Virus record (IMG/VR): IMGVR_UViG_2571042438_000008 | Reading direction: 5' to 3' (one strand) | Source: a virus | Lineage: Duplodnaviria; Heunggongvirae; Uroviricota; Caudoviricetes | Length of the DNA stretch: 47,797 bases | Shown: positions 1 through 47,797 of the stretch, in pieces | Position numbering within the stretch: the stretch's first letter is position 1 | How the letters are laid out: the number at the start of each line of letters is the position of its first letter | Program-made: the position numbers and the translations under genes | The notes under the pieces: generated by a model | What the model saw: the letters and a program-made list of their open reading frames with translations, nothing else | What the model was told of the DNA's origin: nothing | Database searches by the model: none

Positions 1-289
1 GGTTGAAGATGTAGTAAATAGCTTGGGTGGAGAGGTAAACATAACAGAATGGTTTGAAACATCACCACCTGGCGAACCATATACAGCCTCAATTGTTGCT
101 TCGATTAACTCTTTTGATGGTGCTGTTCCTTCGAAAGAGATGTTGGAGGATACGTTAAGAAGTATCAAGAGTGCAAAGTCGGCAAGAACACTATTTACAT
201 TTTCGCAAGCAACCAATGTTTCAGGTGGTGTTGGTATTGTCGGTGCTTTCCAGCCTGTGTCTTATGTACGATTAATTGGTGAGTGCTAA
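1..289 (+). CDS. 3' end of P2 gpI-like baseplate protein gene; continuation of 47254..47797 across the circular junction (1..251 duplicates 47547..47797)
   Basis: In-frame continuation of the ORF open at the window end; motif NITEWFETSPPGEPY resembles the P2 gpI family as recalled; stop at 287-289. Confidence 0.6.
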   Translation, partial: VEDVVNSLGGEVNITEWFETSPPGEPYTASIVASINSFDGAVPSKEMLEDTLRSIKSAKSARTLFTFSQATNVSGGVGIVGAFQPVSYVRLIGEC

Positions 290-319
290 TTTGCGATTTG
301 TTAATCCAAGGAATTAAGC

Positions 320-3166
320 GTGAGTAAATTATTATTTACGATGACTGACGCCGGGCGTAAGGCGCTGGTTAATGCCAACAAGACTGGAACAAATAAAGTT
401 GAGATCGTTTCTGTTGGTTTAGGTAGTAGATATTATGCCACATCAACCACACAAACAAAAATAACAGATGAAATAAAGCGACTTACCACAATAGGAGGCA
501 AAGTCGTTTCTCCTGATACCATTCATGTAACTGCGAAGGATGATAGTAAAGATGAGTATGCTGTCCATACAATAGGTTTGTATACAAATAAAGGAACATT
601 GTTTGCTGTATACTCGCAAGAACAAGTAATAATAAATAAAGCATCTTCTACAATTGCTTTAATATCAAGTGATATAGCAATTAAAAATCTTGATACTAAA
701 AACATTACATTTGGTGATGTTGAGTTTATTAACCCTCCCGCAACCGAAACTGTTGTTGGAGTAGCAAGATTTGCTAATGAACAAGAAATTGATGCAGGTA
801 CAGATGATTCCCTGGCTGTTTCAGCAAAGCGGCTTAAGCAAGCTATTGTAAAACATGAGCAATCACGTAATCATCCTGATGCAACTTTAACATCAAAAGG
901 CATTGTTCAACTCAGTAATGCCACCAATAGCACGTCTGAAAAGCTCGCAGCGACGCCTAAGGCTGTTAAGGCTGCATATGACCTGGCTGACGGAAAATAT
1001 ACCGCCCAGAATGCCACCACGGCACAAAAAGGGATAGTTCAGCTCAGTAGTGCCACTAACAGTACGTCTGAAACGCAGGCGGCAACGCCAAAAGCGGTCA
1101 AGGCAGCAAATGACAACGCAAATTCACGTCTGGCGAAAAATCAGAACGGTGCAGATATCCAGGATAAATCAGCTTTTCTGGACAATGTTGGCGTTACCAG
1201 CCTGACGTTTATGAAAAACAATGGCGAAATGCCGCTTGATGCTGATCTGAATACGTTTGGTCCTGTTAAGGCTTATTCAGGTATCTGGTCTAAAGCAACA
1301 TCCACCAACGCAACACTGGAGAAAAATTTCCCGGAAGATAATGCTGTCGGTGTGCTTGAGGTTTTTGCTGCCGGCAATTTTGCAGGTACGCAACGCTTTA
1401 CCACGAGAGACGGCAATGTATACATGCGTAAACTCGCCAATAAGTGGAATGGCACTGATGGTCCGTGGGGCGTATGGCGTCACACTCAATCTGCTACCCG
1501 CCCTTTGAGTACGACTATAGACCTGAATACGCTTGGAGCCGCCGAGCATCTTGGTTTATGGCGTAACAGTAGCTCAGCTATAGCTTCATTTGCCCGCAAT
1601 TATCCGGAAGAAGGGAGCTATGCTCAGGGGATTCTCGAAGTTCTTGAAGGCGGCGGATATTCGCGAACACAGCGTTACACTACCAGTCGTGGAAATATGT
1701 ATGTACGCTGCCTTACCGCAAGCTGGGATGCATCAAATCCGCAGTGGGGACAGTGGCTAAGAATCGGCAGCCAGACTGCAAGCGGTTTCTTTGAAGGCGA
1801 TCTGAATAATCTGACCGATCCTGGTATTTACAGTGTTACAGGAAAGGCAACAAACGGTCCGATGCTGGACGCTGCTGGGGCGACATTGCTTGGGATACTG
1901 GAAGTAATCAGGCGTTTTGATGGTGTATCTGTCTGGCAGCGTTACACAACCACAGGAAAATCAGAAACCACACAGGGGCGCACTTTTGAGCGCGTCTACG
2001 CCGGGAGCACATGGACCGAATGGCGAGAAGTGTATAACTCCTTTTCGTTGCCCCTGAATCTGGGTATTGGCGGCGCAGTGGCAAAACTCACCAGCCTGGA
2101 CTGGCAGACCTACGACTTTGTGCCGGGCAGTCTGATAACCGTTCGGCTTGATAACATGACCAACATTCCCGACGGTATGGACTGGGGCGTCATTGATGGT
2201 AACCTGATAAACATCGCTGTTGGCCCAAGTGATGATACCGGTACGGGGCGCTCAATGAAGGTATGGCGCAGCACTGTAAGTAAAGCCAACTACCGCTTTT
2301 TTATGGTGCGCATTTCAGGAAATCCGGGAAGCCGCACGATCACAGCAAGACGAGTACCAATCATTGACGAAGCCCAGACATGGGGCGCGGAACAGACATT
2401 CAGCGGTGGTCTTTCAGGCGAACTATCCGGCAATGCTGCTACAGCAACAAAGCTGAAAACGGCAAGGACAATTAACGGCGTAAAATTTGACGGCTCGGCA
2501 AATATTGAAGCGTTTCCGCCAGGTGTTCCGCTGCCGTGGCCATCAGATACGCCACCTGCAGGTTATGCAATCATGCAGGGGCAGACGTTTGATAAGGCAG
2601 CATATCCGAAACTGGCTATTGCCTATCCTTCTGGTGTTATTCCAGATATGCGCGGCTGGACAATCAAGGGCAAACCCGCCAGTGGTCGGGCCGTATTGTC
2701 TCAGGAACAGGATGGCATTAAATCGCACACCCACAGTGCCAGCGCATCCAGTACGGATTTGGGTACGAAAACCACATCGTCGTTTGATTACGGTACTAAA
2801 TCAACGAATAACACAGGTGCACATACCCACAATGTATCTGGTACTGCAAATAGTGCTGGCGCACATACTCATACCGTTCCATTAAGGAGACCAAACAGTG
2901 GCGGTATGAATTTCGACTGGCTGGATGGTTCATCAAGTGGCACGGTGGTGGGGAATGGAACTGTGCCTTCTTCTGGCGCACATACCCACTCAGTATCAGG
3001 TACCGCTACAAGTGCTGGGGCACATGCACACACTGTTGGTATTGGCGCTCATACGCACTCTGTTAAGATTGGTTCACATGGACACACCATCACCGTTAAC
3101 GCTGCTGGTAACGCGGAAAACACCGTTAAAAACATCGCATTTAATTATATTGTGAGGCTTGCATAA
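320..3166 (+). CDS. Tail fiber protein (P2 gpH / Mu S-like), 948 aa
   Basis: Position after the gpJ/gpI baseplate genes; two copies of the phage tail fibre repeat ([25 protein letters not shown]); three beta-rich internal repeats; C-terminal His-rich GAHTH.V repeats. Confidence 0.85.
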
Positions 3167-3783
3167 TGGCATTCAGAATGAGTGAACAATCACGTACCGT
3201 AAAAATTTATAACCTGCTGGCCGGAACTAATGAGTTTATTGGTGAAGGTGACGCATATATTCCACCTCATACAGGGCTGCCAGCTAATTCTACAGATATC
3301 GCCCCACCGGAAATTCCTGCTGGCTTTGTGGCAGTTTTTAACAGTGAAAATGAATCGTGGAATATTGTTGAAGACCATCGTGGTAAAACGGTCTATGACG
3401 TGGCGTCGGGGGACGCATTGTTTATTTCTGAACTCGGACCGCTACCAGAGAATGTCACCTGGTTGTCGCCAGCAGGGGAGTATCAGAAGTGGGACGGCGT
3501 ATCCTGGGTGAATGATGAGGAAGCAGAAAAACTGTTTCGGATACGGGAAGCGGAAGAGAAAAAGGCAAGGTTGATCCAGGAAGCAACAGATAACATCGCA
3601 ATTCTGCAGGATGCAGTTAATCTTGAAATAGCAACAAACGAGGAAAATTCACAACTGGATTCCTGGAGAAAATACAGAGTATTAGTGAGTAGAATTGACA
3701 CCAGTACAGCTCCGGATATCGTATGGCCAGAGCTGATGAATCAGGGTTATGTTCGGGAGGACGAGCAGATAACTTCAGACTGA
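3166..3783 (+). CDS. Tail fiber assembly protein (gpG/Tfa-like)
   Basis: Start overlaps the fiber stop (TAATG); size and position typical of Tfa chaperones. Confidence 0.65.
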
Positions 3784-4310
3784 AATTTAGTGATGAATGT
3801 TGAATCATCAGGAATATCATGCAATACCAATGCATGAGCACCTATTGTGACATTGTTTCCTATACGCACTTTGCCACCAAGAATGGTGGCATTACAACCA
3901 ATGGTCACATTATGCCCTATAACAATATCCATATCATTAAATTCCCCGCGAAGTCCAATAGTTACTCCGGGCTTAATTGAACAATTTTCACCGATTGTTA
4001 CTTTGTGACCGATAACAACACTGTTGAGATAAGAAATATCAAAGCCTTTCCCTATATTTACAGTTAAAGGGACTGTTACATTATATTTATCAAGAATGAA
4101 ACGTTCTATTTTTCCCGCAATCTTCCGACAGTATCCGCCTTTATCAAAAAGGTATTTGGCTATGCGCCACCAAAATAAATAACGAACCCTTCTATGTTTT
4201 ATTGCGCGAACAATTGCCTTTCGCCAGGAGAAAGGACGCTCGCTACCGATTACTTCATAGTGAATACAGTCTTTAAGTTCATTAATATTCATATCTTTAT
4301 TATTCAGCAT
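3747..4310 (-). CDS. Hexapeptide-repeat (left-handed beta-helix) acetyltransferase, moron-like
   Basis: Repeated [LIV]-G-x-x-x-x hexapeptides ([47 protein letters not shown]); opposite strand to the tail operon. Confidence 0.6.
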
Positions 4311-4725
4311 AAGATAATCATGTGACCAATTATTGTAATAATTTTAATGGTATGTTTCTACTGGCTATCCAGCGTGTCTGATATCCAGTAACAAATCGTC
4401 AACACGGGTGCAATCAAATGGTGAGTGTTAAGACTGACCACTTATTACCAGGTATGAGTGGCCAGCATTAAATCAGAACAGCCCTTTAACTGAACTGGCC
4501 GCGCTGTTAAGGGATGATGTCACCTTATCTTTGAAGCCGGACAGCATATTGCTGAACGATGAGTTTACCGCAGGTTTCTGGCTGGGAATCATTGACTGGA
4601 GTTAGGCCAGTAGTATGATGCTCGCAAAACGAGATCCAATTTAGATCCTTTTACTGGTGGATTATCGTTCGATCAGTGAGAGACTTCGTGCATGACCGAA
4701 AGTGTTGTGGTAGAGTTCTCTTAAA

Positions 4726-4740
4726 ACCACGTAACGTGGT
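4726..4740. promoter_or_regulatory. Repressor-type operator dyad ACCACGTAACGTGGT in the repA upstream region
   Basis: Perfect 5-N5-5 inverted repeat identical in arms to the three dyads in the cI/cro-like intergenic region; followed directly by TATGAT (4741-4746). Confidence 0.5.
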
Positions 4741-4780
4741 TATGATTGTGGGTGTCTGGTTGGAAAGTGACCAGATATGG

Positions 4781-4861
4781 AAACAAAAAGCCCGCAGATA
4801 AATCTGCGGGCTTCTTGCGACATCCACGGAAAACCAACAACTAACCATGGGCGCCTCGACA
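4781..4861 (-). ncRNA. Candidate CopA-like antisense RNA of the repA leader (~80 nt)
   Basis: Minus-strand perfect -10 TATAAT (plus coords 4868-4873) with weak -35; minus-strand intrinsic terminator (10-bp GC-rich stem 4789-4812 followed by a U-run); lies inside a 16-bp inverted repeat of the leader (4823-4838 / 4875-4890). Confidence 0.45.
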
Positions 4862-4905
4862 ACTCCCATTATACGTTGGTTTTCCGTGGACGCAAGAGCG
4901 AACAT

Positions 4906-5754
4906 ATGGATAGACCAATGCCGTCTCTACGTTCAGCTTACGTTTGTAATTTGTCGCCGGAGTTCCAGCCTCCAAAGCACCATACGCACAAGCTGCCGCT
5001 GGTGTTATCTGATGCTTTACAGCGCATTAATGGGCGTGATCTTACGTGTGAGGTTGCGTTCTACGTTAATCAACCGTCAGAGCGGAAGCGCCGGATAAAC
5101 GAGCATCGTCGTCGGGCGATTAATGCTGTGATCGCTGCGATTTTGCACCATGTAAACATCATTTCTAAGCGGGTTCTGGCCAGTGCTGAGGCGTTGGCTG
5201 ATTTTTGCGGCCTGTCTACCGTATCCGAAGCTGGGAACAAGTCTATAACGCGCTGTACAAGGGCGTTGTCGCAACTGAAAGCGTTAGGTTTTATTGATTA
5301 TGAACGTCGCTGGGATCGGGTGAATAAACAGTATTGGCCAGCGAAAATAGAGATTCGTGATCAACTGCTGGAAACCGTTGGTATTACTGAACAAGCATGG
5401 AGACGTGCGGTTAGCCAGAAACTTAATTACTTCAATGCGAAGAATAGCGAACGGCTTAAAAAAGCGATAACGGAGGCTGATTATAAGCGTATTGTTATTC
5501 AGGAGCAGATGGAGAATGTATGGCATCAGAGGAAGACGGCCAGAGAGATAAAGGCAAAACAGAAAGCAGCGGAGAGAGCTGCGCGTCTTGTTCGGGAAAA
5601 GGGAGAGGCCGAACTTCGTCATCAAATCACTAGAGAGGTTAGCCAGGAATTTGCTGATGGCATGTATCCTGGAGCTGACCTTGCATATTTACGATCCCTC
5701 GTTGAGCAGCGTTATAACAGGTTAAGAAAGACCTGGAAATCACTCCAACATTAA
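4906..5754 (+). CDS. repA: Replication initiator RepA, IncFII (RepFIIA) family
   Basis: Translation aligns with R100/R1 RepA1 as recalled (RRRAINAVIAAIL..., SITRCTRALSQLKALGFIDYE vs SITRATRALTFLSELGLITYQ); start chosen at the in-frame ATG 4906 by length; the ORF is open upstream to 4777. Confidence 0.85.
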   Translation: MDRPMPSLRSAYVCNLSPEFQPPKHHTHKLPLVLSDALQRINGRDLTCEVAFYVNQPSERKRRINEHRRRAINAVIAAILHHVNIISKRVLASAEALADFCGLSTVSEAGNKSITRCTRALSQLKALGFIDYERRWDRVNKQYWPAKIEIRDQLLETVGITEQAWRRAVSQKLNYFNAKNSERLKKAITEADYKRIVIQEQMENVWHQRKTAREIKAKQKAAERAARLVREKGEAELRHQITREVSQEFADGMYPGADLAYLRSLVEQRYNRLRKTWKSLQH

Positions 5755-5895
5755 CCCACCTGAATGATGAATCCGGTTTTACCGGAGGATTATCTACGTC
5801 GCAATAAAATATCTGTTCAAAAAACAATCTAAATTAATTTTCTCTAAACCGGAACACAGCAAAAATATCGCCTTTACAGGCATCGGCTAATAAAG

Positions 5896-5904
5896 TTATC
5901 CACA
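5896..5904 (+). promoter_or_regulatory. DnaA box TTATCCACA in the candidate oriR downstream of repA
   Basis: Perfect 9-mer consensus ~140 bp after the repA stop in an AT-rich tract, followed by a GC-rich hairpin cluster (6004-6200). Confidence 0.5.
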
Positions 5905-6385
5905 GTTTTGATATGTATATGCAAATGGTTTTTTATAATAGATGCACTAAACAAATAAATGCAAAATCACTTTCTTTTATTAAGACTTTCTTTATTTAAC
6001 TTACGCAGGCTTTGCCTGTGAATATGTTCGCCCTTGCAGCGAGCTAAAGCTCGCGCCGGTTCGAGTCGCTACGCTCAAATATACCTCCTCCGGCACTTGC
6101 CGGAGGCATGGAGCAGCCTGATCATCCTTTTCGAAACGGCGCGTTTCGAACTATACAAAATCAATTTATATAAGGCCGAAATAAGGCCTACGGCCGGGCT
6201 TTGCAGGAGGAAGGGGCGAGCCTTATCAATAAACGTCGAGAAATACGCACACAGTAGCCATCAGAACGCGATAAAACGTAAGAAACATCATTTCCTATTA
6301 GACATAGAAAACTTGTCTTATACGCAATGTAGTAAATTTCTATTGCCACATAGGAAAAGATTTCCTACCATCGTAGATATAATAA

Positions 6386-6685
6386 ATGGAGATGGTTATG
6401 GATAAAGATACTGTTTTAAAAATGTTGAATCCGGCTTGTTTAAAAAAAGCGGATGAATGGGAATCTCCTACATGTGGAGAAGTTCGGGCAGTCATTGGCC
6501 TCACCGGAATGAGTGGCTCGCAGTTGGCCAAAAAACTAGGCTTAAAAGATAGTCGCAATGTTCGCAACTGGCAGATGTTAAAGGAGTCCACATCCAGATC
6601 CAGCATTCCGTATGCAGCCTGGGCGCTGCTGTGTTACTTCGCTGGGTTAGGGTTAATCTTCATTGATAACAAAACAGATGTTTGA
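6386..6685 (+). CDS. Small XRE-type HTH protein with hydrophobic C-terminus
   Basis: HTH-like segment LTGMSGSQLAKKLGLKDSRNVRNWQ; C-terminal AAWALLCYFAGLGLIFI. Confidence 0.4.
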   Translation: MEMVMDKDTVLKMLNPACLKKADEWESPTCGEVRAVIGLTGMSGSQLAKKLGLKDSRNVRNWQMLKESTSRSSIPYAAWALLCYFAGLGLIFIDNKTDV

Positions 6686-6972
6686 AACATGCAAATATGA
6701 GGTTTGTTATGGAACTTGTACGCAAAACACGCAAAGAGTTCTTGGACCTGTATCGCATGGGAGCTTTCACTTGTGTTGTGGCTACCCAGGACGAAGTGAC
6801 AAAAAGCTGGCGGCTTTTTGCTCTCAATAAAAAAGGGATTGCCGTTTTCATTGAAAAAGCCCGTGGTGGTATCCGCGAATGGGCGGGATTGAATTATGTG
6901 GCTGATTTTTGCGCAGCTATGGGGATTCGTCGCTGGGAAGTCCATATGCCAGGAGTAAAGTCACAAAAATAG
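6682..6972 (+). CDS. Hypothetical protein, translationally coupled to 6386..6685
   Basis: ORF with 4-nt overlap to the upstream gene; no recognisable motif. Confidence 0.3.
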   Translation: MKHANMRFVMELVRKTRKEFLDLYRMGAFTCVVATQDEVTKSWRLFALNKKGIAVFIEKARGGIREWAGLNYVADFCAAMGIRRWEVHMPGVKSQK

Positions 6973-7113
6973 GGCTTTCGCGTCGAAAATGAGGCGAAAC
7001 TGAAAACGAGATTTCATTAACAAATAAGCAACATAAAAAACGGTGGAAAACGCCCAGGAAAACATGATCTTTTGAGCGGATTTTTTAGATCCGACAATGA
7101 ACGGTGATCCGGT

Positions 7114-7141
7114 GGTGCCGATAACGTCCATTATGTTAAAT
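7114..7141. other. Xer (XerC/XerD) site-specific recombination core, dif/cer-like multimer resolution site
   Basis: GGTGCCGATAA-CGTCCA-TTATGTTAAAT; right arm identical to the dif XerD arm, left arm 9/11 to the dif XerC arm, 6-bp spacer. Confidence 0.6.
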
Positions 7142-7216
7142 AGCCCCGTTTTTCTTGAAATTATAACCCACAGGTTATATAGTTAGTGATATAAACTACA
7201 GGTTATAGGATTGAGC

Positions 7217-7564
7217 ATGTGGACGGTACTTTTTAGCCAGCGATTTGACGACTGGCTAAATGAGCAAGAAGACGCTCTTCAGGAAAAGGTTTTGGCTGAT
7301 TTGAAAAAGCTACAGGTTTACGGACCTGAGTTACCCAGGCCATATGCCGATACCGTAAAAGGTTCTCGGTACAAAAATATGAAAGAGCTTCGCGTTCAGT
7401 TTTCTGGCCGTCCGATAAGAGCCTTTTATGCGTTCGATCCGATTCGTCGGGCCATCGTTCTTTGTGCAGGAGACAAAAGTAACGATAAGCGGTTTTATAA
7501 AAAACTGGTGCGTATAGCTGAGGATGAGTTTGCAGCACATCTGAACACACTGGAGAGCAAGTAA
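7217..7564 (+). CDS. Type II toxin, HigB/RelE-like (addiction module killer family)
   Basis: ~115 aa basic protein immediately upstream of, and overlapping (TAATG), an XRE-HTH antitoxin-like gene; AGGA RBS before ATG 7217. Confidence 0.55.
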   Translation: MWTVLFSQRFDDWLNEQEDALQEKVLADLKKLQVYGPELPRPYADTVKGSRYKNMKELRVQFSGRPIRAFYAFDPIRRAIVLCAGDKSNDKRFYKKLVRIAEDEFAAHLNTLESK

Positions 7565-7863
7565 TGAGAACATTAGATGAGGTGATTGCCAGCCGTTCAC
7601 CTGAAAGCCAGGCGCGAATTAAAGAAATGGCAGATGAGATGATTCTTGAGGTCGGCTTGCAGATGATGCGTGAAGAACTCCAGTTATCACAAAAACAGGT
7701 TGCTGAGGCGATGGGTATAAGCCAGCCAGCAGTAACAAAGCTGGAGCAGCGCGGAAATGATTTAAAGCTGGCGACATTAAAGCGTTACGTTGAAGCTATG
7801 GGAGGCAAATTAAGCCTGGATGTTGAGCTTCCTACAGGAAAGCGAGTAGCGTTCCATGTCTAA
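7564..7863 (+). CDS. Type II antitoxin, HigA-like XRE-family HTH
   Basis: HTH segment LSQKQVAEAMGISQPAVTKLE; 99 aa; toxin-first gene order. Confidence 0.6.
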   Translation: MRTLDEVIASRSPESQARIKEMADEMILEVGLQMMREELQLSQKQVAEAMGISQPAVTKLEQRGNDLKLATLKRYVEAMGGKLSLDVELPTGKRVAFHV

Positions 7864-7896
7864 CATAATGTAAGGCCCCATTGGGGCCTTACTTAT

Positions 7897-8181
7897 TTAC
7901 TTACCATTTTTGCGGTTTTTTTCGGACTTCATAAGCTGGCTAACGCGCCCAGGTGTGATATTTAACATGCGGCTTACTTCAGCTTGTGATCCTACTTCCT
8001 CTACTAGCGATGCAACATAGCGAGATTTTCCTGAGGAGGTTAATCCATTATATGTTGCTCGTGCGACTTTTCCCTGAGCTTCTCTCATATCAACTAATGC
8101 CTGAGCAACCTGCTCAAAACCTTTAATTGTTACTTCTGTTAATGCTCGAATAGCATCAATTTCAGATTTTGGTTTAGCCAT
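7897..8181 (-). CDS. Small DNA-binding regulator (C-terminal HTH)
   Basis: C-terminal SQAEVSRMLNITPGRVSQL; divergent from cassette copy 1; dyad just upstream of its start. Confidence 0.45.
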   Translation of the reverse strand: MAKPKSEIDAIRALTEVTIKGFEQVAQALVDMREAQGKVARATYNGLTSSGKSRYVASLVEEVGSQAEVSRMLNITPGRVSQLMKSEKNRKNGK

Positions 8182-8228
8182 TTGGCACCTCCAATTGTTT
8201 AAAATGTGTTAATTGTAAAATTCAGCCG

Positions 8229-8247
8229 ATACCATGTTCAATGGTAT
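8229..8247. promoter_or_regulatory. Dyad ATACCAT-GTTCA-ATGGTAT upstream of the 7897..8181 regulator gene
   Basis: Perfect 7-bp inverted repeat with outer TTCAGC/GCTGAA arms (8221-8259). Confidence 0.35.
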
Positions 8248-8335
8248 ACCATTGCTGAAATGTCTTTTTCAAGACCTTGCCAATAAGCTAAACAAAAATG
8301 TTTAATGTGCAGCCTAAAAAAGCACCAGTCACTAT

Positions 8336-8448
8336 TATTTATATAATTATAGATTTATATAAAAAGTGCTTTACGGGTGGGAAAAAATTTCCTATGGTTA
8401 TACCCGAAACCGAGCGATACCCGCCCTGGTTAAACCGGAGATAACCCG
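8336..8448 (+). promoter_or_regulatory. Promoter-leader cassette, copy 1 (AT-rich dyad motif, -35 TTTACG 8370-8375, 17-nt spacer, -10 TATGGT 8393-8398, conserved leader, GGAGA RBS)
   Basis: ~88 bp near-identical to 17311-17398 and 24189-24276 (two substitutions seen in this copy); sigma70-like hexamers with 17-bp spacing. Confidence 0.55.
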
Positions 8449-8829
8449 ATGAGCATGATTAAAATCCGCAAAAACGCTTTCCTTAAAATTCAAACTATCC
8501 TGGCTGGTTCTGTCGGCGTGATTTGCCGTTCTTCTTCAAGCCGCATCGATGACGGCTACGATGATGAGTATCGTGTGTCCTCGTGCGATGAGGCTTTAAC
8601 CTGGCTGAAGGAGAATCAGGAACGTGCCCAGGTATATCTGGAAACAGAGAACGGCAATCAGATGCTGCGTATTAGCGGTCGTTATGGATTTGAAACTACA
8701 TTCATGGCCTATTTTAATCAGGCTTACTTTGACAAGGAGCTGGCCTGGTACACTGACCGCATGAGCAAAAGCGAGCCAGCCCCGATTACACCGCCGAACA
8801 ATAAACCATTTTTATTCCTCGTTAAGTAA
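8449..8829 (+). CDS. Hypothetical protein (126 aa), first gene after cassette copy 1
   Basis: ORF with GGAGA RBS 9 nt upstream; no recognisable domain. Confidence 0.5.
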   Translation: MSMIKIRKNAFLKIQTILAGSVGVICRSSSSRIDDGYDDEYRVSSCDEALTWLKENQERAQVYLETENGNQMLRISGRYGFETTFMAYFNQAYFDKELAWYTDRMSKSEPAPITPPNNKPFLFLVK

Positions 8830-8892
8830 ACACAATGCGCAAAGTGTCATTTTGACACTTTGCGAGTGTTAATATTGTTCGAGGAGGATGCT

Positions 8893-9166
8893 ATGACGGG
8901 TTATGAATTGAAATTATGGCGTCGTGGGATGAATTGGACGCAGGAGCGAGCCGCTGAAGAGTTTGGGATATCGTTGGCTACATATAAGCGATATGAGAAG
9001 GGTGAGCCGCCGAGGGGGCATTGAGATGGCCATTCGCGTTCTGTCGTTTGACGATATGGTTAAGGATCTTTCACACCTTGATAAAGATGCGATTCTGTTA
9101 AGGCTGCAAACCCTTGTATGGGAAAAGGTTAAAGTGTCGTCAGAATTGGAACAAGGGATCAAATGA
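8893..9166 (+). pseudogene. XRE-type HTH protein gene interrupted by a +1 frame change at a G5 run (9014-9018)
   Basis: GAGGAGG RBS then ATG 8893; HTH-like segment LWRRGMNWTQERAAEEFGISLATYKRYEKGE; frame 1 stops at 9022-9024 and the sequence continues in the +1 frame to 9166; removing one G would give a single 90-aa ORF. Confidence 0.4.
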
Positions 9167-9216
9167 TCCTTTACGGATCGTTTTATGGTGGTGTAATGTA
9201 AGCGCCAGAAAGACAA

Positions 9217-9239
9217 AAACCGCCTTGCCGGGCGGTTTT
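9217..9239. terminator. Hairpin terminator (possibly bidirectional) after the 8449-9166 operon
   Basis: CCGCC-TTGCCG-GGCGG stem-loop flanked by an A5 run upstream and T4 downstream. Confidence 0.5.
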
Positions 9240-9953
9240 CAGTCTGAAATTTAAATCTTGCTTGGTAGGCTGGATTTAAAAAGACACCTCTTGATTGGGG
9301 CGGCTTTCTTGCGTCTAAAGATAATCAAATCTTTTTGCGCCTGCAACCCCTTTTTTACTGGTGCCCATTTCAGACTCACGCTCGCGTCGTTGTCTTTGCC
9401 ACTTCGTTGGGTTCGGTGTTTTTGGGCGAAGTGGCGCGCGGGTATGCGTACAAGGGGAAAGTGTGCTGACGCAAGCCAGGAACAGCGATCTAAACTAAGT
9501 CGAGTCTGAGAAAGGCAGGAGTGCGACAACTCGCCTGTGCTCTATGAGCAGAAGAAGGTATATCAGACGACCAATGGCATGATTGTGGGCCACAGGGCGC
9601 ACACGGCGGCGAAGCATTGGAAACGATGTGGAGCTATCTGGTGGCATGAGTTCCGGTACTCGATCTCGAGCTTTTTTTGATGCTTTTGAGAAGGGGCCGG
9701 AACTCCGGTAAAGGGCACCCTGTATGGGGGGAGGGGGGGTTGTGTCTGAAGGGTGGCTATCGGTTATGGTGGAATTATGATGCGTAGAAAAGCGAGTTTG
9801 CTGCAAGCTATTGGGTCCATTATTTCTTTGTTTCCGGCAGTTGATCATTTTCGTCATATGGCGACACGTTCGAGTATGGGCTTGGCGCGTGACGCTGACG
9901 CTATTCGAAAGGATTTTCAGAAAGTCTCTGGTGTTGATAAGAGAGAAAAGAGT

Positions 9954-9971
9954 AAGGGGCCGTAGCCCCTT
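9954..9971 (-). terminator. Hairpin after the antirepressor gene 3' end
   Basis: AAGGGGC-CGTA-GCCCCTT stem-loop; the minus-strand transcript continues into a U-rich tract. Confidence 0.4.
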
Positions 9972-9975
9972 GTAG

Positions 9976-11175
9976 TTATGGTCTGCTTTTCTGTGCCAGC
10001 TTATCAGCACATGTTTTTATCAGATCCTGTAGTGTCCTGGCTGGCAGGTTTGCATCCAGTACGCTGAGTATGCTGTTGTGATCTGCTTGGTCGACTACTT
10101 TGCCTGTCGGTGGTAGTAGCTTGAGCTGAGGATTCAGGTTTTCGTCAAAGCTGATAAGTGCTCTGGCGTTTCTGAGCAGATCAAGAAGTAAGGCTGATAT
10201 CACATTTTCCTGAGTCATTGCTGGCAGACTTAGCGCCGCTTTGGTTTTCCCTGTTGCCTTGTCAAACTCCTTGATTAGTTCCTTCCTGTAGTTCGGTTCC
10301 GTTAATAGCCGATTATGCTCTGTTGCCGCGCGGATAATCGTTTTTTCCTGGTATAGTCGTTTAGCCAGATCACGCTCGTACTGTGTTTTTAACACGCTGC
10401 TGATAGCGTTAAAGGCTTCAATGTAGGCCAGCTTGATATCTTTCACGCCTGGACCGTCGATGCTCTCCATGAGCAAGGTAAATCCGTCTTTTGTCATGCG
10501 ATAGATTGTTATTTCGCGGTCGCTTCCTTCCAGCGGTCGTTGCTCTTTAAAGAAGTGACGCGCCGCAGCCGTGCGAGGAATGCGTAGCGCATCGATGGCC
10601 ATAACGATGGAATTGTTTGTGGTGCTGAATGCCTGGGCAACATCGGCTGAGGTTGTGAGTGGCTCGTTGTTGCACACTTTAATGTAAAACATCGGTTTGG
10701 CGTTGAGCGTATCGACAACCTCACGAGCATTGCTTGGCGAGACGGTTACGGTCGCGGCCGTTTGCGCGTTCCGGCTGAAATAGCAGTCTTCCAGCCGTTC
10801 GAACACATCCCACGCTTGGTTAGTTTCAAGCATTTTGGCGTGACGTGCAGCCCCGCGTTCTGTCCAGAGAATGAGGGAGCGGGCTTTCGGGGAAATTTGT
10901 AACCCTCTTAAAGATGGTTGCACATTTTGTGAGTTACTTAAAGTAACCCGCAAATTTTGTGAGTGACTTAAAGTCACTCGCAAAGTTTTTAACTCATCGC
11001 CAGCCACTTTGAAAAAATGCTTTCCTTCAATAAAGCGGTTTGCGTTACGTGAGTAATTTTTTTTGATGTTATCAACGTCTGTGCCGTATAGCTTTGCCAG
11101 TAGTTCAGTAGTGATAACGGGGATCTGGTTATGCAGGATAGGCTGTAGGGTGTTAACGGTCGGAAGCGTTTTCAT
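9976..11175 (-). CDS. Antirepressor-like protein (ORF6N/KilA-N-like N-terminus plus Rha-like domain)
   Basis: N-terminal VITTELLAKLYGTDVDNIKKNYSRNANRFIEGKHFFKV and a central Rha-like segment, as recalled; 399 aa. Confidence 0.65.
   Translation of the reverse strand: MKTLPTVNTLQPILHNQIPVITTELLAKLYGTDVDNIKKNYSRNANRFIEGKHFFKVAGDELKTLRVTLSHSQNLRVTLSNSQNVQPSLRGLQISPKARSLILWTERGAARHAKMLETNQAWDVFERLEDCYFSRNAQTAATVTVSPSNAREVVDTLNAKPMFYIKVCNNEPLTTSADVAQAFSTTNNSIVMAIDALRIPRTAAARHFFKEQRPLEGSDREITIYRMTKDGFTLLMESIDGPGVKDIKLAYIEAFNAISSVLKTQYERDLAKRLYQEKTIIRAATEHNRLLTEPNYRKELIKEFDKATGKTKAALSLPAMTQENVISALLLDLLRNARALISFDENLNPQLKLLPPTGKVVDQADHNSILSVLDANLPARTLQDLIKTCADKLAQKSRP
10924..10983. repeat. Two tandem 30-bp repeats inside the antirepressor gene, each carrying a palindrome (GAGTTAC-TTAAA-GTAACCC; GAGTGAC-TTAAA-GTCACTC)
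   Basis: Units 10924-10953 and 10954-10983 differ at 3 positions, two of them compensatory for the inverted repeat; a degenerate third unit lies at ~10893-10923. Confidence 0.7.
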
Positions 11176-11399
11176 TTTGCACCTCCCATAACTACTTTGG
11201 TTACGAGGGAGATTTTTGCGTCAGAAACAGCGTTATCGTTGCTGGCGATGCGCATAGCTTCGCGCTCGATGATTTCAGTCAGGCGGAATTTATCGGCGTA
11301 TGAGGCTTTCTTGAGAAGGATCTTTACGAGGTTGACGTAATAGTCATGGGGTAGGTTTGTCATTGTGATATCTCCAGTATATGGAACTATCACCGCCAT
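11172..11399 (-). CDS. Small protein upstream of, and overlapping, the antirepressor gene
   Basis: 75-aa ORF with a 4-nt overlap to the antirepressor start. Confidence 0.4.
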   Translation of the reverse strand: MAVIVPYTGDITMTNLPHDYYVNLVKILLKKASYADKFRLTEIIEREAMRIASNDNAVSDAKISLVTKVVMGGAK

Positions 11400-11658
11400 T
11401 CGAGGCTAATCAAATGGTGGTGAGCCGTACAGGGTTAGCCTTACCGGACACAATGACGAACCGGCGCGGATTTCTCCGCCCCTGTACGACCCACCATAAT
11501 TTGGGCGTAACAGTGCTCTACGCATAAAAAAACCGCTAACGCGGTATGCGCCATCGTGTTATTCAGGAGGCTAATCCCGGCCGTAGATTTTGCTACGGCT
11601 CGGAAAGTGTCCACCAATGGCGCATTTATGTCAATACGGCGGGATTTTAACAGAGACA

Positions 11659-11673
11659 ACCACATAGCGTGGG
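11659..11673. promoter_or_regulatory. Degenerate operator-like dyad ACCAC-ATAGC-GTGGG upstream of the antirepressor operon
   Basis: 9/10 arm match to the ACCAC-N5-GTGGT dyad. Confidence 0.3.
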
Positions 11674-12116
11674 TTTATTGGTAGGCAGAAACAAAAAAAC
11701 CGCCCTATTGAGGACGGTTCTTTCGTGCTGATCGGATTCGCGGTCCTTTCAGCATTACGTTGTTGTATAAACAACCACGCAAGCACAAGCAGCAAGTTAA
11801 TTTTACCCAAAAGGTAATAATAGTCCACTATTATGCTTCAAAAAATTGTGGTTCTTGTTGTGCCTGCAAACTCACAGATTGTGGGTAGGTTACTGATTTT
11901 GTGAAAATAAACGAGTTTTTTCGTTTAATTTCTTTCCTATTACTAATCTTAAAATAATCGTAAAATACCTGTGGACCTTCCCGCCGATTCGCACCCGGGC
12001 ACCGACTTTAGGGGAGGATTCTCCGTTGCCGTACATGCAAGCACAAGCAGCCGTGCTTGCTCTCGCGTTGTTTTCGTCGGTGGGGATGCCGTGAAACGGC
12101 CTGTAAGGGCCATACA

Positions 12117-12239
12117 ATGAAAAAATACTGTATGTGTATTTTTATCGTTGTTACTGGGGCTTTGTTTACGCCACATGGGGAGGGTTGGAAGATTACTGAT
12201 AACGCTCTGAATGTGACGATAAACATTAGCAGCAAGTAG
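12117..12239 (+). CDS. Small hydrophobic peptide (40 aa; MKKYCMCIFIVVTGALF...)
   Basis: ATG 12117 in an otherwise ORF-poor, hairpin-rich region; followed 7 nt later by a strong intrinsic terminator. Confidence 0.3.
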   Translation: MKKYCMCIFIVVTGALFTPHGEGWKITDNALNVTINISSK

Positions 12240-12245
12240 CGATTA

Positions 12246-12268
12246 GGCCCCTTCGGGGGCCTTTTTTT
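12246..12268 (+). terminator. Rho-independent terminator
   Basis: GGCCCC-TTCG-GGGGCC stem-loop followed by T7. Confidence 0.8.
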
Positions 12269-12278
12269 ATGGCTGAAT

Positions 12279-12461
12279 TTAAACGCTGGAGCGCATTAAG
12301 CCTTTCAGAACTGCTTCACGTACCCATTCTGGCCTGGTGGATAGCAGGGCAAATAAGCAGCCAGCTTGCAGCCGTTTGAGGTCGGTTAGACGAGTTTTCA
12401 GTAACCGTGTATATTGTTGCTCGGACATAACAAATTCCCCTTGTTGTGTCGCGACGGCCAA
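12279..12461 (-). CDS. Hypothetical small protein downstream of the partition genes
   Basis: 60-aa ORF co-oriented with parA/parG; weak. Confidence 0.3.
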   Translation of the reverse strand: MAVATQQGEFVMSEQQYTRLLKTRLTDLKRLQAGCLFALLSTRPEWVREAVLKGLMRSSV

Positions 12462-12490
12462 CAGTTGGCGCTGGAGGCCGTCACCTTCTC

Positions 12491-12739
12491 TTACTTCTGG
12501 TTGTATTGAGCCTTGAGTAACTCAAAAGACTTTGTCAGCACTTCTTTCAATGACATATCCATTGAGCTGGCGAACGTTTTGTACTCGCGTTTAAATTCAG
12601 GGTCGACGTTAAACGCCATTTGTGCCCCACCTGATTTGGTTCTGGTTGGCGTTTCAGTCGGGTCGAAAACCTGCGGTTGTTCGATCGATGGCGGTACGCC
12701 TTTGCTGTTCTTCTTTGGTGGTTTTGATGGTGCGGCCAT
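12491..12739 (-). CDS. ParG-like ribbon-helix-helix centromere-binding protein
   Basis: 82 aa; basic N-terminal tail (PSKPPKKNSKG); C-terminal FNVDPEFKREYKTFASSMDMSLKEVLTKSFELLKAQY resembles the ParG/RHH family; directly downstream of parA. Confidence 0.5.
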   Translation of the reverse strand: MAAPSKPPKKNSKGVPPSIEQPQVFDPTETPTRTKSGGAQMAFNVDPEFKREYKTFASSMDMSLKEVLTKSFELLKAQYNQK

Positions 12740-12782
12740 GTGTATCCCCTCTTATATAAATCTATAAAACTATAATTATATA

Positions 12783-13451
12783 TTATGCGGCAGTAGTCAG
12801 AGCCTCAAGCTGGTTGATAATCCCCTGAATAACGTCGTCTGCCTTTTTGCGTGGCGCAACGTATGAGCACTCAATGAGGCTTAAGCCCTTATCCTGAGCT
12901 TTGCTCAGAGCTGGCTTGTGGGGAATGTACTTATCGACAACAAAGTATGGCGTATTAGCCAGGTACTCTTGGGCTTCAATATAGTCAGCTTCGTTTTCAG
13001 CCGCGCCGGAAAACACCATGCAAATTTTCTTGATTGGTACACCCTTTTTAACGATGCCGTGAGCAGTGTTAACGGTGGTTTCCAGGTCATCGGTAGAGAA
13101 TCGGGTTGGCAAAATAACCATATCCAGAAATTCAGATAGCTTCGGTACTGATTCAGATGCGTAGGCACCGCCATCGACGATAACCAGGTCGTATACTTCT
13201 GATTCGATGATTTTCTGGACTTGTGATGGTGTGCCGCACGGCTGCGCCGCGATTGCTGGTTCGATATTGTTGGCCATTCTGCGTTGTACCCAACGCGTTA
13301 CCGTTCCGTTAAGCACATCCATATCGATCAGGCATACATTCCAGCCAGCCTTTGCATAAGCAACTGCTAAAGCACGGGCAATTGTTGATTTGGTTACGCC
13401 GCCTTTTCCGTTGAAAATACCTACAGAGATAGTCATTTGTCGAGGCTCCAT
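12783..13451 (-). CDS. parA: ParA/ParF-type partition ATPase (type Ib)
   Basis: Deviant Walker A GIFNGKGGVTKST; ~220 aa; the true start may be the ATG at 13436, which has a GGAG RBS. Confidence 0.85.
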   Translation of the reverse strand: MEPRQMTISVGIFNGKGGVTKSTIARALAVAYAKAGWNVCLIDMDVLNGTVTRWVQRRMANNIEPAIAAQPCGTPSQVQKIIESEVYDLVIVDGGAYASESVPKLSEFLDMVILPTRFSTDDLETTVNTAHGIVKKGVPIKKICMVFSGAAENEADYIEAQEYLANTPYFVVDKYIPHKPALSKAQDKGLSLIECSYVAPRKKADDVIQGIINQLEALTTAA

Positions 13452-13586
13452 GTGTTTGGTTATATAATTCTATAAATCTATATTTATAGAACGAGGTAAG
13501 CATAACCAACTTTTTGGCTGATGAAAAGCGTTTTATATAATTATATAAATCTATAATCATATAAGCGGGCGTTAGCCCGCTTGCAG

Positions 13587-13961
13587 TCAGAGGTCAGCTA
13601 TCGTTGATATCAGTTGATTTGCTAGCTGTCGCTGTTTACGTGAGAGGGTTAGAGCAGCTTCTGAGCGGTCGCTAAGAGGGGGGGTTTCATCAAGAATCAT
13701 GAGGCATACAGAAATAATAGCCCTGTTATATGCCATCAATGGCTGGCACAGCTTCGATACCGCTGGCACATCGTATTGTAAGGCCGTTTTGAGGCAGACT
13801 TTTTGTTCTGATGCCAGATGAAGGATAGATTCTATCCAGTCGATATCTTTCTCATTATCAATGATTTGGCATAACATACACTCAATCGCTATGTTCAACG
13901 CTTGGATTTCGATTCCAGCAGTGATCAGAGTTTCGTTTTTATTGGCTGTATGTAATTCCAT
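13587..13961 (-). CDS. Hypothetical protein encoded immediately downstream of the repressor gene
   Basis: 124-aa ORF; operator dyad 13997-14011 lies between it and cI; hairpin 13564-13581 after its stop. Confidence 0.45.
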   Translation of the reverse strand: MELHTANKNETLITAGIEIQALNIAIECMLCQIIDNEKDIDWIESILHLASEQKVCLKTALQYDVPAVSKLCQPLMAYNRAIISVCLMILDETPPLSDRSEAALTLSRKQRQLANQLISTIADL

Positions 13962-13996
13962 GCGTAGCCTCTTTTATACTTTTACATGTTGTCAAA

Positions 13997-14011
13997 ACCA
14001 CAAAATGTGGT
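13997..14011. promoter_or_regulatory. Operator dyad ACCACAAAATGTGGT
   Basis: Perfect ACCAC-N5-GTGGT between the cI stop and the 13961 start. Confidence 0.5.
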
Positions 14012-14053
14012 TTTTTTGAGCGTAGAAATGCACGGCTTTCGCCGTGCTGTGTA

Positions 14054-14710
14054 TCATAACCAGTTGACAACACTAACTACGCGGCCAAGAACTTTATAAC
14101 GCTTAAATTCCTCGTTATTCAGATGCTTAGTGTTCATTTCAGCATCCCTTTCGGTTGACAGCATAACAGCATTGTCACCCGGTATGACTCTACAGTGCCT
14201 CAAAACAACCAGGCCATTTCTGTCTTCAAGGGCATAGATCCCCTCATGAATCTCTGTATCGTCTGTATTAATCAGGACTTGGGAGCCTGGGGATATTGTT
14301 GGTGACATTAACTCATCGTTGCTCTGGAGAACTGACAGAGACGATGGGTTGATGTTCTTGCTTCGTAGAATCTCCTGTTCTATCGCCAGCACTGGCTTTT
14401 CTCCGGCGTGCGATGCTATGTCATTTTTTATAGCTACAAGCCCAGGAATAACAGGAGCGTTAGTATTCTGGGGTGGGAACGGGTTATCTGTTAAGCACGC
14501 GATATAAGGCGCTGATGCTTTCAGGGCGTGCGCGATTTTCTTGATGGCAGGTATAGATGGTTGTCTTAATCCGGCCTCATAGTTCTGCAAGGTGCTTAAG
14601 CCTATTCCAGTGACTTGCTGGAGATCTCCGGCAGTCATGCCGGATTGTTTCCGTAGAGTCTGAATGCGCAGACCTATTTCTTTCTTGATGTTCTCGTCGT
14701 TGCTTTTCAT
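14054..14710 (-). CDS. CI-type prophage repressor (N-terminal XRE HTH plus C-terminal S24/LexA-like peptidase domain)
   Basis: HTH-like segment MTAGDLQQVTGIGLSTLQNYEAG; 218 aa with a C-terminal S24-type fold as judged from the translation; divergent from the cro-like gene with operators between. Confidence 0.85.
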   Translation of the reverse strand: MKSNDENIKKEIGLRIQTLRKQSGMTAGDLQQVTGIGLSTLQNYEAGLRQPSIPAIKKIAHALKASAPYIACLTDNPFPPQNTNAPVIPGLVAIKNDIASHAGEKPVLAIEQEILRSKNINPSSLSVLQSNDELMSPTISPGSQVLINTDDTEIHEGIYALEDRNGLVVLRHCRVIPGDNAVMLSTERDAEMNTKHLNNEEFKRYKVLGRVVSVVNWL

Positions 14711-14747
14711 GTCTCATCAATCGTGAATGGTGGGTTATTTATACATT

Positions 14748-14762
14748 ACCACATTTAGTGGT
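14748..14762. promoter_or_regulatory. Operator dyad ACCACATTTAGTGGT (cI-proximal)
   Basis: Perfect ACCAC-N5-GTGGT in the cI/cro-like intergenic region. Confidence 0.6.
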
Positions 14763-14829
14763 TTTCACATGGTAAGACGAGAGGTGGACCACAAATAGAA
14801 GGTTATTTTTTGTTTCGCCCATTGAAAAA

Positions 14830-14865
14830 CTCACGATATGTGGTTTTAATACCACGTATCGTGGT
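14830..14865. promoter_or_regulatory. Two adjacent operator dyads (CTCACGATATGTGGT 14830-14844; ACCACGTATCGTGGT 14851-14865), cro-like proximal
   Basis: Tandem dyads with 21-bp centre spacing just upstream of the 14885 start. Confidence 0.6.
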
Positions 14866-14884
14866 TTTAACTGGAGTTCGTTAA

Positions 14885-15379
14885 ATGACCTTTCAGGAGT
14901 GGGTTGACGAAAATGGAGGCCAAATTGGTGTTGCCAGAAAGTTTTGCTTTACGTCATCACTGATTGGTGCCTGGTATCGCTTCGAGAGATTCCCTCGTGC
15001 GGATAACCTGACGCTGCTGGTGGCGTATTCGGAAGGCCGGATTAACGTCCAGCAATGGGCGGCAGATTTTGCCGAACGTCAGCGCCAGCGTAGCGATGGC
15101 ACATCGGTTCGGCAGAACAAGATCAAAGGGAATCTCCCTGTTAACTGCTTATCAAGGCTGAAAGCGGTTTTCTCTGAGCTGGGGATGCCTGCGGAGCGTT
15201 GCAATCTACGCGGTCCGCGATTCATTGCTCGCTGGAAACACTCACACGTAACCGTTTCAGAGGTTCGTGATGCGATTACCGTGCTGGAGCTTAAGAATAA
15301 AGATTCCAGCGATATCGAGCTGATTCATAAGGAGATTAGCAACGCCCGGCGTTCAGCACTTGGGAGGCTTGAGGAATGA
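14885..15379 (+). CDS. Cro-like early regulator (putative)
   Basis: First gene of the rightward operon divergent from cI; N-terminal segment GGQIGVARKFCFTSSLIGAW resembles Cro/YdaS-type HTH. Confidence 0.4.
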   Translation: MTFQEWVDENGGQIGVARKFCFTSSLIGAWYRFERFPRADNLTLLVAYSEGRINVQQWAADFAERQRQRSDGTSVRQNKIKGNLPVNCLSRLKAVFSELGMPAERCNLRGPRFIARWKHSHVTVSEVRDAITVLELKNKDSSDIELIHKEISNARRSALGRLEE

Positions 15380-15891
15380 TGATTCTGGCCTTCTTTGGTG
15401 ATAATCACCAGATTCAATCGCAGGTGGTGCACTACCTTGATCAAACGATTAAAGGATTTGTTATCGATCATATTGATAACGATAGCAAACGTCTATCTGT
15501 AGAGCAGAAAATTGGAGGTGTGCAGCGACTGGTTGCCAGCCGTAACAGACGTGACACCGTAACAGTCGTTACGGGGATTACGGAGGTCATGGAGTACCAG
15601 ATGTTGCTGCATCGTGGAGCTGTTTTCTGCGTTCTTCCTGGTATTCTGCCAGCAATTCTTGCTCGTGGTTTTGTCCCTATTGATGAGTCGTTCTTATATG
15701 TAACCCCAAGCCGTTCCCTTCTGGATACGGAGGCGAAGCGTCGCATTTATATGATGCCGGACGAGGCATTTTCTGAATGTTACCGCCGTGAAATGAGGTT
15801 GGGTAAACGAGAAGTGTCTGTTGTTCGTGATGGCAGGTTTTTAAGAAGCCGCACGGTGAAAAGCACCAGAAATGACGGGGGCCATCAATGA
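15376..15891 (+). CDS. Hypothetical early protein
   Basis: 171-aa ORF, overlapping start/stop with neighbours. Confidence 0.4.
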   Translation: MMILAFFGDNHQIQSQVVHYLDQTIKGFVIDHIDNDSKRLSVEQKIGGVQRLVASRNRRDTVTVVTGITEVMEYQMLLHRGAVFCVLPGILPAILARGFVPIDESFLYVTPSRSLLDTEAKRRIYMMPDEAFSECYRREMRLGKREVSVVRDGRFLRSRTVKSTRNDGGHQ

Positions 15892-16121
15892 GTAGTTATG
15901 TTCGCGGTGCTGCGATGCATTGCCAGAATCCCCAATTCTGGCGCTTTCTGACCAGTAAAACAGGGAAGAACGTTTCAAACAGTTCTGAGGCCTCTGTGAT
16001 TCTGCGTGAGTTTTGCGGGATCTCATCCCGTAAAGAGCTGGCAAAGAACTACGCGGCCAGAAGCATGTATGTCCAGTTAATCAACGAGTTCAACCTCTTT
16101 ATCAATGGTAAGGGGCGCTGA
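15888..16121 (+). CDS. Hypothetical early protein
   Basis: 77-aa ORF in operon context. Confidence 0.35.
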   Translation: MSSYVRGAAMHCQNPQFWRFLTSKTGKNVSNSSEASVILREFCGISSRKELAKNYAARSMYVQLINEFNLFINGKGR

Positions 16122-16525
16122 TGAACGGACGTACACCAACGAAGAAAGAGAAACTTTATATACAAGCGGTGCTCACTCACGTGGGTTGCATAGCTTGCAT
16201 TATTGATGGCCGTGAAATTGAGAATCCAGAGCTGTGGACGGAGCTACATCACGATCCTGATTACGGCAGCGTTGATGAGAATTGCCACTTCCATAGCTTT
16301 GGGTTGTGCGCACCACATCATCGCGGTGTTGTGCCTGGTGGTGGGCGTGTGCCTCCGCATATTGCCGTTCGTCACCCTCCCCTGAGTAATTGTGCTCGCT
16401 TTGTTGAGCGTTATGGCACAGATGAATTTTTGTGTGCGCAGACGTGGGAGCTGTTGCCGCAGTCAGTTAAAGACGAAATTGGGTTTGATCTTAGTCTTGG
16501 TGAAGTACCAGGGGATACCAAATGA
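16121..16525 (+). CDS. HNH/Zn-finger nuclease-like protein (Ref/NinG-like, tentative)
   Basis: CxxC ... CHFH ... C ... HH spacing (GCIACII, ENCHFHSFGLCAPHHRG). Confidence 0.4.
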   Translation: MNGRTPTKKEKLYIQAVLTHVGCIACIIDGREIENPELWTELHHDPDYGSVDENCHFHSFGLCAPHHRGVVPGGGRVPPHIAVRHPPLSNCARFVERYGTDEFLCAQTWELLPQSVKDEIGFDLSLGEVPGDTK

Positions 16526-16854
16526 GATATACCGGCTTTCGCAAACCAGCGACAAGGAAAAGCAAATACGGCAATAAAAAAACGGTTGTCGATGATATCG
16601 CTTTTGATAGCAAAAAAGAGGCTGATTACTACTGCGAACTGAAGCTACTGAGAAAAGCTGGCCGCGTTGTGACGTTTCTTATGCAGGTGCCTTTTCATCT
16701 GCCAGGTGGTGTCGTTTATAAACTTGATTTCATGGTGTTTTATGACGATGGGACGATTGATTGTGTCGACACTAAAGGTGTGCGAACAGACGTCTACATC
16801 ATGAAGAAAAAGCAGGTAGAGGCGCTTTATCCCGTCACGATACGGGAGATCTGA
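16522..16854 (+). CDS. DUF1064-like putative endonuclease/resolvase (tentative)
   Basis: N-terminal KYGNKKT and downstream D..KG..T pattern recalled for this family. Confidence 0.35.
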   Translation: MRYTGFRKPATRKSKYGNKKTVVDDIAFDSKKEADYYCELKLLRKAGRVVTFLMQVPFHLPGGVVYKLDFMVFYDDGTIDCVDTKGVRTDVYIMKKKQVEALYPVTIREI

Positions 16855-16857
16855 ACA

Positions 16858-17235
16858 GTGAGACGCGATCTGGATAGCTTGTTTGAGCTATGGGCGCTGT
16901 GGGTGCGCAATGGCTGCAACGCCCGTAGCGGTTTCGCGTCGATGTTAGAAATGATGATGGTTACGCGCTGCCAGTTTACCGGAGGGGGCGGCGCACCAAA
17001 TGACTCACTGGAAACCAGTATAGAGGGAGCGGTGACGGCCCTCACGGTAGTTGATGAGACTGCGGCGCTGGTTGTCCGAATTGAATACGGGGCGTGGGAG
17101 ATTCGGGGCCTCGACATAAATGCACCGCATATTGATAAAGCCCACGCCCTTTCTCTTAGCCTCAGACAGTATCGCCGGAAGCTGGCAAAAGCCAGGGCGT
17201 ATGTTGTCGACTATTTGAAAAAGCGAAGAGAGTAA
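16858..17235 (+). CDS. Possible late-gene regulator (Q-like antiterminator candidate, weak)
   Basis: Last gene of the early operon, immediately upstream of cassette copy 2; N-terminal LFELWALWVRNG loosely resembles small Q proteins but lacks the Cys cluster. Confidence 0.3.
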   Translation: MRRDLDSLFELWALWVRNGCNARSGFASMLEMMMVTRCQFTGGGGAPNDSLETSIEGAVTALTVVDETAALVVRIEYGAWEIRGLDINAPHIDKAHALSLSLRQYRRKLAKARAYVVDYLKKRRE

Positions 17236-17286
17236 AAGTGTCATTTTGAGCTGTTTTGATGGTGTGTAGACATCGGGAACATCGAA

Positions 17287-17404
17287 AATCTATAAATATA
17301 TAATTATAGATTTATATAAAAAGTGCTTTACAGGTGGGAAAAAATTTCCTATGGTTATACCCGAAACCGAGCGATACCCGCCCTGGTTAAACCGGAGAAA
17401 TCTG
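17287..17404 (+). promoter_or_regulatory. Promoter-leader cassette, copy 2 (dyad AAATCTATA-N12-TATAGATTT, -35 TTTACA 17327-17332, -10 TATGGT 17350-17355, conserved leader, GGAGA RBS)
   Basis: Near-identical to copies 1 and 3 over ~88 bp; 17-bp spacer. Confidence 0.55.
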
Positions 17405-18472
17405 ATGAATAAACAAGTAATTATTTCTGACTGGATCAACAACCCTAACAGCCTGTTAAGCACTGATACTGGCTACCTATTACGCCATGTTAATGGTCGT
17501 ATGGTCAAAAGCGATGAGCACGAAACCTTTTTCTTTGTTGAAGACGATGGGCGTATCTATGAGGATGGTTACTCTTATGAAGCCCAAACTGGTTGTATCC
17601 CTGCGGAGCTGGTGGACGTAACAGAAGATCTGCGCAAAGCATGGCTTGAACAGCAGCAGCGCGGAGATGATTACGTAAACACCTATCAGGAACGCCAGAA
17701 CGCGCGTCTTGCCCGATATATTGCTCGTGCAGAAAAAGCCAGAAAAGAAGGTGCGGTAGCGCATAAGCGAGCGCATGACCTGTTGGATGTGATCCCGTTA
17801 GGCCAGCCGATTTTAGTTGACCATTATAGCGCGAAAGGCCATCGCCGCCGTTTGTCTAAAGCTGATGCGTTATTCAGAAAAGCGTTTGTTGAATGCGAAA
17901 GTAAAGCATCACACTACGAGAGCAAAGCCGCAGGTGTTGGTCGTAATGGAATTTCGTCTGATGATCCTGATGCGCTATTTAAGTTGCTTCGTAAGCTGCA
18001 AGGCTGCATGAAGTCACACGTCAAAATGAAGGCCGCAAATAAGGCCATTCGCAAATACAAAAAAGACCAAATACAGCAGCTTTCTGCATTAATCGATCTC
18101 AGGTTTACAGAAAGCGAAGCCAAAGAGTTACTGGCCGGAGATTTCTGTGGGCACATCGGATTCCCTTCATACGCACTGAGCAACAATAACGCCGAAATCA
18201 AACGACTACAGAGCCGTATTAAGGAGCTTGAATCGGTCAAGTCTGTAACAGGAGCACAGCGCGAAGAATACGACGGCTTTTCTATGGAGATAGATCCAGA
18301 GGATAACCGCATCCTGTTTTATTTCCCTGGCAAACCAGAGGCAAACATTCGTTCGCTGCTTAAATCACGCGCCTTTAAGTGGAGTCCAACCCGTAATGCA
18401 TGGGTTCGCAAGATTACTCCAAACGCCCTGGCTGATGCCCGATATCTAAAAGAATCGCTATTGAAAGCCTGA
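17405..18472 (+). CDS. Large hypothetical protein (355 aa), first gene after cassette copy 2
   Basis: Start set at ATG 17405 (GGAGA RBS); the upstream ATG 17351 lies in the conserved leader. Confidence 0.6.
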   Translation: MNKQVIISDWINNPNSLLSTDTGYLLRHVNGRMVKSDEHETFFFVEDDGRIYEDGYSYEAQTGCIPAELVDVTEDLRKAWLEQQQRGDDYVNTYQERQNARLARYIARAEKARKEGAVAHKRAHDLLDVIPLGQPILVDHYSAKGHRRRLSKADALFRKAFVECESKASHYESKAAGVGRNGISSDDPDALFKLLRKLQGCMKSHVKMKAANKAIRKYKKDQIQQLSALIDLRFTESEAKELLAGDFCGHIGFPSYALSNNNAEIKRLQSRIKELESVKSVTGAQREEYDGFSMEIDPEDNRILFYFPGKPEANIRSLLKSRAFKWSPTRNAWVRKITPNALADARYLKESLLKA

Positions 18473-18482
18473 CAGTAAGCCT

Positions 18483-18504
18483 ACGGCGGGACGTCTCCCG
18501 CCGT
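18483..18504 (+). terminator. GC-rich hairpin after 17405..18472
   Basis: CGGCGGGA-CGTC-TCCCGCCG stem-loop; weak U tract. Confidence 0.35.
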
Positions 18505-18528
18505 ATATAGAATTATATATTTATACAA

Positions 18529-18831
18529 ATGTATAAGGACGCCTCGACAATGAAACGCAAAATTATTAACCCCCAAGATGTGATTAATTTCCTGACCGAT
18601 CACCCATGTTCAAAAGTGGACGTAATCGCGGAGCACATTGGTGTGTCGCAGAACTCTATGCGTTGCAGACTGAGAAGCATGGTTGCCGAAGGACAGATAA
18701 CAACCAGGAAAATAAATGGTTGCCTGTACTACTCCGCTAAACCGGAATTGCCATTTGGCATGAATCCTAACTCCATGTTGTTTAACACCTTATTAGCCAA
18801 AGTTAAGCCGTTGAGAGGGGCTGTGGCATGA
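18529..18831 (+). CDS. Putative winged-HTH protein
   Basis: 100-aa ORF; DVIAEHIGVSQNSMRCRLRSM resembles an HTH. Confidence 0.4.
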   Translation: MYKDASTMKRKIINPQDVINFLTDHPCSKVDVIAEHIGVSQNSMRCRLRSMVAEGQITTRKINGCLYYSAKPELPFGMNPNSMLFNTLLAKVKPLRGAVA

Positions 18832-19193
18832 GCATCAAAACCCATACCGGAATAATCATTACCAATGATGGTGAGAAAAGAGTGAAGTTGCGCGAAACGC
18901 CGACAACCTGGTGTGTTGGTCCGAAAGAAACATATCGCAAGGAAGATGGCCGTCGTTGTGGGGCACCACTTTCCCGCCGTCGCCTCCTTTTGAGCACGAT
19001 AAAACCTATCGGGCAGGTTGAGCAACCAACGACTCCGGTAACGAAGATTTCAGACAAGAGTCTGGCAAACCTGATCGCTGATGCGGACAAGGTGCTGGAG
19101 CGGAACACCCCCGTTGCAGATGAGGAATGGTGGCAGGATTTCCGAGCCGCAATGCTAGAGCTTCAGGAACGTCGTCGGGAGGAGTTGAAGTGA
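18828..19193 (+). CDS. Hypothetical protein
   Basis: 121-aa ORF, coupled to neighbours. Confidence 0.4.
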   Translation: MSIKTHTGIIITNDGEKRVKLRETPTTWCVGPKETYRKEDGRRCGAPLSRRRLLLSTIKPIGQVEQPTTPVTKISDKSLANLIADADKVLERNTPVADEEWWQDFRAAMLELQERRREELK

Positions 19194-19381
19194 GCAAGAA
19201 AAATGCCGGATGGGTCAGGCCAATGAAGGCGAATAAACATCATTATTTTAATGAAGGTGAAGTAACCAGCATTTGCGGCCGTTGGATGTATTTTGGTGAT
19301 TACCGTGAGCCAGACACTTTTGAGAGTCCTGATGATTGCGTGTCTTGTCGCCGGAAATTGAACAAGGTGGCTTCTAAATGA
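19190..19381 (+). CDS. Small Cys-containing protein (possible Zn ribbon)
   Basis: GTG start overlapping the upstream stop; C..C ... C..C spacing (SICGRW ... DCVSCRRK). Confidence 0.35.
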   Translation: MSKKNAGWVRPMKANKHHYFNEGEVTSICGRWMYFGDYREPDTFESPDDCVSCRRKLNKVASK

Positions 19382-19989
19382 AAGAACGTGGTGTTGTTTT
19401 TAATGACGATATGGTTAGGGCCATCCTCGAAGGAAGGAAGACGCAGACTCGCCGACCTGTAAAAAATGTCAGGGCCGATAACTGCCTGGTTATCCGTAAA
19501 CCGACAAAGAAACGCAATGGTGTCTATACCCACGTTATGGATGCACTGGAACATGGTTTATGCCCGTTCGGTAACGTTGGTGATCGCATATGGGTCCGTG
19601 AAACATTCAACGCTTTTTGGCTGGATAACGATGTCATTCAGGAAATCAAAGATGGTGTCTCTCTGGCTTCTGAACTGTGTGATTACAAGGCTGATTACTC
19701 AGATAGTAGCAAGCCAGCTGAGGGCTGGACCCCGTCGATTCACATGCCGCGCTGGGCTTCGCGTATTTTGCTGGAAATTACCGACGTGCGTGTGGAGCGG
19801 CTGCATGACATGAGCGAGGCAGATGCTAAAGCAGAAGGCGCATCTCCGGTGACGTACAAGATTACACCGCCGGAAGCTGTTTATCGCGTTGGCTTTGGTG
19901 ATATCTGGCGCGGTATTTACGGGCAAGAGAACTGGCTATCTAACCCGTGGGTATGGGTAATTGAGTTTAAGCGTATTAAGGAAGCATAA
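19378..19989 (+). CDS. ASCH/PUA-like domain protein (tentative)
   Basis: N-terminal FNDDMVRAILEGRKTQTRRP resembles the ASCH GxKxxExR motif region. Confidence 0.35.
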   Translation: MKERGVVFNDDMVRAILEGRKTQTRRPVKNVRADNCLVIRKPTKKRNGVYTHVMDALEHGLCPFGNVGDRIWVRETFNAFWLDNDVIQEIKDGVSLASELCDYKADYSDSSKPAEGWTPSIHMPRWASRILLEITDVRVERLHDMSEADAKAEGASPVTYKITPPEAVYRVGFGDIWRGIYGQENWLSNPWVWVIEFKRIKEA

Positions 19990-19991
19990 CT

Positions 19992-20336
19992 ATGAGCAAA
20001 TCACTTAACGCACGCTGCATCCGTCGCTGGACCGTCGAATTTAAAGGCCGCTGCGACTCAAAATATAGCCCGTATTGGCGTAAGCGCGACCTGCGGGGGT
20101 ACATCCGTGAGGTTGCACTGAACACCGCGGATTGCATGGTCGAGCGTATGGCCGAGGATAATGCGATGGTAGATTTTCAGGGGGCTAATCGAGGATGGTC
20201 GCCGGAGTTCTCAGCCTGGTACCACGAACGCCGTGAACAGTATCTCAAAGAGGCGCGCGACCATCTGAACGAAGACGCCACCAATGACGAGGTTGACGAG
20301 GAGATTCAGAACGAGCTGGAGGCCTGGAATGACTAA
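19992..20336 (+). CDS. Hypothetical protein with acidic C-terminus
   Basis: 114-aa ORF. Confidence 0.4.
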   Translation: MSKSLNARCIRRWTVEFKGRCDSKYSPYWRKRDLRGYIREVALNTADCMVERMAEDNAMVDFQGANRGWSPEFSAWYHERREQYLKEARDHLNEDATNDEVDEEIQNELEAWND

Positions 20337-21045
20337 CAGCACAGCAATTAACTATCAGGCACTACGTGAGATAGCAAAACAGGCAACACAAGGCGAATGG
20401 GTCGCATTTATTTCGTCGGGTACTGGTACATATGCGGTGCATACACCCGGTGATAAACGATGTGAAGACGTTATCAAATGGACCGGCTTTGACGGACAGA
20501 AAAACGCAGAGAACAACGCTCGTTATATCGCAGCTTTCAACCCAGAAGTAGTGCAGGCGTTGCTGAATGAACGGGAAGCACAAAGCAAACGCATTGCTGA
20601 ACTGGAGGCCAGTCGTGCGGCGCTGGCGGCGGAGAATGCAGGGCTTAAGGCGATATGTGATGACCGTCGCAGGTTCATCATGAATGGGGTGCAGACGGGT
20701 TATATCAAGGTGCCAACAGCGGAAACAGCTCCAGACCTTGAGACAATTCGCATTGCTATATCACCACAAAAGCCCATTCCAGCCACCGATGCTTTCCTGG
20801 CTGAAATACGTGCGGAGGCACGCAACGAGGGGATTAACTACACCGCAAGCCGTCTTGCTGCTGCGTTCAATCACGGATTTATCAATAAGTCTTTGCGTGA
20901 AGTTTTCGACGTTACACGCATGATTTTGTCAGCGAAAGAAGAGTTGGCTAATGAACCGCACCCGATTGATGGCCTGTCCGGTGAATATGCGGAGAAATCT
21001 CTTGAGGAGTGGGCGGAACAGATTCGTAAAGGAGGCGACAAGTGA
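20332..21045 (+). CDS. Ead/Ea22-like protein (tentative)
   Basis: N-terminal QALREIAKQATQGEWVAF plus a central coiled-coil-like segment; start set at ATG 20332. Confidence 0.45.
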   Translation, partial: TNSTAINYQALREIAKQATQGEWVAFISSGTGTYAVHTPGDKRCEDVIKWTGFDGQKNAENNARYIAAFNPEVVQALLNEREAQSKRIAELEASRAALAAENAGLKAICDDRRRFIMNGVQTGYIKVPTAETAPDLETIRIAISPQKPIPATDAFLAEIRAEARNEGINYTASRLAAAFNHGFINKSLREVFDVTRMILSAKEELANEPHPIDGLSGEYAEKSLEEWAEQIRKGGDK

Positions 21046-21233
21046 GCAATTTAGCGAGGCTACGAGCAGTATTTAGATATTCAGAGCGGGTAATGAGGCA
21101 CATACAACCGAAAACATGGCAGAAATTGGATTCTGTGGGAGTTAAGTTGGAGAAGATTACTCAACTTAAGCAGTGGAATATCGGCGAATATTATGGAAGT
21201 CCTGGTCGGGATGTTCAGTTGGTAAAAAGTTGA
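21042..21233 (+). CDS. Hypothetical small protein
   Basis: 63-aa ORF. Confidence 0.3.
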   Translation: MSNLARLRAVFRYSERVMRHIQPKTWQKLDSVGVKLEKITQLKQWNIGEYYGSPGRDVQLVKS

Positions 21234-21379
21234 ACATTGCTTTTTTATTGATCGATTAACCACGATATGAAGGTTTTTTTATGGGGAAACCTTGTTTTAG
21301 GTGGTAACTGGGTGTAGTGTTTCATTTAACGTAGTAAAACTGCGTTAAGCGATTACCGCGTAATTTGTTGCTTTATGAA

Positions 21380-21410
21380 GCCCTGCCTTTTTCGGCGGGG
21401 CTTTTTTTTT
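21380..21410 (+). terminator. Strong intrinsic terminator immediately upstream of the lysis cassette
   Basis: GCCCTGCC-TTTTTC-GGCGGGGC stem-loop followed by T9. Confidence 0.8.
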
Positions 21411-21423
21411 AACGAGGATTTCA

Positions 21424-21819
21424 ATGTCAGCAGAACCAATTTCCGGTACGGCCGTTGCTGCTGGTGGCCTGATGGGTGCCAGCGTTTTTGGTATTGCAAC
21501 TGGTATTGATTACGGCGTTGTATTCGGGGCATTTGCTGGCGCTGTTTTCTATGTTGCTACAGCGGTGAATATTAGCCGTCTCAAGCTGATTGGCTATTTC
21601 TTTACATCGTTCATTGTTGGAGTGATTGGAGCGCCGTTAGTTGGCTCATTTCTTGCTAAATGGACCAGCTACAACGATCGTCCTCTGGATGCGCTTGGTG
21701 CGGTTATTGTGGCTGCATTGACCATTAAAATCCTCACGTTCGTAAACAGCCAGGATCTCGGTAGCATCTTTGGAATGCTTTCCCGCTTACGTGGAGGGGG
21801 TTCAAATGGTAAGCAGTGA
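21424..21819 (+). CDS. Holin-like membrane protein
   Basis: 131 aa, several hydrophobic segments, first gene of the lysis cluster. Confidence 0.55.
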   Translation: MSAEPISGTAVAAGGLMGASVFGIATGIDYGVVFGAFAGAVFYVATAVNISRLKLIGYFFTSFIVGVIGAPLVGSFLAKWTSYNDRPLDALGAVIVAALTIKILTFVNSQDLGSIFGMLSRLRGGGSNGKQ

Positions 21820-22102
21820 CCCGTCAGCACTGATTAATGCGGTGCTTTGCACAGTAATAGTAATGGCGCTGATGCTTTATCGACGGAAAGACTCCAGGCA
21901 TCGTCCATTTGTTTCCTTTCTGGCTTATATTTACGTCATTGTATACGCCAATGTTCCCTTCCGTTATGTGTTCGGTCTTTATCAAGAATCCCACTGGCTG
22001 GTGGTTATTGGAAATCTGATTATCTGCATCGTTGTTCTGTATTTCAGGGGCAATCTGGCGCGGATAGTTGACGCATTAGGGTTTAATCATGACCAAAGAT
22101 GA
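21806..22102 (+). CDS. Second small membrane protein (holin/antiholin candidate)
   Basis: Hydrophobic segments; start set at ATG 21806 (GGAGG RBS) inside track ORF 21770..22102. Confidence 0.45.
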   Translation: MVSSDPSALINAVLCTVIVMALMLYRRKDSRHRPFVSFLAYIYVIVYANVPFRYVFGLYQESHWLVVIGNLIICIVVLYFRGNLARIVDALGFNHDQR

Positions 22103-22631
22103 GATTTTTAACAGCGTTCTTGGAAAAGAGGGCGGCTATGTGGATCACCCTGACGACAAGGGAGGCCCAACAAAGTGGGGCATTACTCAGAACACTGCCC
22201 GTGCTCATGGATACCGTGGCGATATGCGCGATTTAACCCGCGAACAGGCACTGGAAATCCTTGAGGCTGATTACTGGTACGGACCACGCTTTGATCAGGT
22301 GGCCGCATTATCCTCTGATATTGCCGCAGAGCTGTGTGATACCGGTGTGAATATGGGGCCAACAGTGGCGTCCAAAATGCTTCAACGCTGGCTGAATGTG
22401 TTCAATCTGCGTGGGAAGCTGTATCCCGATTTGGATGCAGATGGACGAATCGGTCCACGTACCATTAATGCGCTGCGTGCTTATCTTGGGAATCGGGGAA
22501 AAGACGGCGAACGGGTGATGCTGACGTCGCTGAACTGTACGCAGGGCGAACGCTATCTGGAGCTGGCGGAGAAGCGCGAGGCGAATGAGTCGTTTGTCTA
22601 CGGCTGGATGAAAGAGCGAGTGGTGGTATGA
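22089..22631 (+). CDS. Endolysin, glycoside hydrolase family 108 type with C-terminal peptidoglycan-binding region
   Basis: N-terminal EGGYVDHPDDKGGPTKWGIT motif characteristic of GH108. Confidence 0.8.
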   Translation: MTKDEIFNSVLGKEGGYVDHPDDKGGPTKWGITQNTARAHGYRGDMRDLTREQALEILEADYWYGPRFDQVAALSSDIAAELCDTGVNMGPTVASKMLQRWLNVFNLRGKLYPDLDADGRIGPRTINALRAYLGNRGKDGERVMLTSLNCTQGERYLELAEKREANESFVYGWMKERVVV

Positions 22632-22906
22632 CTGGTTTGAAGGCCGTTTTGTCATTTATTGGCACAATTATATTGGTTGCATTCGGCGCGTTTGGTTTTG
22701 GTCGTATGAAGGGGCGAGAAAAGGCCGAAGATGAAGCTGAAAAGCAGCGCATTAATGAGAATGCAGCCGCCGTAAAAGCCACTGCGGAGCGGCGTATAGA
22801 AGTGACAAAAGAGGTGGGGAATGTACATCAGAGTGTTAACCATATGGCTGATGACGATGTTGATCGCGAGCTGCGGGAGTCGTGGAAGCGTCCCGGTGGT
22901 GGTTGA
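22628..22906 (+). CDS. i-spanin (Rz-like)
   Basis: N-terminal transmembrane segment then a charged coiled-coil-like region; follows the endolysin. Confidence 0.55.
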   Translation: MTGLKAVLSFIGTIILVAFGAFGFGRMKGREKAEDEAEKQRINENAAAVKATAERRIEVTKEVGNVHQSVNHMADDDVDRELRESWKRPGGG

Positions 22907-23030
22907 TACCGCCTGTGATTGGGTAAAGCCCATCTACCTGACTGATCACGATATCGATGTTATGGACCGCCAGACAAAGAAAGATATTCTGGCTCATAAC
23001 AGGGCATGGGAAATCAACTGCCCCAAGTAA
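22821..23030 (+). CDS. o-spanin (Rz1-like lipoprotein), partly nested in the i-spanin gene in the +1 frame
   Basis: Lipobox LIASC after a hydrophobic N-terminus; starts inside 22628..22906. Confidence 0.6.
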   Translation: MYIRVLTIWLMTMLIASCGSRGSVPVVVDTACDWVKPIYLTDHDIDVMDRQTKKDILAHNRAWEINCPK

Positions 23031-23199
23031 TATATATTTCTATAATTATATAAATATATAGTTACAACATTCTATGCGCTTTTCTCATGGGCGCACGCAT
23101 CAACCATGTTTGTCTGATATGCCGCCGCGCCCAAAAATCCTGAATTTATTGGCTGGGATTTTCGTGCGCGGCGCCACACCAGACAAACAGATCAAATAT

Positions 23200-23275
23200 G
23201 GCCCCTTAGCTCAGTGGTTAGAGCAGGCGACTCATAATCGCACGGTCATCGGTTCAAATCCGGTAGGGGCCACCA
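23200..23275 (+). tRNA. tRNA with CAU anticodon (Met or Ile2/lysidine type), 76 nt including CCA
   Basis: Cloverleaf elements readable: acceptor GGCCCCT/AGGGGCC, D-arm AGCTCAGTGGTTAGAGC, anticodon loop CTCATAA, T-arm GGTTCAAATCC, 3' CCA; close to E. coli tRNA-Ile2 as recalled. Confidence 0.85.
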
Positions 23276-23482
23276 ATTCACTCTCACACATAAAGATAAG
23301 CGCGGTGGAGTTACTTCCTTCGTGCTCATCTTTATGCGTGCCTGGTGCGCATTTCGGGCGAACGTGGGGCTAAGTTACAGGCAGGGCCTGTTATCCGCAA
23401 AGGGGTAAAAGCTGGAGCGGCACGGAACTGTAGCCGTGTTACCAAAACAGCGTTGTCGGGCGATATCCGGCACACAACAGGC

Positions 23483-23515
23483 AAGGGCATTAATCAGTCT
23501 GGTTAGTGCCCTTTT
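23483..23515 (+). terminator. Hairpin in the tRNA-distal noncoding region
   Basis: AAGGGCA ... TGCCCTT stem followed by TTTTCG. Confidence 0.35.
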
Positions 23516-23583
23516 CGTTGTGTCTGCTGTAGAGCTGGCCAGCGTTATGACTGCCGGAGATCAGCGCCGGAGGCACAACTAAC

Positions 23584-24171
23584 ATGGAGGCAATTGCATT
23601 GTTTAATCTGATTTATGCAGATCCCCCCTGGGAATACAAAGATAAGTGTAAGGATGGGAATCGTGGAGCTGGTTTTAAGTATCCAACGATGAAAGCTGAG
23701 GATATTGCTCGTATTCCTGTCTGGCAGCTTGCTAATCCTGAATCGTGTTTGTTGGCCATGTGGTGGGTTCCGACTCAGCCAGAAGAAGCGTTGCTGGTGG
23801 TGAAAGCATGGGGATTCAGGCTTATGACCATGAAGGGCTTCACATGGAACAAATGTGGTAGCCGACAACCAGATAAGCTGGTGATGGGGATGGGGCATAT
23901 GACTCGTGCAAACAGTGAAGATTGCTTGTTTGCGGTAAAAGGCAAATTGCCGACCCGCCTTGATGCGGGGATCATTCAGTCGTTTACATCGCCTCGTCTG
24001 GAGCATTCTCGGAAGCCTGATGTGGTTCGTGACAAGCTGGTAAGGCTGTTAGGTGATGTTCCTCGTATTGAGCTGTTTTCTCGCGGTGATTTACCTGATG
24101 GTTGGCATGGCTGGGGCAACCAGTGCAATGGAGGTATCCAGTTGCATGATGCTCTCTGGCAAGTGGCATAA
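23584..24171 (+). CDS. MT-A70-family N6-adenine methyltransferase
   Basis: DPPW motif (LIYADPPWEY) and family-typical N-terminal layout. Confidence 0.8.
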   Translation: MEAIALFNLIYADPPWEYKDKCKDGNRGAGFKYPTMKAEDIARIPVWQLANPESCLLAMWWVPTQPEEALLVVKAWGFRLMTMKGFTWNKCGSRQPDKLVMGMGHMTRANSEDCLFAVKGKLPTRLDAGIIQSFTSPRLEHSRKPDVVRDKLVRLLGDVPRIELFSRGDLPDGWHGWGNQCNGGIQLHDALWQVA

Positions 24172-24282
24172 AATTATATAATTATATATTTATATAAAAA
24201 GTGCTTTACAGGTGGGAAAAAATTTCCTATGGTTATACCCGAAACCGAGCGATACCCGCCCTGGTTAAACCGGAGAAATCTG
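24171..24282 (+). promoter_or_regulatory. Promoter-leader cassette, copy 3 (-35 TTTACA 24205-24210, -10 TATGGT 24228-24233, conserved leader, GGAGA RBS)
   Basis: Near-identical to copies 1 and 2. Confidence 0.55.
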
Positions 24283-24552
24283 ATGAAAGTACAAGACCGT
24301 GAAGTAGTAAAAAACCTCCTGCAATACCTGACCTCAAAAAACCTGACGGGCAGCGTTGAGTTCCGTGAAGCGTTAAAACATTTCAACGTCACTACGGTTT
24401 ATCGTTGGGAAAACAAACATTCTGAAAGACCGTATGTGGTGGATGTTTTTGCGCCTGATATTGAGTGCGGTTTTGAGCGTCATTCGTTCAAGGAGAAACA
24501 TTCTGCTGATTTTTTTTGTGAGGTTGTATGTGCGGCAGGAGATGATGAGTGA
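24283..24552 (+). CDS. Hypothetical protein (90 aa), first gene after cassette copy 3
   Basis: Start set at ATG 24283; the upstream ATG 24229 lies in the conserved leader. Confidence 0.5.
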   Translation: MKVQDREVVKNLLQYLTSKNLTGSVEFREALKHFNVTTVYRWENKHSERPYVVDVFAPDIECGFERHSFKEKHSADFFCEVVCAAGDDE

Positions 24553-24749
24553 TGCGTATTTCCTTCAAACGTGCGACTGAGCAGCAACGCAAAGAGTTCC
24601 TGGCTGATGATGTTGCGGCCGTTTATGACCTCATGAAAGAGGTTGTGGAATCAGGGAACTACACGGCGGCAAAGATGCTTAAACTGCAATTCTTGCTGGG
24701 CGACCTGAAATACAAATCCGAAGTTGTCGCCGGACGACGCGAGCATTAA
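24549..24749 (+). CDS. Hypothetical small protein
   Basis: 66-aa ORF overlapping the upstream stop. Confidence 0.4.
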   Translation: MMRISFKRATEQQRKEFLADDVAAVYDLMKEVVESGNYTAAKMLKLQFLLGDLKYKSEVVAGRREH

Positions 24750-24771
24750 ACCGTAACGATAACGAACAACG

Positions 24772-24798
24772 AGCCTCGGCAATTGCCGGGGCTTTTTT
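24772..24798 (+). terminator. Intrinsic terminator
   Basis: AGCCTCGGC-AATT-GCCGGGGCT stem-loop followed by T6. Confidence 0.8.
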
Positions 24799-24823
24799 AC
24801 ATCCAGACAAAGGAGAACATGGG

Positions 24824-25123
24824 ATGCCTTCGACAAGCACCAAAAAAGAAATGGCGGTTAGTGATGTGCTTTACGCGCTTTCGACTATATGTGACGGAGC
24901 AATGATGAGGATGAAAGTCCTCCGTGAAGCATACGGAAAAAGTCACGATGAGGCAGCTAAAGAATGCCTGAATGAGATTGTGGACTTCATTGATAACCAT
25001 CGTTCAGTTATATCGCGTCAACCGACAGAGTCGTCCATCACGATTAGCGCACCGGTTATCAATATATCAGTAACTGCGGCGTGTAAATCAGCAGCGGAAG
25101 ATGATCGTGCTTATGCCGAGTGA
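24824..25123 (+). CDS. Hypothetical protein
   Basis: 99-aa ORF preceded by AGGAGA. Confidence 0.4.
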   Translation: MPSTSTKKEMAVSDVLYALSTICDGAMMRMKVLREAYGKSHDEAAKECLNEIVDFIDNHRSVISRQPTESSITISAPVINISVTAACKSAAEDDRAYAE

Positions 25124-25313
25124 TTTGTTCTGGTTTCCGCTTCCAATAAGAGATTTGTTGGTATTTCTGGCTGGCGCTTACGTCTGGAGAAAAGCGAAAG
25201 ACACCTCGTTATCTTTGAGGTTTGTCTTAGCTATATCGGTAGGAACCGCGCTGGGTACGGCGTATCTCTTGATATTACTGGAGGTATTCATTGAAAAATG
25301 GATAGTTTCATGA
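25101..25313 (+). CDS. Small membrane protein
   Basis: Two hydrophobic segments. Confidence 0.35.
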   Translation: MIVLMPSDLFWFPLPIRDLLVFLAGAYVWRKAKDTSLSLRFVLAISVGTALGTAYLLILLEVFIEKWIVS

Positions 25314-25463
25314 ATGGTCTTGGCATTTTTCTGATGATTGTGGCCGTGTGTTTTTGTATCTCGCTGGTGGTTATTGCTGGTGTCCTGTGGCGCATCTTAG
25401 TGGCGCAGAGAGCTTTTCGGCTTAAGCGGGAGCAAATGCGCCTTGATTTCTATCGAAAGTAAC
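25311..25463 (+). CDS. Small membrane protein (50 aa; MNGLGIFLMIVAVCFCISLVVIAGVLW...)
   Basis: Hand-translated ORF below the track size cutoff; hydrophobic core then a basic tail; terminator follows. Confidence 0.3.
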
Positions 25464-25470
25464 TCTTACA

Positions 25471-25499
25471 GCCTCGCGGTGTCGCGGGGCTTTTATTTT
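25471..25499 (+). terminator. Intrinsic terminator
   Basis: GCCTCGCG-GTGT-CGCGGGGC stem-loop followed by TTTTATTTT. Confidence 0.75.
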
Positions 25500-25591
25500 C
25501 AGGTGATGTTATGGAAAAGAAAGAAGATAAACCGATTGCCATTGGTGCAGAGTCTGTTCCGTTTAAGTTTGAATGATCCCAACTGGTAACA

Positions 25592-25921
25592 ATGCGTATC
25601 AGTGAAGAGTGGGGAGAAGTACAAGCCCGTGCTCAGTATGCAAATGGCGAAAACCAGTATTTGATTCACTATCAGGCGGCTGATGGTCGTGCTACCACAG
25701 AGTGGTTCGGTGAATCGATGTTGATTGCGATGGAAGATGATCGTTATCCAGGCTGCCCTGTTTTTGCCTGTGTTGATTTGCCAGAAGGCGCGGTACTTGA
25801 AGACGACAAAGAAGAATGCTCGTCTGATGGCGAACTTGTCATTACCGGAATCGTTGATGGTAAGCCGGAATACTCTCGTATTGAGGTAAATAACGGCCGC
25901 ATCCGTTTGATCCCTGCGTAA
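25592..25921 (+). CDS. Hypothetical acidic protein
   Basis: 109-aa ORF. Confidence 0.4.
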   Translation: MRISEEWGEVQARAQYANGENQYLIHYQAADGRATTEWFGESMLIAMEDDRYPGCPVFACVDLPEGAVLEDDKEECSSDGELVITGIVDGKPEYSRIEVNNGRIRLIPA

Positions 25922-26155
25922 CGCATTACAGCAGCTCTTGTGCTTATCAGGGGCTGCGATAATGCGCAAACCAAAGCTGCCTCATTAACTCCAGCTCGCT
26001 GTGGAGTTAATGCTGGTGGCTTTTTTATTACTGGAAGGTGGGCGACCGCCGTCAGTTGCGACCTGACGACAGTCATTCATACCCACAGGGTGCCGTGGAT
26101 ACAAACCGAGGCCCACTTGCTTGCACAAGCGAGGGGATTTTAGCGGATAAACGGC

Positions 26156-26779
26156 ATGACAAAACATCTTAATGTGGTTTCTTTACCACTTTCTGTGTTG
26201 ATTGGTTATGAAAAGAACGCTCGCACACACTCCGTGGAGCAGGTAGATCAGATTGTTGCCAGCATACAGGAGTACGGATGGACTAATCCGATCCTGATAG
26301 ACGAGAACAACGTTGTAATTGCTGGTCATGGTCGAATTGCTGCGGCCACTCAGTTGGGGATGGATGAGGTTCCCTGCATTGTTCTGGAAGGGCTAACGGA
26401 GAATCAGAAGAAGGCATATCGTCTGGCCGACAACCGTATTCCGCTGAATGCTGGTTGGGATGAAGAGTTGTTAAGCGCGGAGCTTGCAGATCTTGCGGCC
26501 GATGATTTTGCTCTGGACTCAATTGGTTTTACTCAGCGCGAACTGGATAACTTATTGAGTGCGGCGGTCTACGATGACACAGAGGGTATGGATATCCCAT
26601 TTGAGAAGGATGAGGCCAAATCAGGCGTAAAAGTTCAGTACCTGTCATTTGGAGGTCATAAAATCCCGGCAACGGATGAGGAAGCGGATCGTTTTGACTG
26701 CGCGGTGTCTCGTTATGTTGATGATAATGGCAGCTATATCGGATTTGTATCCGCATTGCTGGCTGGGGAGGTGTGCTGA
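26156..26779 (+). CDS. ParB N-terminal (ParB/Srx nuclease-like) domain protein, paralog 1
   Basis: LIDENNVVIAGHGRIAAATQLGMDEVPCIVL; paralogous to 29446..30036. Confidence 0.7.
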   Translation: MTKHLNVVSLPLSVLIGYEKNARTHSVEQVDQIVASIQEYGWTNPILIDENNVVIAGHGRIAAATQLGMDEVPCIVLEGLTENQKKAYRLADNRIPLNAGWDEELLSAELADLAADDFALDSIGFTQRELDNLLSAAVYDDTEGMDIPFEKDEAKSGVKVQYLSFGGHKIPATDEEADRFDCAVSRYVDDNGSYIGFVSALLAGEVC

Positions 26780-28152
26780 TGCTTCACCTCAATTACGACA
26801 TAACGCACCTACGCGGCGCGGAATATAACCCGCGTTTTATCGGTGAGGATGATCTTGCGAGGCTGGCGGAAAGCGTCAGGGAGCTGGGGCTTGTGAAGCC
26901 ATTGATAGTGCGCGGCGATTTGCTGGTGGCGGGACACCAAAGGACGAAGGCGCTACGTAAGTTGGGAATAACGCGTGCTGCGGTGTATGTGTTGCCCTGT
27001 GAAACGACGGTATACGACGAAGTACGGTTTAACCAACTGCATAACGGAACGGATTTTGATAGCGGAGATGAGCGTTGCAGGGTGTCCGGTCTGGAAGATA
27101 AGCATGGTTTTGTTCAGGTATCGGCAAGCCAGATCTCAGGCAATATGCGCGCGAAAATGGCATATGTTCGAAAGAACATAGCGGAACTGGTTATCAAGTA
27201 TGGTCCGTGGGGTGGTTGTGTTGCTACTCAGTCTGGCGAGGTTATTCACTGTGCTCAGTATGCATTAGCAGCGAAGATGACGCGCACACCGCTAACGGTG
27301 TTTGTGATCCCTGATGTTGAGAAGGAAAAATACCAAAGTTATCTGAATAAAACTTATGGTGTATTTGAGTATTCTCATCTGGAGAAAACAACATACATCC
27401 AGACGTATGCGCAGCTTATGCGGTTGCGTAATGGTGGCAGCCTGAAATCAAACCTGTATGAGTCGTTGATCCTCCCGATCATTGCCAAGACGCCAAGAGG
27501 AATTGATTTTGGTTCGGGGCAGGGAGACTACGCGCGAATGCTCAGGGCAAAGGGATATAACCTGCATGATCTCGAGCTTTTCCGCCGTAAGGGCGCTGGA
27601 AACACTCTGGATAGGACCGCAACAAACCGGATGATTGATACGCTGGTGGACGACTTAAAAACGCGAGGGCGTTACGACTACGTGATTTGCGATAGCGTTT
27701 TGAACTCGGTCGATAGTGTCGAGGCTGAATGGTCCGTTCTGACGGTTCTGAAAGGCTTGTGTAAAGCTGGTGGGTCAATATTCTTTTCTGGCCGTAGCCG
27801 TGGAGAGCTGGAAACCGTCCTGAAACAAACACAAGCGGCGAGTTCCAAAAGCCGGCTTTATTTTATTGATCATAACGGTTTTACCGCGTTGTACCGGAAG
27901 GGGCACTGGTTTTACCAGAAGTTTCACTCTGATGATGAAGTGAAGCAGTTGTGTCGTGTACATGGTTTCAGGATTAAGCGGTCAATATTCAACTGTAAGA
28001 GCTGGTATTTGCACGTCATTAACGATGATTCCCTTAGTTGGGCGAGTCTGGAGAAAGCTGTTCGTTTTGAGTTTGAGTTGCCGTTGCCTGGTGGTTCAAC
28101 AATCGGACGATCTGATGATGTGCTGGCGGCTTTCCGGCCGTTGATTAAGTAG
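26773..28152 (+). CDS. ParB N-terminal domain fused to a putative SAM-dependent methyltransferase domain
   Basis: N-terminal LVKPLIVRGDLLVAGHQRTKALRKLG (ParB-like); glycine-rich IDFGSGQGDYARML (motif I-like); no DPPY/NPPY seen. Confidence 0.55.
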   Translation: MLMLHLNYDITHLRGAEYNPRFIGEDDLARLAESVRELGLVKPLIVRGDLLVAGHQRTKALRKLGITRAAVYVLPCETTVYDEVRFNQLHNGTDFDSGDERCRVSGLEDKHGFVQVSASQISGNMRAKMAYVRKNIAELVIKYGPWGGCVATQSGEVIHCAQYALAAKMTRTPLTVFVIPDVEKEKYQSYLNKTYGVFEYSHLEKTTYIQTYAQLMRLRNGGSLKSNLYESLILPIIAKTPRGIDFGSGQGDYARMLRAKGYNLHDLELFRRKGAGNTLDRTATNRMIDTLVDDLKTRGRYDYVICDSVLNSVDSVEAEWSVLTVLKGLCKAGGSIFFSGRSRGELETVLKQTQAASSKSRLYFIDHNGFTALYRKGHWFYQKFHSDDEVKQLCRVHGFRIKRSIFNCKSWYLHVINDDSLSWASLEKAVRFEFELPLPGGSTIGRSDDVLAAFRPLIK

Positions 28153-28168
28153 TGTGTAGGAGGCGCTG

Positions 28169-28888
28169 GTGGCTGACAGAATTGAGATAAAGATGGATTT
28201 TTCTTCTCAGGATATTCAACGACAACTCCAGCGCCTTGAAGAACGCGAATTGCCGTTCGCAATGGCGCTTGCGGCAACCAGAACGGCAAAGGCTTCTCAG
28301 GCTGCGATTAAGAATGAAATTAATCGGGTATTTGACAGGCCCACGCCGTGGATTCAGAACTCTACTTACGTTTTGGCCGCAAAGAAGAGTGATCCTACAG
28401 CCATTGTGTATGCTCGTGAATGGGGAGGAACGCCAGCCCCTGTAACGTTGACTCCGCAAATCGAAGGTGGACAACGACAGTACAAACGCTCAGAAGGGGC
28501 GCTAAGGGCTGGTGGATATTTGCCTAACGGCTGGCAGCTTGCTCCTGGTCCCGGTGCAAAGCTGGACAAATACGGGAATATTTCGCGGGGGCAATTACAG
28601 CAGGTCTTATCTGGCCTAAGAGTTCAGCGAGATGCGCATCAAAATCGCCGTCAGGGCAAGCCTACGGAGTTTTTTGTTGTTCGACCTGGTACAAGTAACC
28701 CGCTTCAACCAGGCGTCTGGCAGCGCGTTGGGCGGCGTCCTACGTTGATCCTTACGTTTATCCAGCAACCTAACTATTCGCAGCGTCTTGATTGGCATGG
28801 CGTGGCGCTGCGTGCTGGTGAGGATGCGTTTGCTGATGAAGTCACAAAGGCTATTGATGACATTCTTTCTAAGACTTTCTCTCGTTAA
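28169..28888 (+). CDS. Hypothetical protein
   Basis: 239-aa ORF after the ParB-methyltransferase fusion. Confidence 0.45.
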   Translation: MADRIEIKMDFSSQDIQRQLQRLEERELPFAMALAATRTAKASQAAIKNEINRVFDRPTPWIQNSTYVLAAKKSDPTAIVYAREWGGTPAPVTLTPQIEGGQRQYKRSEGALRAGGYLPNGWQLAPGPGAKLDKYGNISRGQLQQVLSGLRVQRDAHQNRRQGKPTEFFVVRPGTSNPLQPGVWQRVGRRPTLILTFIQQPNYSQRLDWHGVALRAGEDAFADEVTKAIDDILSKTFSR

Positions 28889-29445
28889 TCATCGTGTGGT
28901 TGATGGTGTTGTTATGCAGAGTGTATTCACTGTGTTCTGTAGCGTCGCTCGCTGGCTGTCTGTGGGTGGGCACGAGCATCGTTTCATCGTCCGGCAGAAT
29001 TGGGTCCTTCTGGCCAAAAGCGTTGGATGCGGGTCATTCGAACCCCGATGTTCGGCTAGCTAAACGTGAAAAAAGTTAGGTTAAAAGTTGCGGTAAAAGA
29101 AATTTACCCATCTCATTGAAAAATATTGGGAAAACGTGATTTTTTGCTGTGCTTGTGATGGTGAAAAGAAAGTAGAGAATTTTCTTTTAGATCATCAAGA
29201 TACGCGCAGATCTTTAACCAATGCAAGGCTGTTTTGATAAAAATCTTTATAAATCATGCAAATACATCCAATCTTTTAACCAAAACACCATCGGAAGATC
29301 CTTTTTACTTATAAAAACTTAATAAAACCAGATAATTATGCTGGTTTGTGTGATTTTTTATGAGTAAAAAGATCGTCATTTTTCTCTTTTAGTATCAATA
29401 AGTTAAACATTTTTCTTTAACCTGTTGTGTTATGGCGGTTAAAAA

Positions 29446-30036
29446 ATGGCTCTAAAAATCGAATATTTACCAGTCGGTAAGCTGCTCAGATATGCCAAAA
29501 ATTCACGGACTCATTCAGATGAGCAAGTTGAACAGTTGGTGAACAGTATCCGTGAGTTCGGTTTCACTAATCCTGTGCTGATCGATGAAAAGAATGAACT
29601 GATTGCGGGGCATGGGCGGCTTGCAGCAGCCGAAATTCTGGAAATGGATAAAGTTCCGGCGATTCGGTTGAGTAACCTTTCTGAAAAACAGAAGAAGGCG
29701 TACAGGATTGCAGATAACAAGCTGGCCTTAAATGCTGGCTGGGATATGCAGCTTCTGGCCGAAGAAGTCAAAGAGTTAATGGATGATGATTTTGATATTG
29801 ATCTGCTTGGGTTTAATGATGCAGAGCTTGACGAAATGTTAAGCGATGAACAGCCGCAGGAAGAAGACGATAATTCTTCCCCTGTTGTTCAAATTAAGTA
29901 CCTGGCTATTGATAAAGAACGTATTCCCGCGACGGATATGGAAATTGCATTGTTGCTGGATGTTTATCGTCAGTACCACGACGCGCATGAAACGCATGAG
30001 GGATTTGTTCAGTATCTTGCTAATGGTTGCAAGTAA
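29446..30036 (+). CDS. ParB N-terminal domain protein, paralog 2, immediately upstream of terminase
   Basis: LIDEKNELIAGHGRLAAAEILEMDKVPAIRL; clearly alignable with paralog 1 over the N-terminal ~110 aa by eye. Confidence 0.7.
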   Translation: MALKIEYLPVGKLLRYAKNSRTHSDEQVEQLVNSIREFGFTNPVLIDEKNELIAGHGRLAAAEILEMDKVPAIRLSNLSEKQKKAYRIADNKLALNAGWDMQLLAEEVKELMDDDFDIDLLGFNDAELDEMLSDEQPQEEDDNSSPVVQIKYLAIDKERIPATDMEIALLLDVYRQYHDAHETHEGFVQYLANGCK

Positions 30037-30587
30037 TGGCCATCGTCAGTAAGTCAGAGTTTGCCCGCCGGAAAGGTATTTCTCCGGCAATGGTTACGAA
30101 GCTCTGTCGTTCCGGTCGCATTCCAGTGCTGAAAAGCGGCAAGCTGGATTTTGATAAAGCCAGTGCGGCTTATGAAGCGAGCCGACAGGTTGGTCGTGAG
30201 GTATCTGCTGAAAATGGAAAAAGAGGGCATGGGATATCTTCGGAACAACCAGAGTTACCCGCTGATGATGCCGGATTAGCTGGTGGTACTTCCGGTGTTG
30301 CGGTGCAATTCAACAAGGCTAAGACCGCAGAAAAAATTTATCAGGCAAAGCTGAAACGCCTTGAATTTGAAGAAAAGGAAGGCTCTCTCATCGCTAAAGA
30401 TGCGGTCAGGGATGATGCATTTCTGGCAGCTAATGAATTGCGTAGCCGCTTATTTAGTATTGCTCCAAGAGCAGCTCCCCGTTGTGAAGGCAAAACAGCC
30501 AGGGAGATCGAACGCATTATTGAAGACGAGATTAATTTTGCGCTTCAGGCGCTCCAGGAATCCCGATTTATTAAGCAGGAAGAATAA
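30027..30587 (+). CDS. Terminase small subunit (Nu1-like, putative)
   Basis: N-terminal HTH-like SKSEFARRKGISPAMVTKLCRSGRIP; directly upstream of the large terminase; alternative start ATG 30036. Confidence 0.6.
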   Translation: MQVMAIVSKSEFARRKGISPAMVTKLCRSGRIPVLKSGKLDFDKASAAYEASRQVGREVSAENGKRGHGISSEQPELPADDAGLAGGTSGVAVQFNKAKTAEKIYQAKLKRLEFEEKEGSLIAKDAVRDDAFLAANELRSRLFSIAPRAAPRCEGKTAREIERIIEDEINFALQALQESRFIKQEE

Positions 30588-30592
30588 ACCTC

Positions 30593-32449
30593 ATGGGCGA
30601 AACAGTATGGAGCACCGCTTTTTTCCGTGCGCTTCGCCCTAAATCACGGCTAACTGTTTCCGAATGGGCTGATAAGTATCGTCATGTAGCGCCGGGAACG
30701 TCTCCAGAGCCAGGGCCGTGGCGTACAAGCCGAGTGCCATATTTGCGTGAACCAATGGATGTTATTGGTGACGCTGATACAGAAACAGTAGTGATGCAAT
30801 GTAGCTCGCAAATTGGTAAATCCGAATTACAGCTAAATGTTATGGGTTACTTTGCAGATCAGGAGCCATCTCCTCAGTTGATGATTTATCCAACGGTAGA
30901 GGCGGCTGAGGCTTTTTCAAAGGAGCGTATTGATCCGACGTTCAAATATTCCCCTGGTTTGAAACACAAGCTGCATGAAGGGAAAGAGGGGCGCGGTGCA
31001 GCCAAAAAGTCCAGCACGACTATACGTATGAAGCATTACGCTGGTGGATATATAGCACTTGTTGGTGCTAATTCCCCAGCAGGTCTTGCATCCAGGCCAA
31101 TTCGAATACTGTTAGCTGATGAGATTGATCGTTACGGTGTGACGCAGGAGGGCGACCCACTAAAACTAGGTATTCAGCGTACTACCAACTTTCATAATCG
31201 TAAGAAAGTTTTTGTTTCTACTCCTGTTTTGGAGGAAACGAGCAAAATCCACAAGTGGTTTAAGCTCTCCGATCAGCGTTACTACCATGTTCCTTGCCCA
31301 TGTTGTGGCACCATGCAGGTGATGAAATGGTCGCAAGTCAGATGGGATAAGAGCGATTCAGGTGAGGCGTTACCGGAAACGGCCAGATATGAGTGCTGTG
31401 AGTGCGGCGGGATTATGCGCGGATCTGGTAAACCAGACGTTGATTGGTTGGCGAAGGGGGTATGGATAGCTGAACATACTGGAGTTAAAGGTATTGTTGG
31501 TTTTCATATTAACAGTCTTTACTCCCCGTGGGTTGCATTGTCAGAGCTGGTTGAAGAATTTACGGAAGCAACCAGAAACCGCGATAAAAATGGATTAATG
31601 GAGTTTATTAACCTTAAGCTGGGTGAGCCATGGAAAGAGGATGCTAAAGACGATATCGATCCTGAATACTTGTTGCAACGCAGAATAAGGTTTGAAGAGT
31701 TTTTACCAGATGATGTTTTATTGTTAAGTGCTGGTGTTGACGTACAGGACACGTATTTAGTTTGTGAATTGGTCGGTTGGGGAAAAGGTAAGGAGTCATG
31801 GGGGATAGAATATAAAATATTCCCAGGTGATCCCGCACAAGATGTTGTCTGGAAACAACTTGATGAATACTTACTCCGTAGCTGGTCATTCCGTGACGGT
31901 CGAAAATTACAGATTTCTTCCGTTTGTATTGACTCTGGTGGGCATTTTACGACAGAGGTATATCGCTTTACTAAGCCGAGAGAATCAAGGCGAATATACT
32001 CTATCAGGGGGCGTGGTGGGGTAGGTTTACCGTTTATAGGAAAGCCAAGTAATAATAACCGTGTGGGTGCTATGTTGTTTAATTTGGGGGTTGATGATGG
32101 TAAAGGGACCATCATGGCAAGAATTAAACTACATGATCCTGGTCCTGGTTATATGCATTTCCCATTAGATTCTGACAGAGGATATGATACCGAATACTTT
32201 AAAGGATTATTATCAGAGAAGAAAATATTTGAATATAAAAATGGGCAGACAAAAGAAAAGTGGGTAAAAGTCTACGAGCGTAACGAGCCTCTTGATTGCC
32301 GTAACTATGCAACTGCCGCGATGGAAATTCTGAACCCTAATTTTAACTGGCTTGCCGAACAGGAAATGCGAGGTAATGTGTATGTGCAGAACTCGTCAGG
32401 TATACGTAGAAGACGCCGTAGAGTTATAAGTAAAGGCGTAACCATATAG
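30593..32449 (+). CDS. Terminase large subunit (lambda gpA family)
   Basis: 618 aa; gpA-like motifs in the translation (VSEWADKYRHV..., LADEIDRY); position before gpW-like and portal. Confidence 0.85.
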   Translation: MGETVWSTAFFRALRPKSRLTVSEWADKYRHVAPGTSPEPGPWRTSRVPYLREPMDVIGDADTETVVMQCSSQIGKSELQLNVMGYFADQEPSPQLMIYPTVEAAEAFSKERIDPTFKYSPGLKHKLHEGKEGRGAAKKSSTTIRMKHYAGGYIALVGANSPAGLASRPIRILLADEIDRYGVTQEGDPLKLGIQRTTNFHNRKKVFVSTPVLEETSKIHKWFKLSDQRYYHVPCPCCGTMQVMKWSQVRWDKSDSGEALPETARYECCECGGIMRGSGKPDVDWLAKGVWIAEHTGVKGIVGFHINSLYSPWVALSELVEEFTEATRNRDKNGLMEFINLKLGEPWKEDAKDDIDPEYLLQRRIRFEEFLPDDVLLLSAGVDVQDTYLVCELVGWGKGKESWGIEYKIFPGDPAQDVVWKQLDEYLLRSWSFRDGRKLQISSVCIDSGGHFTTEVYRFTKPRESRRIYSIRGRGGVGLPFIGKPSNNNRVGAMLFNLGVDDGKGTIMARIKLHDPGPGYMHFPLDSDRGYDTEYFKGLLSEKKIFEYKNGQTKEKWVKVYERNEPLDCRNYATAAMEILNPNFNWLAEQEMRGNVYVQNSSGIRRRRRRVISKGVTI

Positions 32450-32460
32450 AGGAAATATAA

Positions 32461-32700
32461 ATGAACAATGAAGCATTTTCTCTGACTGAAGCCAGAGAGA
32501 TGTTATCTGTCTGGCGGGAAGCATATCGCGCTATTGCTATTGGCGGTCAGTCATATAAATTTGGTACGCGGCAGTTAACTCGTGCGGATTTATCAGAAGT
32601 CAGAAAAGAGATGGATTACTGGCGTAATGAAGTAGAAAGATTATCAGCAGGTATACGCCGAGGCCCACGAATTAAACGAGTGGTGATAAGAGATTTATGA
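32461..32700 (+). CDS. Head-tail joining protein (lambda gpW-like)
   Basis: 79-aa ORF between terminase and portal, as in lambda. Confidence 0.5.
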   Translation: MNNEAFSLTEAREMLSVWREAYRAIAIGGQSYKFGTRQLTRADLSEVRKEMDYWRNEVERLSAGIRRGPRIKRVVIRDL

Positions 32701-34271
32701 ATATTCTTGATCGAGTTATTGCGCCGTTTTCACCTCAGAGGGCATTAAATCGAGCTTTGGCAAGAAAACGGTTAGAAGCACTTGAAGGTATTAATAACCT
32801 TGGATATTCACGTCATGGTGCAAGCACTCATAAAAAATCATTAAGGGGTTGGTTTAGTAAAGCTGGTTCTCCTGATGATGATATTGTTAAAAATATAGAT
32901 AAATTGCGTGAGCGTTCTCGTGATCTCTTCATGGGAAACCCGCTATCGGTTGGCGCAATAAAAACTATCAGGACAAACGTTGTTGGTTCCGGTTTAAAAC
33001 TAAATGCGAACATTGATGCCGATTTCTTGGGGATGACGCAGGAAGAAGCGCGAGCATGGGAAAAGCATGTTGAGCGTGAGTTTAGATTATGGGCTGATTC
33101 TCCAAATTGTGATGCATCAAGAATGTGTACTTTTGGACAATTGCAATCATTGGTCCAAATATCTGCGTTAACATCTGGCGATATATTTGCTGCGCTACCA
33201 GTTATTAAGCGTAAGGGTGTTATATATGATTTGTGCGTCTATTTAATTGAAGGTGATCGTGTTTGCAATCCAGAGGATCGTTTTATACCAAATCTTTACG
33301 GTGGCGTAGAGGTTGGTGAATTTAGCGAGCCTGTGGCGTACTGGGTTGCAAAACATCACCCAGCCGGGACTTCTGGTTTTGTAACCCGCAAGTGGGAACG
33401 TATTCCCGCATATGGGAGTAAAACAGGAAGAAGAAATATTCTGCATGTCATGCAGGATTTTGAAAGGCCTGGGCAACGCCGTGGCGTTCCTGTCCTTGCT
33501 CCTGTAATTGAAGCATTGAAGCAGTTAGGACGATACACCGATGCTGAATTGGTTGCTGCGGTTGTGTCAGGGATGTTTACTGTCTTTATTAAAACAGACG
33601 CTCCTGATGGGCCAGTCGGTGAATCGGGTATCCCTCAGTACGAGCAGATCGATAACCATGATGATAACACCCAAGAAATGGGGAATGGCTCCATAGTAAG
33701 TTTGGGTGAAGGTGAGTCGATAGATACAGCAAATCCCGGGCGACCAAATACGGCATTTGATGGTTTTGTTGTCGCCATATGCCGTCAAATTGGGGCTGCT
33801 TTAGAACTCCCTTACGAACTCTTGGTAAAGCATTTTACAGCAAGTTATAGCGCAAGCAGGGCCGCATTACTTGAAGCCTGGAAAATGTTCCGTATGCGAC
33901 GTGACTGGATGGTTCAGTCATTTTGCCAACCGATCTATGAGGAATGGTTGGCCGAAGCCGTTGCTAAAGGTCGTGTTATTGCCCCTGGTTTTTTTTATGG
34001 GCCTGAATATCGCGCTGCATGGAGTGGCGCTCAATGGTATGGCCCATCACAAGGCCAATTAGATCCCCTTAAAGAAGTCAAAGCTGCAAAACTGCGTGTT
34101 GAGGAAACATTCTCTACCCGTGAAAAAGAAGCGGCTGAAATGTCAGGTCTTAACTGGGAAGAAACCGCACAAATCTGTGGCAGAGAAGAGAATGCTCGCC
34201 GTGAGTTGGGGCTTATTACACCTCCTGTTTCTGAGGTAAATGAACAAAATATGGAGACTGATGATGCCTAA
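32697..34271 (+). CDS. Portal protein (lambda gpB-like)
   Basis: 524 aa; gene order and size. Confidence 0.8.
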   Translation: MNILDRVIAPFSPQRALNRALARKRLEALEGINNLGYSRHGASTHKKSLRGWFSKAGSPDDDIVKNIDKLRERSRDLFMGNPLSVGAIKTIRTNVVGSGLKLNANIDADFLGMTQEEARAWEKHVEREFRLWADSPNCDASRMCTFGQLQSLVQISALTSGDIFAALPVIKRKGVIYDLCVYLIEGDRVCNPEDRFIPNLYGGVEVGEFSEPVAYWVAKHHPAGTSGFVTRKWERIPAYGSKTGRRNILHVMQDFERPGQRRGVPVLAPVIEALKQLGRYTDAELVAAVVSGMFTVFIKTDAPDGPVGESGIPQYEQIDNHDDNTQEMGNGSIVSLGEGESIDTANPGRPNTAFDGFVVAICRQIGAALELPYELLVKHFTASYSASRAALLEAWKMFRMRRDWMVQSFCQPIYEEWLAEAVAKGRVIAPGFFYGPEYRAAWSGAQWYGPSQGQLDPLKEVKAAKLRVEETFSTREKEAAEMSGLNWEETAQICGREENARRELGLITPPVSEVNEQNMETDDA

Positions 34272-35328
34272 TTGGTGGGAAATAAAAAATAGCACGGGTG
34301 AAGATGACTCTCCGGCTGAACTTTTAATTTACGGGTATATTGGTGAATTTGATGAGGTTTCTTCTTCTGACATAGTTAATAAATTAAAGGATATTTCATC
34401 AAATACTATCAACGTAAAAATTAATAGTTATGGTGGTTCTGTTTTTACTGCTCAAGCTATTCTTTCATCATTAAAGCGTCATAAGGCGAATATTACGGTT
34501 TATATCGACGGGATTGCTGCATCGGCTGCAACTATTATTGCAATGGCGGGTGATAAAATTATTATCCCATCTAATGCTATGATGATGATCCATAATCCGT
34601 GGACATTTGCTGCTGGCGATGCGGATGAATTGCGTGATATTGCTGAGATGATGGATAAGATACGCAATAGTATTTTATCTGCATATAAGGAGAAAACAGG
34701 GCTTTCTGAGGATAAATTAATTGAACTAATGGATCAGGAAACATGGCTAAATGCAGAAGAGGCTGTAGAGCTTGGATTTGCTGACGAAGTTGAAAAACCA
34801 ATACGCTTATCCGCTTCTATAAAGGAAGGGATGCTTTCGCTTAATGGAATAACTTTTGAAGCATCAAGGTTTTCAAAATTACCTGATTCACTCGCAAAGT
34901 TGCCGCAAAATAAAAATGAGTTATCTACTGAATCAAATGAACAAAATGAGGACGATATTGTGACTCTTGATGAATTAAAAAATAAATATCCAGAATTATA
35001 CAATCAGGTTTTTAATGCTGGTAAAGACGAGGGCGTTAAATCAGAACGCGAGCGCATTGAAACAATCGAGAATAGCGTGATTCCTGGTCATGACGACCTG
35101 GTTAAGAATGCAAAATTCAAAACAGGAGTTTCTGCGGCTGAACTTGCTTTGGAAATTATGAATGCAGAGCGAGCGCGTAACAAAAACTTTCTTAATCAAC
35201 GGCAAGAAGACGCAAGTGAGGTGAATGATTCAGTTGATGTTAATCAACCAGAAAACAACGGCAACAAACAGGCTGAAGCAGTAAAAAATGTTATTGGGTC
35301 AGTATTTAAAAACCGCGATAAAAATTAA
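34240..35328 (+). CDS. Prohead protease / scaffold (S49 or ClpP-like, lambda gpC-like)
   Basis: KINSYGGSVFTAQAI ... IAASAATIIAMAGDKIII ... MMIHNPW is typical of the S49/ClpP fold; acidic C-terminal region. Confidence 0.75.
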   Translation: MNKIWRLMMPNWWEIKNSTGEDDSPAELLIYGYIGEFDEVSSSDIVNKLKDISSNTINVKINSYGGSVFTAQAILSSLKRHKANITVYIDGIAASAATIIAMAGDKIIIPSNAMMMIHNPWTFAAGDADELRDIAEMMDKIRNSILSAYKEKTGLSEDKLIELMDQETWLNAEEAVELGFADEVEKPIRLSASIKEGMLSLNGITFEASRFSKLPDSLAKLPQNKNELSTESNEQNEDDIVTLDELKNKYPELYNQVFNAGKDEGVKSERERIETIENSVIPGHDDLVKNAKFKTGVSAAELALEIMNAERARNKNFLNQRQEDASEVNDSVDVNQPENNGNKQAEAVKNVIGSVFKNRDKN

Positions 35329-35337
35329 GGTGAGTTT

Positions 35338-35721
35338 ATGCGAGAGTCTTTTTCATTTGAACCAGATAATCTGATTATTTCTGGTGGTATGCCAGCAATT
35401 CCAACAAGTATTAAACTTGCCAGCGGTAAAGTAAAACGGGGTGAGTTACTTGCTTTTGTCAGTATTGATCAGACAACAAATGTTGTCACTGTGGCGCCAA
35501 TAAATCTCTCTGGTGAAGGGGAGGCAAAAGAACCGTATTGTATCGCTCAACACAATATTGATGCGACTGATTCAGCGCAAGTTGGAACAGCATGGCTGAC
35601 CGGAATGTTCAATGCACATGCGGTTATCCTTCCTGAATCAGCAAAGATTGCCGATGTATATCTGGCTTGCCGGAAGGTTGGGATATTCCTTAATACCGCA
35701 CAACAAAATCCATCTGCATAA
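35338..35721 (+). CDS. Head decoration protein (gpD-like, putative)
   Basis: 127-aa ORF between protease and major capsid. Confidence 0.45.
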   Translation: MRESFSFEPDNLIISGGMPAIPTSIKLASGKVKRGELLAFVSIDQTTNVVTVAPINLSGEGEAKEPYCIAQHNIDATDSAQVGTAWLTGMFNAHAVILPESAKIADVYLACRKVGIFLNTAQQNPSA

Positions 35722-35741
35722 TATAAAGAGGTCGTATTTTT

Positions 35742-36785
35742 ATGCCGAATATTGATATTTTTGAACGACGTACAATGCTTGAGCCTGTTATTCAGAATTT
35801 CAAGGCTCGTCGTTTTCTTCTTCGTACCTTTTTTCCTGGTGTTCAGACCTTTAATACAAAGAAAGTTGATCTGGATTTTGTTCGCGGGGGCCGTACTATG
35901 GCTCCGTTTGTTGGTAAAGGTTTTGGCTCAAAAACCGTTGAGCGACGCGGCTTTGTAACGAGAACTCTGGAGCCACCACTTGTTGCACCTGATTTGGTAA
36001 CAACAGCCGAGCTGCTTTTAAACAGGCTTCCGGGTGAGAATATTTACAACGCAAAATCGCCAGAAGAACGAGCCGCCGAGCAATTAGGTAAAGATTTGCT
36101 TGAGCTTGATGAAATGGTTAACCGCCGTGAAGAATGGATGTGTGCACAAGTCTTGTTTACGGGGCAGGTTGATATTGTTGGTGAAGGAGTGGATGACACA
36201 GTTTATTTTTGGCCTGAAGAGGAAGGAGATAAACCATATCTTGAACTGACAGGTGATGATTTATGGAGTGCAGCAAAATCAGATCCGTTGGTCAATGTTC
36301 GCAACTGGAAACGTCGGGTATCACTAACTTCAGGTTTTACACCTCGTGTTGCCGTAATGGGCGCAAAAGTTGTTGATGCCTTCGTTAAAAATGAAGCAGT
36401 AACTAAATATCTTGATAATCGCCGAAAAGAGCTTGGGTATATTGAGCCTAAGGAGTTAGAAGAAGGCGTAACTCATTATGGCAATCTTGAAGGTGTCGAT
36501 TTTTATGGTTACGACGAACTTATTCGCAATGATAAAACAGGAAAACCAGAACCATTAGTACCGGAAGATAAGATCCTCTTTGGCTCTCCTGGTCGAGGAA
36601 CGATGCTGTATGGTGCTGTAGAGCTTGTAGATGACGCCGAAAAGACTCTAACGATTGTTGAGTCGCCACGAGTTCCAGACACCTGGGTAACTCGTAAGCC
36701 GGCTGGCCGTTATGTTGCCATGAAGTCATCTCCACTGCCTAATCCTGGTGTGGCTGATGCCTATCTGGTGGCTAAGGTGGTTTAA
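35742..36785 (+). CDS. Major capsid protein (lambda gpE family)
   Basis: N-terminal ARRFLLRTFFPG and C-terminal PDTWVTRKPAGR resemble gpE as recalled; 347 aa. Confidence 0.85.
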   Translation: MPNIDIFERRTMLEPVIQNFKARRFLLRTFFPGVQTFNTKKVDLDFVRGGRTMAPFVGKGFGSKTVERRGFVTRTLEPPLVAPDLVTTAELLLNRLPGENIYNAKSPEERAAEQLGKDLLELDEMVNRREEWMCAQVLFTGQVDIVGEGVDDTVYFWPEEEGDKPYLELTGDDLWSAAKSDPLVNVRNWKRRVSLTSGFTPRVAVMGAKVVDAFVKNEAVTKYLDNRRKELGYIEPKELEEGVTHYGNLEGVDFYGYDELIRNDKTGKPEPLVPEDKILFGSPGRGTMLYGAVELVDDAEKTLTIVESPRVPDTWVTRKPAGRYVAMKSSPLPNPGVADAYLVAKVV

Positions 36786-37178
36786 ATGGCCAGACTGATT
36801 AAAAACATTGATACGATAAGCCACGGCTCGCTAAAAGCGGGCCGTTTGCTTAATGGGCTAATGGATAACTCCAGAATTGCCGAACTGATTGCGTCAGGAC
36901 ATGCTATTGCCACCGAAGAGGATGGTGATTTGGCATCGGCTGGGGGCTATGATGCTGCTAAGTTAGCTTTTGAGCATGGATACGCATCTGCTGTTAATGA
37001 TGCTGTGGACGCAGGGTTGATTACGCGAACGGAGGCGGGTAGCTGTGTATTCGAGGTTGAGTTTGAGGATGATGGCGGCAATGAGGAAATGGTTGCTGAT
37101 GATTCATCTGAGTCTGTAGCTACTTCTGATACCAGTAATGCGAAAAAATCAACGCAAAAAAAAGGTAATAAGAAGTAA
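36786..37178 (+). CDS. Hypothetical head/neck protein with acidic C-terminus
   Basis: Position between capsid and tail genes. Confidence 0.35.
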   Translation: MARLIKNIDTISHGSLKAGRLLNGLMDNSRIAELIASGHAIATEEDGDLASAGGYDAAKLAFEHGYASAVNDAVDAGLITRTEAGSCVFEVEFEDDGGNEEMVADDSSESVATSDTSNAKKSTQKKGNKK

Positions 37179-37522
37179 TGAACTCCTTCAAAGAGGTTAT
37201 AGCGCAAGATATTTCTGCAATATTCCTCAATGAAAAAGAGTTTGCCGATACATATAACATAGACGGCAAGGATATCCTTGCCGTTATTGATACAGACCTT
37301 ATTCATGAGCGTAATAAACGCTCATATGCTGAGTTTGCAGAGGGAATAAATCAGGGGCAAATAATATTATTTGTTTCAAGAAAAGATTTTCCTGTTCTCC
37401 CTGTCAAAGACCAGTCAATGAAAATCAACGGTAAAAGTTATATTGTTGATGAAGTATCAGATAATGTTGGTGTATTGGAAATAACTCTCACTGTTAATAC
37501 TAACAGAGGAATGCCGATTTGA
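37178..37522 (+). CDS. Putative head-tail connector/adaptor
   Basis: Position and size only. Confidence 0.3.
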   Translation: MNSFKEVIAQDISAIFLNEKEFADTYNIDGKDILAVIDTDLIHERNKRSYAEFAEGINQGQIILFVSRKDFPVLPVKDQSMKINGKSYIVDEVSDNVGVLEITLTVNTNRGMPI

Positions 37523-38004
37523 TTAATCTTTTGATAGATGCAATAAAAAATCGGTTGGAACATGAGGTTTTCCATGATTTATTAGTGCAGGGGCCTCCTT
37601 ATGATGAAACAGACAGCGATATTAAATTGTTTGTTCCAACAATATTTAAAGGGTACTTGCCTCCTAAATCACAACCATCTCCAGATAAACCGCCAGAATT
37701 TCCTCATGTGATTATCAGACCCACGGAAGGAGGAATGCAGCCTGAAACGGATGAAGTTAAGGTTAAGTTTCTTCTAGGTGGTTTTTGTGAGGACCATACT
37801 GGGTATGAATGGGTAATGGCTCTTCTTGAAAGGATGATGTTTCATTTTCAGGAGAAGCCTTTACTTGAAGAGAAATTTCTCTTTCAGGGTGATATCAGAT
37901 GGCGAATGTTTGATGATCAACCATATCCATATTGGATAACGGAAGCAACTGGAACGTGGCTAGTATTAAAGCCTCAGAATATTCAGTCTCAGGAGTTTAT
38001 CTAA
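37519..38004 (+). CDS. Putative tail completion/neck protein
   Basis: Position and size only. Confidence 0.3.
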   Translation: MINLLIDAIKNRLEHEVFHDLLVQGPPYDETDSDIKLFVPTIFKGYLPPKSQPSPDKPPEFPHVIIRPTEGGMQPETDEVKVKFLLGGFCEDHTGYEWVMALLERMMFHFQEKPLLEEKFLFQGDIRWRMFDDQPYPYWITEATGTWLVLKPQNIQSQEFI

Positions 38005-38295
38005 ATGGCTAATAAGAAAAGTAGTAAAGAAGATATAGAAAAGAAGGAAGATGTTGCTCAAACATTTGTATATATAGGACCAACAATCCCTCAACTCTCA
38101 ATTTTGAAGCATAAACTATTTAAGAATGGCTTATCTCCAGAGTGTGAAAAATTAATATCACATATTCCTGGTGCAAAGTGTTTGTTTGTGGCAACCAGTG
38201 ATTTTGCAGATGCAGAAAAAAGACTTTCTGATAAAACCAGTGTCGAGTATGTAATGTACTCTAGAGTTTCTTCTTCTATCATGGAGATTAAATAA
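38005..38295 (+). CDS. Hypothetical protein
   Basis: 96-aa ORF preceding the sheath gene. Confidence 0.3.
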   Translation: MANKKSSKEDIEKKEDVAQTFVYIGPTIPQLSILKHKLFKNGLSPECEKLISHIPGAKCLFVATSDFADAEKRLSDKTSVEYVMYSRVSSSIMEIK

Positions 38296-39758
38296 TGGGA
38301 TATCGCCACGGTATTTATATATCTGAGCTGGCTACATCTATAACTCCTCCAGTACAAGTTAGTGCTGGGTTGATTGTCGCATTTGGTACAGCTCCTGTTA
38401 ATCAGTTAGAAGATCCAGCCTCAGCGGTAAATAAACCTATCATTGCTTATACATACGCAGAGGCCGTATCTAAAATAGGATATAGCACAAACTTCGAGAA
38501 ATATACTTTAAGCGAAGTAATTAAAGTCGCATTTGGAATATATGGTGTTGCGCCAGTTGTATTTATCAATGTGCTTGATCCAGCAAAGCATAAGAAAGAC
38601 GTAACTGATGAGGTAGTAAAACTTTCTGGCGGGAAAGGTACGCTCTCTAACGATGGTGTCTTATATAAATCTGTTGTTGTGAAAAAAGCAGATGGTGATT
38701 CGGCAGGGTTAACGGTTGATACCGATTATGTGCTGGCGCTGGATGATAATGGCTATACGGTCATTACCGCTATTAGCGGAGGAAAAATTACCGAAAAAGA
38801 CGCTACTCTTAAGGTTAGTTATACACATCTTGATCCCGGTGCCGTAACTAAAAATGACATTATCGGTGGTGTGGATTCCAACACTAAAGCCAATACAGGG
38901 CTTGAGTTACTGTCTGATGTGTATCCCCGCTTCAAGTTGGTTCCTGGACAAGTGATTGCGCCTGGATTTAGTTCTGATAGTGAAGTTGGTCAGCTAATGG
39001 CGGCTAAAGCCGCGTTGATTAGTGAATTGTTCAAAGCAGAAGCCATAACTGATGCACCGACCGATAAATCTACTATCAGTGATTACTCGGCTGTTCCTGA
39101 ATGGAAACAGAACAATAATCACATGGCCGCTAACCAGACAGTGTGCTGGCCGATGGTGAAACTTGGTGACAATATTTACCATCACTCAACCCATTTAGCG
39201 GCCGCAACATGCTTGCTGGATAGTCAGTATGGCGATATTCCATCACGTTCTCCGTCAAATATAAAACTACAGATGGACGGTGCTGTACGTAAAGATGGCA
39301 GTGAAGTATGGCTTAACATTAGCCAGGCAAACTACTTAAATGGACAGGGGATTGTAACAAGCCTTAATTTTGATGGTTGGAAATCATGGGGAAACCGTAA
39401 TGCTATTTATCCAACATCTACAGACCCCAAAGACGCATTTCGTGTTTGCCGACGTATGTTTAACTGGGTGGGTAATACGTTAATTCTTTCGCATTGGTCA
39501 AAAATAGACAATCCTGCAAACCGTCGATTAATTGAATCGATTGTTACAAGTGCGAATATTTGGCTTAACGGCCTCACAGGTAATCAGGATATTGCAGGTG
39601 GTGTTGTTACCTTTGATCAGTCTGAAAACACGATTACGTCATTGATGGACGGGATTGTTAAATTCCATGTAAAAATGACACCATTCTCACCTGCCAGAGA
39701 TATAGAGTTCGTCATGGAATATAATCCTGATTATCTGCTGAACTTGTTTTCTGAATAA
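38295..39758 (+). CDS. Tail sheath protein
   Basis: 487 aa; precedes tube and chaperone/tape-measure genes. Confidence 0.75.
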   Translation: MGYRHGIYISELATSITPPVQVSAGLIVAFGTAPVNQLEDPASAVNKPIIAYTYAEAVSKIGYSTNFEKYTLSEVIKVAFGIYGVAPVVFINVLDPAKHKKDVTDEVVKLSGGKGTLSNDGVLYKSVVVKKADGDSAGLTVDTDYVLALDDNGYTVITAISGGKITEKDATLKVSYTHLDPGAVTKNDIIGGVDSNTKANTGLELLSDVYPRFKLVPGQVIAPGFSSDSEVGQLMAAKAALISELFKAEAITDAPTDKSTISDYSAVPEWKQNNNHMAANQTVCWPMVKLGDNIYHHSTHLAAATCLLDSQYGDIPSRSPSNIKLQMDGAVRKDGSEVWLNISQANYLNGQGIVTSLNFDGWKSWGNRNAIYPTSTDPKDAFRVCRRMFNWVGNTLILSHWSKIDNPANRRLIESIVTSANIWLNGLTGNQDIAGGVVTFDQSENTITSLMDGIVKFHVKMTPFSPARDIEFVMEYNPDYLLNLFSE

Positions 39759-39774
39759 ATAATAGGAGGTTGCT

Positions 39775-40296
39775 TTGAGCAATCAAATTCCTGAGAGACT
39801 TATTAACTTTACAGTATACGGTGAGGGAAACCGTATTATCGGTGTTGCTGACGCAAAGCTGCCATCAATTGAGATGATGACAGAAACTGTTAGTGGTGCA
39901 GGTATCGCTGGAGAGCTTGATAGCGGAACGCTGGGGCATTTCAAACCAATGACTGTCTCTCTTAAATGGCGAACTCTGACCTCTGCTGGTACAAAATTAT
40001 TTCTATCCTCATCGCATCAGGTAGATTTTCGCGGTAGCCAGCAGGTTTATGATGCCGGAACAGGAAAATATAAAACGGTTCCTATTCGAGCTTCAATGAA
40101 GCTAAATCCTAAAAAACTGGATTTGGGTTCGCTACAGGTAGCAAAGGCCACTGATTCAGAAAATGAATTCGAAGTTCTCTATATCAAATTATTTATTGAT
40201 GGGAAAGAAGTCTTAGAAATTGATAAGTTGAACTTTATTTGTATCTTTGATGGCGAAGATATATTAAAAACTGTTCGTGATGATTTAGGTTTATAA
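39775..40296 (+). CDS. Tail tube protein
   Basis: 173 aa; between sheath and chaperone. Confidence 0.65.
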   Translation: MSNQIPERLINFTVYGEGNRIIGVADAKLPSIEMMTETVSGAGIAGELDSGTLGHFKPMTVSLKWRTLTSAGTKLFLSSSHQVDFRGSQQVYDAGTGKYKTVPIRASMKLNPKKLDLGSLQVAKATDSENEFEVLYIKLFIDGKEVLEIDKLNFICIFDGEDILKTVRDDLGL

Positions 40297-40305
40297 GGTG
40301 AAAAA

Positions 40306-40587
40306 ATGGAAACCGTTAAATTAAGTAAAGAATATCGTTTTGAAGACTTTGAGCCAGTGACTGAACTCAACCTTGATTTAGACAACCTAAAAGGCAGTGA
40401 TATTTTAGAGGTATCGGACTTACTGCAATCTCAAGGGCATGTTTCAGTTCAAACATCACTTGATAATAAAGTCCATGCAGCCTTGGCTGCTCGCTGTATT
40501 GGTCGTCCAATAGAGTATCTGAATGGATTACCAGCGAAAGACTTTGTTAAAGTTTGTCAAAAGGTACAGAATTTTTTGCTCTCGTAG
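40306..40587 (+). CDS. Tail assembly chaperone (gpE/gpG-like), frame-0 product
   Basis: Small acidic protein directly upstream of the tape measure gene; slippery T_TTT_TTG at 40572-40578. Confidence 0.6.
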   Translation: METVKLSKEYRFEDFEPVTELNLDLDNLKGSDILEVSDLLQSQGHVSVQTSLDNKVHAALAARCIGRPIEYLNGLPAKDFVKVCQKVQNFLLS

Positions 40588-40736
40588 GTTTTGATGAGCA
40601 AAAACCTATTGATAAGCAAATAATGAGGGCCGCGAGTTCTCTATCTCAATCATCTCAATCAACACCTATATCCTACTGGCTTTCGCTTCGGTTGAGGCGA
40701 ATCGTCGCATGGATTGACGTGTTTAATGAGGATTAA
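40554..40736 (+). CDS. Tail assembly chaperone -1 frameshift extension (gpE+E'/gpGT-like)
   Basis: Overlapping -1 frame ORF continuing from the slippery heptamer to 40736. Confidence 0.45.
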   Translation: MSKGTEFFALVGFDEQKPIDKQIMRAASSLSQSSQSTPISYWLSLRLRRIVAWIDVFNED

Positions 40737-40741
40737 TACTA

Positions 40742-43534
40742 ATGGCCAGCAATAAGAACTTTAAGCTGGCTTTTGAAATTGGCGGCAAAGTTGCCGCCTC
40801 TCTCCCCAAAAGTTTTACTACAGCTAATCAGGCTGTTGCTAAATTAAATGCCGAGCTTGCTGGATTAACGAAAGAACATGGGGAAATTCAAAAGCTACAA
40901 TCTGTAAAAGTAAAGGTTGGACAGACTGCCCTCGAATATCATAAAGCTGCCGCTCGCGTTGAAGAGTTACAGAAGCAAATAAAAAACACGGCCAATCCAA
41001 CCAGAGCGATGCTTCGTGACTTTGAGAAGGCAAAAACACATTCATCGAATTTACGAGCATCACTACGTTCTCAGCGTGAAGAACTGGCCGCTTTAAAGTC
41101 TGCCTATCAGGGAGCTGATACATCTGCCAGAGCTTTGGCCTCAAGAGAGAAAGAGCTTAAAGCCAGCATTGATCGTAATCGTGAGGCTCAGGCCCGTAGC
41201 GTTGAGCAGGTTAACCGCTACAGAACGGCTTTGGCTTTAGCCAGAGCAAATGTTCAGCAAGTGAAAAAACAGCAGGAGGAACTTAACCGGGCATTAGAAA
41301 AACAACGTATTGATAAAATTAACAGCTATAAAAATGCGTTGGCTGAAGCACGGAAAAATGTTCTTGCAGTAAAACGTGCTCAGGAGGAGTTAAACCGCGC
41401 GTTGGAAAGGCAGCGTGAATTGAAGCGAGAGCATCTTGGTGAGGCAAAGAGTCAACTTGTAAGGTCAGGATTACAAACTGGTGCTGTAGCGGCTGGTGCA
41501 TTTGCTGCTGCTAACAATGCAGCAAATTTCAATCGTGAAAACAAAATGATTGGTCTTACGGCAGATATGAAGCCGGAAGAAGTTCAGGCGATGGGGCAGG
41601 CGATGCTTGTTACCGGAACGGCTACCAACCAGTTTGCATCTGATATTCAGGCCGCTCAGGGTTTTCTCGTCGCTGCTGGGCAGGATTATAAAGAGGCTCA
41701 GGCGAATCTACTAACTATTGGGCGAACAGCTACAGCTACTGGCTCTGATATCCTCGATGTCTCGAAAGCATCATTTACATTAAGTGACTCATTGAAGATT
41801 GATCCATCTCAAATGAAGTCTGCAATGGGGATTCTGGTTCAGGCAGGGAAAGAGGGGAACTTTGAATTTAAAGATATGGCCAAAAATCTTCCTGTGCTTG
41901 GTGCTCAGTTCCAGGCATTAAAAATGGGAGGTAAAGAAGCAGCCGCGACGATGGGTGCAGCTTTGCAGATAGCTCGCAAGGGGGCTGCAACTTCGGATGA
42001 GGCTGCTAATAATATGAACAACTTTTTGGCAAAAATACTTTCCCCTGAAACACTAAAAAAAGCAAAGAAAAATTTCGGTGTAGATTTATATAAAATTGTT
42101 ACAACAGCGCAGAAAAAAGGGAAGAATCCATTCGAAGCTGCAATGCATTCTGTCATGAAAATGACTAAGAACGGAGATCAGAAGTTACTTGGTGAACTAT
42201 TTGGCGATATGCAGGTTCAGAACTTTGTTCGTCCGATGATTCAAAACTGGAAGGAATACCAGAGAATCAAAGCAACATCTCTTGGAGCTGGAAGTGCTGT
42301 TATTGACCGCGATTTTGCCAACATAACGAAAGATAATGCGGAGCGATTGAAACAATTACGTATTCAGGCTAGCAATGCATCATTAAGTTTTGGTCAGGCC
42401 TTGCAACCTGCTTTGAATGCCGCGCTTAGTGTTTTGGTTCCGCTGATTACAAAAATTAGTGAATTTGTAGCTAACAACCCCAATTTTGTGTCTCAGATAG
42501 TGATGGCGGCAGGTGCGTTTCTAACCATGAAAAGTGTGGTTATAGCGTGTAGGGTAGCTATGCTGGCTTTATCTGTAGCGACAAAGCTAACACCCTTCGG
42601 GTGGATTCAGATGGCTATATCTGCGCTGGTTGCCGCAGGAATATTGCTCTATCAGAATTGGGATAAGATCAGAGATTATGCTGTCAGAGTTTGGCCTTCT
42701 GTTAAGGAATATACAGTTAAATCATTTGAGGCTATAAAAAACTTTATCTTAAACTTTGACCTCAATGGATGGATTATATCTATGTTTGGTAAAGCATGGG
42801 ATTATCTTTCCAACATAAACTGGAGTTCGGCAGGTGTAAGAATTTACAGTACATTAATTAGTGCTTTTAAATGGATGTCTCCGCTTCCGTTCTTAATTAA
42901 AGCATTTAAAATTACAACAAATTACCTTTCTGGCATTAACTGGAGCGAAACAGGAAAGAAAATCATAGATACACTGGTATCTGTTTTTATGCGTTTTTCA
43001 CCAGTTGGACTCTTTATAAGAGCATTCCAATCTGTAACGACTTATTTATCTGGAATAAACTGGAGTGAGTCAGGCGCAAAAATAATTGAGACGTTAATCA
43101 CTGGGATAAAATCAAAAGCAAATGCTTTAATTAATGAAGTGAAAGGCGTTTTTTCTTCTGTACGTGAGTATTTACCGTTCTCTGACGCGAAAAAAGGTCC
43201 ATTCTCACAGCTAACAAAGTCAGGTGGTGCAATAATGACTACTCTGGCATCAGGTGTTAGCAGGAATAACAGCTTACAGAATGCAATAGCAAGCAAGTTC
43301 GGGCAATCAAATTTATCACCTCACGGGATATCTGCCGCCGGGACTTCTGGACCTCGCCAGAACGTTAACGCTGTGACTGGTGGAATAACCTATTCACCTG
43401 TAATCAATCTTCCGGCTGGTTCACCAAAGGAAACTGAGGCGGCAGCTAAAAGAGCATTAGATGCGGGATATTCTGATTTTGAGAAGAAATTGAGTGCTCA
43501 TATGTTCCAACAACGGAGATTAAGTTTTGGATGA
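40742..43534 (+). CDS. Tail tape measure protein
   Basis: 930 aa; long coiled-coil-like N-terminal half, hydrophobic segments, repeated W-containing motifs (GINWSE). Confidence 0.85.
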   Translation: MASNKNFKLAFEIGGKVAASLPKSFTTANQAVAKLNAELAGLTKEHGEIQKLQSVKVKVGQTALEYHKAAARVEELQKQIKNTANPTRAMLRDFEKAKTHSSNLRASLRSQREELAALKSAYQGADTSARALASREKELKASIDRNREAQARSVEQVNRYRTALALARANVQQVKKQQEELNRALEKQRIDKINSYKNALAEARKNVLAVKRAQEELNRALERQRELKREHLGEAKSQLVRSGLQTGAVAAGAFAAANNAANFNRENKMIGLTADMKPEEVQAMGQAMLVTGTATNQFASDIQAAQGFLVAAGQDYKEAQANLLTIGRTATATGSDILDVSKASFTLSDSLKIDPSQMKSAMGILVQAGKEGNFEFKDMAKNLPVLGAQFQALKMGGKEAAATMGAALQIARKGAATSDEAANNMNNFLAKILSPETLKKAKKNFGVDLYKIVTTAQKKGKNPFEAAMHSVMKMTKNGDQKLLGELFGDMQVQNFVRPMIQNWKEYQRIKATSLGAGSAVIDRDFANITKDNAERLKQLRIQASNASLSFGQALQPALNAALSVLVPLITKISEFVANNPNFVSQIVMAAGAFLTMKSVVIACRVAMLALSVATKLTPFGWIQMAISALVAAGILLYQNWDKIRDYAVRVWPSVKEYTVKSFEAIKNFILNFDLNGWIISMFGKAWDYLSNINWSSAGVRIYSTLISAFKWMSPLPFLIKAFKITTNYLSGINWSETGKKIIDTLVSVFMRFSPVGLFIRAFQSVTTYLSGINWSESGAKIIETLITGIKSKANALINEVKGVFSSVREYLPFSDAKKGPFSQLTKSGGAIMTTLASGVSRNNSLQNAIASKFGQSNLSPHGISAAGTSGPRQNVNAVTGGITYSPVINLPAGSPKETEAAAKRALDAGYSDFEKKLSAHMFQQRRLSFG

Positions 43535-43745
43535 TTATAGAACGGTTCAAGGGGACTCATGGGATAGTATCGCTTTAAAGTTGTATGGTAATGAGTACCT
43601 GTCTTATCTTCTTATTGATGCTAATACTGAGCACCGCTTTACGGTGCTTTTTTCTGCGGGAATTATTCTTAAAGTTCCTGATGCTCCGGTTATGCCAATA
43701 TCAGTAAACAATTTTCCTCCGTGGAGACGCAATAGTGTTACGTAA
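43527..43745 (+). CDS. Tail protein X (LysM-like, P2 gpX-like)
   Basis: 72 aa; YRTVQGDSWDSIALKLYG resembles gpX/LysM. Confidence 0.55.
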   Translation: MDDYRTVQGDSWDSIALKLYGNEYLSYLLIDANTEHRFTVLFSAGIILKVPDAPVMPISVNNFPPWRRNSVT

Positions 43746-44736
43746 AACGCTTTTTGATGTTATATATCAGAATGTAAATATTACCGCTCATATGTCACCT
43801 GATGTTTTGTCAATGTCTTATACAGATAATGAAGATGGTCAGGTCGATGATATTTCTATTATATTAAAAAATGATGATGGGAAATGGTCTGGAGACTGGA
43901 CACCTAAAAAGGGTGATTTTATTGATTTGAGCTTTAAGCCTATAAATCAAATCGTCCTTGAGTGCGGGAAATTCCAGGTAGATGGCATAACTTGCTCTGG
44001 ACCACCTTCTGTGGTTGAGGTAACTGCTGTTTCTGTTCCTATTTCATCAGGCATTAGACGTGATTTAAAAAGTAATGCATGGGAAAAAACAACTCTTAAA
44101 GATATAGCAACTTCTATAGCTAAATTAGCTAACCTTGAACTGTTGTTTCTTATTGATGGTGATAGTAATCCATATTATGCACGTGAAGATCAAATGGAGG
44201 AAAGCGATTTAAAATTTCTCCATCGACTTTGCCAGGATGAAGGGTTGTCGTTAAAGGTCACTGATAGCCAATTAATAATATTTGCTCAAGAGATGTTTGA
44301 GCAAAAAGATCCTATCGCTACGCTTACGTTAGGTATTGATGAGATAATCAGATATAGCTTTAGCACACAATCTACAGATTTGTATAAAAGTTGCACGTGC
44401 AAATATCGCGTACCTAAAAAAAGAAAGTCGCTTTCGTATACTTGGGTAGATCCATCCGTAGAAGAAGGGTCGAATCTTAAGATAAGAAAACTGGTAGCTA
44501 ATTTAGATGAAGCAAAACGTAAGGCAAAGGCTGCTTTGCGGCTTAAAAATAGATATCAAAATACCGGATCTTTAGTATTGGTTGGAGACACCAGATTGGT
44601 AGCTGGTGTAACTATAAATCTGGAGGGATTCGGTTCATTTTCTGGAAAATATCTTATATCGAAAGCTGTGCATTCAATTGGGACTAGTGGTTATACCACC
44701 TCGATTGATGTCCGAAGAGTAATTAATGGGTATTAA
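43735..44736 (+). CDS. Baseplate hub / late control D-like protein (P2 gpD-like)
   Basis: 333 aa; position after gpX-like; central EESDLKFLHRLCQDEGL resembles the gpD family as recalled. Confidence 0.65.
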   Translation: MLRKTLFDVIYQNVNITAHMSPDVLSMSYTDNEDGQVDDISIILKNDDGKWSGDWTPKKGDFIDLSFKPINQIVLECGKFQVDGITCSGPPSVVEVTAVSVPISSGIRRDLKSNAWEKTTLKDIATSIAKLANLELLFLIDGDSNPYYAREDQMEESDLKFLHRLCQDEGLSLKVTDSQLIIFAQEMFEQKDPIATLTLGIDEIIRYSFSTQSTDLYKSCTCKYRVPKKRKSLSYTWVDPSVEEGSNLKIRKLVANLDEAKRKAKAALRLKNRYQNTGSLVLVGDTRLVAGVTINLEGFGSFSGKYLISKAVHSIGTSGYTTSIDVRRVINGY

Positions 44737-44738
44737 TT

Positions 44739-45359
44739 ATGAATGATTTAGAAACATTATTACGTCAGACTATAAGAGTTGGCGTTGTTTCTGATATTGA
44801 TGATGGTGATGTTACAGCAAGAGTTACTTTCGATGATCAGGATAACGTCACTTCGGCAAAGTTATCAGTTATTGTGAAAAATACAGATAAGAATGCTGAT
44901 TACTGGATGCCAGATATTGGTGAGCAAGTTTTGTGTATCTTTCATCCCGCGGGGCCGCAACAAGGTTTTATTCTTGGTAGTTTTTATGATGAAACACAGA
45001 AGCCGCCATCTAATACTGTTAATAAACGCGTCATTAGATTTAATAACGGAACTCGTATTGAGATAGACAGAGAATCTAATTTACTCCTTGTTGATGCTGT
45101 CGGAGATGTAACCATTAAGGCTACAGGAACCGTAACTATTGATGCTCCAGAAACCATCATTACCGGAAATGCTACAGTTGAAGGATTACTAACCTTCAAA
45201 GGTGGAATGAAAGGATCTTCTGCTGGAGGTGTTGCAGCTACAATTTCTGGGAATGTTAAGGTTGTTGGTGGTGATATAGATGTTGATGGGATTAAATCTA
45301 AAGGCCACCATCACACAGCTCAGGGGGAATACGCTCCGACAACGGAGGCTCAGGCATGA
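44739..45359 (+). CDS. Baseplate spike (P2 gpV-like)
   Basis: IGEQVLCIF motif and Gly-rich C-terminal beta-helix-like repeats. Confidence 0.65.
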   Translation: MNDLETLLRQTIRVGVVSDIDDGDVTARVTFDDQDNVTSAKLSVIVKNTDKNADYWMPDIGEQVLCIFHPAGPQQGFILGSFYDETQKPPSNTVNKRVIRFNNGTRIEIDRESNLLLVDAVGDVTIKATGTVTIDAPETIITGNATVEGLLTFKGGMKGSSAGGVAATISGNVKVVGGDIDVDGIKSKGHHHTAQGEYAPTTEAQA

Positions 45360-45823
45360 TTGTGGGTATGCTTGGTACAATGCCTTTTGTTGCCTCATCA
45401 ATAGTGGTGAATACGTTCAACAATTTTAAAAGGACGTCAAAGCGTCGTGTAGCGCGCCATGATGTTATTGGGCTTAAACCTGTTCTGGAGGATATAGGTC
45501 CAGATCTGGATGAAGTTAGTTTTAATATGCGGTTGGATACAACACTTGGCATTGTTCCATTGGCTGCGCTTTCATTACTTAGGACAATGCAATCAATTCA
45601 GGAAGTAAATCCTGTTGTAATTGGTATTCAGTATTTTGGTAATTTTATAATTACAGATATAGAGGAATCATGGACTTATTTCGGTCCAACTGGGAATCCA
45701 CGAGTGATTATCGTCGGCATTAAATTACAGGAAGTCGGACAGACCTCTCTGAAAGAAGCATTAGTTGATATTGCTGGCAATATAGAGTCAAAAACTAGAA
45801 GTGCGTTAGGTAAATTATTATGA
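45356..45823 (+). CDS. Baseplate-associated protein (uncharacterised)
   Basis: 155-aa ORF between gpV-like and gpW-like genes. Confidence 0.4.
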   Translation: MIVGMLGTMPFVASSIVVNTFNNFKRTSKRRVARHDVIGLKPVLEDIGPDLDEVSFNMRLDTTLGIVPLAALSLLRTMQSIQEVNPVVIGIQYFGNFIITDIEESWTYFGPTGNPRVIIVGIKLQEVGQTSLKEALVDIAGNIESKTRSALGKLL

Positions 45824-46140
45824 ATAATACGTTTACCATATCATCACCTTCTTACTCGATTGATTGGTCGCCCAAAACAGTTGTAGAAGAAGTTTTGCAA
45901 AATGTCTCTACTATTATTAATACTCAAATTGGCACTGTACCATATGCCAGAAAATTAGGAATTAATTCAAGTCTTGTTGATAGCCCTAGTCCAATTTTTA
46001 TTGCTACAGCAACACGAGAAATAATTCAAAAAATTAGTGAGTTTGAGCCTAGAGCGATTATCCATTCTGTTACTTTTGAAAGAACGGACGTTTCTGATGG
46101 TTTTATTAGGCCAAAACTTGTGATAGGAGTTAGAGAATGA
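45820..46140 (+). CDS. Baseplate wedge protein (GPW/gp25-like)
   Basis: 106 aa; position before gpJ-like. Confidence 0.55.
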   Translation: MNNTFTISSPSYSIDWSPKTVVEEVLQNVSTIINTQIGTVPYARKLGINSSLVDSPSPIFIATATREIIQKISEFEPRAIIHSVTFERTDVSDGFIRPKLVIGVRE

Positions 46141-47261
46141 CGTTGCCGCGTGGTGGTTTGCCAGATATTACTTTCGCAGATTCTAACCCGACTGATATAA
46201 CAACTCGTTCAATCAGGGCTTTTGAGAGTATAACAGGTGAAACATTAGCACCTGCTGATCCACGTAGATTATTCATCTTATCATTGTGTGAGATTATTAT
46301 ACAGCAAAGAAAAGCTATCGATTTTTCTGCAAAACAAAACCTTCTTACATATGGTGAAGGTGAATATCTCGACCATATAGGCTATCTGACGGATACGCCT
46401 AGGCTGGAAGCTCAATCTGCCTTGACTACATTTGAGTTTAATCTGTCAACAAAATTATCGGGGATATATACAATACCTGCTGGCACTCAAGTTTCAACTG
46501 GAAATGGTGTTATTTTCCAAACAGATATTTTGTTGGAAATACCTGCTGGGAAAACAGTTGGTACAGTCTCAGGATATGCTGTTATACCTGGTTTATCTGG
46601 GAATGGCTTTTTACCAGGGCAAATAAATGAGTTGGTGACTCCGTTGCCGTATGTTTCCAGCGTAAGGAATGTAACAACATCTAATTCTGGTGCTGATACG
46701 GAGTCAGATGATAATTATGCTGAAAGAATAAAACTGTCGCCGGAAAAACTGTCTACAGCAGGGCCGGAGGATTCTTATAAATATTGGACAAGAACAGCCA
46801 ATCAGAATATAAAAGATGTGAATGTATATACACCATCGCCCGGAATTGTAGAAATCCGTTCTTTGTTAGAGAACGGAGATATACCTTCTAATGAACTATT
46901 AGAGCAGATAAATAGCGTTCTCTCTGCAACTAATATTCGACCATTCACAGATAAAGTTCTTGTTAAGAAACCAGAGAGCATTGAATACGATATAATAATT
47001 AAATACTGGATTAACTCATCGGACAAAAACAGAACAACTTTAATTCAAAGTGAGGTTGAGAAAGCTATTGATGAGTATAAACAATGGCAACGTTCGGTTA
47101 TGGGAAGAGATATAAATCCAGATGAAATTATTCAACGTTTAAAAAATGCTGGGGCTAAAAGATTAGAAATATCAAGTCCTGTTTTTACTGTGATTGGAGA
47201 GACACAGGTCGCCAGAGAGAGAAATATAAATTGCCAGTATGCGGGGTTAGAGGATGGCTGA
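46137..47261 (+). CDS. Baseplate protein J-like
   Basis: 374 aa; position before gpI-like and tail fiber. Confidence 0.7.
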   Translation: MTLPRGGLPDITFADSNPTDITTRSIRAFESITGETLAPADPRRLFILSLCEIIIQQRKAIDFSAKQNLLTYGEGEYLDHIGYLTDTPRLEAQSALTTFEFNLSTKLSGIYTIPAGTQVSTGNGVIFQTDILLEIPAGKTVGTVSGYAVIPGLSGNGFLPGQINELVTPLPYVSSVRNVTTSNSGADTESDDNYAERIKLSPEKLSTAGPEDSYKYWTRTANQNIKDVNVYTPSPGIVEIRSLLENGDIPSNELLEQINSVLSATNIRPFTDKVLVKKPESIEYDIIIKYWINSSDKNRTTLIQSEVEKAIDEYKQWQRSVMGRDINPDEIIQRLKNAGAKRLEISSPVFTVIGETQVARERNINCQYAGLEDG

Positions 47262-47797
47262 TATCTTTAATGTTAGCTTGTTGGATGTTTTACCTCCTAA
47301 CTTAGCTAGCGATCCCAACGTGATAGCTATGTCGAAAGCTATTGATGATGAACTACAAGCAATTAACAATTTAATATATAAGACAGAAATATATAGCGTT
47401 GTTGATAACCTGGACTCAGTTGTTCTCGATCATTTAGCTTGGCAATGGAATGCTGATACATGGAGGGATAGTTGGCCTGTATTGTTAAAGCGTTCTGTTT
47501 TTAAATCAATAATACGAACAAAGCGAATAAAGGGTACAAGGGCAGCGGTTGAAGATGTAGTAAATAGCTTGGGTGGAGAGGTAAACATAACAGAATGGTT
47601 TGAAACATCACCACCTGGCGAACCATATACAGCCTCAATTGTTGCTTCGATTAACTCTTTTGATGGTGCTGTTCCTTCGAAAGAGATGTTGGAGGATACG
47701 TTAAGAAGTATCAAGAGTGCAAAGTCGGCAAGAACACTATTTACATTTTCGCAAGCAACCAATGTTTCAGGTGGTGTTGGTATTGTCGGTGCTTTCC
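47254..47797 (+). CDS. Baseplate gpI-like protein, 5' part (open at window end; continues at 1..289 through the terminal duplication)
   Basis: ATG 47254 overlapping the gpJ-like stop; ORF not terminated within the window; frame matches 23..289. Confidence 0.65.
   Translation, partial: MADIFNVSLLDVLPPNLASDPNVIAMSKAIDDELQAINNLIYKTEIYSVVDNLDSVVLDHLAWQWNADTWRDSWPVLLKRSVFKSIIRTKRIKGTRAAVEDVVNSLGGEVNITEWFETSPPGEPYTASIVASINSFDGAVPSKEMLEDTLRSIKSAKSARTLFTFSQATNVSGGVGIVGAF
47547..47797. repeat. Terminal direct repeat: 47547..47797 is identical to 1..251
   Basis: Read directly: both begin ggttgaagatgtagtaaatagc and end gtcggtgctttcc. Confidence 0.9.

Follow-up and report, generated by a model that had tools for sequence, protein, structure and literature searches.

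Identification of the timP/TimR module

An ORF-poor stretch of the window (the whole 47,797-nt piece of viral DNA analysed here) very probably represents a complete timP/TimR type I toxin-antitoxin (timPR) module carried by a temperate phage-plasmid. The original prediction, which was made from the sequence alone, had described the locus as a candidate for a type I toxin-antitoxin or small-RNA locus and had left its family unnamed. This reading was correct, as illustrated by a full-length match to the Rfam family RF00126 (ryfA), the homology of the encoded peptide to TimP and the presence of a TimR homologue upstream, and the family is timP/TimR, formerly ryfA/ryfB. Both RNAs and the peptide are members of the timPR family by computational analysis. 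With 141.8 bits, the RF00126 match lies above the gathering score of 80 (E = 1.6e-37), and it covers model positions 1-296 of 296, while the relatives of the locus score between 134 and 174 bits. Standard pairs are present at 70 of the 81 base pairs of the model, and the minimum free energy (MFE) of the timP mRNA corresponds to a z-score of -3.96.

In 2020, the RNA known as ryfA was recognised as the timP mRNA of Salmonella, whose product TimP is a toxic protein of 38 aa located in the inner membrane; repression of TimP is exerted by TimR, an sRNA encoded divergently and previously named STnc2070 or RyfB (PMC7667032). The timPR pair is an experimentally characterised type I toxin-antitoxin module of Salmonella (PMC7667032, PMC11228461, PMC13000454), and the annotation of E. 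coli K-12 lists timR (b4811), ryfA (b4440) and timP (b4812).

The individual elements of the locus are collected in Table 1; all those listed in the prediction were recovered, with small corrections of coordinates. The repeated element consists of two exact copies of GCAAGCACAAGCAGC at 11779-11793 and 12037-12051, which slightly corrects the coordinates first given, and grows to 18 nt with one mismatch (11776-11793 and 12034-12051). None of 1000 shuffles of the region 11600-12300 reached a 15-nt exact direct repeat, the longest one being 14 nt and occurring once. The downstream copy forms the 5' arm and the loop of the hairpin that had been noticed at about 12037-12060, in which GCAAGCAC (12037-12044) pairs with GTGCTTGC (12053-12060) around an 8-nt loop. 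The two repeat copies represent the seed of the antitoxin and its target, and the hairpin corresponds to SL2, to which TimR binding has been mapped in published work. The predicted small ORF was recovered with its ATG at 12117, its TAG at 12237-12239 and a length of 40 aa, and it indeed codes for a hydrophobic peptide, preceded by a long and structured 5' UTR of 146 nt with four stem-loops. It is followed, 5-6 nt past the stop codon, by the strong plus-strand terminator (12245-12262) that had also been recognised and that corresponds to the terminal hairpin of the RF00126 model. As previously claimed, the region lacks a long ORF, with none exceeding 75 aa between 11400 and 12279, because this stretch is filled by RNA elements (C4, isrK/c4-a1b1-like, TimR and timP mRNA). 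The proposed extent of 11890-12268 held only in part, as it includes the timP promoter and mRNA and leaves the antitoxin gene outside.

Table 1. Features of the timPR locus and the adjoining RNA elements (positions refer to the window).
Feature	Position	Strand	Remarks
C4 antisense RNA	11413-11501	-	Rfam scan
isrK/c4-a1b1-like element	11526-11612	-	Rfam scan
TimR-like antitoxin sRNA, about 101 nt	11693..11793	-	single-stranded 5' seed, two internal hairpins, terminator hairpin
TimR terminator hairpin and U-run	11693-11724	-	
TimR seed 5'-GCUGCUUGUGCUUGCGUG-3'	11776..11793	-	upstream repeat copy read on the minus strand; pairing and covariation
TimR promoter-like site TGGACT-16-TAAAAT	11800..11827	-	-10 ends 6 nt before the first base of the seed; start site putative
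Probable -10 hexamer TAAAAT of the timP promoter	11961..11966	+	read from the sequence; putative
timP mRNA (Rfam ryfA), about 297 nt	11971..12267	+	RF00126 full-length match
SL1	11977..12016	+	holds pseudoknot site 1 CACCGAC, 12000-12006
Site 2 GCCGU	12028..12032	+	complementary to site 4 ACGGC, 12096-12100, in the 5' flank of SL4
TimR target 12034-12051 in SL2 (hairpin 12037-12060)	12034..12060	+	same position as the mapped site in Salmonella timP SL2 (PMC11228461)
SL3	12062..12095	+	holds pseudoknot site 3 GUCGGUG, 12076-12082
SL4	12096..12113	+	Shine-Dalgarno AAGGG (12105-12109) in the 3' arm
timP ORF, 40-aa TimP-like small hydrophobic protein MKKYCMCIFIVVTGALFTPHGEGWKITDNALNVTINISSK	12117..12239	+	homology, intact ORF
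timP intrinsic terminator	12245..12268	+	7-bp stem with 6 G-C pairs (12245-12262), then T7

Other candidate features of the region were analysed as well. Both strands of positions 9500-14000 were scanned permissively (E up to 1) against Rfam, which tests only families having an Rfam model, and no match to the named type I toxin RNA families including hok/sok was obtained; thus, none of the hok, ldr, tisB, ibs and sho families that had been suggested for searching is found there. A match to the ColE1-type RNAI (RF00106) over the TimR gene was dismissed, as its 26.7 bits fall short of the gathering score of 47 (E = 0.058). This weak match recurs over TimR in the relative L019 and reflects a generic shape of several hairpins plus a terminator. 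Matches to the Atu_C8, PhrS and WT1-AS families were likewise weak, fell under their gathering scores and were dismissed. A TTG-started 60-aa ORF from 12057, in frame with the timP ORF, and three 75-aa minus-strand ORFs across the locus were rejected, as all of them overlap conserved RNA helices and none is annotated in a relative. Finally, a 17-nt imperfect repeat (11881-11897 and 12184-12200) lies inside a non-conserved spacer and was treated as a chance occurrence.

The TimP-like peptide

The timP ORF spans positions +147 to +269 of the mRNA and codes for a peptide composed of an n-region (MKK), a hydrophobic core of 14 residues and a polar C-terminal part. It aligns with TimP of E. coli K-12 from end to end with 36-38% identity (BLASTP pairwise E = 4e-8), and the hydropathy profiles of the two are alike, with mean Kyte-Doolittle values for residues 4-17 of 2.36 and 2.34, respectively. 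The residues M1, K2, C7, I8, V12, G14, A15, L16, L31, S38, S39 and K40 (window numbering) are invariant with the chromosomal TimP proteins, and the C-terminal half differs from theirs. The peptides encoded by the phage-borne copies form a subgroup of their own, characterised by the motifs MKKY..., GAL, GEGWK and N.LNVTIN.S.K. The only family match of the window peptide was to the NCBIfam model NF040796 (toxic_TimP), aligned over positions 1-40 of 40 with 23 bits and E = 7e-5, which misses the curated cut-off of 45 bits, compared to 86.8 bits for the K-12 protein. As judged from its sequence, the peptide thus shows significant homology to TimP yet stands outside the curated NF040796 subfamily, and because it falls under this cut-off it has stayed unannotated.

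The ORF is intact in every relative, and pairwise dN/dS values range from 0.08 to 0.48 in 14 of 15 comparisons. No PADLOC match and no PHROG family was found for TimP. A profile search of proteins returned nearly all TimP sequences of Escherichia and Shigella, and the phage-type peptides in the protein collection came only from unannotated Logan/ENA assemblies. Searching genome contigs with a back-translated peptide pattern retrieved only seven loci, which are chromosomal ones of Escherichia and Shigella. A search of the contigs with a TimP alignment gave 96 pattern matches, all of which were lost at the tblastn step owing to the shortness of the peptide.

The TimR antitoxin and its pairing with timP

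The gene on the minus strand upstream of timP codes for an RNA that is 69% identical to the annotated timR of K-12 (b4811, 100 nt; 74 of 107 aligned columns) and has the three-hairpin layout, the terminator and the U-run in common with it. Its MFE of -40.3 kcal/mol corresponds to a z-score of -5.35 versus shuffles, and its conserved core GACCGCGAATCC was found in all relatives. We infer the transcription start sites of timP and TimR from promoter-like hexamers and from the ends of the Rfam model. On the TimR side, a -10 element of the GGGTAAAAT / GGGTAAGAAT type lies at an equal distance from the seed in divergent relatives. On the timP side, a -10-like hexamer (TAATAT, TAACAT, TACTAT, TACAAT or TATTAT) keeps a constant offset to model position 1 in every relative, while the spacer is otherwise divergent. 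The alignment of the whole locus shows the same pattern, with conserved TimR and timP genes and a divergent spacer between them.

In Salmonella, the complementarity between the 5' end of TimR and the timP 5' UTR extends over 18 nt and is located in SL2 (PMC7667032, PMC11228461). In the window, the first 18 nt of TimR pair with nt 64-81 of timP, likewise in SL2, forming an 18-bp helix with one G-U pair. The predicted duplex energy is -35.9 kcal/mol versus -16.0 +/- 3.2 kcal/mol for shuffled targets. The corresponding helix of K-12 comprises 20 bp with timP nt 64-83. The longest helix was also determined in an unbiased, ungapped search of the minus strand of the 650 nt upstream against the whole timP 5' UTR, and it fell to timP nt 64-86 in all systems tested. 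We based these comparisons on seed-versus-site energies and on the ungapped helix search, and rejected duplex prediction on full-length RNAs, which ignores intramolecular structure.

Seed and target switch in concert among at least seven phage-borne haplotypes. Near relatives show joint changes in both repeat copies (AAGCAGC, AAACAGC and AAGCGG), and distant relatives from the Logan assembly L019 and from IMG/VR carry wholly different seeds and targets that still match each other, such as CAGGTTAGTGCTTGCAT, CTGGTTAAGGCTTGCAT, TGCTACCAGCACTT and GCTTACTTGTGC. In a comparison of eight systems, cognate helices comprised 17-21 bp versus 6-11 bp between clades; the IMG/VR haplotypes L026 and L027 form helices of 14 and 12 bp, respectively, at the same site. 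Cognate duplexes reach -36 to -39 kcal/mol, whereas plasmid versus chromosomal combinations stay at -17 to -21 kcal/mol, which is the shuffle background, and therefore the TimR of the host should not silence the toxin of the plasmid. The three closest plasmid haplotypes probably cross-react with each other, as their energies differ by only 2-6 kcal/mol.

Structure of the timP mRNA

Translation of timP needs the 7-bp pseudoknot between the upper part of SL1 and SL3 (sites 1 and 3) and the helix between sites 2 and 4, which opens SL4 (PMC11228461, PMC13000454). The pseudoknot is indispensable to translation (PMC11228461), and work of the Holmqvist laboratory has shown that the active fold is destabilised by TimR binding at SL2 (PMC11228461, PMC13000454). 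In the window, the model pairs map onto SL1-SL4 in the 146-nt 5' UTR. A plain MFE fold of the window mRNA turns the pairing of sites 1 and 3 into a nested long-range helix, which replaces SL1 and SL3. Because this fold differs from the published one, the Rfam/published structure was tested by counting pairs in an alignment of eight sequences, five of them phage-borne and three chromosomal. The exact fold of the window mRNA is thus model-dependent.

The structure including the pseudoknot was paired in 92.9% of the cells of this alignment, compared to 37-47% if the partners were slid by 1-3 columns. The pseudoknot of sites 1 and 3 consists entirely of Watson-Crick pairs in the window and is 100% paired in all eight aligned sequences; compared to CGCUGGC/GCCAGUG of K-12, the CACCGAC/GUCGGUG of the window differs in both partners at two pairs and in a single partner at a third. 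The 5-bp helix of sites 2 and 4 is also 100% paired across the eight sequences, with one compensatory pair, and SL4, in which GGCCU (12098-12102) pairs with GGGCC (12107-12111), shows compensatory changes across the family. The pseudoknot, the site 2-4 helix and the Shine-Dalgarno-sequestering SL4 are thus kept through compensatory changes. Since the covarying rows derive from few lineages, these counts support the structure yet do not represent independent trials.

Host element and genomic neighbourhood

The element carrying the locus is a myovirus-type phage-plasmid of about 48 kb, which is present in about 72 of 5426 complete E. coli genomes. The timPR region is 100% identical in many E. 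coli plasmids of 47-49 kb and 80-83% identical in, among others, the plasmid of strain ATCC 25922, plasmids of E. albertii and the Yersinia phages vB_YpM_39, vB_YpM_41 and vB_YpM_44. The PGAP annotation of the identical plasmid pSCU-204-5 lists a complete set of myovirus-type genes together with RepA, ParA, a RelE/HigB-type toxin-antitoxin system, an XRE/cI-like repressor and an ORF6N/Rha antirepressor, and it contains no feature at all over the 1.1 kb that hold timPR. Annotation of the timPR locus was absent from all RefSeq plasmid and GenBank phage records examined.

On one side of the module, a C4 antisense RNA and an isrK/c4-a1b1-like element precede the antirepressor operon, which identifies this part as a P1-type immI region. 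On the other side, timP converges on the par operon, which codes for an 82-aa protein and ParA, and timPR ends about 10 nt from it. Among the complete E. coli genomes, timPR was detected in 72 and par in 71, almost all of them on plasmids, indicating that the module is fixed in this lineage. The par genes are at least 95% identical throughout, while identity in the timPR region goes down to about 80%. The C4/isrK elements neighbour timPR in 10 of 11 motif-bearing IMG/VR contigs. In L019, timPR is located on the opposite side of immI, and in L026, a contig of about 90 kb from a different element, it is found between a Zeta toxin gene and a Rep3 initiator gene. Of 74 matches obtained by blastn with the locus, 73 are on plasmids, and the chromosomal locus of E. 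coli is not linked to it.

Comparison with known toxin-antitoxin systems

The chromosomal timP/TimR systems of Salmonella and E. coli resemble the window module in the length and fold of the mRNA, the position of the ORF (about +147 in the window and +145 in Salmonella), the 38-41-aa peptide with a signal-like hydrophobic N-terminus and the divergently encoded sRNA of roughly 100 nt, which pairs via its 5' end with SL2 at about nt 64-83. Further shared features are the sequestration of the Shine-Dalgarno sequence by SL4, the 7-bp pseudoknot of SL1 with SL3, the helix of sites 2 and 4 and a Rho-independent terminator for each gene. The differences concern the location, which is between sseA and sseB on the chromosome and next to par and immI on the phage-plasmid, and the peptide, which is only 36-38% identical to chromosomal TimP, carries a distinct C-terminal motif (GEGWK..N.LNVTIN.S.K) and falls under the NCBIfam cut-off. 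Moreover, the seed and target sequences of the window mismatch those of the chromosomal pair, and the spacer between TimR and timP comprises about 178 nt, compared to about 400 nt for the annotated timR of K-12.

Like the window module, hok/sok of plasmid R1 (and srnB and pndA) is a plasmid-borne type I system with a small membrane toxin. It combines a stable, highly structured toxin mRNA with an unstable antisense RNA, stabilities that the RNAs of the window module may have by analogy, and it serves as the paradigm for both roles considered for timPR below, with post-segregational killing on the one hand and T4 exclusion on the other. The two are without any relationship in sequence or structure, and hok/sok gave no Rfam match. 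In addition, hok involves 3' processing, an overlapping leader ORF (mok) and an antisense RNA that overlaps it in cis, whereas timP works without processing and lacks a functional uORF (PMC11228461), and the antitoxin of timP is separately encoded and acts via a short seed. Closer in layout are tisB/istR-1, zorO/orzO, shoB/ohsC and dinQ/agrB, which also consist of divergent, non-overlapping genes with an antitoxin that pairs to a structured 5' UTR over about 18-20 nt, at a site far upstream of the RBS. These systems have unrelated sequences, are chromosomal and rely on mRNA processing and/or ribosome standby sites. With respect to its position, the module is comparable to phd/doc of P1 and other addiction modules of low-copy plasmid-prophages, which are found beside partition genes in the maintenance region; phd/doc is a type II system acting via protein-protein interaction, whereas the antitoxin of the window is an RNA.

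Proposed mechanism and biological role

Because the locus belongs to the timPR family and every published regulatory element is conserved in it, we propose that it would act by the same mechanism. The plus strand would be transcribed to a timP mRNA of about 297 nt, in which SL4 would hide the Shine-Dalgarno sequence of the 40-codon toxin ORF; translation would need the SL1-SL3 pseudoknot (12000-12006/12076-12082) and the site 2-4 helix (12028-12032/12096-12100), the latter opening SL4. The minus strand would yield TimR of about 101 nt (11793..11693), whose first 18 nt would bind SL2 (12034-12051), destabilise the active fold and block translation. Upon loss of TimR, TimP would be made and inserted into the inner membrane via its signal-like N-terminus, which would render the membrane leaky. 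The toxicity, the membrane targeting, the translation switch and the lower stability of TimR relative to timP mRNA are carried over from Salmonella and would apply here by analogy. Faster decay of TimR than of timP mRNA is a prerequisite of post-segregational killing.

Judging from its context, the module may well help to retain the plasmid-prophage, in that cells losing it would be killed or slowed (post-segregational stabilisation), a role that we stop somewhat short of calling probable. A stable toxin mRNA with an unstable antitoxin, carried by a low-copy plasmid prophage beside par, rep and other toxin-antitoxin genes and equipped with a seed that the host cannot supply, would fit such a function. 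Deletion of timR in Salmonella led to synthesis of TimP and did not slow growth, and deletion of timPR affected neither persisters nor P22 infection (PMC7667032); killing at native expression levels, which both post-segregational stabilisation and anti-phage exclusion would require, is therefore hypothetical. Furthermore, the element already possesses a partition system and a type II toxin-antitoxin system, and a further stabiliser is therefore not obviously needed.

The same context and molecular anatomy would also suit anti-phage exclusion, and we regard it as unlikely that defence rather than addiction is the main role. Another phage, or the shut-off of host transcription, would then halt TimR synthesis, the stabler timP mRNA would be translated, and the membrane would be damaged before the invader finishes; it is equally unlikely that this serves as abortive infection or superinfection exclusion shielding the resident prophage. 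The module abuts immI (C4/isrK/antirepressor) in 10 of the 11 IMG/VR contigs, and defence genes commonly sit beside prophage immunity regions, although the position beside par, rep and other toxin-antitoxin genes fits maintenance equally well or better. The fast diversification of the region (80-83% identity versus at least 95% for the adjoining par genes) follows the pattern of a conflict locus, but it affects the RNA seed/target and the promoter spacer and not a sensor. As a precedent, hok/sok of R1 excludes T4, as cited in PMC13000454, whereas P22 infection is unaffected by the chromosomal timPR of Salmonella (PMC7667032), and TimP has no match in PADLOC. Other or unlisted roles of the module take up the remaining probability.

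Two further explanations would deny the locus a role as a toxin-antitoxin system. The RNA of about 300 nt might mainly be a regulatory sRNA, with the small ORF being incidental or weakly expressed. In favour of this, work on the pathogenic E. coli groups UPEC and APEC has dealt with RyfA as a regulatory RNA, with reported effects on stress resistance and virulence (PMC8205139, PMC13188913, PMC10664665), a toxic peptide is not yet demonstrated for E. coli ryfA according to PMC10664665, and the 5' UTR is the most conserved part. We consider this quite improbable, since every relative retains an intact ORF, dN/dS stays below 0.5 in 14 of 15 pairs, the TimP n-region and hydrophobic core are kept, and SL4, the pseudoknot and the site 2-4 helix, all held by compensatory changes, serve translation control; a dedicated antisense RNA with a co-evolving seed is retained alongside. 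A dual function as regulatory RNA and toxin mRNA may apply. That the locus is an inactive remnant from a host chromosome without present function appears hardly tenable. It would agree with the lacking annotation in RefSeq and with the peptide score under the family cut-off, but the locus is not a recent chromosomal copy, given 73 of 74 blastn matches on plasmids and a peptide identity of 36-38%. In addition, both genes, their terminators, the -10 hexamers and all regulatory helices are conserved though the spacers have diverged, the module is present in practically all members of the lineage, and no frameshifts, stop codons or seed/target mismatches were seen in the loci examined.

Returning to the reading of timPR as a functional toxin-antitoxin module, it is conceivable, if still speculative, that temperate phage-plasmids in Enterobacteriaceae have recruited a distinct mobile timPR clade for addiction and/or exclusion under RNA control. 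The hypervariable 12-21-nt seed/target would then represent a specificity code that insulates the module from the chromosomal TimR of the host, thus avoiding anti-addiction, and possibly from the timPR copies of competing elements. If true, this would be the first natural setting in which killing by TimP has a selectable function.

Significance

Because the timPR family is known and represented in Rfam, the window locus is not a new kind of system. The divergent mobile clade on phage-plasmids, its position in a maintenance region and its mismatched, fast-switching seed/target pairs appear to be unreported, and nothing relevant linking timP or ryfA to phage-plasmids or phage-like plasmids was found in the literature searched, whose coverage was incomplete. 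The peptide has no PHROG entry and scores under the NCBIfam cut-off, so that a toxin gene is overlooked by current pipelines on widespread E. coli elements, one of which is the plasmid found in the reference strain ATCC 25922.

The many natural seed/target haplotypes, together with the compensation seen in both the pseudoknot and the helix of sites 2 and 4, offer independent comparative support for the recently proposed RNA structural switch. For chromosomal timPR, no growth, persister, biofilm or phage phenotype has been observed, and its discoverers refrained from speculation about what it does (PMC7667032). A divergent copy that is fixed in low-copy phage-plasmids and carries a seed unlike that of the host TimR provides a tractable natural context for the purpose of TimP.

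RNA elements of the immI-par interval

The roughly 900 bp that the original prediction had described as ORF-poor is a cluster of four RNA elements, consisting of the two RNAs of a P1-type immI region (C4 and an isrK-like element) followed by TimR and timP. The C4 antisense RNA was detected with 70.8 bits and the isrK-like element with 68 bits, the latter overlapping a sub-threshold match to the c4-a1b1 target (36.7 bits). The icd-like ORF and the ORF6N/Rha antirepressor gene that follow also belong to the immI region. The coordinates of the neighbouring genes and of the related features in other replicons are compiled in the table.

Features flanking timPR in the window and in related loci
Locus	Feature	Coordinates	Strand	Remarks
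Window	ORF6N/Rha antirepressor gene, 399 aa	9976-11175	-	
Window	icd-like ORF, 75 aa	11172-11399	-	phrog_7886
Window	P1-type immI region	11413-11612	-	RNA part (C4 and isrK-like element), upstream of the icd-like ORF and the antirepressor gene
Window	60-aa ORF	12279-12461	-	downstream of par genes; weak phrog_22022 match (E = 0.0013)
L002	Extra helix-turn-helix gene	1953-2525	+	
L001	Extra helix-turn-helix gene	4395-4934		
L004	Extra helix-turn-helix gene	956-1528		
L007 (E. coli K-12)	Second TimR-like gene	2278..~2182	-	about NC_000913.3 2653681-2653777
L026 (IMG/VR contig, 89.9 kb)	timPR surroundings	1907-2605 and 5969-6829		

In ATCC 25922-type plasmids and Yersinia phages (L001, L002 and L004), an additional helix-turn-helix gene of 180-190 aa is present between immI and TimR, which is missing from the window. 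Because the 3' end of this gene extends into the TimR terminator, the terminator probably works in both directions. On the other side of the module, the 60-aa ORF was left unannotated by PGAP. The terminator hairpin of timP (12245-12268) lacks a U-tail when read on the minus strand, so that polymerases reading through from the par operon would yield an RNA antisense to the entire timP mRNA. We may speculate that such a transcript adds a further layer of timP repression.

Sequence variation of timP and TimR

The sequence AGCAGCAAGT occurs twice in the window, at 11787-11796 immediately upstream of the inferred TimR start and at 12228-12237 over the last codons of timP, where it encodes S-S-K and the first part of the stop codon. 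Were TimR to start a few nucleotides further upstream, pairing with the 3' terminus of the timP coding sequence would also be possible. Because the timP ORF of K-12 likewise terminates with AGCAGCAAGTAA, the conservation of AGCAGCAAGT is probably due to coding. In one metagenomic variant (ENA protein P0067, 72 aa), a deletion joins an upstream reading frame within the 5' UTR to the last 26 residues of TimP. The variant is probably either a naturally occurring allele that has lost function or an artefact of assembly.

A second TimR-like gene was observed in E. coli K-12, 78 nt upstream of timP; the gene is absent from the K-12 feature table consulted. It contains the core GGCCGCGAAC as in other TimR, a terminator and the TimR fold. 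Its seed, CGCUGAGACGCGCUUGC, perfectly matches the timP target of the Shigella flexneri type but not that of K-12's own timP, with which the best helix comprises 11 bp including 3 G-U pairs. The gene may correspond to what was formerly called 'ryfB', or it may have been left behind by the tandem ryfA1/ryfA2 duplication.

Location of timPR in other elements

In a more distant relative, a Logan contig of 5.7 kb (ERR1302954; L019), timPR is located downstream of the Rha antirepressor gene rather than between immI and par, and adjoins an IS91-family transposase. This different placement indicates that the module has changed its position in the elements' regulatory region. The timPR copy of L026 has no C4 or isrK nearby; its neighbours are a Zeta-toxin gene and a Rep3-type initiator. 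This setting suggests that phage-clade timPR is also carried by another, second kind of plasmid-like element.

Follow-up and report, generated by a model that had tools for sequence, protein, structure and literature searches.

RefSeq annotation of the window (the whole stretch of 47,797 nucleotides analyzed here) places a myovirus-type virion module, lysis genes and a CI-like repressor on the same molecule as RepA and a ParA gene that is followed by "hypothetical" genes. Because a virion module, RepA and ParA are annotated together, the window was taken to be a phage-plasmid of Escherichia coli, approximately 47.8 kb in length. The region from 12000 to 15000 is 100% identical to the E. coli plasmid p142_C (47.5 kb). 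Its identity is 95 to 100% for 58 of the 61 plasmids that matched; these are non-mobilizable, and those listed are 47 to 49 kb long. Three Yersinia phage records are 98% identical to the same region; near-identical par regions stand in the databases as Yersinia phages. The repA gene of the window lies at 4777-5754, and the RepA type in relatives is IncFII_repA.

The par locus lies on the minus strand, where the order is a hairpin, the array S4, approximately 45 bp, the array S3, an SD, parA, the array S2, a second SD and a gene for an 82-aa protein. By coordinate, its features are as follows.

82-aa gene, 12491-12739, minus strand: basic disordered N-terminal tail and predicted RHH domain; proposed array binder
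S2, 12752-12783, minus strand: four units, placed after the parA stop codon and ahead of the SD that serves the 82-aa RHH gene
parA, 12783-13436, minus strand: small Walker-type partition ATPase of 217 aa that lacks an N-terminal HTH
S3, 13460-13491, minus strand: four units between the proposed parA -10 and the parA SD, i.e., a putative promoter-downstream operator
Proposed parA promoter, 13499-13527, minus strand: TTTTCA-17-TATGCT, between S4 and S3, placed by alignment
S4, 13533-13564, minus strand: four units, 5 bp upstream of the proposed parA -35

ParA matched the Pfam families CbiA, ParA and MipZ, and its residues 5-206 aligned with positions 2-200 of the 203 in the NCBIfam profile ParA_partition, at 78.6 bits against a cut-off of 180. 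When the PDB was searched at 1e-5, no partition ATPase (such as ParF) was found and the sole match was the arsenite ATPase ArsA; ParA is therefore without a close solved relative. Its small size (the type Ib range is approximately 200 to 220 aa) and the absence of an N-terminal DNA-binding domain are those of a type Ib ParA. The small downstream gene fits the centromere-binding gene of a type Ib system in position and size, and S4, S3 and S2 correspond, as far as sequence goes, to the short iterated repeats that serve such operons as centromere and operator.

S4 is situated directly behind the hairpin that follows a 124-aa gene, and its start is 73 bp from that of S3, while S2 ends 1 nt before the G-rich SD (GAGGGG) of the 82-aa gene. 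The parA promoter between S4 and S3 is a weak candidate, with four of six matches in each hexamer, and was missed by a consensus promoter scan of the window. Its -10, TATGCT, aligns with TATCAT in close relatives; at the corresponding position, distant ones carry clear sigma-70 promoters. In close relatives, whose RHH proteins are 79 to 90% identical, S4 and S3 form a footprint of nearly invariant sequence, whereas the approximately 45 bp between them diverge except at the -10; S3 itself is conserved in loci L003 to L006, where the adjoining spacer diverges. The position of S2 holds lineage-specific arrays in L002, L008, L009 and L026 to L047. The hairpins before S4 and S6 were considered as intrinsic terminators and rejected, as they have no T tract.

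Eight arrays of 8-bp units

The eight AT-rich sites named in the earlier note all exist, and they are genuine, nonrandom arrays. Each consists of three or four 8-bp units that follow one another without a gap and in mixed orientation, with zero to one mismatch to the register TTATAKAW (consensus TTATA(G/T)A(T/A)). Depending on orientation the units read TTATAGAT or ATCTATAA, and TTATATAA is its own reverse complement; the run at S1 is an example. The motif had been described as a 12-mer next to a 10-mer, and this description is replaced by a single 8-bp iteron in which TATA recurs every 8 bp. The dyad noticed at S5 exists, in the form of two inverted units followed by two direct ones, but it is incidental and not the design of the motif.

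The pattern TATA-N4-TATA occurs 24 times in the 47.8-kb window, and all 24 occurrences fall inside the eight sites, compared with 0.72 ± 0.88 in dinucleotide shuffles of the whole window; the triple TATA-N4-TATA-N4-TATA occurs 12 times, compared with 0.003 expected. With at most one mismatch allowed, TATAAATCTATA had 13 matches (0.30 expected), 12 of them within the eight sites. At periods of 6, 7, 9 and 10 bp, no TATA triple was found anywhere in the window, and outside the eight sites the window held no in-phase array of three or more units. A scan of the whole window for 28-bp stretches of at least 90% A+T found these only at seven of the eight sites. The earlier note had named local A+T content as the explanation that would undo the motif. 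When the 90 bp around each site were shuffled so that local A+T content was kept, TATA-N4-TATA was expected 0.29 times (maximum, 3) against the 24 seen, and local AT richness is therefore not the cause of the motif.

All eight arrays lie in the "plasmid/early" part of the window between 8 and 24 kb, and the virion module holds none of the eight. Their placement agrees with that first reported, namely two arrays 5' of parA, one separating parA from the 82-aa gene, three heading a triplicated cassette, and the remainder after gene ends, with S6 behind a hairpin and S7 behind the lysis genes. The features outside par are listed below.

S1, 8339-8362, plus strand: three units (TTATATAA TTATAGAT TTATATAA), heading cassette copy 1
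Cassette promoter copy 1, 8370-8398, plus strand: TTTACG-17-TATGGT
S5, 17288-17319, plus strand: four units (two inverted, two direct), heading cassette copy 2, 5' of the DUF3560 gene at 17405-18472
Cassette promoter copy 2, 17327-17355, plus strand: TTTACA-17-TATGGT
S6, 18505-18536, plus strand: four more degenerate units, behind the hairpin that follows the DUF3560 gene
S7, 23030-23061, orientation ambiguous: four units, with the end of the lysis module on one side and the tRNA-Met/methyltransferase segment on the other
S8, 24174-24197, plus strand: three units starting 3 nt past the methyltransferase stop codon, heading cassette copy 3
Cassette promoter copy 3, 24205-24233, plus strand: TTTACA-17-TATGGT

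The cassette is a segment of approximately 112 bp that is identical at three places, and S1, S5 and S8 make up its first 24 to 32 bp. It consists of the array, an A5 tract, TTTAC(A/G)-17-TATGGT, a 50-nt leader, GGAG and an ATG, so ordered that the array abuts the A5 tract and lies at about -42 to -65 of the sigma-70 promoter. The promoter spacer carries the palindrome GGAAA-AAA-TTTCC (GGGAAAAAATTTCC), which is present only in the three cassettes. The fold of the leader RNA is unremarkable (z = -1.65), and no Rfam family was found at the leader. The genes that the cassettes drive are a 126-aa gene (8449-8829), the DUF3560 primase-like gene and an 89-aa gene (24283-24552); the first of these is divergent from a 94-aa HTH gene (7897-8181, minus strand), and S1 lies between the two. 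Among 5,426 complete E. coli genomes, 74 carried the cassette, and 214 of the 217 places where it occurred were on plasmids, the listed records being mostly 47 to 51 kb.

The last unit of S6 covers a putative SD (AAGGA) of the MarR-like gene, which is listed as 18529-18831, although the sequence puts its ATG approximately 14 nt past the end of S6. A site analogous to S6 was identified in L004, L005, L020, L023 and L025. The neighbors of S7 are tRNA-Met (23200-23275) and a DNA methyltransferase gene (23584-24171). The sequences TATAAG and TATAAC at array ends raised the possibility that the arrays are sigma-70 promoters themselves; this was rejected as the main explanation, since transcripts would be near-leaderless, no matching -35 is present and the arrangement is not general in relatives.

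The 82-aa protein and related ParA/RHH loci

The 82-aa protein has a basic, disordered tail with the conserved pattern K-x3-KG-x-PP, followed by a predicted strand-helix-helix. By itself it had no sequence match in Pfam (E ≤ 1), the ParG family PF09274 included, or in NCBIfam or the PDB. An exhaustive HMMER search was needed because a word-indexed search reached only relatives at least 79% identical; it returned approximately 100 remote homologs, nearly all of 60 to 100 aa and a few longer. The consensus of a 66-sequence alignment reads MA..P.K...KG.PP, a variable linker and LNFKV..EF.REFK.FA...DMSM..LL...FE. Among these 66 members, 24 matched the Pfam family RHH_10, 16 matched Antitox_RHH and 4 matched ParG, the last counted at E ≤ 0.1. 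The best PDB match of the family profile was ParG (1P94; E = 0.2), and hhalign aligned the family with ParG at 66.8% probability over the whole RHH (strand-helix-helix) region. In the ParG sequence used for hhalign, residues 27-66 agree with the 1P94 profile match.

AF2 supplied with the 66-sequence alignment left residues 1-40 disordered, residues 41-46 extended and residues 47-59 and 64-80 helical, and the best 10-residue blocks had a mean pLDDT of 88 to 93. This monomer model is consistent with an RHH topology, the strand itself not being formed in it. Neither of the fold searches with models of the 82-aa protein returned anything useful. As the direct and fold searches were empty, the assignment rests on family-level profiles and predicted topology, from which the 82-aa protein is probably an RHH protein that is remotely ParG-like.

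When viral contigs were scanned for ParA by means of an alignment, 80 loci were returned, and in approximately 40 of them a gene of the RHH family stood behind parA. These approximately 40 loci (ParA 30 to 55% identical) share a layout of array, sigma-70 promoter, array, SD, parA, an optional array, SD and RHH gene; the loci read in detail support this order, with the third array, before the RHH gene, present often. Examples of the parA promoters in relatives are TTGCAC-17-TATACT, TTTACA-17-TATTAT and TTGATG-17-TATACT. In every case the repeats recur at 8 bp; the unit varies by lineage, with ATATAAAT, AATCTTTA, ATAACGCT, AAGCTATA, TTAACGAA, TTAAAGAA, TTAGCTAA and TTGACGCA among those found. 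The common register of the family units is TTAnnGAn, to which TTATAGAT of the window conforms. A Salmonella T4SS plasmid (ParA 46% identical) carries TATAAACC/TATAATTA arrays 5' of parA and before the small gene, a Halomonas phage-plasmid (39%) carries ATAACGCT/AGCACGCA arrays at the same two positions, and the units on a Pseudomonas avellanae plasmid (37%) are AATAACGC and TATGACGC. The layout thus extends to a T4SS plasmid and a Pseudomonas plasmid without annotated phage genes; arrays flank parA-RHH in L012 (a T4SS plasmid, whole record) and in L009 (3.6 kb of a Pseudomonas MOBQ plasmid).

The array unit co-varies with a residue (N44 in the 82-aa protein) in the predicted DNA-reading strand of the RHH protein, in the following pairs of strand motif and unit.

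FNVD: TTATAGAT in the window, TAAAGATT in L022
NFKVD or NFKPE: TTAA(A/C)GAA
NFRVD or NLRVP: units containing ACGC
LLL(R/Q)LD: ATATAAAT

Arrays were found outside par in relatives as well, with approximately one to six further intergenic, lineage-specific arrays within 10 kb on either side in viral contigs. Block-shuffle controls gave 0.25 to 2 for the G+C-containing units. For AT-rich units, the word-based scan gave controls of 4.5 to 15 in L020, L023, L025 and L035, and because of this high background only long, clear arrays were counted in such loci. The Halomonas phage-plasmid has ACGC arrays at four further intergenic sites, and one more array stands immediately 5' of virB10 on the Salmonella T4SS plasmid. 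In L020, L023 and L025 (ParA 53 to 55% identical), non-par arrays stand at the head of a promoter cassette that is present in two to four copies and consists of an array, an A5 tract, a -35, a 17-bp spacer, TATTAT, a conserved leader, GAGGAG and an ATG. Its spacer holds the palindrome AGGAC-TAAAA-GTCCT, and its -35 is TTGCAT in most L025 copies and variable in the other copies and loci. It is the counterpart of the triplicated cassette of the window, and arrays outside par are, across the loci compared, a trait of the family.

Since the arrays follow parA-RHH onto plasmids without annotated phage genes, and since ParA has no specific DNA-binding domain, these comparisons point to the RHH protein as by far the best candidate binder. 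Among the options first proposed was a ParG-like RHH protein in the role of centromere binder or operator protein, and it is the one favored here, both by the array layout, which flanks every ParA/RHH pair of the family, and by the change of the unit with the RHH lineage.

Proposed function of the arrays and alternatives

We consider it probable, at roughly 75%, that the arrays are operator and centromere iterons of a type Ib RHH partition protein that doubles as a wider regulator. The 82-aa protein would bind all eight arrays specifically, as we infer from three observations: the arrays are nonrandom, their placement is conserved, and they vary together with the RHH lineage. By analogy with known RHH proteins, one dimer would occupy each 8-bp unit and neighboring dimers would cooperate, so that three to four dimers coat each array. 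With S4 abutting the parA -35, S3 covering the presumed transcript start and S2 preceding the RHH gene, binding would be expected to autorepress parA-RHH. The same three arrays, together with the RHH protein, may form the partition complex and so act as the centromere, which the conserved basic tail would link to ParA.

Outside par, the same RHH protein would occupy the five other arrays (S1, S5, S8, S6 and S7). At S1, S5 and S8, bound protein would most simply hinder contacts of the RNA polymerase alpha subunit and thereby repress. Repression is not the sole possible outcome there, because the array is upstream of the -35 and no array lies downstream, and activation or mere tethering is possible. 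The partition protein would in this way be a dose-dependent regulator of a small regulon, most probably a repressor, and the regulated promoters would fire when the element enters a cell that lacks the RHH protein. Such a regulon would therefore be expected to show a burst on entry into a naive cell and then shut off.

It is unlikely that the arrays instead bind another regulator, be it the 94-aa HTH protein (7897-8181), the MarR-like protein (18529-18831), the CI-like repressor (14054-14710) or a late activator. S1 adjoins the gene of the 94-aa protein and S6 directly precedes the MarR-like gene; however, L012 and L009 show arrays of the same design at parA-RHH, with none of these regulator genes in the loci read. 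Tandem 8-bp units of mixed orientation suit an RHH protein and not dimeric HTH repressors, which bind palindromes of 14 to 20 bp, and the spacer palindrome of the cassette is more plausible as an HTH site, for which the HTH proteins at 7897-8181, 7564-7863 and 14054-14710 are candidate binders. The 94-aa protein and a late activator had both been suggested earlier, and neither is needed to account for arrays that travel with parA-RHH even where the loci read show no phage genes.

A reading of the arrays as intrinsic promoter elements, i.e., UP elements or flexible AT-rich DNA read by the alpha subunit with no dedicated protein, is more doubtful still. UP-like elements had been raised in the earlier note, and part of that suggestion holds, as the A5 tract that separates array and -35 does resemble a proximal UP subsite. 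The arrays also reach at least 90% A+T, and four of them (S1, S5, S8 and S4) occupy about -40 to -70 relative to promoters of sigma-70 type. The definition of a UP element as a factor-independent, A+T-rich sequence at about -40 to -60 fits the position of these four arrays only. S2, S3 and S6 adjoin ribosome-binding sites; S3 is, in addition, downstream of the proposed -10. Moreover, UP elements do not have strict 8-bp phasing, relatives carry at the same positions G+C-containing units (e.g., ATAACGCT and TTAGCTAA) that are incompatible with a UP element, and the unit co-varies with the RHH strand.

Binding by host nucleoid proteins (H-NS, Fis or IHF) that silence or shape acquired AT-rich DNA is a very improbable explanation of the arrays. 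H-NS prefers extremely A+T-rich DNA with many TpA steps. The arrays have both properties, and at such A+T contents they would attract H-NS, Fis or IHF too; binding of this kind could coexist with that of the RHH protein. Yet it leaves unexplained the exact 8-bp register and the restriction to eight sites, the conservation against diverging flanks, and the G+C-containing equivalents and unit/strand co-variation in relatives. Finally, replication iterons for RepA, or recombination or packaging sites, can be almost entirely discounted: short tandem repeats are typical of iteron origins, but none of the eight arrays adjoins repA, and across loci the arrays track parA-RHH independently of replicon type.

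Known partition systems and significance

The RHH partition protein proposed here may be compared first with ParF-ParG of TP228. One ParG dimer binds each 4-bp box, the boxes are separated by 4-bp AT-rich spacers, and the arrays serve as operator and centromere (PMC3130281). The likeness extends to a small ParA-type ATPase followed by a protein of approximately 80 aa in which a flexible N-terminal tail precedes an RHH domain, and to sites with an 8-bp period, in direct and inverted orientation, 5' of the operon (PMC3130281). In contrast, the sequence relation is only remote, the 82-aa protein having no Pfam ParG match, and the boxes are AATC/GATT or TATA here and ACTC in TP228, with the 8-bp period shared. 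TP228 has 8 plus 12 units, whereas the window has three to four per array, with arrays split around the promoter and one between the genes. Sites in TP228 are described only upstream of parFG (PMC3130281), whereas five more arrays are dispersed over 16 kb in the window.

The omega protein of pSM19035 (inc18, Gram-positive) is likewise an RHH centromere binder, with an unstructured N-terminal tail that contacts the ATPase. One omega dimer binds each 7-bp heptad; the arrays, contiguous short repeats in both orientations, stand at the copS, delta and omega promoters, those of non-partition genes included, and act there as operators as well as being the parS sites (PMC3074150). The presence of arrays both at par and at unrelated operons is mirrored in the window at the level of sequence (three at par, five elsewhere), and the same was seen in relatives. 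The heptads of omega (WATCACW) stand in arrays of 7 to 10, unlike the 8-bp units in groups of three to four found here, and the window holds no arrays of 7-bp period. No sequence relation was detected, and the host range differs. The genes controlled differ as well, being those for copy control and a toxin-antitoxin system under omega and, in the window, those at the promoter cassette, the MarR-like gene and the tRNA/methylase segment.

Among phage-plasmids, dispersed sites for a partition protein are known from N15, whose SopAB system binds four separate sites (IR1 to IR4) and not one tandem array (PMC7205306). N15 is of type Ia, with an HTH ParB/SopB protein, 16-bp inverted repeats and spreading, whereas the window is assigned to type Ib with RHH iterons. 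According to Ravin and co-workers, the N15 centromere sites reportedly lie near phage regulatory regions and Sop is said to affect late gene expression. An 8-bp period is also known from MetJ, an RHH repressor that binds two to five contiguous 8-bp metboxes with one dimer per unit and cooperative dimer-dimer contacts; MetJ differs in being a chromosomal metabolic repressor with a co-repressor, with no partition role and no N-terminal tail. StbA, which has repeated sites, and KorB of RK2, a segregation protein that regulates several operons, differ in their HTH folds, in their types of site and in belonging to conjugative plasmids and not phage-plasmids. StbA of R388 is a plasmid segregation protein that also regulates several operons (bioRxiv 10.1101/2022.04.29.490116).

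In the literature searched, which mostly did not extend to subscription journals, no description was found of the motif, of the related Yersinia phages, of the ParA/RHH family or of a type Ib partition system in phage-plasmids, and prior work on the motif or family may exist.

A predicted function is hereby given to an 82-aa "hypothetical protein" and to eight unannotated intergenic sites. If confirmed, it would tie plasmid partition to transcriptional control of phage-plasmid genes, a link between partition and transcription for which omega of Gram-positive plasmids and, in another form, N15 are known precedents. A bolder proposal, which we regard as possible though somewhat short of an even chance, is that the window represents an undescribed and widespread type Ib family in phage-plasmids and plasmids of Proteobacteria, whose RHH protein is a copy-number-sensing master regulator. 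The 8-bp arrays would then be several dispersed centromeres as well as operators on multicopy promoter cassettes, and the cassettes would drive "establishment" genes (the DUF3560 primase-like gene, the tRNA/methyltransferase segment and small proteins of unknown function) that fire in a naive cell and are turned off as the level of the partition protein rises. In that case a single strand residue (N, K or R) would set iteron specificity, amounting to a simple recognition code that could be re-engineered. The approximately ten unit types paired with strand variants constitute a natural specificity series for DNA reading by RHH proteins, which would also be useful for understanding how incompatibility groups diverge.

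Surroundings of the S4 and S6 arrays

The top sigma-70 consensus match of the region takes its -10 from a unit of S4, one of the two arrays of 8-bp units around the proposed parA promoter. The features near this array and near S6, the array before the MarR-like gene, are as follows.

13514-13541, plus: sigma-70 consensus match TTGGCT-16-TATAAT (10/12)
13565-13586: G+C-rich hairpin directly before S4
18483-18503: G+C-rich hairpin directly before S6
13436-13449, minus: translation start region of parA
about 18540-18552, plus: translation start region of the MarR-like gene after S6

The candidate promoter would send an antisense transcript into the genes of the 124-aa protein and the CI-like protein; as the array units contain TATAAT, the match may be due to chance. 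Both hairpins lack a T tract and are therefore not convincing as intrinsic terminators, and hairpins of the same kind also precede the equivalent arrays in relatives. Both translation start regions contain GCCTCGACAA(A)TG, and in the distant relatives L020, L023, and L025 an identical string lies ahead of both parA and the MarR-like gene. S6 and its leader thus look as if they were a copy of the leader of parA with its array, S3.

Other genes of the window and of a relative

7211-7863: Gp49/HigB-like gene, then an HTH (HigA-like) gene
9976-11175, minus: Rha/antirepressor-like gene
11413-11501, minus: C4 antisense RNA
11526-11599, minus: isrK
11971-12267, plus: ryfA
23200-23275: tRNA-Met (anticodon CAT); S7, the array after the lysis genes, lies about 140 bp upstream of it
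23584-24171: DNA methyltransferase gene, following the tRNA
26156-30036: three ParB/Srx N-terminal-domain proteins

The three RNA matches, each above the Rfam gathering score, adjoin the Rha/antirepressor-like gene in an arrangement resembling immI of P1/P7. The HigB- and HigA-like genes probably form a toxin-antitoxin pair. At 7175-7210, 8-mers resembling the motif form a loose cluster that is mostly outside the 8-bp phase (spacings of 12 and 16 bp) and was left out of the array count. A mechanically called ORF (23074-23373) overlaps the tRNA-Met gene and is probably no real gene. The ParB/Srx proteins, annotated in the near-identical plasmid p142_C with terminase genes directly downstream, are separate from the parA-RHH system. 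Amid its tail genes, a distantly related Halomonas phage-plasmid (L011; NZ_CP080628.1) has one gene of the reverse transcriptase/maturase family and another for a WYL-domain protein (25638-26696).

The triplicated promoter/leader cassette

Three unrelated genes are each driven by one copy of a cassette of approximately 112 bp, and the copies are identical from the array as far as the start codon.

8337-8451: first copy
17294-17407: second copy
24172-24285: third copy

Within its 17-bp promoter spacer lies the palindrome GGAAA-AAA-TTTCC, which is absent from the rest of the window. An analogous cassette, present in relatives in two to four copies, has another spacer palindrome (AGGAC-TAAAA-GTCCT). 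Together, these differing palindromes suggest that a second operator protein, besides the array binder, acts at the cassette spacer.

Follow-up and report, generated by a model that had tools for sequence, protein, structure and literature searches.

In phage lambda, the rexAB genes are co-transcribed with cI, without an intervening terminator, and are located upstream of OL; both RexB, which is polytopic, and SieB are membrane proteins. The order "repressor - terminator - operator - gene" is, unlike that of rex, the geometry of lambda cI - OL/PL - N. Lambda N itself is a basic, arginine-rich and disordered RNA-binding antiterminator which is expressed from a strong promoter. For coi of phage P1, the genome record lists the promoter P1coi together with the operator Oc1d. 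To our knowledge, the immunity and maintenance circuits of the phage-plasmids described here are almost unstudied.

We analyzed a stretch of viral DNA of 47,797 nt (referred to as the window, with position 1 as its first letter), which represents a circular phage-plasmid whose structural module is of the myovirus type (contractile tail). Tail genes are present in the window itself, and contractile-tail sheath, tube, and baseplate genes are annotated in a Salmonella relative. The region around the ORF under study, at 13587..13961, shows 99% identity to three 49-kb circular Yersinia phages (vB_YpM_39, 41, and 44), and close relatives were isolated as phages plating on Yersinia pestis. Clinical and animal E. 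coli commonly carry phage-plasmids of such size, and the ORF is encoded on 61 complete plasmids of 44–52 kb which are non-mobilizable and mostly from Escherichia, including the plasmid of E. coli ATCC 25922 (48,488 bp, NZ_CP009073).

RepA of the window belongs to the IncFII family (Pfam, 1.2e-43), and a ParA ATPase gene is followed by a gene for an 82-aa protein. Moreover, the window carries a P1-type immI region, in which the C4 antisense RNA and isrK both score above the Rfam gathering thresholds upstream of an ORF6N/Rha antirepressor gene. The window is a phage-plasmid with P1-like regulatory logic and not a lambdoid prophage; a preliminary description of this DNA had drawn its comparison with lambdoid phages. 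Within its immunity region, the ORF at 13587..13961 is the sole uncharacterized component that is always present.

Layout of the repressor-adjacent cassette

The preliminary description had placed a 124-aa ORF directly 3′ of the repressor gene on the same strand, with a perfect operator dyad between the two genes and a hairpin after the ORF stop. This arrangement was recovered in full, with a gap of 92 bp between the repressor-gene stop and the ORF start:

14054..14710, minus strand: gene of a cI-like repressor of 218 aa, with an HTH_3 domain and a degenerate S24-like C-terminal domain
14030..14047, minus strand: intrinsic-terminator hairpin GCACGGC-GAAA-GCCGTGC after the repressor stop (7-bp G+C stem, −15 kcal/mol, z −3.83)
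13997..14011: operator dyad ACCACAAAATGTGGT, 36–50 nt 5′ of the ORF ATG; on the plus strand a hairpin followed by T7
13968..13971, minus strand: Shine-Dalgarno sequence GAGG, 6 nt 5′ of the ATG
13587..13961, minus strand: the 124-aa ORF, a member of phrog_7632 with an ATG start, predicted to encode an acidic soluble four-helix bundle
13563..13582, minus strand: terminator-like hairpin AAGCGGGC-TAAC-GCCCGCTT after the ORF stop (8 bp, −14.9 kcal/mol, z −3.22)
13460..13564: two 32-nt AT-rich repeats around the parA promoter region, a candidate par centromere/operator at the end of the ORF unit

The repressor assignment is based on matches to Pfam HTH_3 (4.5e-11) and to a PHROG transcriptional repressor (9.6e-27). 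Its Peptidase_S24 match reaches 18.4 bits, which is under the Pfam cutoff of 23.3 bits, and the protein is probably incapable of self-cleavage.

Seven lineages keep the same cassette order, in which the repressor stop is followed by the terminator, about 10 nt, the dyad, a further 35–40 nt, the Shine-Dalgarno sequence, and the ATG; the Shine-Dalgarno region is retained as (G/A)AGAGGC in Escherichia-type relatives. The downstream order of ORF, terminator, AT-rich par repeats, and parA is conserved as well, and equivalents of the repeats, TATATAATTATATAA, are present in the relatives. In most relatives the ORF lies between the repressor gene and parA, and the partition system downstream of it is of the type Ib ParA/82-aa protein kind.

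After the repressor stop, the hairpin has a weak T tract in the window (ATTTCT), compared to six to seven T residues in diverged relatives. The hairpin itself is kept in seven lineages with compensating changes in the stem, and its equivalent is called as a terminator by the scan tool in the Citrobacter (L016) and Salmonella (L003) relatives. A conserved terminator at this place indicates that the ORF is insulated from the repressor transcript, unlike rexAB, which is co-transcribed with cI. The hairpin after the ORF stop is kept in the seven of nine lineages whose downstream sequence is usable (it is absent in L015, and the sequence of L018 is too short) and is called as a terminator in L016. 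The preliminary description had overlooked both the terminator between the two genes and the promoter-like element on the opposite strand within the ORF that is described below. Overall, the conserved layout suggests that the ORF is a separate, insulated transcription unit which would form the "left arm" of the immunity region of the phage-plasmid.

The exact pattern ACCAC-N5-GTGGT occurs five times in the window, compared to 0.01 occurrences expected from shuffled sequences. Besides the dyad in front of the ORF, the following sites were located:

14748-14762 and 14851-14865: operators in the repressor/cro intergenic region, both exact
14831-14845: operator in the same intergenic region, with 2 mismatches
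4726..4740: exact operator dyad at repA, abutting a TATGAT −10 box upstream of the IncFII repA gene (4777..5754)

The sites in the repressor/cro intergenic region overlap PR (−35 at 14822-14827, −10 at 14845-14850) and the upstream region of the repressor gene itself. The ORF dyad has the same arms as these sites; in seven diverged lineages its arms are invariant, whereas variation is seen in the central 5 nt and in the flanks. As a hairpin, it has a predicted energy of −9.3 kcal/mol. The exact dyad at repA indicates a dispersed repressor regulon. A Salmonella relative, with a repressor that is only 65% identical, keeps operators at all of these places, that is, at the ORF, at repA (L026, 14712), at PR, and at the repressor's own promoter. 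Thus, the dyad at 13997-14011 appears to belong to the operator set of the repressor, and repressor binding at this site would be expected to repress transcription.

How tightly the ORF would be shut off depends on how the geometry of the site is read. The repressor gene and repA must both be active in the lysogen, and each carries a single dyad at a distance from the ATG that matches that of the ORF (−52 for the repressor's own promoter, −51 for repA, and −50 for the ORF). This geometry could therefore mean that a single operator allows throttled yet real expression of the ORF in the lysogen. In P1, too, the annotation places C1 operators across the c1 promoter. In two distant lineages, a pair of ACCAC sites spaced by about 20 bp lies 5′ of the ORF, as is the case for the tandem sites at PR.

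A position weight matrix (PWM) scan of the 130 nt upstream of the ORF in eight lineages revealed no sense-strand sigma-70 promoter that was consistently above the background mean. Several further candidates, namely a LexA box, a CRP site, a sigma-54 element, a leaderless layout like that of lambda PRM, and a TTGACA found only in the window and paired with GAGGCT, were inspected by eye and rejected as either unconserved or misspaced. Because no convincing sense promoter was found, the ORF might be expressed only by read-through of the repressor terminator.

Candidate opposing promoter and predicted antisense RNA

The best promoter-like element of the region lies within the ORF and faces the opposite direction:

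13866..13895, plus strand: sigma-70-like promoter in ORF codons 23–32 (−35 TTGGCA, 18-nt spacer, −10 TATGTT)
13902..14018, plus strand: predicted cis-antisense RNA of about 115 nt, defined by the promoter position and by the dyad hairpin with its T7

The scan tool finds this element in the window as well as in the Citrobacter (L016) and Salmonella (L003) relatives, where it has an extended −10 TG. In five of seven lineages its PWM score is 10.1–11.6, with scores of 9.0 in L015 and 9.8 in L020, compared to 10.6 for PR; a score of at least 10 is reached at only 49 of 95,522 positions in the window.

Synonymous constraint was assessed across seven lineages in which synonymous sites are otherwise saturated. 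The codons beneath both hexamers, Asn23 (AAC), Ile24 (ATA, a rare codon), Cys31 (TGC), and Gln32 (CAA), are invariant, whereas the codons of the spacer vary. The codons for Ile34-Asp35-Asn36 and for Asp39, just upstream of the antisense −35 box, are also invariant. Among two-fold degenerate codons, 7 of 11 are invariant in residues 1–40, compared to 1 of 13 in the rest of the ORF, and the mean codon identity is 0.66 in this part versus 0.42 in the rest (Mann-Whitney p 0.003). The promoter-like element thus appears to be conserved by constraint on synonymous sites, although the constrained codons coincide with the most conserved protein motif of the ORF, which counts against this reading.

A transcript from this promoter is predicted to start near 13902 and to give a cis-antisense RNA of about 115 nt that would span ORF codons 1–20, the ATG, and the Shine-Dalgarno sequence and would end at the dyad hairpin. 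The T tract that follows the dyad on the plus strand has seven T residues in the window and only two to five in relatives. The folded structure of the predicted RNA is not unusual (z −1.4), and no Rfam family matches at its position. The conservation of an opposing promoter at this place argues that expression of the ORF is held down.

Protein product, distribution, and evolution

As stated in the preliminary description, the protein carries no recognizable domain: searches of Pfam (E up to 1), NCBIfam, and PADLOC gave no family, and the only line among the PADLOC defense profiles, NucC (11.9 bits, E 0.032), is non-significant. The sole family match is phrog_7632 (E 6.1e-84, 279 bits, residues 1–124 on profile positions 1–124), which is annotated as "unknown function", so that membership is silent on mechanism. 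A sequence profile search against the PDB returned nothing beyond chance hits (E of at least 0.1). The checks by structure prediction and remote homology proposed in the preliminary description yielded a four-helix bundle and no informative sequence or fold match. In the AlphaFold2 model (pLDDT 91.6, pTM 0.85), the helices comprise residues 2–36, 40–61, 66–91, and 96–123, and the fold matches are generic, with no known anti-defense fold or family among them.

The protein has a pI of 4.8 and a net charge of −6, the range in the family being −6 to −12. It contains no enzymatic or nucleotide-binding motif and neither a transmembrane segment nor a signal sequence (maximum 19-residue Kyte-Doolittle average of 1.5), and transmembrane segments are absent from all family members. 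The conserved polar residues are mostly acidic (E27, D35, D41, E44, D64, and E101, in addition to Q53 and Q110), and in the model E27, D35, D41, E44, and E101 appear to form a conserved acidic face. The protein most likely works by binding another protein rather than by catalysis or membrane action.

At 90% identity, the family falls into 12 clusters. When 1.8 billion representatives were searched exhaustively by HMM, 7 proteins were retrieved, all of the same family, and a second profile search that included the Serratia homolog retrieved 25 clusters, all of them unannotated. A scan of GTDB genomes gave no confirmed relative, and no publication on the ORF came up in literature searches by phage name, protein accession, locus tag, or phage-plasmid family. 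All members come from Enterobacterales phage-plasmid-like contigs, and the family, with about 25 clusters, appears to be confined to its own phage-plasmid lineage.

In every relative that was found, the ORF directly follows the repressor gene; these include Salmonella, Citrobacter, Yokenella, and Serratia as well as metagenomic lineages down to 29% identity. The Serratia marcescens plasmid, which has the same gene order, encodes a 128-aa homolog in this slot that was recognized by profile comparison alone (95% probability). Lineage L015 keeps the pair of repressor and ORF and lacks parAB. These data suggest a fixed core gene of the lineage and not variable cargo at a hotspot. A 92-aa helical protein in the same slot of an Aliivibrio phage with a related repressor was considered and rejected, as it is not homologous to the ORF.

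The ORF appears to be a real gene under purifying selection, with a dN/dS of 0.17 in comparison to L011 and L012 (14 synonymous and 9 non-synonymous differences) and of 0.14–0.20 in comparison to distant relatives. At every depth it is also the fastest-evolving protein of the neighborhood: identity to the window in relatives is 37–60% for the ORF, 61–65% for the repressor, 71–75% for the Cro-like protein, and 88–95% for ParA. Within the Escherichia-type clade, divergence of the ORF is uncorrelated with that of the repressor (r about 0; for example, repressors that are 74% identical accompany ORFs that are 35% identical), and in L011 and L012 the ORF allele has been exchanged (dS 0.19) next to a near-identical repressor gene (dS 0.013). 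Both the uncorrelated divergence and the independent allele exchange weaken the idea of a dedicated repressor partner. Several independent frameshift alleles of the ORF map to the same A5 run (13800-13804), and one of them, P0009, is found in two assemblies, one of which is a full-length contig of 49.6 kb. These alleles indicate that the ORF is apparently dispensable for plasmid maintenance.

Possible roles and comparison with known systems

We tentatively favor, at somewhat less than even confidence, a model in which the ORF is a repressor-gated and antisense-buffered gene that is off in the stable lysogen and whose product is probably protein-binding and possibly acts on the repressor. In the stable plasmid-prophage, the repressor would sit on the dyad 36–50 nt before the ATG, the sole possible place for a promoter, and the cis-antisense RNA would mop up any leaky ORF message, resulting in double negative control. 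Synthesis of the protein would then be restricted to times of low repressor, i.e., upon infection, upon induction, or upon a fall in copy number, and the protein would bind another protein via its conserved acidic face. The leading specific candidate would be an anti-immunity or commitment factor which acts on the repressor and resembles P1 Coi or P22 Ant/sar in logic only. An early protein directed at the host or at a competitor is almost equally likely. The acidic face together with the constant operator specificity across lineages would, speculatively, fit binding of the DNA-binding surface of the repressor; the missing co-evolution argues just as much for an external target, either in the host or in a competing phage.

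The preliminary description had assigned the ORF to a rex/sieB-like slot. The positional part of this assignment holds, since the gene is repressor-adjacent and on the same strand with an operator 5′ and a hairpin 3′, whereas the exclusion or abortive-infection role was not supported by any testable feature. We regard it as unlikely that the ORF is such a superinfection-exclusion or abortive-infection gene, expressed in the lysogen at a low level set by the repressor and protecting the host from other phages. Such a role would be in agreement with the position next to the repressor gene, with the single-dyad geometry shared with the lysogen-active repressor promoter and repA, and with the fastest evolution of the region and independent allele exchange, which are typical of conflict genes; the loss-of-function alleles, which make the ORF seemingly accessory to maintenance, would fit as well. 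In contrast, the conserved terminator blocks co-transcription with the repressor, a predicted high-affinity operator occupies the promoter position (with two sites in distant relatives), and a conserved putative antisense promoter is directed across the ribosome-binding site. Furthermore, the protein has neither a membrane segment nor an enzymatic or nucleotide-binding motif nor a PADLOC match, and the gene belongs to the fixed core and not to variable cargo.

Alternatively, the ORF could encode an early anti-defense or host-takeover protein under repressor control which is made after DNA entry or induction and whose acidic face neutralizes a host or competitor protein, e.g., a DNA-binding or nuclease component. 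An operator-gated unit in the lambda "N/PL" position would be analogous to the accessory genes of the PL operon, and a small, acidic, lineage-restricted, and fast-evolving protein with few conserved acidic residues, encoded by an apparently dispensable gene, would match this role. Nevertheless, we consider it unlikely: there is no strong early promoter in front of the ORF, the net charge (−6 to −12) is only moderate by the standards of DNA mimics, no known anti-defense fold or family was matched, and such a model would not call for strict linkage to a single repressor family.

A more far-reaching version, which we consider doubtful, is that the ORF is the founding member of a new repressor-inactivator (or co-factor) family which forms a bistable double-negative loop with the probably non-cleavable cI-like repressor. 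Its three-layer control cassette would consist of terminator insulation, an operator that doubles as the terminator of the antisense RNA, and an embedded antisense promoter kept by synonymous selection; we know of no description of a cassette of this kind. If true, the lysis-lysogeny decision would be tied to plasmid copy number through the cassette, because the same repressor gates the IncFII repA gene.

Very improbable is a role in plasmid maintenance, as either a third component of the type Ib ParA/82-aa system or a Rop-like modulator of IncFII antisense control: the location between the repressor gene and parA in most relatives, the operator of the same repressor at repA, and the 124-aa four-helix bundle, which is about the size of a Rop dimer, would fit such a role, but ParA is 88–95% identical where the ORF is 37–60% identical and the two do not co-evolve, the ORF is still found next to the repressor gene in L015, which lacks parAB, a terminator lies between the ORF and par, two assemblies (one of them a full-length contig) carry frameshift alleles, and Pfam gives no Rop/Rom match at E up to 1. 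Based on the divergence rates and on L015, the partition-accessory reading was rejected.

If the ORF, as in the repressor-gated model that we favor, encodes a commitment or anti-immunity factor, this would explain how a probably non-self-cleaving repressor is switched off and by what route this switch is tied to plasmid replication. If it instead encodes a defense or anti-defense protein, the family would be new and its fold minimal. Of the results obtained, the anatomy of the insulated cassette and the conserved promoter-like antisense element under synonymous constraint are the most useful, and together they make regulation of the ORF directly testable in ATCC 25922.

Compared to the described systems, the locus shares with lambda rexAB and with sieB that accessory genes lie near cI on the same strand. 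In contrast to Rex, it is a single gene with a terminator and an operator between it and the repressor gene, and in contrast to RexB and SieB its product is soluble and acidic, without a transmembrane segment and without a Pfam family; no Pfam or PADLOC match points to similarity to RexA, RexB, or SieB. The layout of repressor, terminator, operator, and first leftward gene on the strand of the repressor is that of lambda OL/PL-N. Unlike N, the ORF protein is a folded acidic bundle (pI 4.8, net charge −6), and the gene lacks a strong promoter and has a terminator directly 3′.

With ant/sar of P22, the ORF would share that an operator-controlled regulator gene is opposed by a convergent promoter whose RNA, in case of the ORF a predicted one, is complementary to the ribosome-binding site. 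The antisense promoter of the ORF differs from sar/ant in that it is located within the coding sequence, about 60 nt 3′ of the ATG. Moreover, the ORF is not homologous to P22 Ant, and the window has a separate ORF6N/Rha antirepressor under c4 control.

In logic, the locus parallels P1, whose prophage is likewise a plasmid and which, like the window, has operators at dispersed sites and an immI region with c4/ant. Coi and the ORF protein show no homology (hhalign probability of 0.27%). Coi has 69 aa and is encoded upstream of c1, whereas the ORF encodes 124 aa downstream of the repressor gene and behind a terminator, and the window repressor is of the HTH/S24-like cI type whereas that of P1 is C1. 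Like the ORF, coi is a small gene which adjoins the main repressor gene on the same strand and has a repressor operator in front of it. Thus, the logic of P1 Coi, where the repressor represses its own inactivator in a double-negative loop, is the one that our model would assign to the ORF.

Alleles of the 124-aa ORF and the slot behind the repressor

Alleles of the ORF directly downstream of the repressor gene (13587..13961, minus strand) include truncated proteins that fall into four separate clusters (P0008, P0009, P0011 and P0012), all of which change frame after ...ASEQK at the same homopolymer:

13800-13804: A5 run in ORF codons 53-54, site of the frame change in the truncated clusters

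In L024, one of these frameshift assemblies, the repressor gene is likewise broken into two ORFs. Comparison of L011/L012 with the window gave a dS of 0.19 in the ORF versus 0.013 in the adjacent repressor gene and 0.053 in parA; the recombination patch is limited to the ORF. The integrative Aliivibrio phage vB_Alvi_H905 (L023), whose repressor is 30% identical to that of the window, fills the same slot differently:

4246-4864 of L023: 92-aa helical protein, then a 134-aa ORF

The helical protein is unrelated to the 124-aa ORF product. The 134-aa ORF carries an annotation as a hypothetical protein of 128 aa, and on visual inspection its product resembles LuxR-type HTH proteins.

Neighboring par and ryfA loci

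13460-13491 and 13533-13564: two AT-rich direct repeats of 32 nt, flanking the parA promoter region
11971-12267, plus strand: ryfA RNA, strong match (141.8 bits)

The repeats are 88% identical and 73 bp apart, similar ones are present in every relative with parA, and they likely represent the centromere/operator of a type Ib ParA / 82-aa protein system. The ryfA match encloses a small ORF (MKKYCMCIFIVVTGALFTPHGEGW...), which we take to resemble a TimP-type type I toxin; in the close relatives L001, L002 and L024, a 179–190-aa HTH regulator replaces this locus. The phage-plasmid also carries a tRNA-Met gene (CAT anticodon; 23200-23275, plus strand).

Repressor C-terminal domain and the immI region

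The S24-like domain of the repressor (14054-14710, minus strand) scores under the Pfam cutoff. At residues ~140-150 it reads NDELMSP in place of the G(D/M)SM of LexA and lambda cI, and its catalytic serine therefore appears to be missing; a related Aliivibrio repressor has NDEAM at the same motif. Together, the sub-cutoff domain and the apparent serine loss suggest that induction would proceed via the antirepressor and not via RecA-stimulated self-cleavage. The antirepressor is encoded in this region:

11413-11612 and 9976-11175, minus strand: P1/P7-type immI region, Rfam RNA matches and ORF6N/Rha antirepressor

Here, C4 antisense RNA reaches 70.8 bits and isrK 68 bits, both over their Rfam gathering scores, and the c4-a1b1 target falls slightly under its own; a small ORF and the 399-aa ORF6N/Rha antirepressor are located downstream of these matches. 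Just upstream of the region, a near-operator with one mismatch to the dyad (ACCACATAGCGTGGG, 11659-11673) may correspond to Op51 of P1.

Operator dyads and probable control of repA

26185-26199: dyad with one mismatch, near the start of a ParB/Srx-like gene (26156..26779)
44001-44015: fifth exact dyad, within a tail gene
4726-5754, plus strand: upstream region and gene of the plasmid replication initiator RepA, IncFII RepA family match (1.2e-43)

The first site is kept in the Salmonella relative (L026, 36201). The tail-gene dyad has no counterpart in that relative and is therefore probably a chance occurrence. At repA, an exact phage-repressor dyad abuts a TATGAT −10 box ~200 nt 5′ of the conserved RepA domain, a layout also present in a Salmonella relative. 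Plasmid replication is probably throttled by the phage repressor, in much the same way as by CB at repA of N15 or by CopB in IncFII plasmids.

Follow-up and report, generated by a model that had tools for sequence, protein, structure and literature searches.

The Q protein of phage lambda is a zinc finger protein with a fold unrelated to that of phage 21 Q, and its terminator tR′ directly follows the promoter pR′. Short terminated pR′ leader RNAs coexist with Q control in lambdoid phages, and in Stx phages accessory genes lie between Q and S. N15 is said, in work by Ravin, Rech and Lane of 2008, to possess a Q analogue, a late promoter that lies far away and Sop centromere sites scattered over the genome. 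The closest described counterpart of the protein considered here is Q of phage 21 (21Q; Pfam PF06530; PDB accession numbers 6JNX and 6P18). In 21Q, helix H1 packs on a domain resembling sigma region 4 (σR4), the H1 residues W26 and V27 touch the β′ dock, and a mobile segment comprising H2, L1 and L2 encircles the RNA exit channel as a ring; 21Q recognizes a direct repeat as its binding element (PMC6606751).

The DNA analyzed here (the window, 47,797 nucleotides) represents an entire E. coli phage-plasmid, circular and 47.5 kb in size, and plasmid NZ_CP048340.1 is 100% identical to it. The Q-like gene occupies positions 16858–17235 of the plus strand, begins with GTG and encodes a protein of 125 amino acids, a divergent Q21-type (PF06530-like) putative antiterminator. 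It corresponds to CDS WP_001250512.1 of NZ_CP048340.1, labelled 'hypothetical protein'. The gene is real and conserved; its product is represented by 31 clusters of homologues of equal length and by 130 clusters at 50% identity. It closes the early-right operon, behind the genes of a Ref-like nuclease and a DUF1064 protein, and synteny places it at the end of a conserved early operon in all lineages examined. The location at the end of the early operon and the strong terminators ahead of the late genes are shared with phage 21. Annotations across the phage group all read 'hypothetical'.

A preliminary description of this locus noted a weak resemblance of the protein to small Q-type antiterminators. 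By profile comparison, this resemblance is genuine and stems from remote homology with the Q family of phage 21. A profile of 109 family sequences retrieved the 21Q chains of 6JNX and 6P18 with an E value of 4.4e-5 (hmmsearch), in an alignment that covers 21Q residues 12–95, LELWGAWV included. Comparison of the family with an alignment of PF06530 proteins using hhalign resulted in 93% probability and an E value of 3.3e-7 over 76 columns, and the 21Q fragment itself matches PF06530 with an E value of 8.6e-23. Weak PF06530 matches occur in 10 of the 109 family members (best E 1e-4); the 125-residue protein of the window matches no Pfam family at E ≤ 0.01 and stays below the curated threshold of PF06530. 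The likeness to 21Q comprises small size, fold type and remote homology over the N-terminal two thirds, to which the sequence match is limited. The Q-like protein is shorter than 21Q (125 versus 162 amino acids) and falls below the PF06530 model. AlpA of Pseudomonas aeruginosa (PDB 7XYB) matches the family more weakly than 21Q does; AlpA is chromosomal and controls a cell-death locus (PMC9371919). The close family has only two conserved cysteines and the wider family has none, and assignment to the lambda Q family (PF06323, zinc-finger Q) was rejected, with no Pfam match and no Cys4 cluster. The doubt about the Q assignment that had been drawn from the missing Cys cluster is inapplicable because that cluster is a feature of lambda Q. 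In the report on the 21Q structure, zinc is mentioned solely in connection with the zinc-binding domain of RNA polymerase (PMC6606751).

The AF2 model of the Q-like protein (pLDDT 77) predicts an N-terminal helix packed on a σR4-like four-helix HTH domain, as in 21Q. Residues W12, A13 and W15 are nearly invariant in the family and align with 21Q H1 around W26/V27; at the level of alignment only, W15-V16 corresponds to W26-V27. By this alignment, the LELWxxW helix, which provides the β′ dock contact in 21Q, appears conserved in the Q-like protein. Residues 25–47 constitute both the most conserved block and the low-confidence segment of the AF2 model and align, again at the level of alignment only, with H2/L2, the ring-forming part of 21Q. 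This conserved flexible segment between the N-terminal helix and the HTH domain may be the counterpart of the 21Q ring segment. The top fold matches of the model are sigma region 4 domains, so the protein could instead be a sigma-region-4-like DNA-binding activator or repressor of the cassette or array promoters, with no processive antitermination. We consider this unlikely: the σR4-like fold belongs to 21Q itself, the alignment of the N-terminal helix motif and of the conserved flexible segment is specifically with 21Q and not with sigma factors, and 125 residues are too few for sigma region 2. Sigma70_ECF matches, all weak, occur in 6 of the 109 family members; an ECF-type sigma factor was rejected because only ~45 residues precede the region-4-like domain and align with 21Q H1/H2. 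By its relationship to 21Q, the Q-like protein would act in antitermination.

Copy 2 of a repeated promoter cassette, which the preliminary description had placed after the Q-like gene, is indeed found there, from 17288 onward and beginning 52 nt past the end of the gene. The cassette is a ~115–127-nt repeat present in three copies (starts 8334, 17291 and 24169) at 85–100% identity, and exactly three occurrences of its 20-nt core, GGGAAAAAATTTCCTATGGT, were counted versus 0 expected. Each cassette comprises an AT-rich array, a sigma-70-like promoter, a conserved leader, GGAG and ATG. Copy 1 (array, promoter and leader; 8331–8448, plus strand) precedes a gene encoding 126 amino acids (8449–8829), and the corresponding elements of copy 3 (24166–24282, plus strand) head the late operon, with ATG at 24283. 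The array of cassette 2 (17288–17321, unstranded) is built from four units of 8 bp, each centered on TATA (ATCTATAA ATATATAA TTATAGAT TTATATAA). Its sigma-70-like promoter (17327–17355, plus strand) is composed of TTTACA (17327–17332), a 17-nt spacer and TATGGT (17350–17355). The spacer contains an inverted repeat, GGAAA-AAA-TTTCC (17337–17349), placed like the Q-binding elements of lambda and 21, and such a repeat is kept in position across lineages as GGAAA-AAA-TTTCC, AGGACT-AAA-AGTCCT or GGTC-AAAAA-GACC. The leader (17356–17404, plus strand) forms a hairpin (17365–17388) with the -10-like hexamer GATACC in its loop, followed by GGAG (17394–17397); the cassette hexamer has an invariant A at position 2 and lies at about +11 to +17. 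Conservation of the leader extends far past the promoter. The DUF3560 gene that follows starts at 17405 and not at 17351, and RefSeq concurs.

A candidate Q-binding element is provided by the inverted repeat conserved in the promoter spacer, and a candidate pause element by the -10-like hexamer at about +12. With a sigma-70 promoter, a positioned spacer repeat and a conserved initial transcribed region, the cassettes are putative Q-loading promoters. The candidate spacer site is an inverted repeat, whereas the 21Q site is a direct repeat, and three identical candidate loading promoters are present here compared with one in 21. The association of Q with the cassette is not universal, because in the L015-type lineage the cassettes sit elsewhere, at the head of short units of promoter, gene and terminator close to the replication region, and only the array follows the Q gene. 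Other lineages likewise carry only an AT-rich array after the Q gene, without the cassette promoter.

The cassette leader could also be viewed as the source of an RNA-based antitermination, its hairpin acting in cis like HK022 put or providing a nut-like site for another phage protein, with the Q-like protein in a different role. The hairpin is kept in the lineage with 50% Q identity with two compensatory pairs, and 93.8% of cells are paired compared with 18–44% in slid controls. However, with few sequences the covariation lends little support, as 10 of 500 shuffles score at least as high. The hairpin itself is small and of only mild stability (-9.9 kcal/mol, z -1.8), the leader has no Rfam match, and a 5′ hairpin would equally fit mRNA stability or translation control. 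The element moreover encodes a homologue of a known antiterminator. Both the RNA mechanism and the different role of the Q-like protein appear very improbable.

The accessory genes downstream of cassette 2 (17405–21233, plus strand) include DUF3560, a MarR-like gene from 18550, several unknowns, an Ead/Ea22-like gene and a 63-amino acid ORF; an array is located between the DUF3560 and MarR-like genes (18497–18538). The lysis cassette (21424–22906, plus strand) contains a holin gene at 21424 (PF16931, E 1.7e-37), a second holin gene (PF05449), a GH108 endolysin gene and a spanin-like ORF. The strong terminator that had been described immediately before the holin was confirmed as an intrinsic terminator at 21377–21410 of the plus strand, with stem arms at 21377–21387 and 21394–21404 and a T9 run at 21402–21410. 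Its 11 pairs, closing a 6-nt loop, include an 8-pair G+C core, and 0 of 200 shuffles fold as well (dG -20.5 kcal/mol, z -5.1). The immediate adjacency to the holin stands, but the gap measures 13 nt instead of the 14 bp given earlier. These 13 nt (AACGAGGATTTCA, Shine-Dalgarno included) separate the T-run from the holin ATG (21424) and leave no room for a promoter, and a promoter scan from 17355 to 21424 found no sigma-70-like site on the plus strand, in agreement with the earlier remark that no obvious promoter separates terminator and holin.

A strict search yielded five strong plus-strand terminators in the whole 47.8 kb, 21377–21410 among them; three of the five precede lysis or late genes. 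Two are located downstream of cassette 3. The strong intrinsic terminator at 24771–24802 (plus strand, dG -18.8 kcal/mol) separates the first two small late genes from the remainder of the late operon, and the second late-operon terminator at 25470–25499 (plus strand, dG -16.6 kcal/mol) lies upstream of the ParB_N-domain, packaging and structural genes. The proposal that lysis and late expression proceed by read-through fits this arrangement, as the holin cannot be reached except past its terminator and the packaging and structural genes likewise lie behind 24771 and 25470. In relatives with Q identities of 50–93%, a terminator just ahead of the holin is kept in position and not in sequence. 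Several lineages have an array directly upstream of the holin terminator, sometimes together with a -10-like hexamer, which hints at a dedicated site that has no counterpart in the lineage of the window. From the terminators before lysis and packaging genes, and from the recurrence of a terminator directly ahead of the holin, with another sequence, in lineages with only 50–65% Q identity, we infer, with good support, that the late genes are under read-through control. Switching on the late genes by promoter activation, the terminators being leaky or serving as insulators, is an improbable substitute, since no promoter fits between terminator and holin and the two further late-operon terminators make promoter activation alone insufficient.

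The overall logic is that of lambda and the Stx phages, with a late regulator produced by the early operon, a promoter that looks constitutive, a terminator ahead of the lysis genes and a set of accessory genes separating Q from the lysis cassette. However, the terminators here are 0.5–4 kb from the promoters, past accessory genes, whereas in 21 they are just downstream; similarly, tR′ of lambda directly follows pR′, whereas the terminator here is at the far end of the accessory genes.

Upstream of the holin terminator, a structured pre-lysis leader (21252–21376, plus strand) has two hairpins as well as a stretch rich in G and U, and structure is strong over the 190-nt intergenic region (z -4.3). 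Relatives with a flanking gene of only ~55% identity keep the leader almost unchanged: L012 and L013 share a 75-nt block without variation, and parts of it are found again in the lineage with 50% Q identity. Leader and terminator together yield a full-length GcvB-like match of 34.3 bits in the window, below the gathering score of 42, and a sub-threshold 28.4 bits in L013; the match is absent in L032. Judged by these comparisons, the ~140 nt before the terminator are a conserved structured, sRNA-like element. Such observations would fit a reading of 21377–21410 as primarily the 3′ end of an sRNA or 3′-UTR-derived RNA (~21252–21409) that closes the early/accessory operon. Expression of the lysis genes would then rely on partial read-through of a constitutive kind, or on a weak and unrecognized promoter in the leader, without a phage protein. 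We assign a low probability to either part of this explanation. No acceptable sigma-70 promoter was found upstream, the GcvB score is sub-threshold and the match is not universal, the two late-operon terminators would be left unexplained, and the holin would still be reached only past the terminator; an sRNA role is in any case compatible with Q control.

The partition genes (12491–13451, minus strand) encode ParA (12783–13451) and, adjoining it, a small ParG-like protein of 82 amino acids (12491–12739), for which a ribbon-helix-helix fold was not confirmed. TATA arrays are found near these genes at 12752, 13460 and 13533. The pattern TATA-N4-TATA-N4-TATA has 25 matches at 8 intergenic loci versus 0.08 expected. 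Arrays occur at the parA promoter in all lineages, and putative β-strand residues of the ParG-like protein co-vary with the array sequence across lineages. The 8-bp-periodic AT-rich part of the cassettes is probably a binding array for the ParG-like protein, which is a more likely role than that of promoter proper, and the protein may modulate the cassette promoters from there. Omega of pSM19035 is a global repressor. ParG of plasmid TP228 binds arrays with a box/spacer geometry at the parH centromere and the OF operator (PMC3130281). The system of the window resembles that of ParG in having a small partner protein of ParA with a flexible N-terminal tail and a putative C-terminal strand-helix-helix, in its 4-bp boxes with 4-bp AT-rich spacers in direct and inverted orientation, and in having arrays at the par promoter plus further sites (PMC3130281). 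It differs from both ParG and omega in that the boxes are TATA-like and the arrays are spread over phage promoters.

The homology, the fold, the promoter and terminator positions and the conservation in relatives are results of computation, and we regard it as reasonably likely that the product of 16858–17235 is a divergent 21Q-type antiterminator that enables read-through into the late genes. Upon inactivation of the CI-like repressor, the Q-like protein would be made from the last gene of the early-right operon. It would load, with the cassettes as the candidate loading site, on RNA polymerase started at cassette 2 (17327) and cassette 3 (24205), and the modified polymerase would resist hairpin-dependent termination. 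By passing 21377–21410 it would then reach the genes for holin, endolysin and spanin, and by passing 24771 and 25470 the packaging and structural genes. Without the Q-like protein, transcripts of the early operon and of cassette 2 would stop 13 nt short of the holin and lysis would stay off.

As reported for N15, the element is a phage-plasmid in which kilobases separate Q from the late genes that it would control, the first late ORF is preceded by terminators downstream of the late promoter, and probable partition sites are dispersed over the genome, including just past Q and upstream of the late promoter. N15 reportedly has SopA/SopB of type Ia with inverted-repeat sites, whereas a small ParA, a ParG-like protein and 8-bp-periodic arrays are found here, and a link between partition and late expression is a proposal. 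A broader three-part regulon, which combines array binding by the ParG-like protein, the Q-dependent late switch and a GcvB-like sRNA from the terminated transcript, is doubtful. If it existed, the ParG-like protein would bind lineage-specific arrays at the par promoter, after Q, in the cassettes and, in sister lineages, directly on the lysis terminator; partition and copy state would be coupled to the Q late switch, as the type Ib equivalent of the link between Sop and Q in N15, and the terminated pre-holin transcript would be an Hfq-dependent sRNA acting on host mRNAs. As for the late genes themselves, this phage group most likely employs a lambda-style read-through switch.

The window matches the circular E. 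coli plasmid p142_C (NZ_CP048340.1; 47,545 bp) at 100% identity. Its two ends (1–251 and 47547–47797) are exact duplicates of 251 nt; given the circular 47,545-bp plasmid record, this duplication denotes a circular genome rather than a biological repeat. The element is matched by 309 plasmid records, mostly from E. coli. Three isolated Yersinia myoviruses match it at 97–98% identity across the region studied, and it is therefore a working phage-plasmid. It encodes an IncFII-type RepA (4777–5754) and, on the minus strand, an ORF6N/pRha antirepressor (9976–11175), a small ParA (12783–13451) and a CI-like repressor with an S24 peptidase domain (14054–14710), together with genes for lysis and a complete complement of tail and head genes. 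Annotations label almost every one of its regulatory genes 'hypothetical'. Membership of the pSLy3 phage-plasmid group was considered and rejected; that group falls within the SSU5 supercommunity, the elements of which are ~100 kb. Yersinia phage HQ103 was also set aside, being an unrelated 32-kb phage.

ORF 16858–17235 (GTG start, 125 aa), singled out in the preliminary description as a gene weakly resembling small Q-type antiterminators, is a real gene, annotated as a CDS and with homologues of equal length, all of which are named 'hypothetical' in the databases. A Pfam scan of the protein by itself returned no match, and a PHROG scan yielded a sole strong match, phrog_5285, which has no known function, and a marginal one, phrog_35346. 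A PDB search with a 24-sequence profile found only the HTH of Tc3 transposase (E 0.19); this profile was too narrow and a broader one was needed. Exhaustive profile searching showed that the family comprises at least 130 clusters at 50% identity, with lengths of 110–165 aa throughout. Profile methods then uncovered remote homology. The profile of 109 family sequences matches the solved structures of 21Q, the Q antiterminator of phage 21 (PDB accession numbers 6JNX and 6P18), with an E value of 4.4e-5 over 21Q residues 12–95, where LELWGAWV of 21Q aligns with LELWARWV of the family. The aligned 21Q segment itself matches PF06530 (E 8.6e-23), and profile–profile comparison of the family with the PF06530 protein alignment gives a probability of 93% and an E value of 3.3e-7. 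Individually, 10 of the 109 family members match PF06530 weakly, and a few match ECF-sigma or sigma-region-4 models.

The AlphaFold model of the Q-like protein (pLDDT 77) comprises an N-terminal helix, low-confidence residues 23–46 and a four-helix HTH domain. This architecture agrees with the expectation from the 21Q structure, in which H3–H6 adopt a sigma region 4-like fold with H1 packed against them, the H1 residues W26 and V27 contact the β′ dock, and H2 and its flanking loops detach to form a ring in the RNA exit channel (PMC6606751). The family positions aligned to W26/V27 hardly vary. Conservation is highest in residues 25–47 (GFASMLEMMMxTRCQFxGGGG), which align with H2/L2 of 21Q and are the part that the AlphaFold model cannot place. 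The absence of a Cys cluster had earlier been held against the assignment. That doubt is unfounded, as the cluster is a feature of lambda Q, whose fold is unrelated to the 21Q type, and its absence is no argument against a Q21 assignment; the 21Q structure paper mentions zinc solely for the zinc-binding domain of RNA polymerase (PMC6606751). From the sequence profiles and the predicted fold we conclude that the 125-residue protein is a divergent relative of the Q21 family, beyond the reach of the Pfam model, and we infer that it has antitermination activity.

The strong terminator described as lying directly before the holin is present. It consists of an 11-bp stem (21377–21387/21394–21404), a 6-nt loop and nine T residues, with a ΔG of − 20.5 kcal/mol, and none of 200 shuffled sequences folds as well. 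From the T-run to the holin ATG (21424) there are only 13 nt, which include the Shine–Dalgarno sequence and leave no room for a promoter. A scan found no plus-strand sigma-70-like site between cassette 2, the repeat that follows the Q-like gene, and the holin, and no sigma-70 promoter within 21234–21376; candidates picked by hand in the latter interval, such as TTGTTT-17-TAGTGT, are weak. The early-right operon, from 14885 onward, runs through the Q-like gene with no strong terminator until 21377, and this terminator is therefore the boundary between early/accessory transcription and lysis. A strict search identified only five strong intrinsic terminators on the plus strand of the whole element. 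One ends a ryfA-like RNA, another lies late within the tail genes, and the remaining three are located at 21377, 24771 and 25470. The last two are 0.5 and 1.2 kb past cassette 3, after a few small ORFs, and precede ParB_N-domain, packaging and structural genes. The homology to 21Q and these three terminators support the core reading of the preliminary description, a Q-type protein with late genes placed behind terminators, and we consider it more likely than not that the Q-like protein acts as an antiterminator on all three.

The cassettes are repeats of ~ 115–127 nt at 8334, 17291 and 24169, whose 20-nt core occurs exactly three times compared with zero expected; the second copy is indeed where it had been placed, after the Q-like gene. 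Each comprises an AT-rich array, the promoter-like pair TTTACA-17 nt-TATGGT, a conserved leader, GGAG and ATG, which puts the starts of the downstream genes at the cassette ATG (17405 and 24283), in agreement with RefSeq. An Rfam search of the leader returned no match. The cassettes of three lineages differ in sequence and share a common architecture, with the array first and an A-run next, a −35 hexamer TTTACA, TTGCGC or TTGTCA, and a −10 hexamer TATGGT, TATTAT or TACTAT. The 3′ part of the 17-nt spacer forms an inverted repeat abutting the −10 hexamer (GGAAA-AAA-TTTCC in the window, AGGACT-AAA-AGTCCT in the related locus L015 and GGTC-AAAAA-GACC in L021). The conserved initial transcribed region has a hairpin at its end, followed by GGAG and ATG; the loop carries a hexamer with an invariant A at position 2, at about + 11 to + 17. 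Over six cassettes 93.8% of the cells of this hairpin are paired, compared with 18–44% in slid controls, and two pairs are compensatory.

In lambda and phage 21, a Q-binding element lies between the −35 and −10 hexamers, and Q loads during a sigma-dependent pause brought about by a −10-like element of the initial transcribed region (PMC6606751). The cassette holds candidates for both elements, although the 21Q site is a direct repeat whereas the cassette spacer carries an inverted repeat. Between lineages, the HTH of the Q-like protein is conserved far better than the CI repressors are, consistent with a conserved DNA target. The paired leader hairpin could instead serve mRNA stability or translation rather than Q loading. 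On the arrangement of spacer repeat and initial transcribed region, we regard the cassette as a candidate loading site for the Q-like protein. A direct repeat in the initial transcribed region of the window, TATACCCG / GATACCCG, was rejected as the Q-binding element, as it is not conserved in the cassettes of the relatives L012 and L013. The lineages with Q-like proteins 59–65% identical to that of the window carry three to five cassettes near the replication region (L015 1591–3490, L016 1130–3355, L022 1234–3600). In these, an array is followed by TTGCGC-17-TATTAT and by a leader hairpin whose pairing involves the Shine–Dalgarno region, and the cassettes open a series of successive single-gene units, several of them closed by a strong terminator; by eye, the leader stem shows compensatory changes, TTCAT..ATGAA versus CTCAT..ATGAG.

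For comparison, 23 loci encoding homologues 34–100% identical to the Q-like protein were fetched, some with downstream extensions added; the 34%-identical relative, L023, is uninformative because its contig stops too early. The conserved gene order is repressor, early genes, Ref-like nuclease, (DUF1064) and Q-like gene. L012 and L013, with Q-like proteins 93% and 89% identical and other genes 50–80% identical, share the layout of the window with cassettes at the same three places, and their terminators, one ahead of lysis and others beyond the first late genes, have different stems with compensated pairs. The L021/L032 lineage (Q-like protein 50% identical) exhibits the Q gene, a cassette, several kb of genes and a strong terminator ~ 50 nt before the holin. 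A strong pre-holin terminator also occurs in each of the L003/L015/L016/L017, L018 and L019 lineages (54–65%), a few tens of nt from the holin in most and ~ 430 nt in L018, with the lineage's own AT-rich array 0–15 nt upstream; in the L003/L015/L017 group it is preceded by a −10-like hexamer as well. A terminator placed just ahead of the lysis genes is thus a design feature that the whole group conserves. The Q gene and a cassette promoter do not stay adjacent throughout the relatives: the gene after Q overlaps it in L001, and in the L015 type Q is followed by an array alone.

The 190-nt interval from the last accessory ORF to the holin shows unusually strong folding (z − 4.3). A 75-nt leader block (CCTTGTTTTAGGTGGTAACTGrGTGTAGTGTTTCATTTAACGTAGTAAAACTGCGTT) is unchanged in L012 and L013, where the neighbouring protein is just ~ 55% identical, and parts of it recur in L032. 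BLAST against all phage records found the leader in the same lineage only, and no convincing promoter for it was identified. Leader and terminator (21252–21409, plus strand) match the GcvB Rfam model over its full length with a sub-threshold 34.3 bits (gathering score 42); L013 scores 28.4 bits and L032 has no match, and GcvB identity was rejected, the match being kept as an unexplained observation only. The leader may be a terminated leader RNA, an sRNA or a 3′-UTR-derived RNA with its own function, which would be compatible with Q control. The CI–cro intergenic region (14711–14884) contains several ACCAC-N5-GTGGT inverted repeats, probable CI operators, with the same half-sites also present in the L021 lineage. 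An ACCAC/GTGGT pair (21259/21301) lies on either side of the first hairpin in the pre-lysis leader, with a separation of 37 nt in the window and 11 nt in L032. The 9-mer CACGATATG, which the CI operator region shares, is not conserved in L012 and L013 and so is probably due to chance.

In each cassette the AT-rich part is a series of TATA-core units of 8 bp. With at most one mismatch allowed, TATA-N4-TATA-N4-TATA is found 25 times at eight intergenic loci, compared with 0.08 expected: in the cassettes (8331–8364, 17288–17321 and 24166–24199), around parA (12752–12785, 13460–13493 and 13533–13566), before a MarR-like gene (18497–18538) and after the lysis genes (23022–23071). Arrays occupy equivalent places in every related lineage, where they take lineage-specific sequences such as GATATAAAGATATATTTATATC, TTAAATAAATATTTAA or TTAAAGAAATCTTTAAA. 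Directly downstream of ParA, a minus-strand gene (12491–12739) encodes an 82-residue protein whose N-terminal half is basic and disordered and whose C-terminal part has an extended segment and two helices. The residues of its putative strand covary with the array type (QMAFNV, PLNFNV, LMNFNV, QLLFRL and QLLLQL), and an Arg-to-Gln change in this strand coincides with the loss of G from the repeat unit. Protein and arrays are organised like ParG of plasmid TP228 and the parH/OF sites, which have 4-bp boxes and 4-bp AT-rich spacers in both orientations and serve as centromere and operator (PMC3130281). Searches by fold and by sequence gave no confirmation that the 82-residue protein has a ribbon-helix-helix fold, so its ParG-like nature is one that we infer. 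The arrays are probably its operator/centromere sites, and partition-protein sites would then lie after the Q gene and at late promoters. Dispersed Sop sites of the phage-plasmid N15 are reportedly found likewise after the Q gene and at late promoters, and are said to facilitate Q-dependent late expression.

Several other elements were observed. Matches to the C4 antisense RNA (11413–11501, minus strand, 70.8 bits) and isrK (11526–11599, minus strand, 68 bits) lie directly upstream of the antirepressor gene, and the region looks like a P1/P7-style immI module, which would offer a second induction route beside the S24-type CI repressor. Between this module and the par genes is a ryfA match (11971–12267, plus strand, 141.8 bits) with a terminator end at 12245–12262; ryfA-type RNAs encode a small toxin, and the locus may be an addiction module. 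A tRNA-Met (CAT) at 23200–23275 (plus strand) separates the lysis genes from an MT-A70 methylase gene, with an array and a conserved motif, AGTTACAACATTCTAT, upstream (the motif is also found in L003 at 14491) and a long hairpin downstream (23483–23513, ΔG − 19.7 kcal/mol). Directly after the second late terminator, two adjacent late-region proteins (26156–26779 and 26773–28152, plus strand) contain ParB_N domains, the second together with a methyltransferase domain.

As read here, late control follows the lambdoid late switch, and for that reason the finding is not surprising in principle. It defines a divergent Q21-family branch that has escaped annotation, in a phage-plasmid both widespread and unstudied, of a type that is common and yet has its regulatory genes annotated as hypothetical. 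The Q21-type assignment would give the entire family a testable function, widen the sequence range of Q21-like factors past Pfam detection and explain the silence of lysis and morphogenesis in the plasmid state. The layout is unusual in its three identical candidate loading promoters, in the terminators at the far end of the accessory genes and in the partition-type arrays at the candidate loading promoters. It is a compact system for how one antiterminator serves several promoters, and it permits testing whether partition proteins gate late transcription, as has reportedly been proposed for N15.

Follow-up and report, generated by a model that had tools for sequence, protein, structure and literature searches.

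Three repeated promoter-leader cassettes of an enterobacterial phage-plasmid are probable members of the KorC-controlled kil-kor promoter family

The KorC-repressed kil-kor promoters of plasmid RK2 have been described from 1988 onward (Thomas et al. 1988; Kornacki et al. 1990, 1993; as cited in PMC7314908). KorC represses klcA, kleA, and kleC, and in transconjugants the expression of klcA rises 120- to 220-fold (PMC7314908); the promoters klcAp, kleAp, and kleCp also carry KorA operators (PMC2665229). In the IncL/M plasmid pOXA-48, KorC is a global regulator of several modules, and the korC operon promoter has its KorC site between the -35 and -10, which implies autoregulation (PMC12365149). 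Aca-controlled promoters are strong and contain an inverted repeat, and a single repressor can act on several of them (PMC9638941, PMC12658196). Our literature search returned no paper on the element described here and none linking KorC with phage-plasmids.

The DNA analyzed (IMG/VR record IMGVR_UViG_2571042438_000008; the whole stretch of 47,797 nucleotides is called the window below) represents a phage-plasmid, circular and ∼47.5 kb long, that encodes an IncFII-type RepA, a ParA system, and a myovirus tail. An initial annotation had noted a promoter-plus-leader cassette repeated in front of three genes, and the three copies are present at the positions it gave. In a MAFFT alignment they are near-identical over ∼102 nt (8340-8441, 17297-17398, and 24175-24276), with a block from the AT-rich repeat through CCGGAGA that is invariant in all three, and a repeat search of the window returned them as a single family of 127 nt with starts at 8334, 17291, and 24169 (identity 85%, 100%, and 95%, respectively). 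Chance is ruled out as the source of a triple identity of 100 nt. Both differences of copy 1 had been assigned to an 88-bp core; one is indeed inside it, at the sixth base of the -35 (TTTACG vs. TTTACA), but the other lies just past the core, in the spacer between ribosome binding site (RBS) and ATG (GGAGATAACCCGATG vs. GGAGAAATCTGATG). Copy 3 has one change within the upstream repeat.

Each cassette consists of five parts, namely a TATA-box array, a -35, a 17-bp palindrome in the spacer, a -10, and a ∼45-nt leader. A consensus scan reproduced the proposed σ70-like promoter (TTTACA, 17-nt spacer, TATGGT). The upstream element that had been read as an AT-rich dyad is AT-rich, but it is a tandem array of 8-bp units (TMTAKAWW) and not a dyad. 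All three cassettes lie on the + strand, and their arrays were located by pattern search. In cassette 1 the array (8338-8363) has three to four 8-bp boxes just 5′ of the -35; the core promoter (8370-8398) has its -35 TTTACG at 8370-8375, the putative operator TGGGAAAAAATTTCCTA at 8378-8394, and the -10 TATGGT at 8393-8398; and the leader (8399-8448) contains a hairpin (8408-8431) and the RBS GGAG (8437-8440). Cassette 2 comprises the array (17287-17320), the core promoter (17327-17355; -35 TTTACA 17327-17332, operator 17335-17351, -10 TATGGT 17350-17355), and the leader (17356-17404), with its hairpin at 17365-17388 (AACC GAGCG AUACC CGCCC U GGUU) and RBS GGAG at 17394-17397. The corresponding parts of cassette 3 are the array (24173-24198), the core promoter (24205-24233; -35 24205-24210, operator 24213-24229, -10 24228-24233), and the leader (24234-24282; hairpin 24243-24266, RBS GGAG 24272-24275).

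The relationship of these cassettes to plasmid promoters was examined with an nhmmer profile of 21 IncP-type cassettes (klcA, kleA, and kleC promoter-leaders) that contained no phage-plasmid sequence. Its only matches in the window are the three cassettes (E 1.5e-5 to 8.8e-5; the next match has an E above 1), it finds three matches in genome L022 (E 1e-8 to 2e-7), and the alignments extend from 5′ of the -35 as far as the ATG. This makes the cassettes homologous to the KorC-repressed kil-kor promoters. Such cassettes number three in RP1 (klcAp, kleAp, and kleCp, collinear with the window cassettes) and two to four in other IncP-type plasmids, and homologous ones are present in hundreds of conjugative plasmids without phage genes. 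It is thus likely that each cassette is a member of the KorC-controlled kil-kor promoter-leader family of the klcAp/kleAp/kleCp type, carried here by a phage-plasmid.

The element also encodes a candidate for the repressor. A gene at 6398-6685 (+ strand) specifies a 95-aa HTH protein of the KorC family, which would be the binder of four palindromes in the window. It is 47% identical (E 4e-22) to the annotated KorC of RP1 (RP1/RP4 KorC) and 52% identical to the product of the korC-position gene in the klcA-klcB-X-kleE-korA-incC-korB region of an IncP-1-like plasmid, whose klcA promoter contains TAGGGCATTATGCCCTA; among PDB structures its HTH matches the AcrIF24 HTH domain (E 1.4e-5) and Aca3 (E 0.016). 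The palindrome T(A/G)GGAAA-N3-TTTCCTA occurs exactly four times in the window, against 0.12 expected, three times in the cassette spacers and once in the promoter of the HTH gene, and all four have the -35/17 nt/-10 layout. The HTH gene promoter (6343-6371, + strand) has its -35 TTGCCA at 6343-6348, operator TAGGAAAAGATTTCCTA at 6351-6367, and -10 TACCAT at 6366-6371, and this layout, the same as in the cassettes, is kept in Salmonella, Enterobacter, and K. aerogenes relatives. The Salmonella relative has the same four palindromes, and the Enterobacter and K. aerogenes relatives share the one at the HTH gene. The operator fills the 17-nt spacer almost entirely, its last two bases being the first two of the -10, and its register matches that in RP1, pLME1, pHP-42, and others. 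Several features count against assignment to the KorC-controlled family: the operator of E. coli-type cassettes has an imperfect left arm (TGGG for TAGG), the -10 of the cassettes is weak and polymorphic (TATGGT or TAAGGT), the KorA and KorB operators that characterize the IncP-1 promoters are missing, and the cargo genes are not klc or kle homologs. CI operators (ACCAC...GTGGT) are absent from the cassettes.

The palindrome lies between the -35 and -10, where λ Q binds, and copy 2 follows directly upon the last gene of the early rightward operon; both fit the proposal of the initial annotation that the cassettes are late promoters analogous to PR′/qut, loaded by a Q-like antiterminator encoded just 5′ of copy 2. 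However, the protein in question, the 125-aa product of 16858-17235, shows no Q-like signal in Pfam, PHROGs, NCBIfam, or the PDB (it matches phrog_5285, has no Pfam or PDB match, and has one weak sub-threshold NCBIfam match, PA0613), and its gene and copy 2 are separated by a further gene in the Salmonella relative. A scan found no terminator between promoter and start codon, the RBS and ATG following directly after the leader, copies 1 and 2 are not positioned before late genes, and a better PR′-tR′-like layout is present at 21230-21404, just before the holin gene. The same module is also carried by conjugative plasmids without phage genes. Antitermination is already largely refuted as an explanation, and we regard it as extremely improbable.

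Seventy-four complete E. coli genomes carry the element as a plasmid, each time with three cassettes (217 cassette places, median 3 per genome, at the same syntenic positions). The reference strain ATCC 25922 is a carrier. Three cassettes at the same places are also present in 65 PLSDB plasmids and three Yersinia phage records, and they remain there even where the proteins of the elements are only ∼68% identical. When E. coli-type elements are compared with Salmonella-type ones, identity is 88-92% for the cassettes, 69-72% for the genes flanking them, and 75% on average over the genome, which places the cassettes ∼2 SD above the genome mean. The leader keeps no reading frame, as a 1-nt indel shifts the frame and the TAAGGT variant loses the ATG; this and the high identity support the earlier claim that the leader is under selection as DNA or RNA. 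The three copies might instead reflect a recent duplication or gene conversion, kept alike by recombination and involving no shared regulation: variants of the RBS-ATG spacer do swap between positions in different genomes, and type-specific substitutions are common to all three copies of a genome. Persistence of the syntenic copies at such low protein identity, conservation well above the genome mean, and homology to a regulated module of other plasmid families all argue against it, and this origin is most improbable.

Two adjacent TMTAKAWW units match 42 times in the window, against 0.3 expected; the matches form 8 clusters, whose positions are conserved in relatives. Outside the cassettes, one array lies between parA and the gene for an 82-aa protein (12751-12784), two lie 5′ of parA (13459-13563; 13459-13492 and 13532-13563), one follows the DUF3560 gene (18504-18529, a position conserved in genomes L022 and L001), and one, located by pattern search, is between the lysis genes and a tRNA (23029-23062); the last two have no cassette. 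The par locus consists of a small Walker-type ParA (217 aa, 12783-13436, - strand, with CbiA/ParA/MipZ domains) and, downstream, the small 82-aa protein (12494-12739, - strand), a ParG-like candidate centromere-binding protein and the putative binder of the TATA arrays. The par promoter carries short-repeat arrays (12751, 13459, and 13532), as do type Ib ParF/ParG-parH partition loci. Arrays of the same kind occupy the same two par positions, between the two genes and 5′ of parA, in plasmid L030, which is unrelated and whose ParA and small protein show only 45% and 39% identity to those of the window. The 82-aa protein has no PDB match by sequence; an AF2 model shows a disordered N-terminal tail and two helices (pLDDT 69), the monomer being uninformative about a ribbon, and hhalign with a ParG sequence gave the right register at E 0.05 and a probability of 1%. 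The spacer operator, its fourth copy at the KorC-like gene, and the occurrence of the AT-rich repeat at the par locus as well had all been missed by the earlier annotation.

Partition proteins are known to act as global repressors, examples being KorB (the ParB of RK2), omega of pSM19035, and ParG of TP228, and RHH centromere-binding proteins recognize arrays with a short period of 7-8 bp; we know of no precedent for the TATA box sequence itself. It is conceivable, if doubtful, that the arrays serve partition, as extra centromeres dispersed over the element, or are plain UP elements, and that KorC alone regulates the cassettes. The two arrays without an adjoining cassette (18504 and 23029) and the one between two cistrons (12751) are consistent with this, and phage-plasmid N15 is reported to scatter its Sop centromeres. 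On the other hand, the cassette arrays always end 6 nt before the -35, occupying the place of the KorA operator (OA) in the homologous IncP-1 promoters, and the asymmetric units are oriented with the direction of the downstream gene. Centromere and regulatory roles are in any case not mutually exclusive. Neither OA (GTTTAGCTAAAC) nor the KorB operator (OB) has a match above chance in the window, and no KorA or KorB domain was found among the proteins scanned.

The leader hairpin, of 8-9 bp and a few bases 5′ of the RBS, is conserved from IncP-1 plasmids to this element, and this 5′-UTR structure is common to roughly two dozen distinct aligned cassettes of IncP-type, IncL/M, and phage-plasmid origin. 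At its pairs 94.7% of cells are paired, against 14-50% with the partner slid, and RNAalifold recovers the same outer stem. Three pairs show compensatory changes, and the covariation score, which rests on approximately three independent events among related sequences, is above that of all 500 shuffles. By itself the copy 2 leader is no more stable than its shuffles (z = -1.27). Previous suggestions that the leader is a riboswitch-like element or an sRNA target found no support: copy 2 has no Rfam match at E up to 10, the RP1 klcA leader gives only chance-level Rfam matches, and complementarity to the C4, isrK, and ryfA RNAs of the element is not above background. A duplex search with the leader against the whole window returned only the antisense strands of the three cassettes above background, and a near-palindrome in the leader, CTGGTTAAACCGG, gave no convincing further sites.

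These observations bear on whether the leader could be the regulatory heart of the cassette, as a riboswitch-like element or as the site where an sRNA or RNA-binding protein acts to control translation of the three genes. It is conserved as much as the promoter, its compensatory changes extend across IncP-1, IncL/M, and phage-plasmid cassettes, and variation is concentrated in the hairpin loop; control of acr mRNAs by Aca2 would be a precedent for leader regulation. The structure is nonetheless just a hairpin of this size, absent from Rfam, with pairing to the candidate RNAs at background level, and the operator palindrome is not repeated in the leader. A central role for the leader appears rather unlikely, and a ligand-binding aptamer in particular is disfavored because a hairpin of 8-9 bp is too small.

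The genes behind the cassettes, all on the + strand, are unrelated, as originally described. Gene 1 (8449-8829, 126 aa) belongs to phrog_8090, to which no function is assigned; gene 2 (17405-18472, 355 aa, phrog_6744) contains DUF3560 and has relatives in the establishment regions of IncW and PromA plasmids; and gene 3 (24283-24552, 89 aa, phrog_6143) is the first of a run of small genes. None of them has an Antirestrict or Kle Pfam match, they are not klc or kle homologs, and no known acr gene was found downstream of the cassettes. In copies 2 and 3 the ATG within TATGGT shares the frame of the downstream gene; a conserved upstream ORF or N-terminal extension is rejected, since TAAGGT variants lack this ATG and the Salmonella type has it out of frame. 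All three uncharacterized genes, including the DUF3560 protein common in plasmid establishment regions, are nominated as entry-phase functions.

The probable role of the cassettes is to let these three unrelated genes be expressed in a burst as the element arrives in a new cell. Host RNA polymerase with σ70 would use the -35 TTTACA and the -10 TATGGT, and a dimer of the 95-aa KorC-like protein on the spacer operator would exclude polymerase, because the operator fills the spacer and overlaps the -10. The KorC-like gene should regulate itself, because the fourth operator copy lies in front of it. The ParG-like partition protein is the likely second repressor, acting on the TATA arrays, because the same boxes punctuate the par operon; they would take the place of the KorA operator directly 5′ of the -35, and of the KorB operators further upstream, in IncP-1 promoters. 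Transcripts are predicted to start a few bases after the -10 and to carry the ∼45-nt leader with its hairpin before the RBS. The cassettes would then be silent in the established plasmid-prophage and fire transiently upon entry into a repressor-free cell, much like the zygotic induction of klcA on RP4, expressing genes that may be of the establishment or kil type.

The repeat, a conspicuous feature of a phage-plasmid widespread in E. coli and Salmonella, can thus be explained as part of a known plasmid control logic: strong promoters are held in check by global repressors that the element itself encodes, and become active once it reaches a new host. IncP-1 kil-kor regulation, phage-plasmid biology, and Aca-type anti-defense control, which are usually treated apart, are linked by this finding. 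Its new aspects are the phage-plasmid host, the TATA arrays replacing the KorA and KorB operators, the uncharacterized cargo genes, and the covariation support for the hairpin. We tentatively raise the further possibility that the phage-plasmid has rewired the IncP-1 kil-kor circuit, with KorC kept and arrays for a small ParG-like partition protein in place of KorA and KorB, both timing an entry burst of three possibly anti-defense genes, and that the leader hairpin is an unrecognized cis-acting RNA element of plasmid establishment genes. If so, the segregation machinery and KorC would jointly time the burst.

Among known systems, λ PR′-qut-tR′ resembles the cassettes in having a σ70 promoter with a protein-binding element between -35 and -10, but here there is no Q homolog, no promoter-proximal terminator, and no late gene behind copies 1 and 2. 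Aca systems (the AcrIF24 HTH and Aca3, and Aca11 with its two promoters) have in common with the present element the HTH match, the inverted repeat within the promoter, and one repressor for several promoters; in this element, however, no known acr gene is downstream and the repressor gene lies outside the controlled operons. KorB, omega, and ParG also place partition-protein repeats both at the par operon and at distant promoters, and RHH centromere arrays have the same short period of 7-8 bp, whereas the 82-aa protein is a candidate binder with a putative RHH fold. KorC of IncL/M pOXA-48 and IncU RA3 resembles the present system in its operator between the -35 and -10 of the korC promoter; an IncL/M cassette (L044) matches those of the window in layout and leader, although a single site is predicted in pOXA-48 compared to four here. 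The promoters klcAp, kleAp, and kleCp of RK2/RP4/RP1 differ from the cassettes in the inner operator bases (GAAA/TTTC here, GGCA/TGCC there), in having KorA and KorB operators and genes where the phage-plasmid has TATA arrays common to its small-ParA par locus, in their klcA and kle cargo, and in being borne by a conjugative plasmid rather than a tailed phage-plasmid. Both replicons nevertheless have three near-identical promoter-leader modules before different genes, a 17-bp palindrome (TAGG-N9-CCTA) spanning the spacer and reaching two bases into the -10, a gene of their own for a KorC-family repressor, a second operator directly 5′ of the -35 (for KorA there and presumably the TATA array here), and a homologous leader with a hairpin and the RBS ACCGGAG.

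Alignment confirmed the initial annotation's claim that the three promoter-plus-leader cassettes (8340-8441, 17297-17398, and 24175-24276) are near-identical copies. An invariant block of ~102 nt, running from the AT-rich repeat to CCGGAGA, is common to the aligned copies, apart from a single substitution in each of two places, the copy 1 -35 and the copy 3 upstream repeat; a repeat search of the window placed all three cassettes in one repeat family. The sigma70-like promoter (TTTACA, 17 nt, TATGGT) was recovered by a consensus scan, and the downstream genes are indeed unrelated (phrog_8090, phrog_6744 with DUF3560, and phrog_6143). Across the cassette family (loci L001-L021) the -10 is polymorphic, TATGGT or TAAGGT. 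The spacer between the ribosome binding site (RBS) and the ATG has two versions in the alignment, GGAGAAATCTGATG and GGAGATAACCCGATG, and among these loci the versions exchange cassette positions between genomes, which points to recombination or gene conversion among the copies.

The ends of the window repeat (1-251 = 47547-47797), and so the element is circular and ~47.5 kb long. It encodes an IncFII-type RepA (4777-5754), a small Walker ParA (12783-13436, minus strand) whose gene is followed by that of an 82-aa protein, a toxin-antitoxin pair (HigBA), and a repressor resembling CI. It also has lysis genes, a contractile tail, and a lambda-like head module. Its P1-type C4/Ant immunity region (9976-12267) includes an antirepressor with ORF6N and Rha domains (9976-11175, minus), a C4 antisense RNA (11413-11501, minus), an isrK-like RNA (11526-11599, minus), and a ryfA-like RNA (11971-12267, plus). 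Near-identical DNA has been deposited as Yersinia phages vB_YpM_39, 41, and 44, is present in 74 of 5,426 complete E. coli genomes as 47-50-kb plasmids, and occurs in 65 PLSDB records (Escherichia, Salmonella, and Klebsiella); the element is therefore a phage-plasmid. Nearly all of these E. coli, PLSDB, and Yersinia phage records have three cassette places each. A tRNA with anticodon CAU (23200-23275) is called Met by ARAGORN, and the equivalent gene of pECO-b75 is tRNA-Ile in RefSeq. The 94-aa gene at 7897-8181, whose product has a sigma-70 region-4-like helix-turn-helix, is an insertion that is not in pECO-b75 or the Yersinia phage records. This gene recurs in the 28.5-kb conjugative cfr plasmid NZ_CP037908.1, as do higBA and the initial 47 nt of cassette 1, which IS26 interrupts there; this is evidence that phage-plasmid and conjugative plasmids have exchanged DNA.

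A diverged Salmonella relative, pAR-0407-1 (68% identity in the DUF3560 protein), has three cassettes at the same three syntenic positions, its copies having type-specific differences from the E. coli type in common; a third cassette type was found in other contigs. The cassettes of the two elements are 88-92% identical, compared with an aligned genome mean of 75% (SD 8%, 60-nt windows), and the genes flanking them are 69-72% identical. The leader has no reading frame conserved across cassette types, because the Salmonella type carries a 1-nt indel and the ATG is lost in the common TAAGGT variant. Selection on the noncoding cassette itself, as originally proposed, is thus upheld, and the shared type-specific changes, the position-swapping variants, and the excess identity indicate that the copies evolve in concert under purifying selection.

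The cassettes had been read as Q-antiterminator late promoters (PR'/qut), and this reading is rejected, since they failed on every defining feature tested. A late promoter that depends on antitermination is more plausibly placed at the λ PR'-tR'-like segment 21230-21404, where a promoter-like TTGAAC precedes ~150 untranslated nt and then, just 20 nt ahead of the holin gene at 21424, a very strong intrinsic terminator with an 11-bp stem and a T run (21377-21404). The gap that separates the early operon from the gene for the CI-like repressor (14711-14884) holds repeated ACCAC...GTGGT-type operator-like palindromes and a hairpin with a 14-bp stem (14831-14864), neither of which is present in the cassettes.

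The 17-nt promoter spacer of the cassettes is almost wholly palindromic. E. coli-type cassettes have TGGGAAAAAATTTCCTA here; the Salmonella-type version, TAGGAAAATATTTCCTA, is a perfect palindrome. Exactly four such sites with no more than two mismatches lie in the window (0.12 expected), and the fourth (6351-6367) is in a promoter of the same layout (TTGCCA, 17 nt, TACCAT) ahead of a 95-aa gene (6398-6685), an arrangement also found in Salmonella, Enterobacter, and K. aerogenes relatives. The 95-aa protein has a helix-turn-helix and among solved structures matches the AcrIF24 HTH domain (E 1.4e-5) and Aca3. Its next relative outside the phage-plasmids (52% identity) is encoded by an IncP-1-like plasmid between klcA-klcB and kleE-korA-incC-korB, the position of korC, and the klcA promoter of that plasmid carries TAGGGCATTATGCCCTA. 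It is also 47% identical (E 4e-22) to the annotated KorC of RP1 (RP4/RK2 type). These identities and the korC position of the relative make it a KorC-family repressor, and the spacer palindrome, by its sequence, is a predicted KorC-type operator with the TAGG...CCTA ends in common.

Side by side, the cassettes are collinear with three RP1 promoters (klcAp, kleAp, and kleCp) and two from pLME1 (klcAp and kleAp). In all of them an operator sits just upstream of the -35, two to three bases separate the -35 from the 17-bp palindrome, the final TA of the palindrome forms the start of the -10, and a ~45-nt leader leads to ACCGGAG and the ATG; the block AAAGTGCTT(G/T)ACAGG is common to both groups. 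A profile of 21 IncP-type cassettes, built with phage-plasmid sequences excluded, picked out the three window cassettes and nothing else there (E 1.5e-5, 7.9e-5, and 8.8e-5; next match E > 1), plus three in the Salmonella element (E 1e-8 to 2e-7); each match starts ahead of the -35 and reaches the ATG. The IncP-1 cassette is present at 630 places in 332 PLSDB plasmids, usually two to four each, preceding klcA, kleA, and other small genes. The inner palindrome bases vary by plasmid family (GGCA, GACA, GGCT, GCCA, and GAAA), the pattern that co-evolution of each palindrome with its own KorC would produce. Given this homology, near-identical cassettes before unrelated genes are the known signature of the KorC branch of the kil-kor regulon. 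In IncP-1 plasmids klcA, kleA, and kleC are under KorC regulation, and KorA together with KorC holds expression of the anti-restriction gene klcA very low, its induction in fresh transconjugants being 120- to 220-fold (PMC7314908). The korC operon promoter of pOXA-48, a plasmid that requires korC for maintenance, has its KorC site between the -35 and -10 (PMC12365149).

The leaders retain an 8-bp hairpin with a one-base bulge across 26 distinct sequences from IncP-1 alpha and beta, other IncP-type, and IncL/M plasmids and phage-plasmids (GGCC GGGC ... GCCC A GGUC in IncP-1; AACC GAGCG ... CGCCC U GGUU in the window). Its cells are paired in 94.7% of cases versus 14-50% after sliding the 3' partner, and compensatory changes have occurred at three pairs: the phage-plasmid clade has AU in place of GC, the mcr-1 IncP clade UA in place of CG, and locus L031 AU in place of GC. 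The covariation score exceeded those of 500/500 shuffles, RNAalifold gave the outer stem independently, and variation among phage-plasmid leaders is focused on two loop positions. Retention of a G-U pair by 19 sequences favours an RNA structure over a DNA palindrome; support is moderate, because the events are few and the sequences related. We found no published description of this hairpin in the accessible literature. The suggestion of a riboswitch-like leader is unlikely, since there is only this 8-bp hairpin and a covariance-model search matched no Rfam family to cassette 2 or the RP1 klcA leader; that of an sRNA target found no support among the element's own RNAs. Control of mRNA stability or of ribosome access are candidate functions. 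Directly after the repA stop, CCGGTTTTACCGGAGGA (5773-5789) resembles the leader 3' end (CTGGTTAAACCGGAGAA), which may be chance.

The AT-rich repeat of the cassettes consists of 8-bp units (TMTAKAWW) in tandem. Pairs of neighbouring units (≤1 mismatch) match 42 times in the window versus 0.3 expected, in eight clusters and one lone match at 42079 within the tape-measure gene. Each cassette has one cluster, the par locus has three (two upstream of parA, the third separating parA from the 82-aa gene), and the other two follow the DUF3560 gene and the lysis genes, respectively; all eight keep their positions in Salmonella and Yersinia-phage relatives. The cfr plasmid, otherwise unrelated, has a par module (ParA 45% and small protein 39% identical) with the same kind of arrays at the same two par positions. 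Two arrays adjoin no KorC-type promoter: 18504-18529 comes after a hairpin 3' of the DUF3560 gene and stops ~20 nt short of the following start codon, and 23029-23062 has the lysis genes on one side and the tRNA on the other. They may act as a roadblock or as an extra centromere, or belong to a different type of promoter. The 82-aa protein is predicted to start with a long disordered tail, after which come a short segment and two helices, and it matches ParG of TP228 weakly by hhalign (E 0.05) in the expected ribbon-helix-helix register. ParG and omega are small ribbon-helix-helix partition proteins that bind short-period arrays and are also promoter repressors; by analogy, the 82-aa protein probably binds the TATA arrays.

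The anatomy, homology, conservation, and counts given above are direct results; the binding partners, sign of regulation, transcription start, and timing we infer as follows. In the established plasmid-prophage a self-regulated KorC-like dimer would sit on the spacer of all four promoters and block RNA polymerase, and the par protein on the adjoining TATA array would probably strengthen repression. On entry into a cell without these two proteins, the three cassette promoters would fire until the repressors build up.

Neither korA nor korB genes were found in the window, nor KorA or KorB operators above chance. One sequence, TTTAGCGGATAAA (26139-26151), has one mismatch to the IncP-1 KorB operator consensus and lies 5 nt before a ParB/Srx-like gene (26156-26779), a count within chance for the window. 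The klcAp, kleAp, and kleCp promoters carry KorA operators (PMC2665229). In IncP-1 promoters the KorA operator is upstream of the -35 and KorB operators lie further upstream, whereas the cassettes have par-system TATA arrays there. The design of a partition-linked repressor upstream and KorC in the spacer is retained, with the upstream partner swapped; the cassettes are a real feature and belong to a known kind of system, here in a host of a new type and with its co-operator exchanged.
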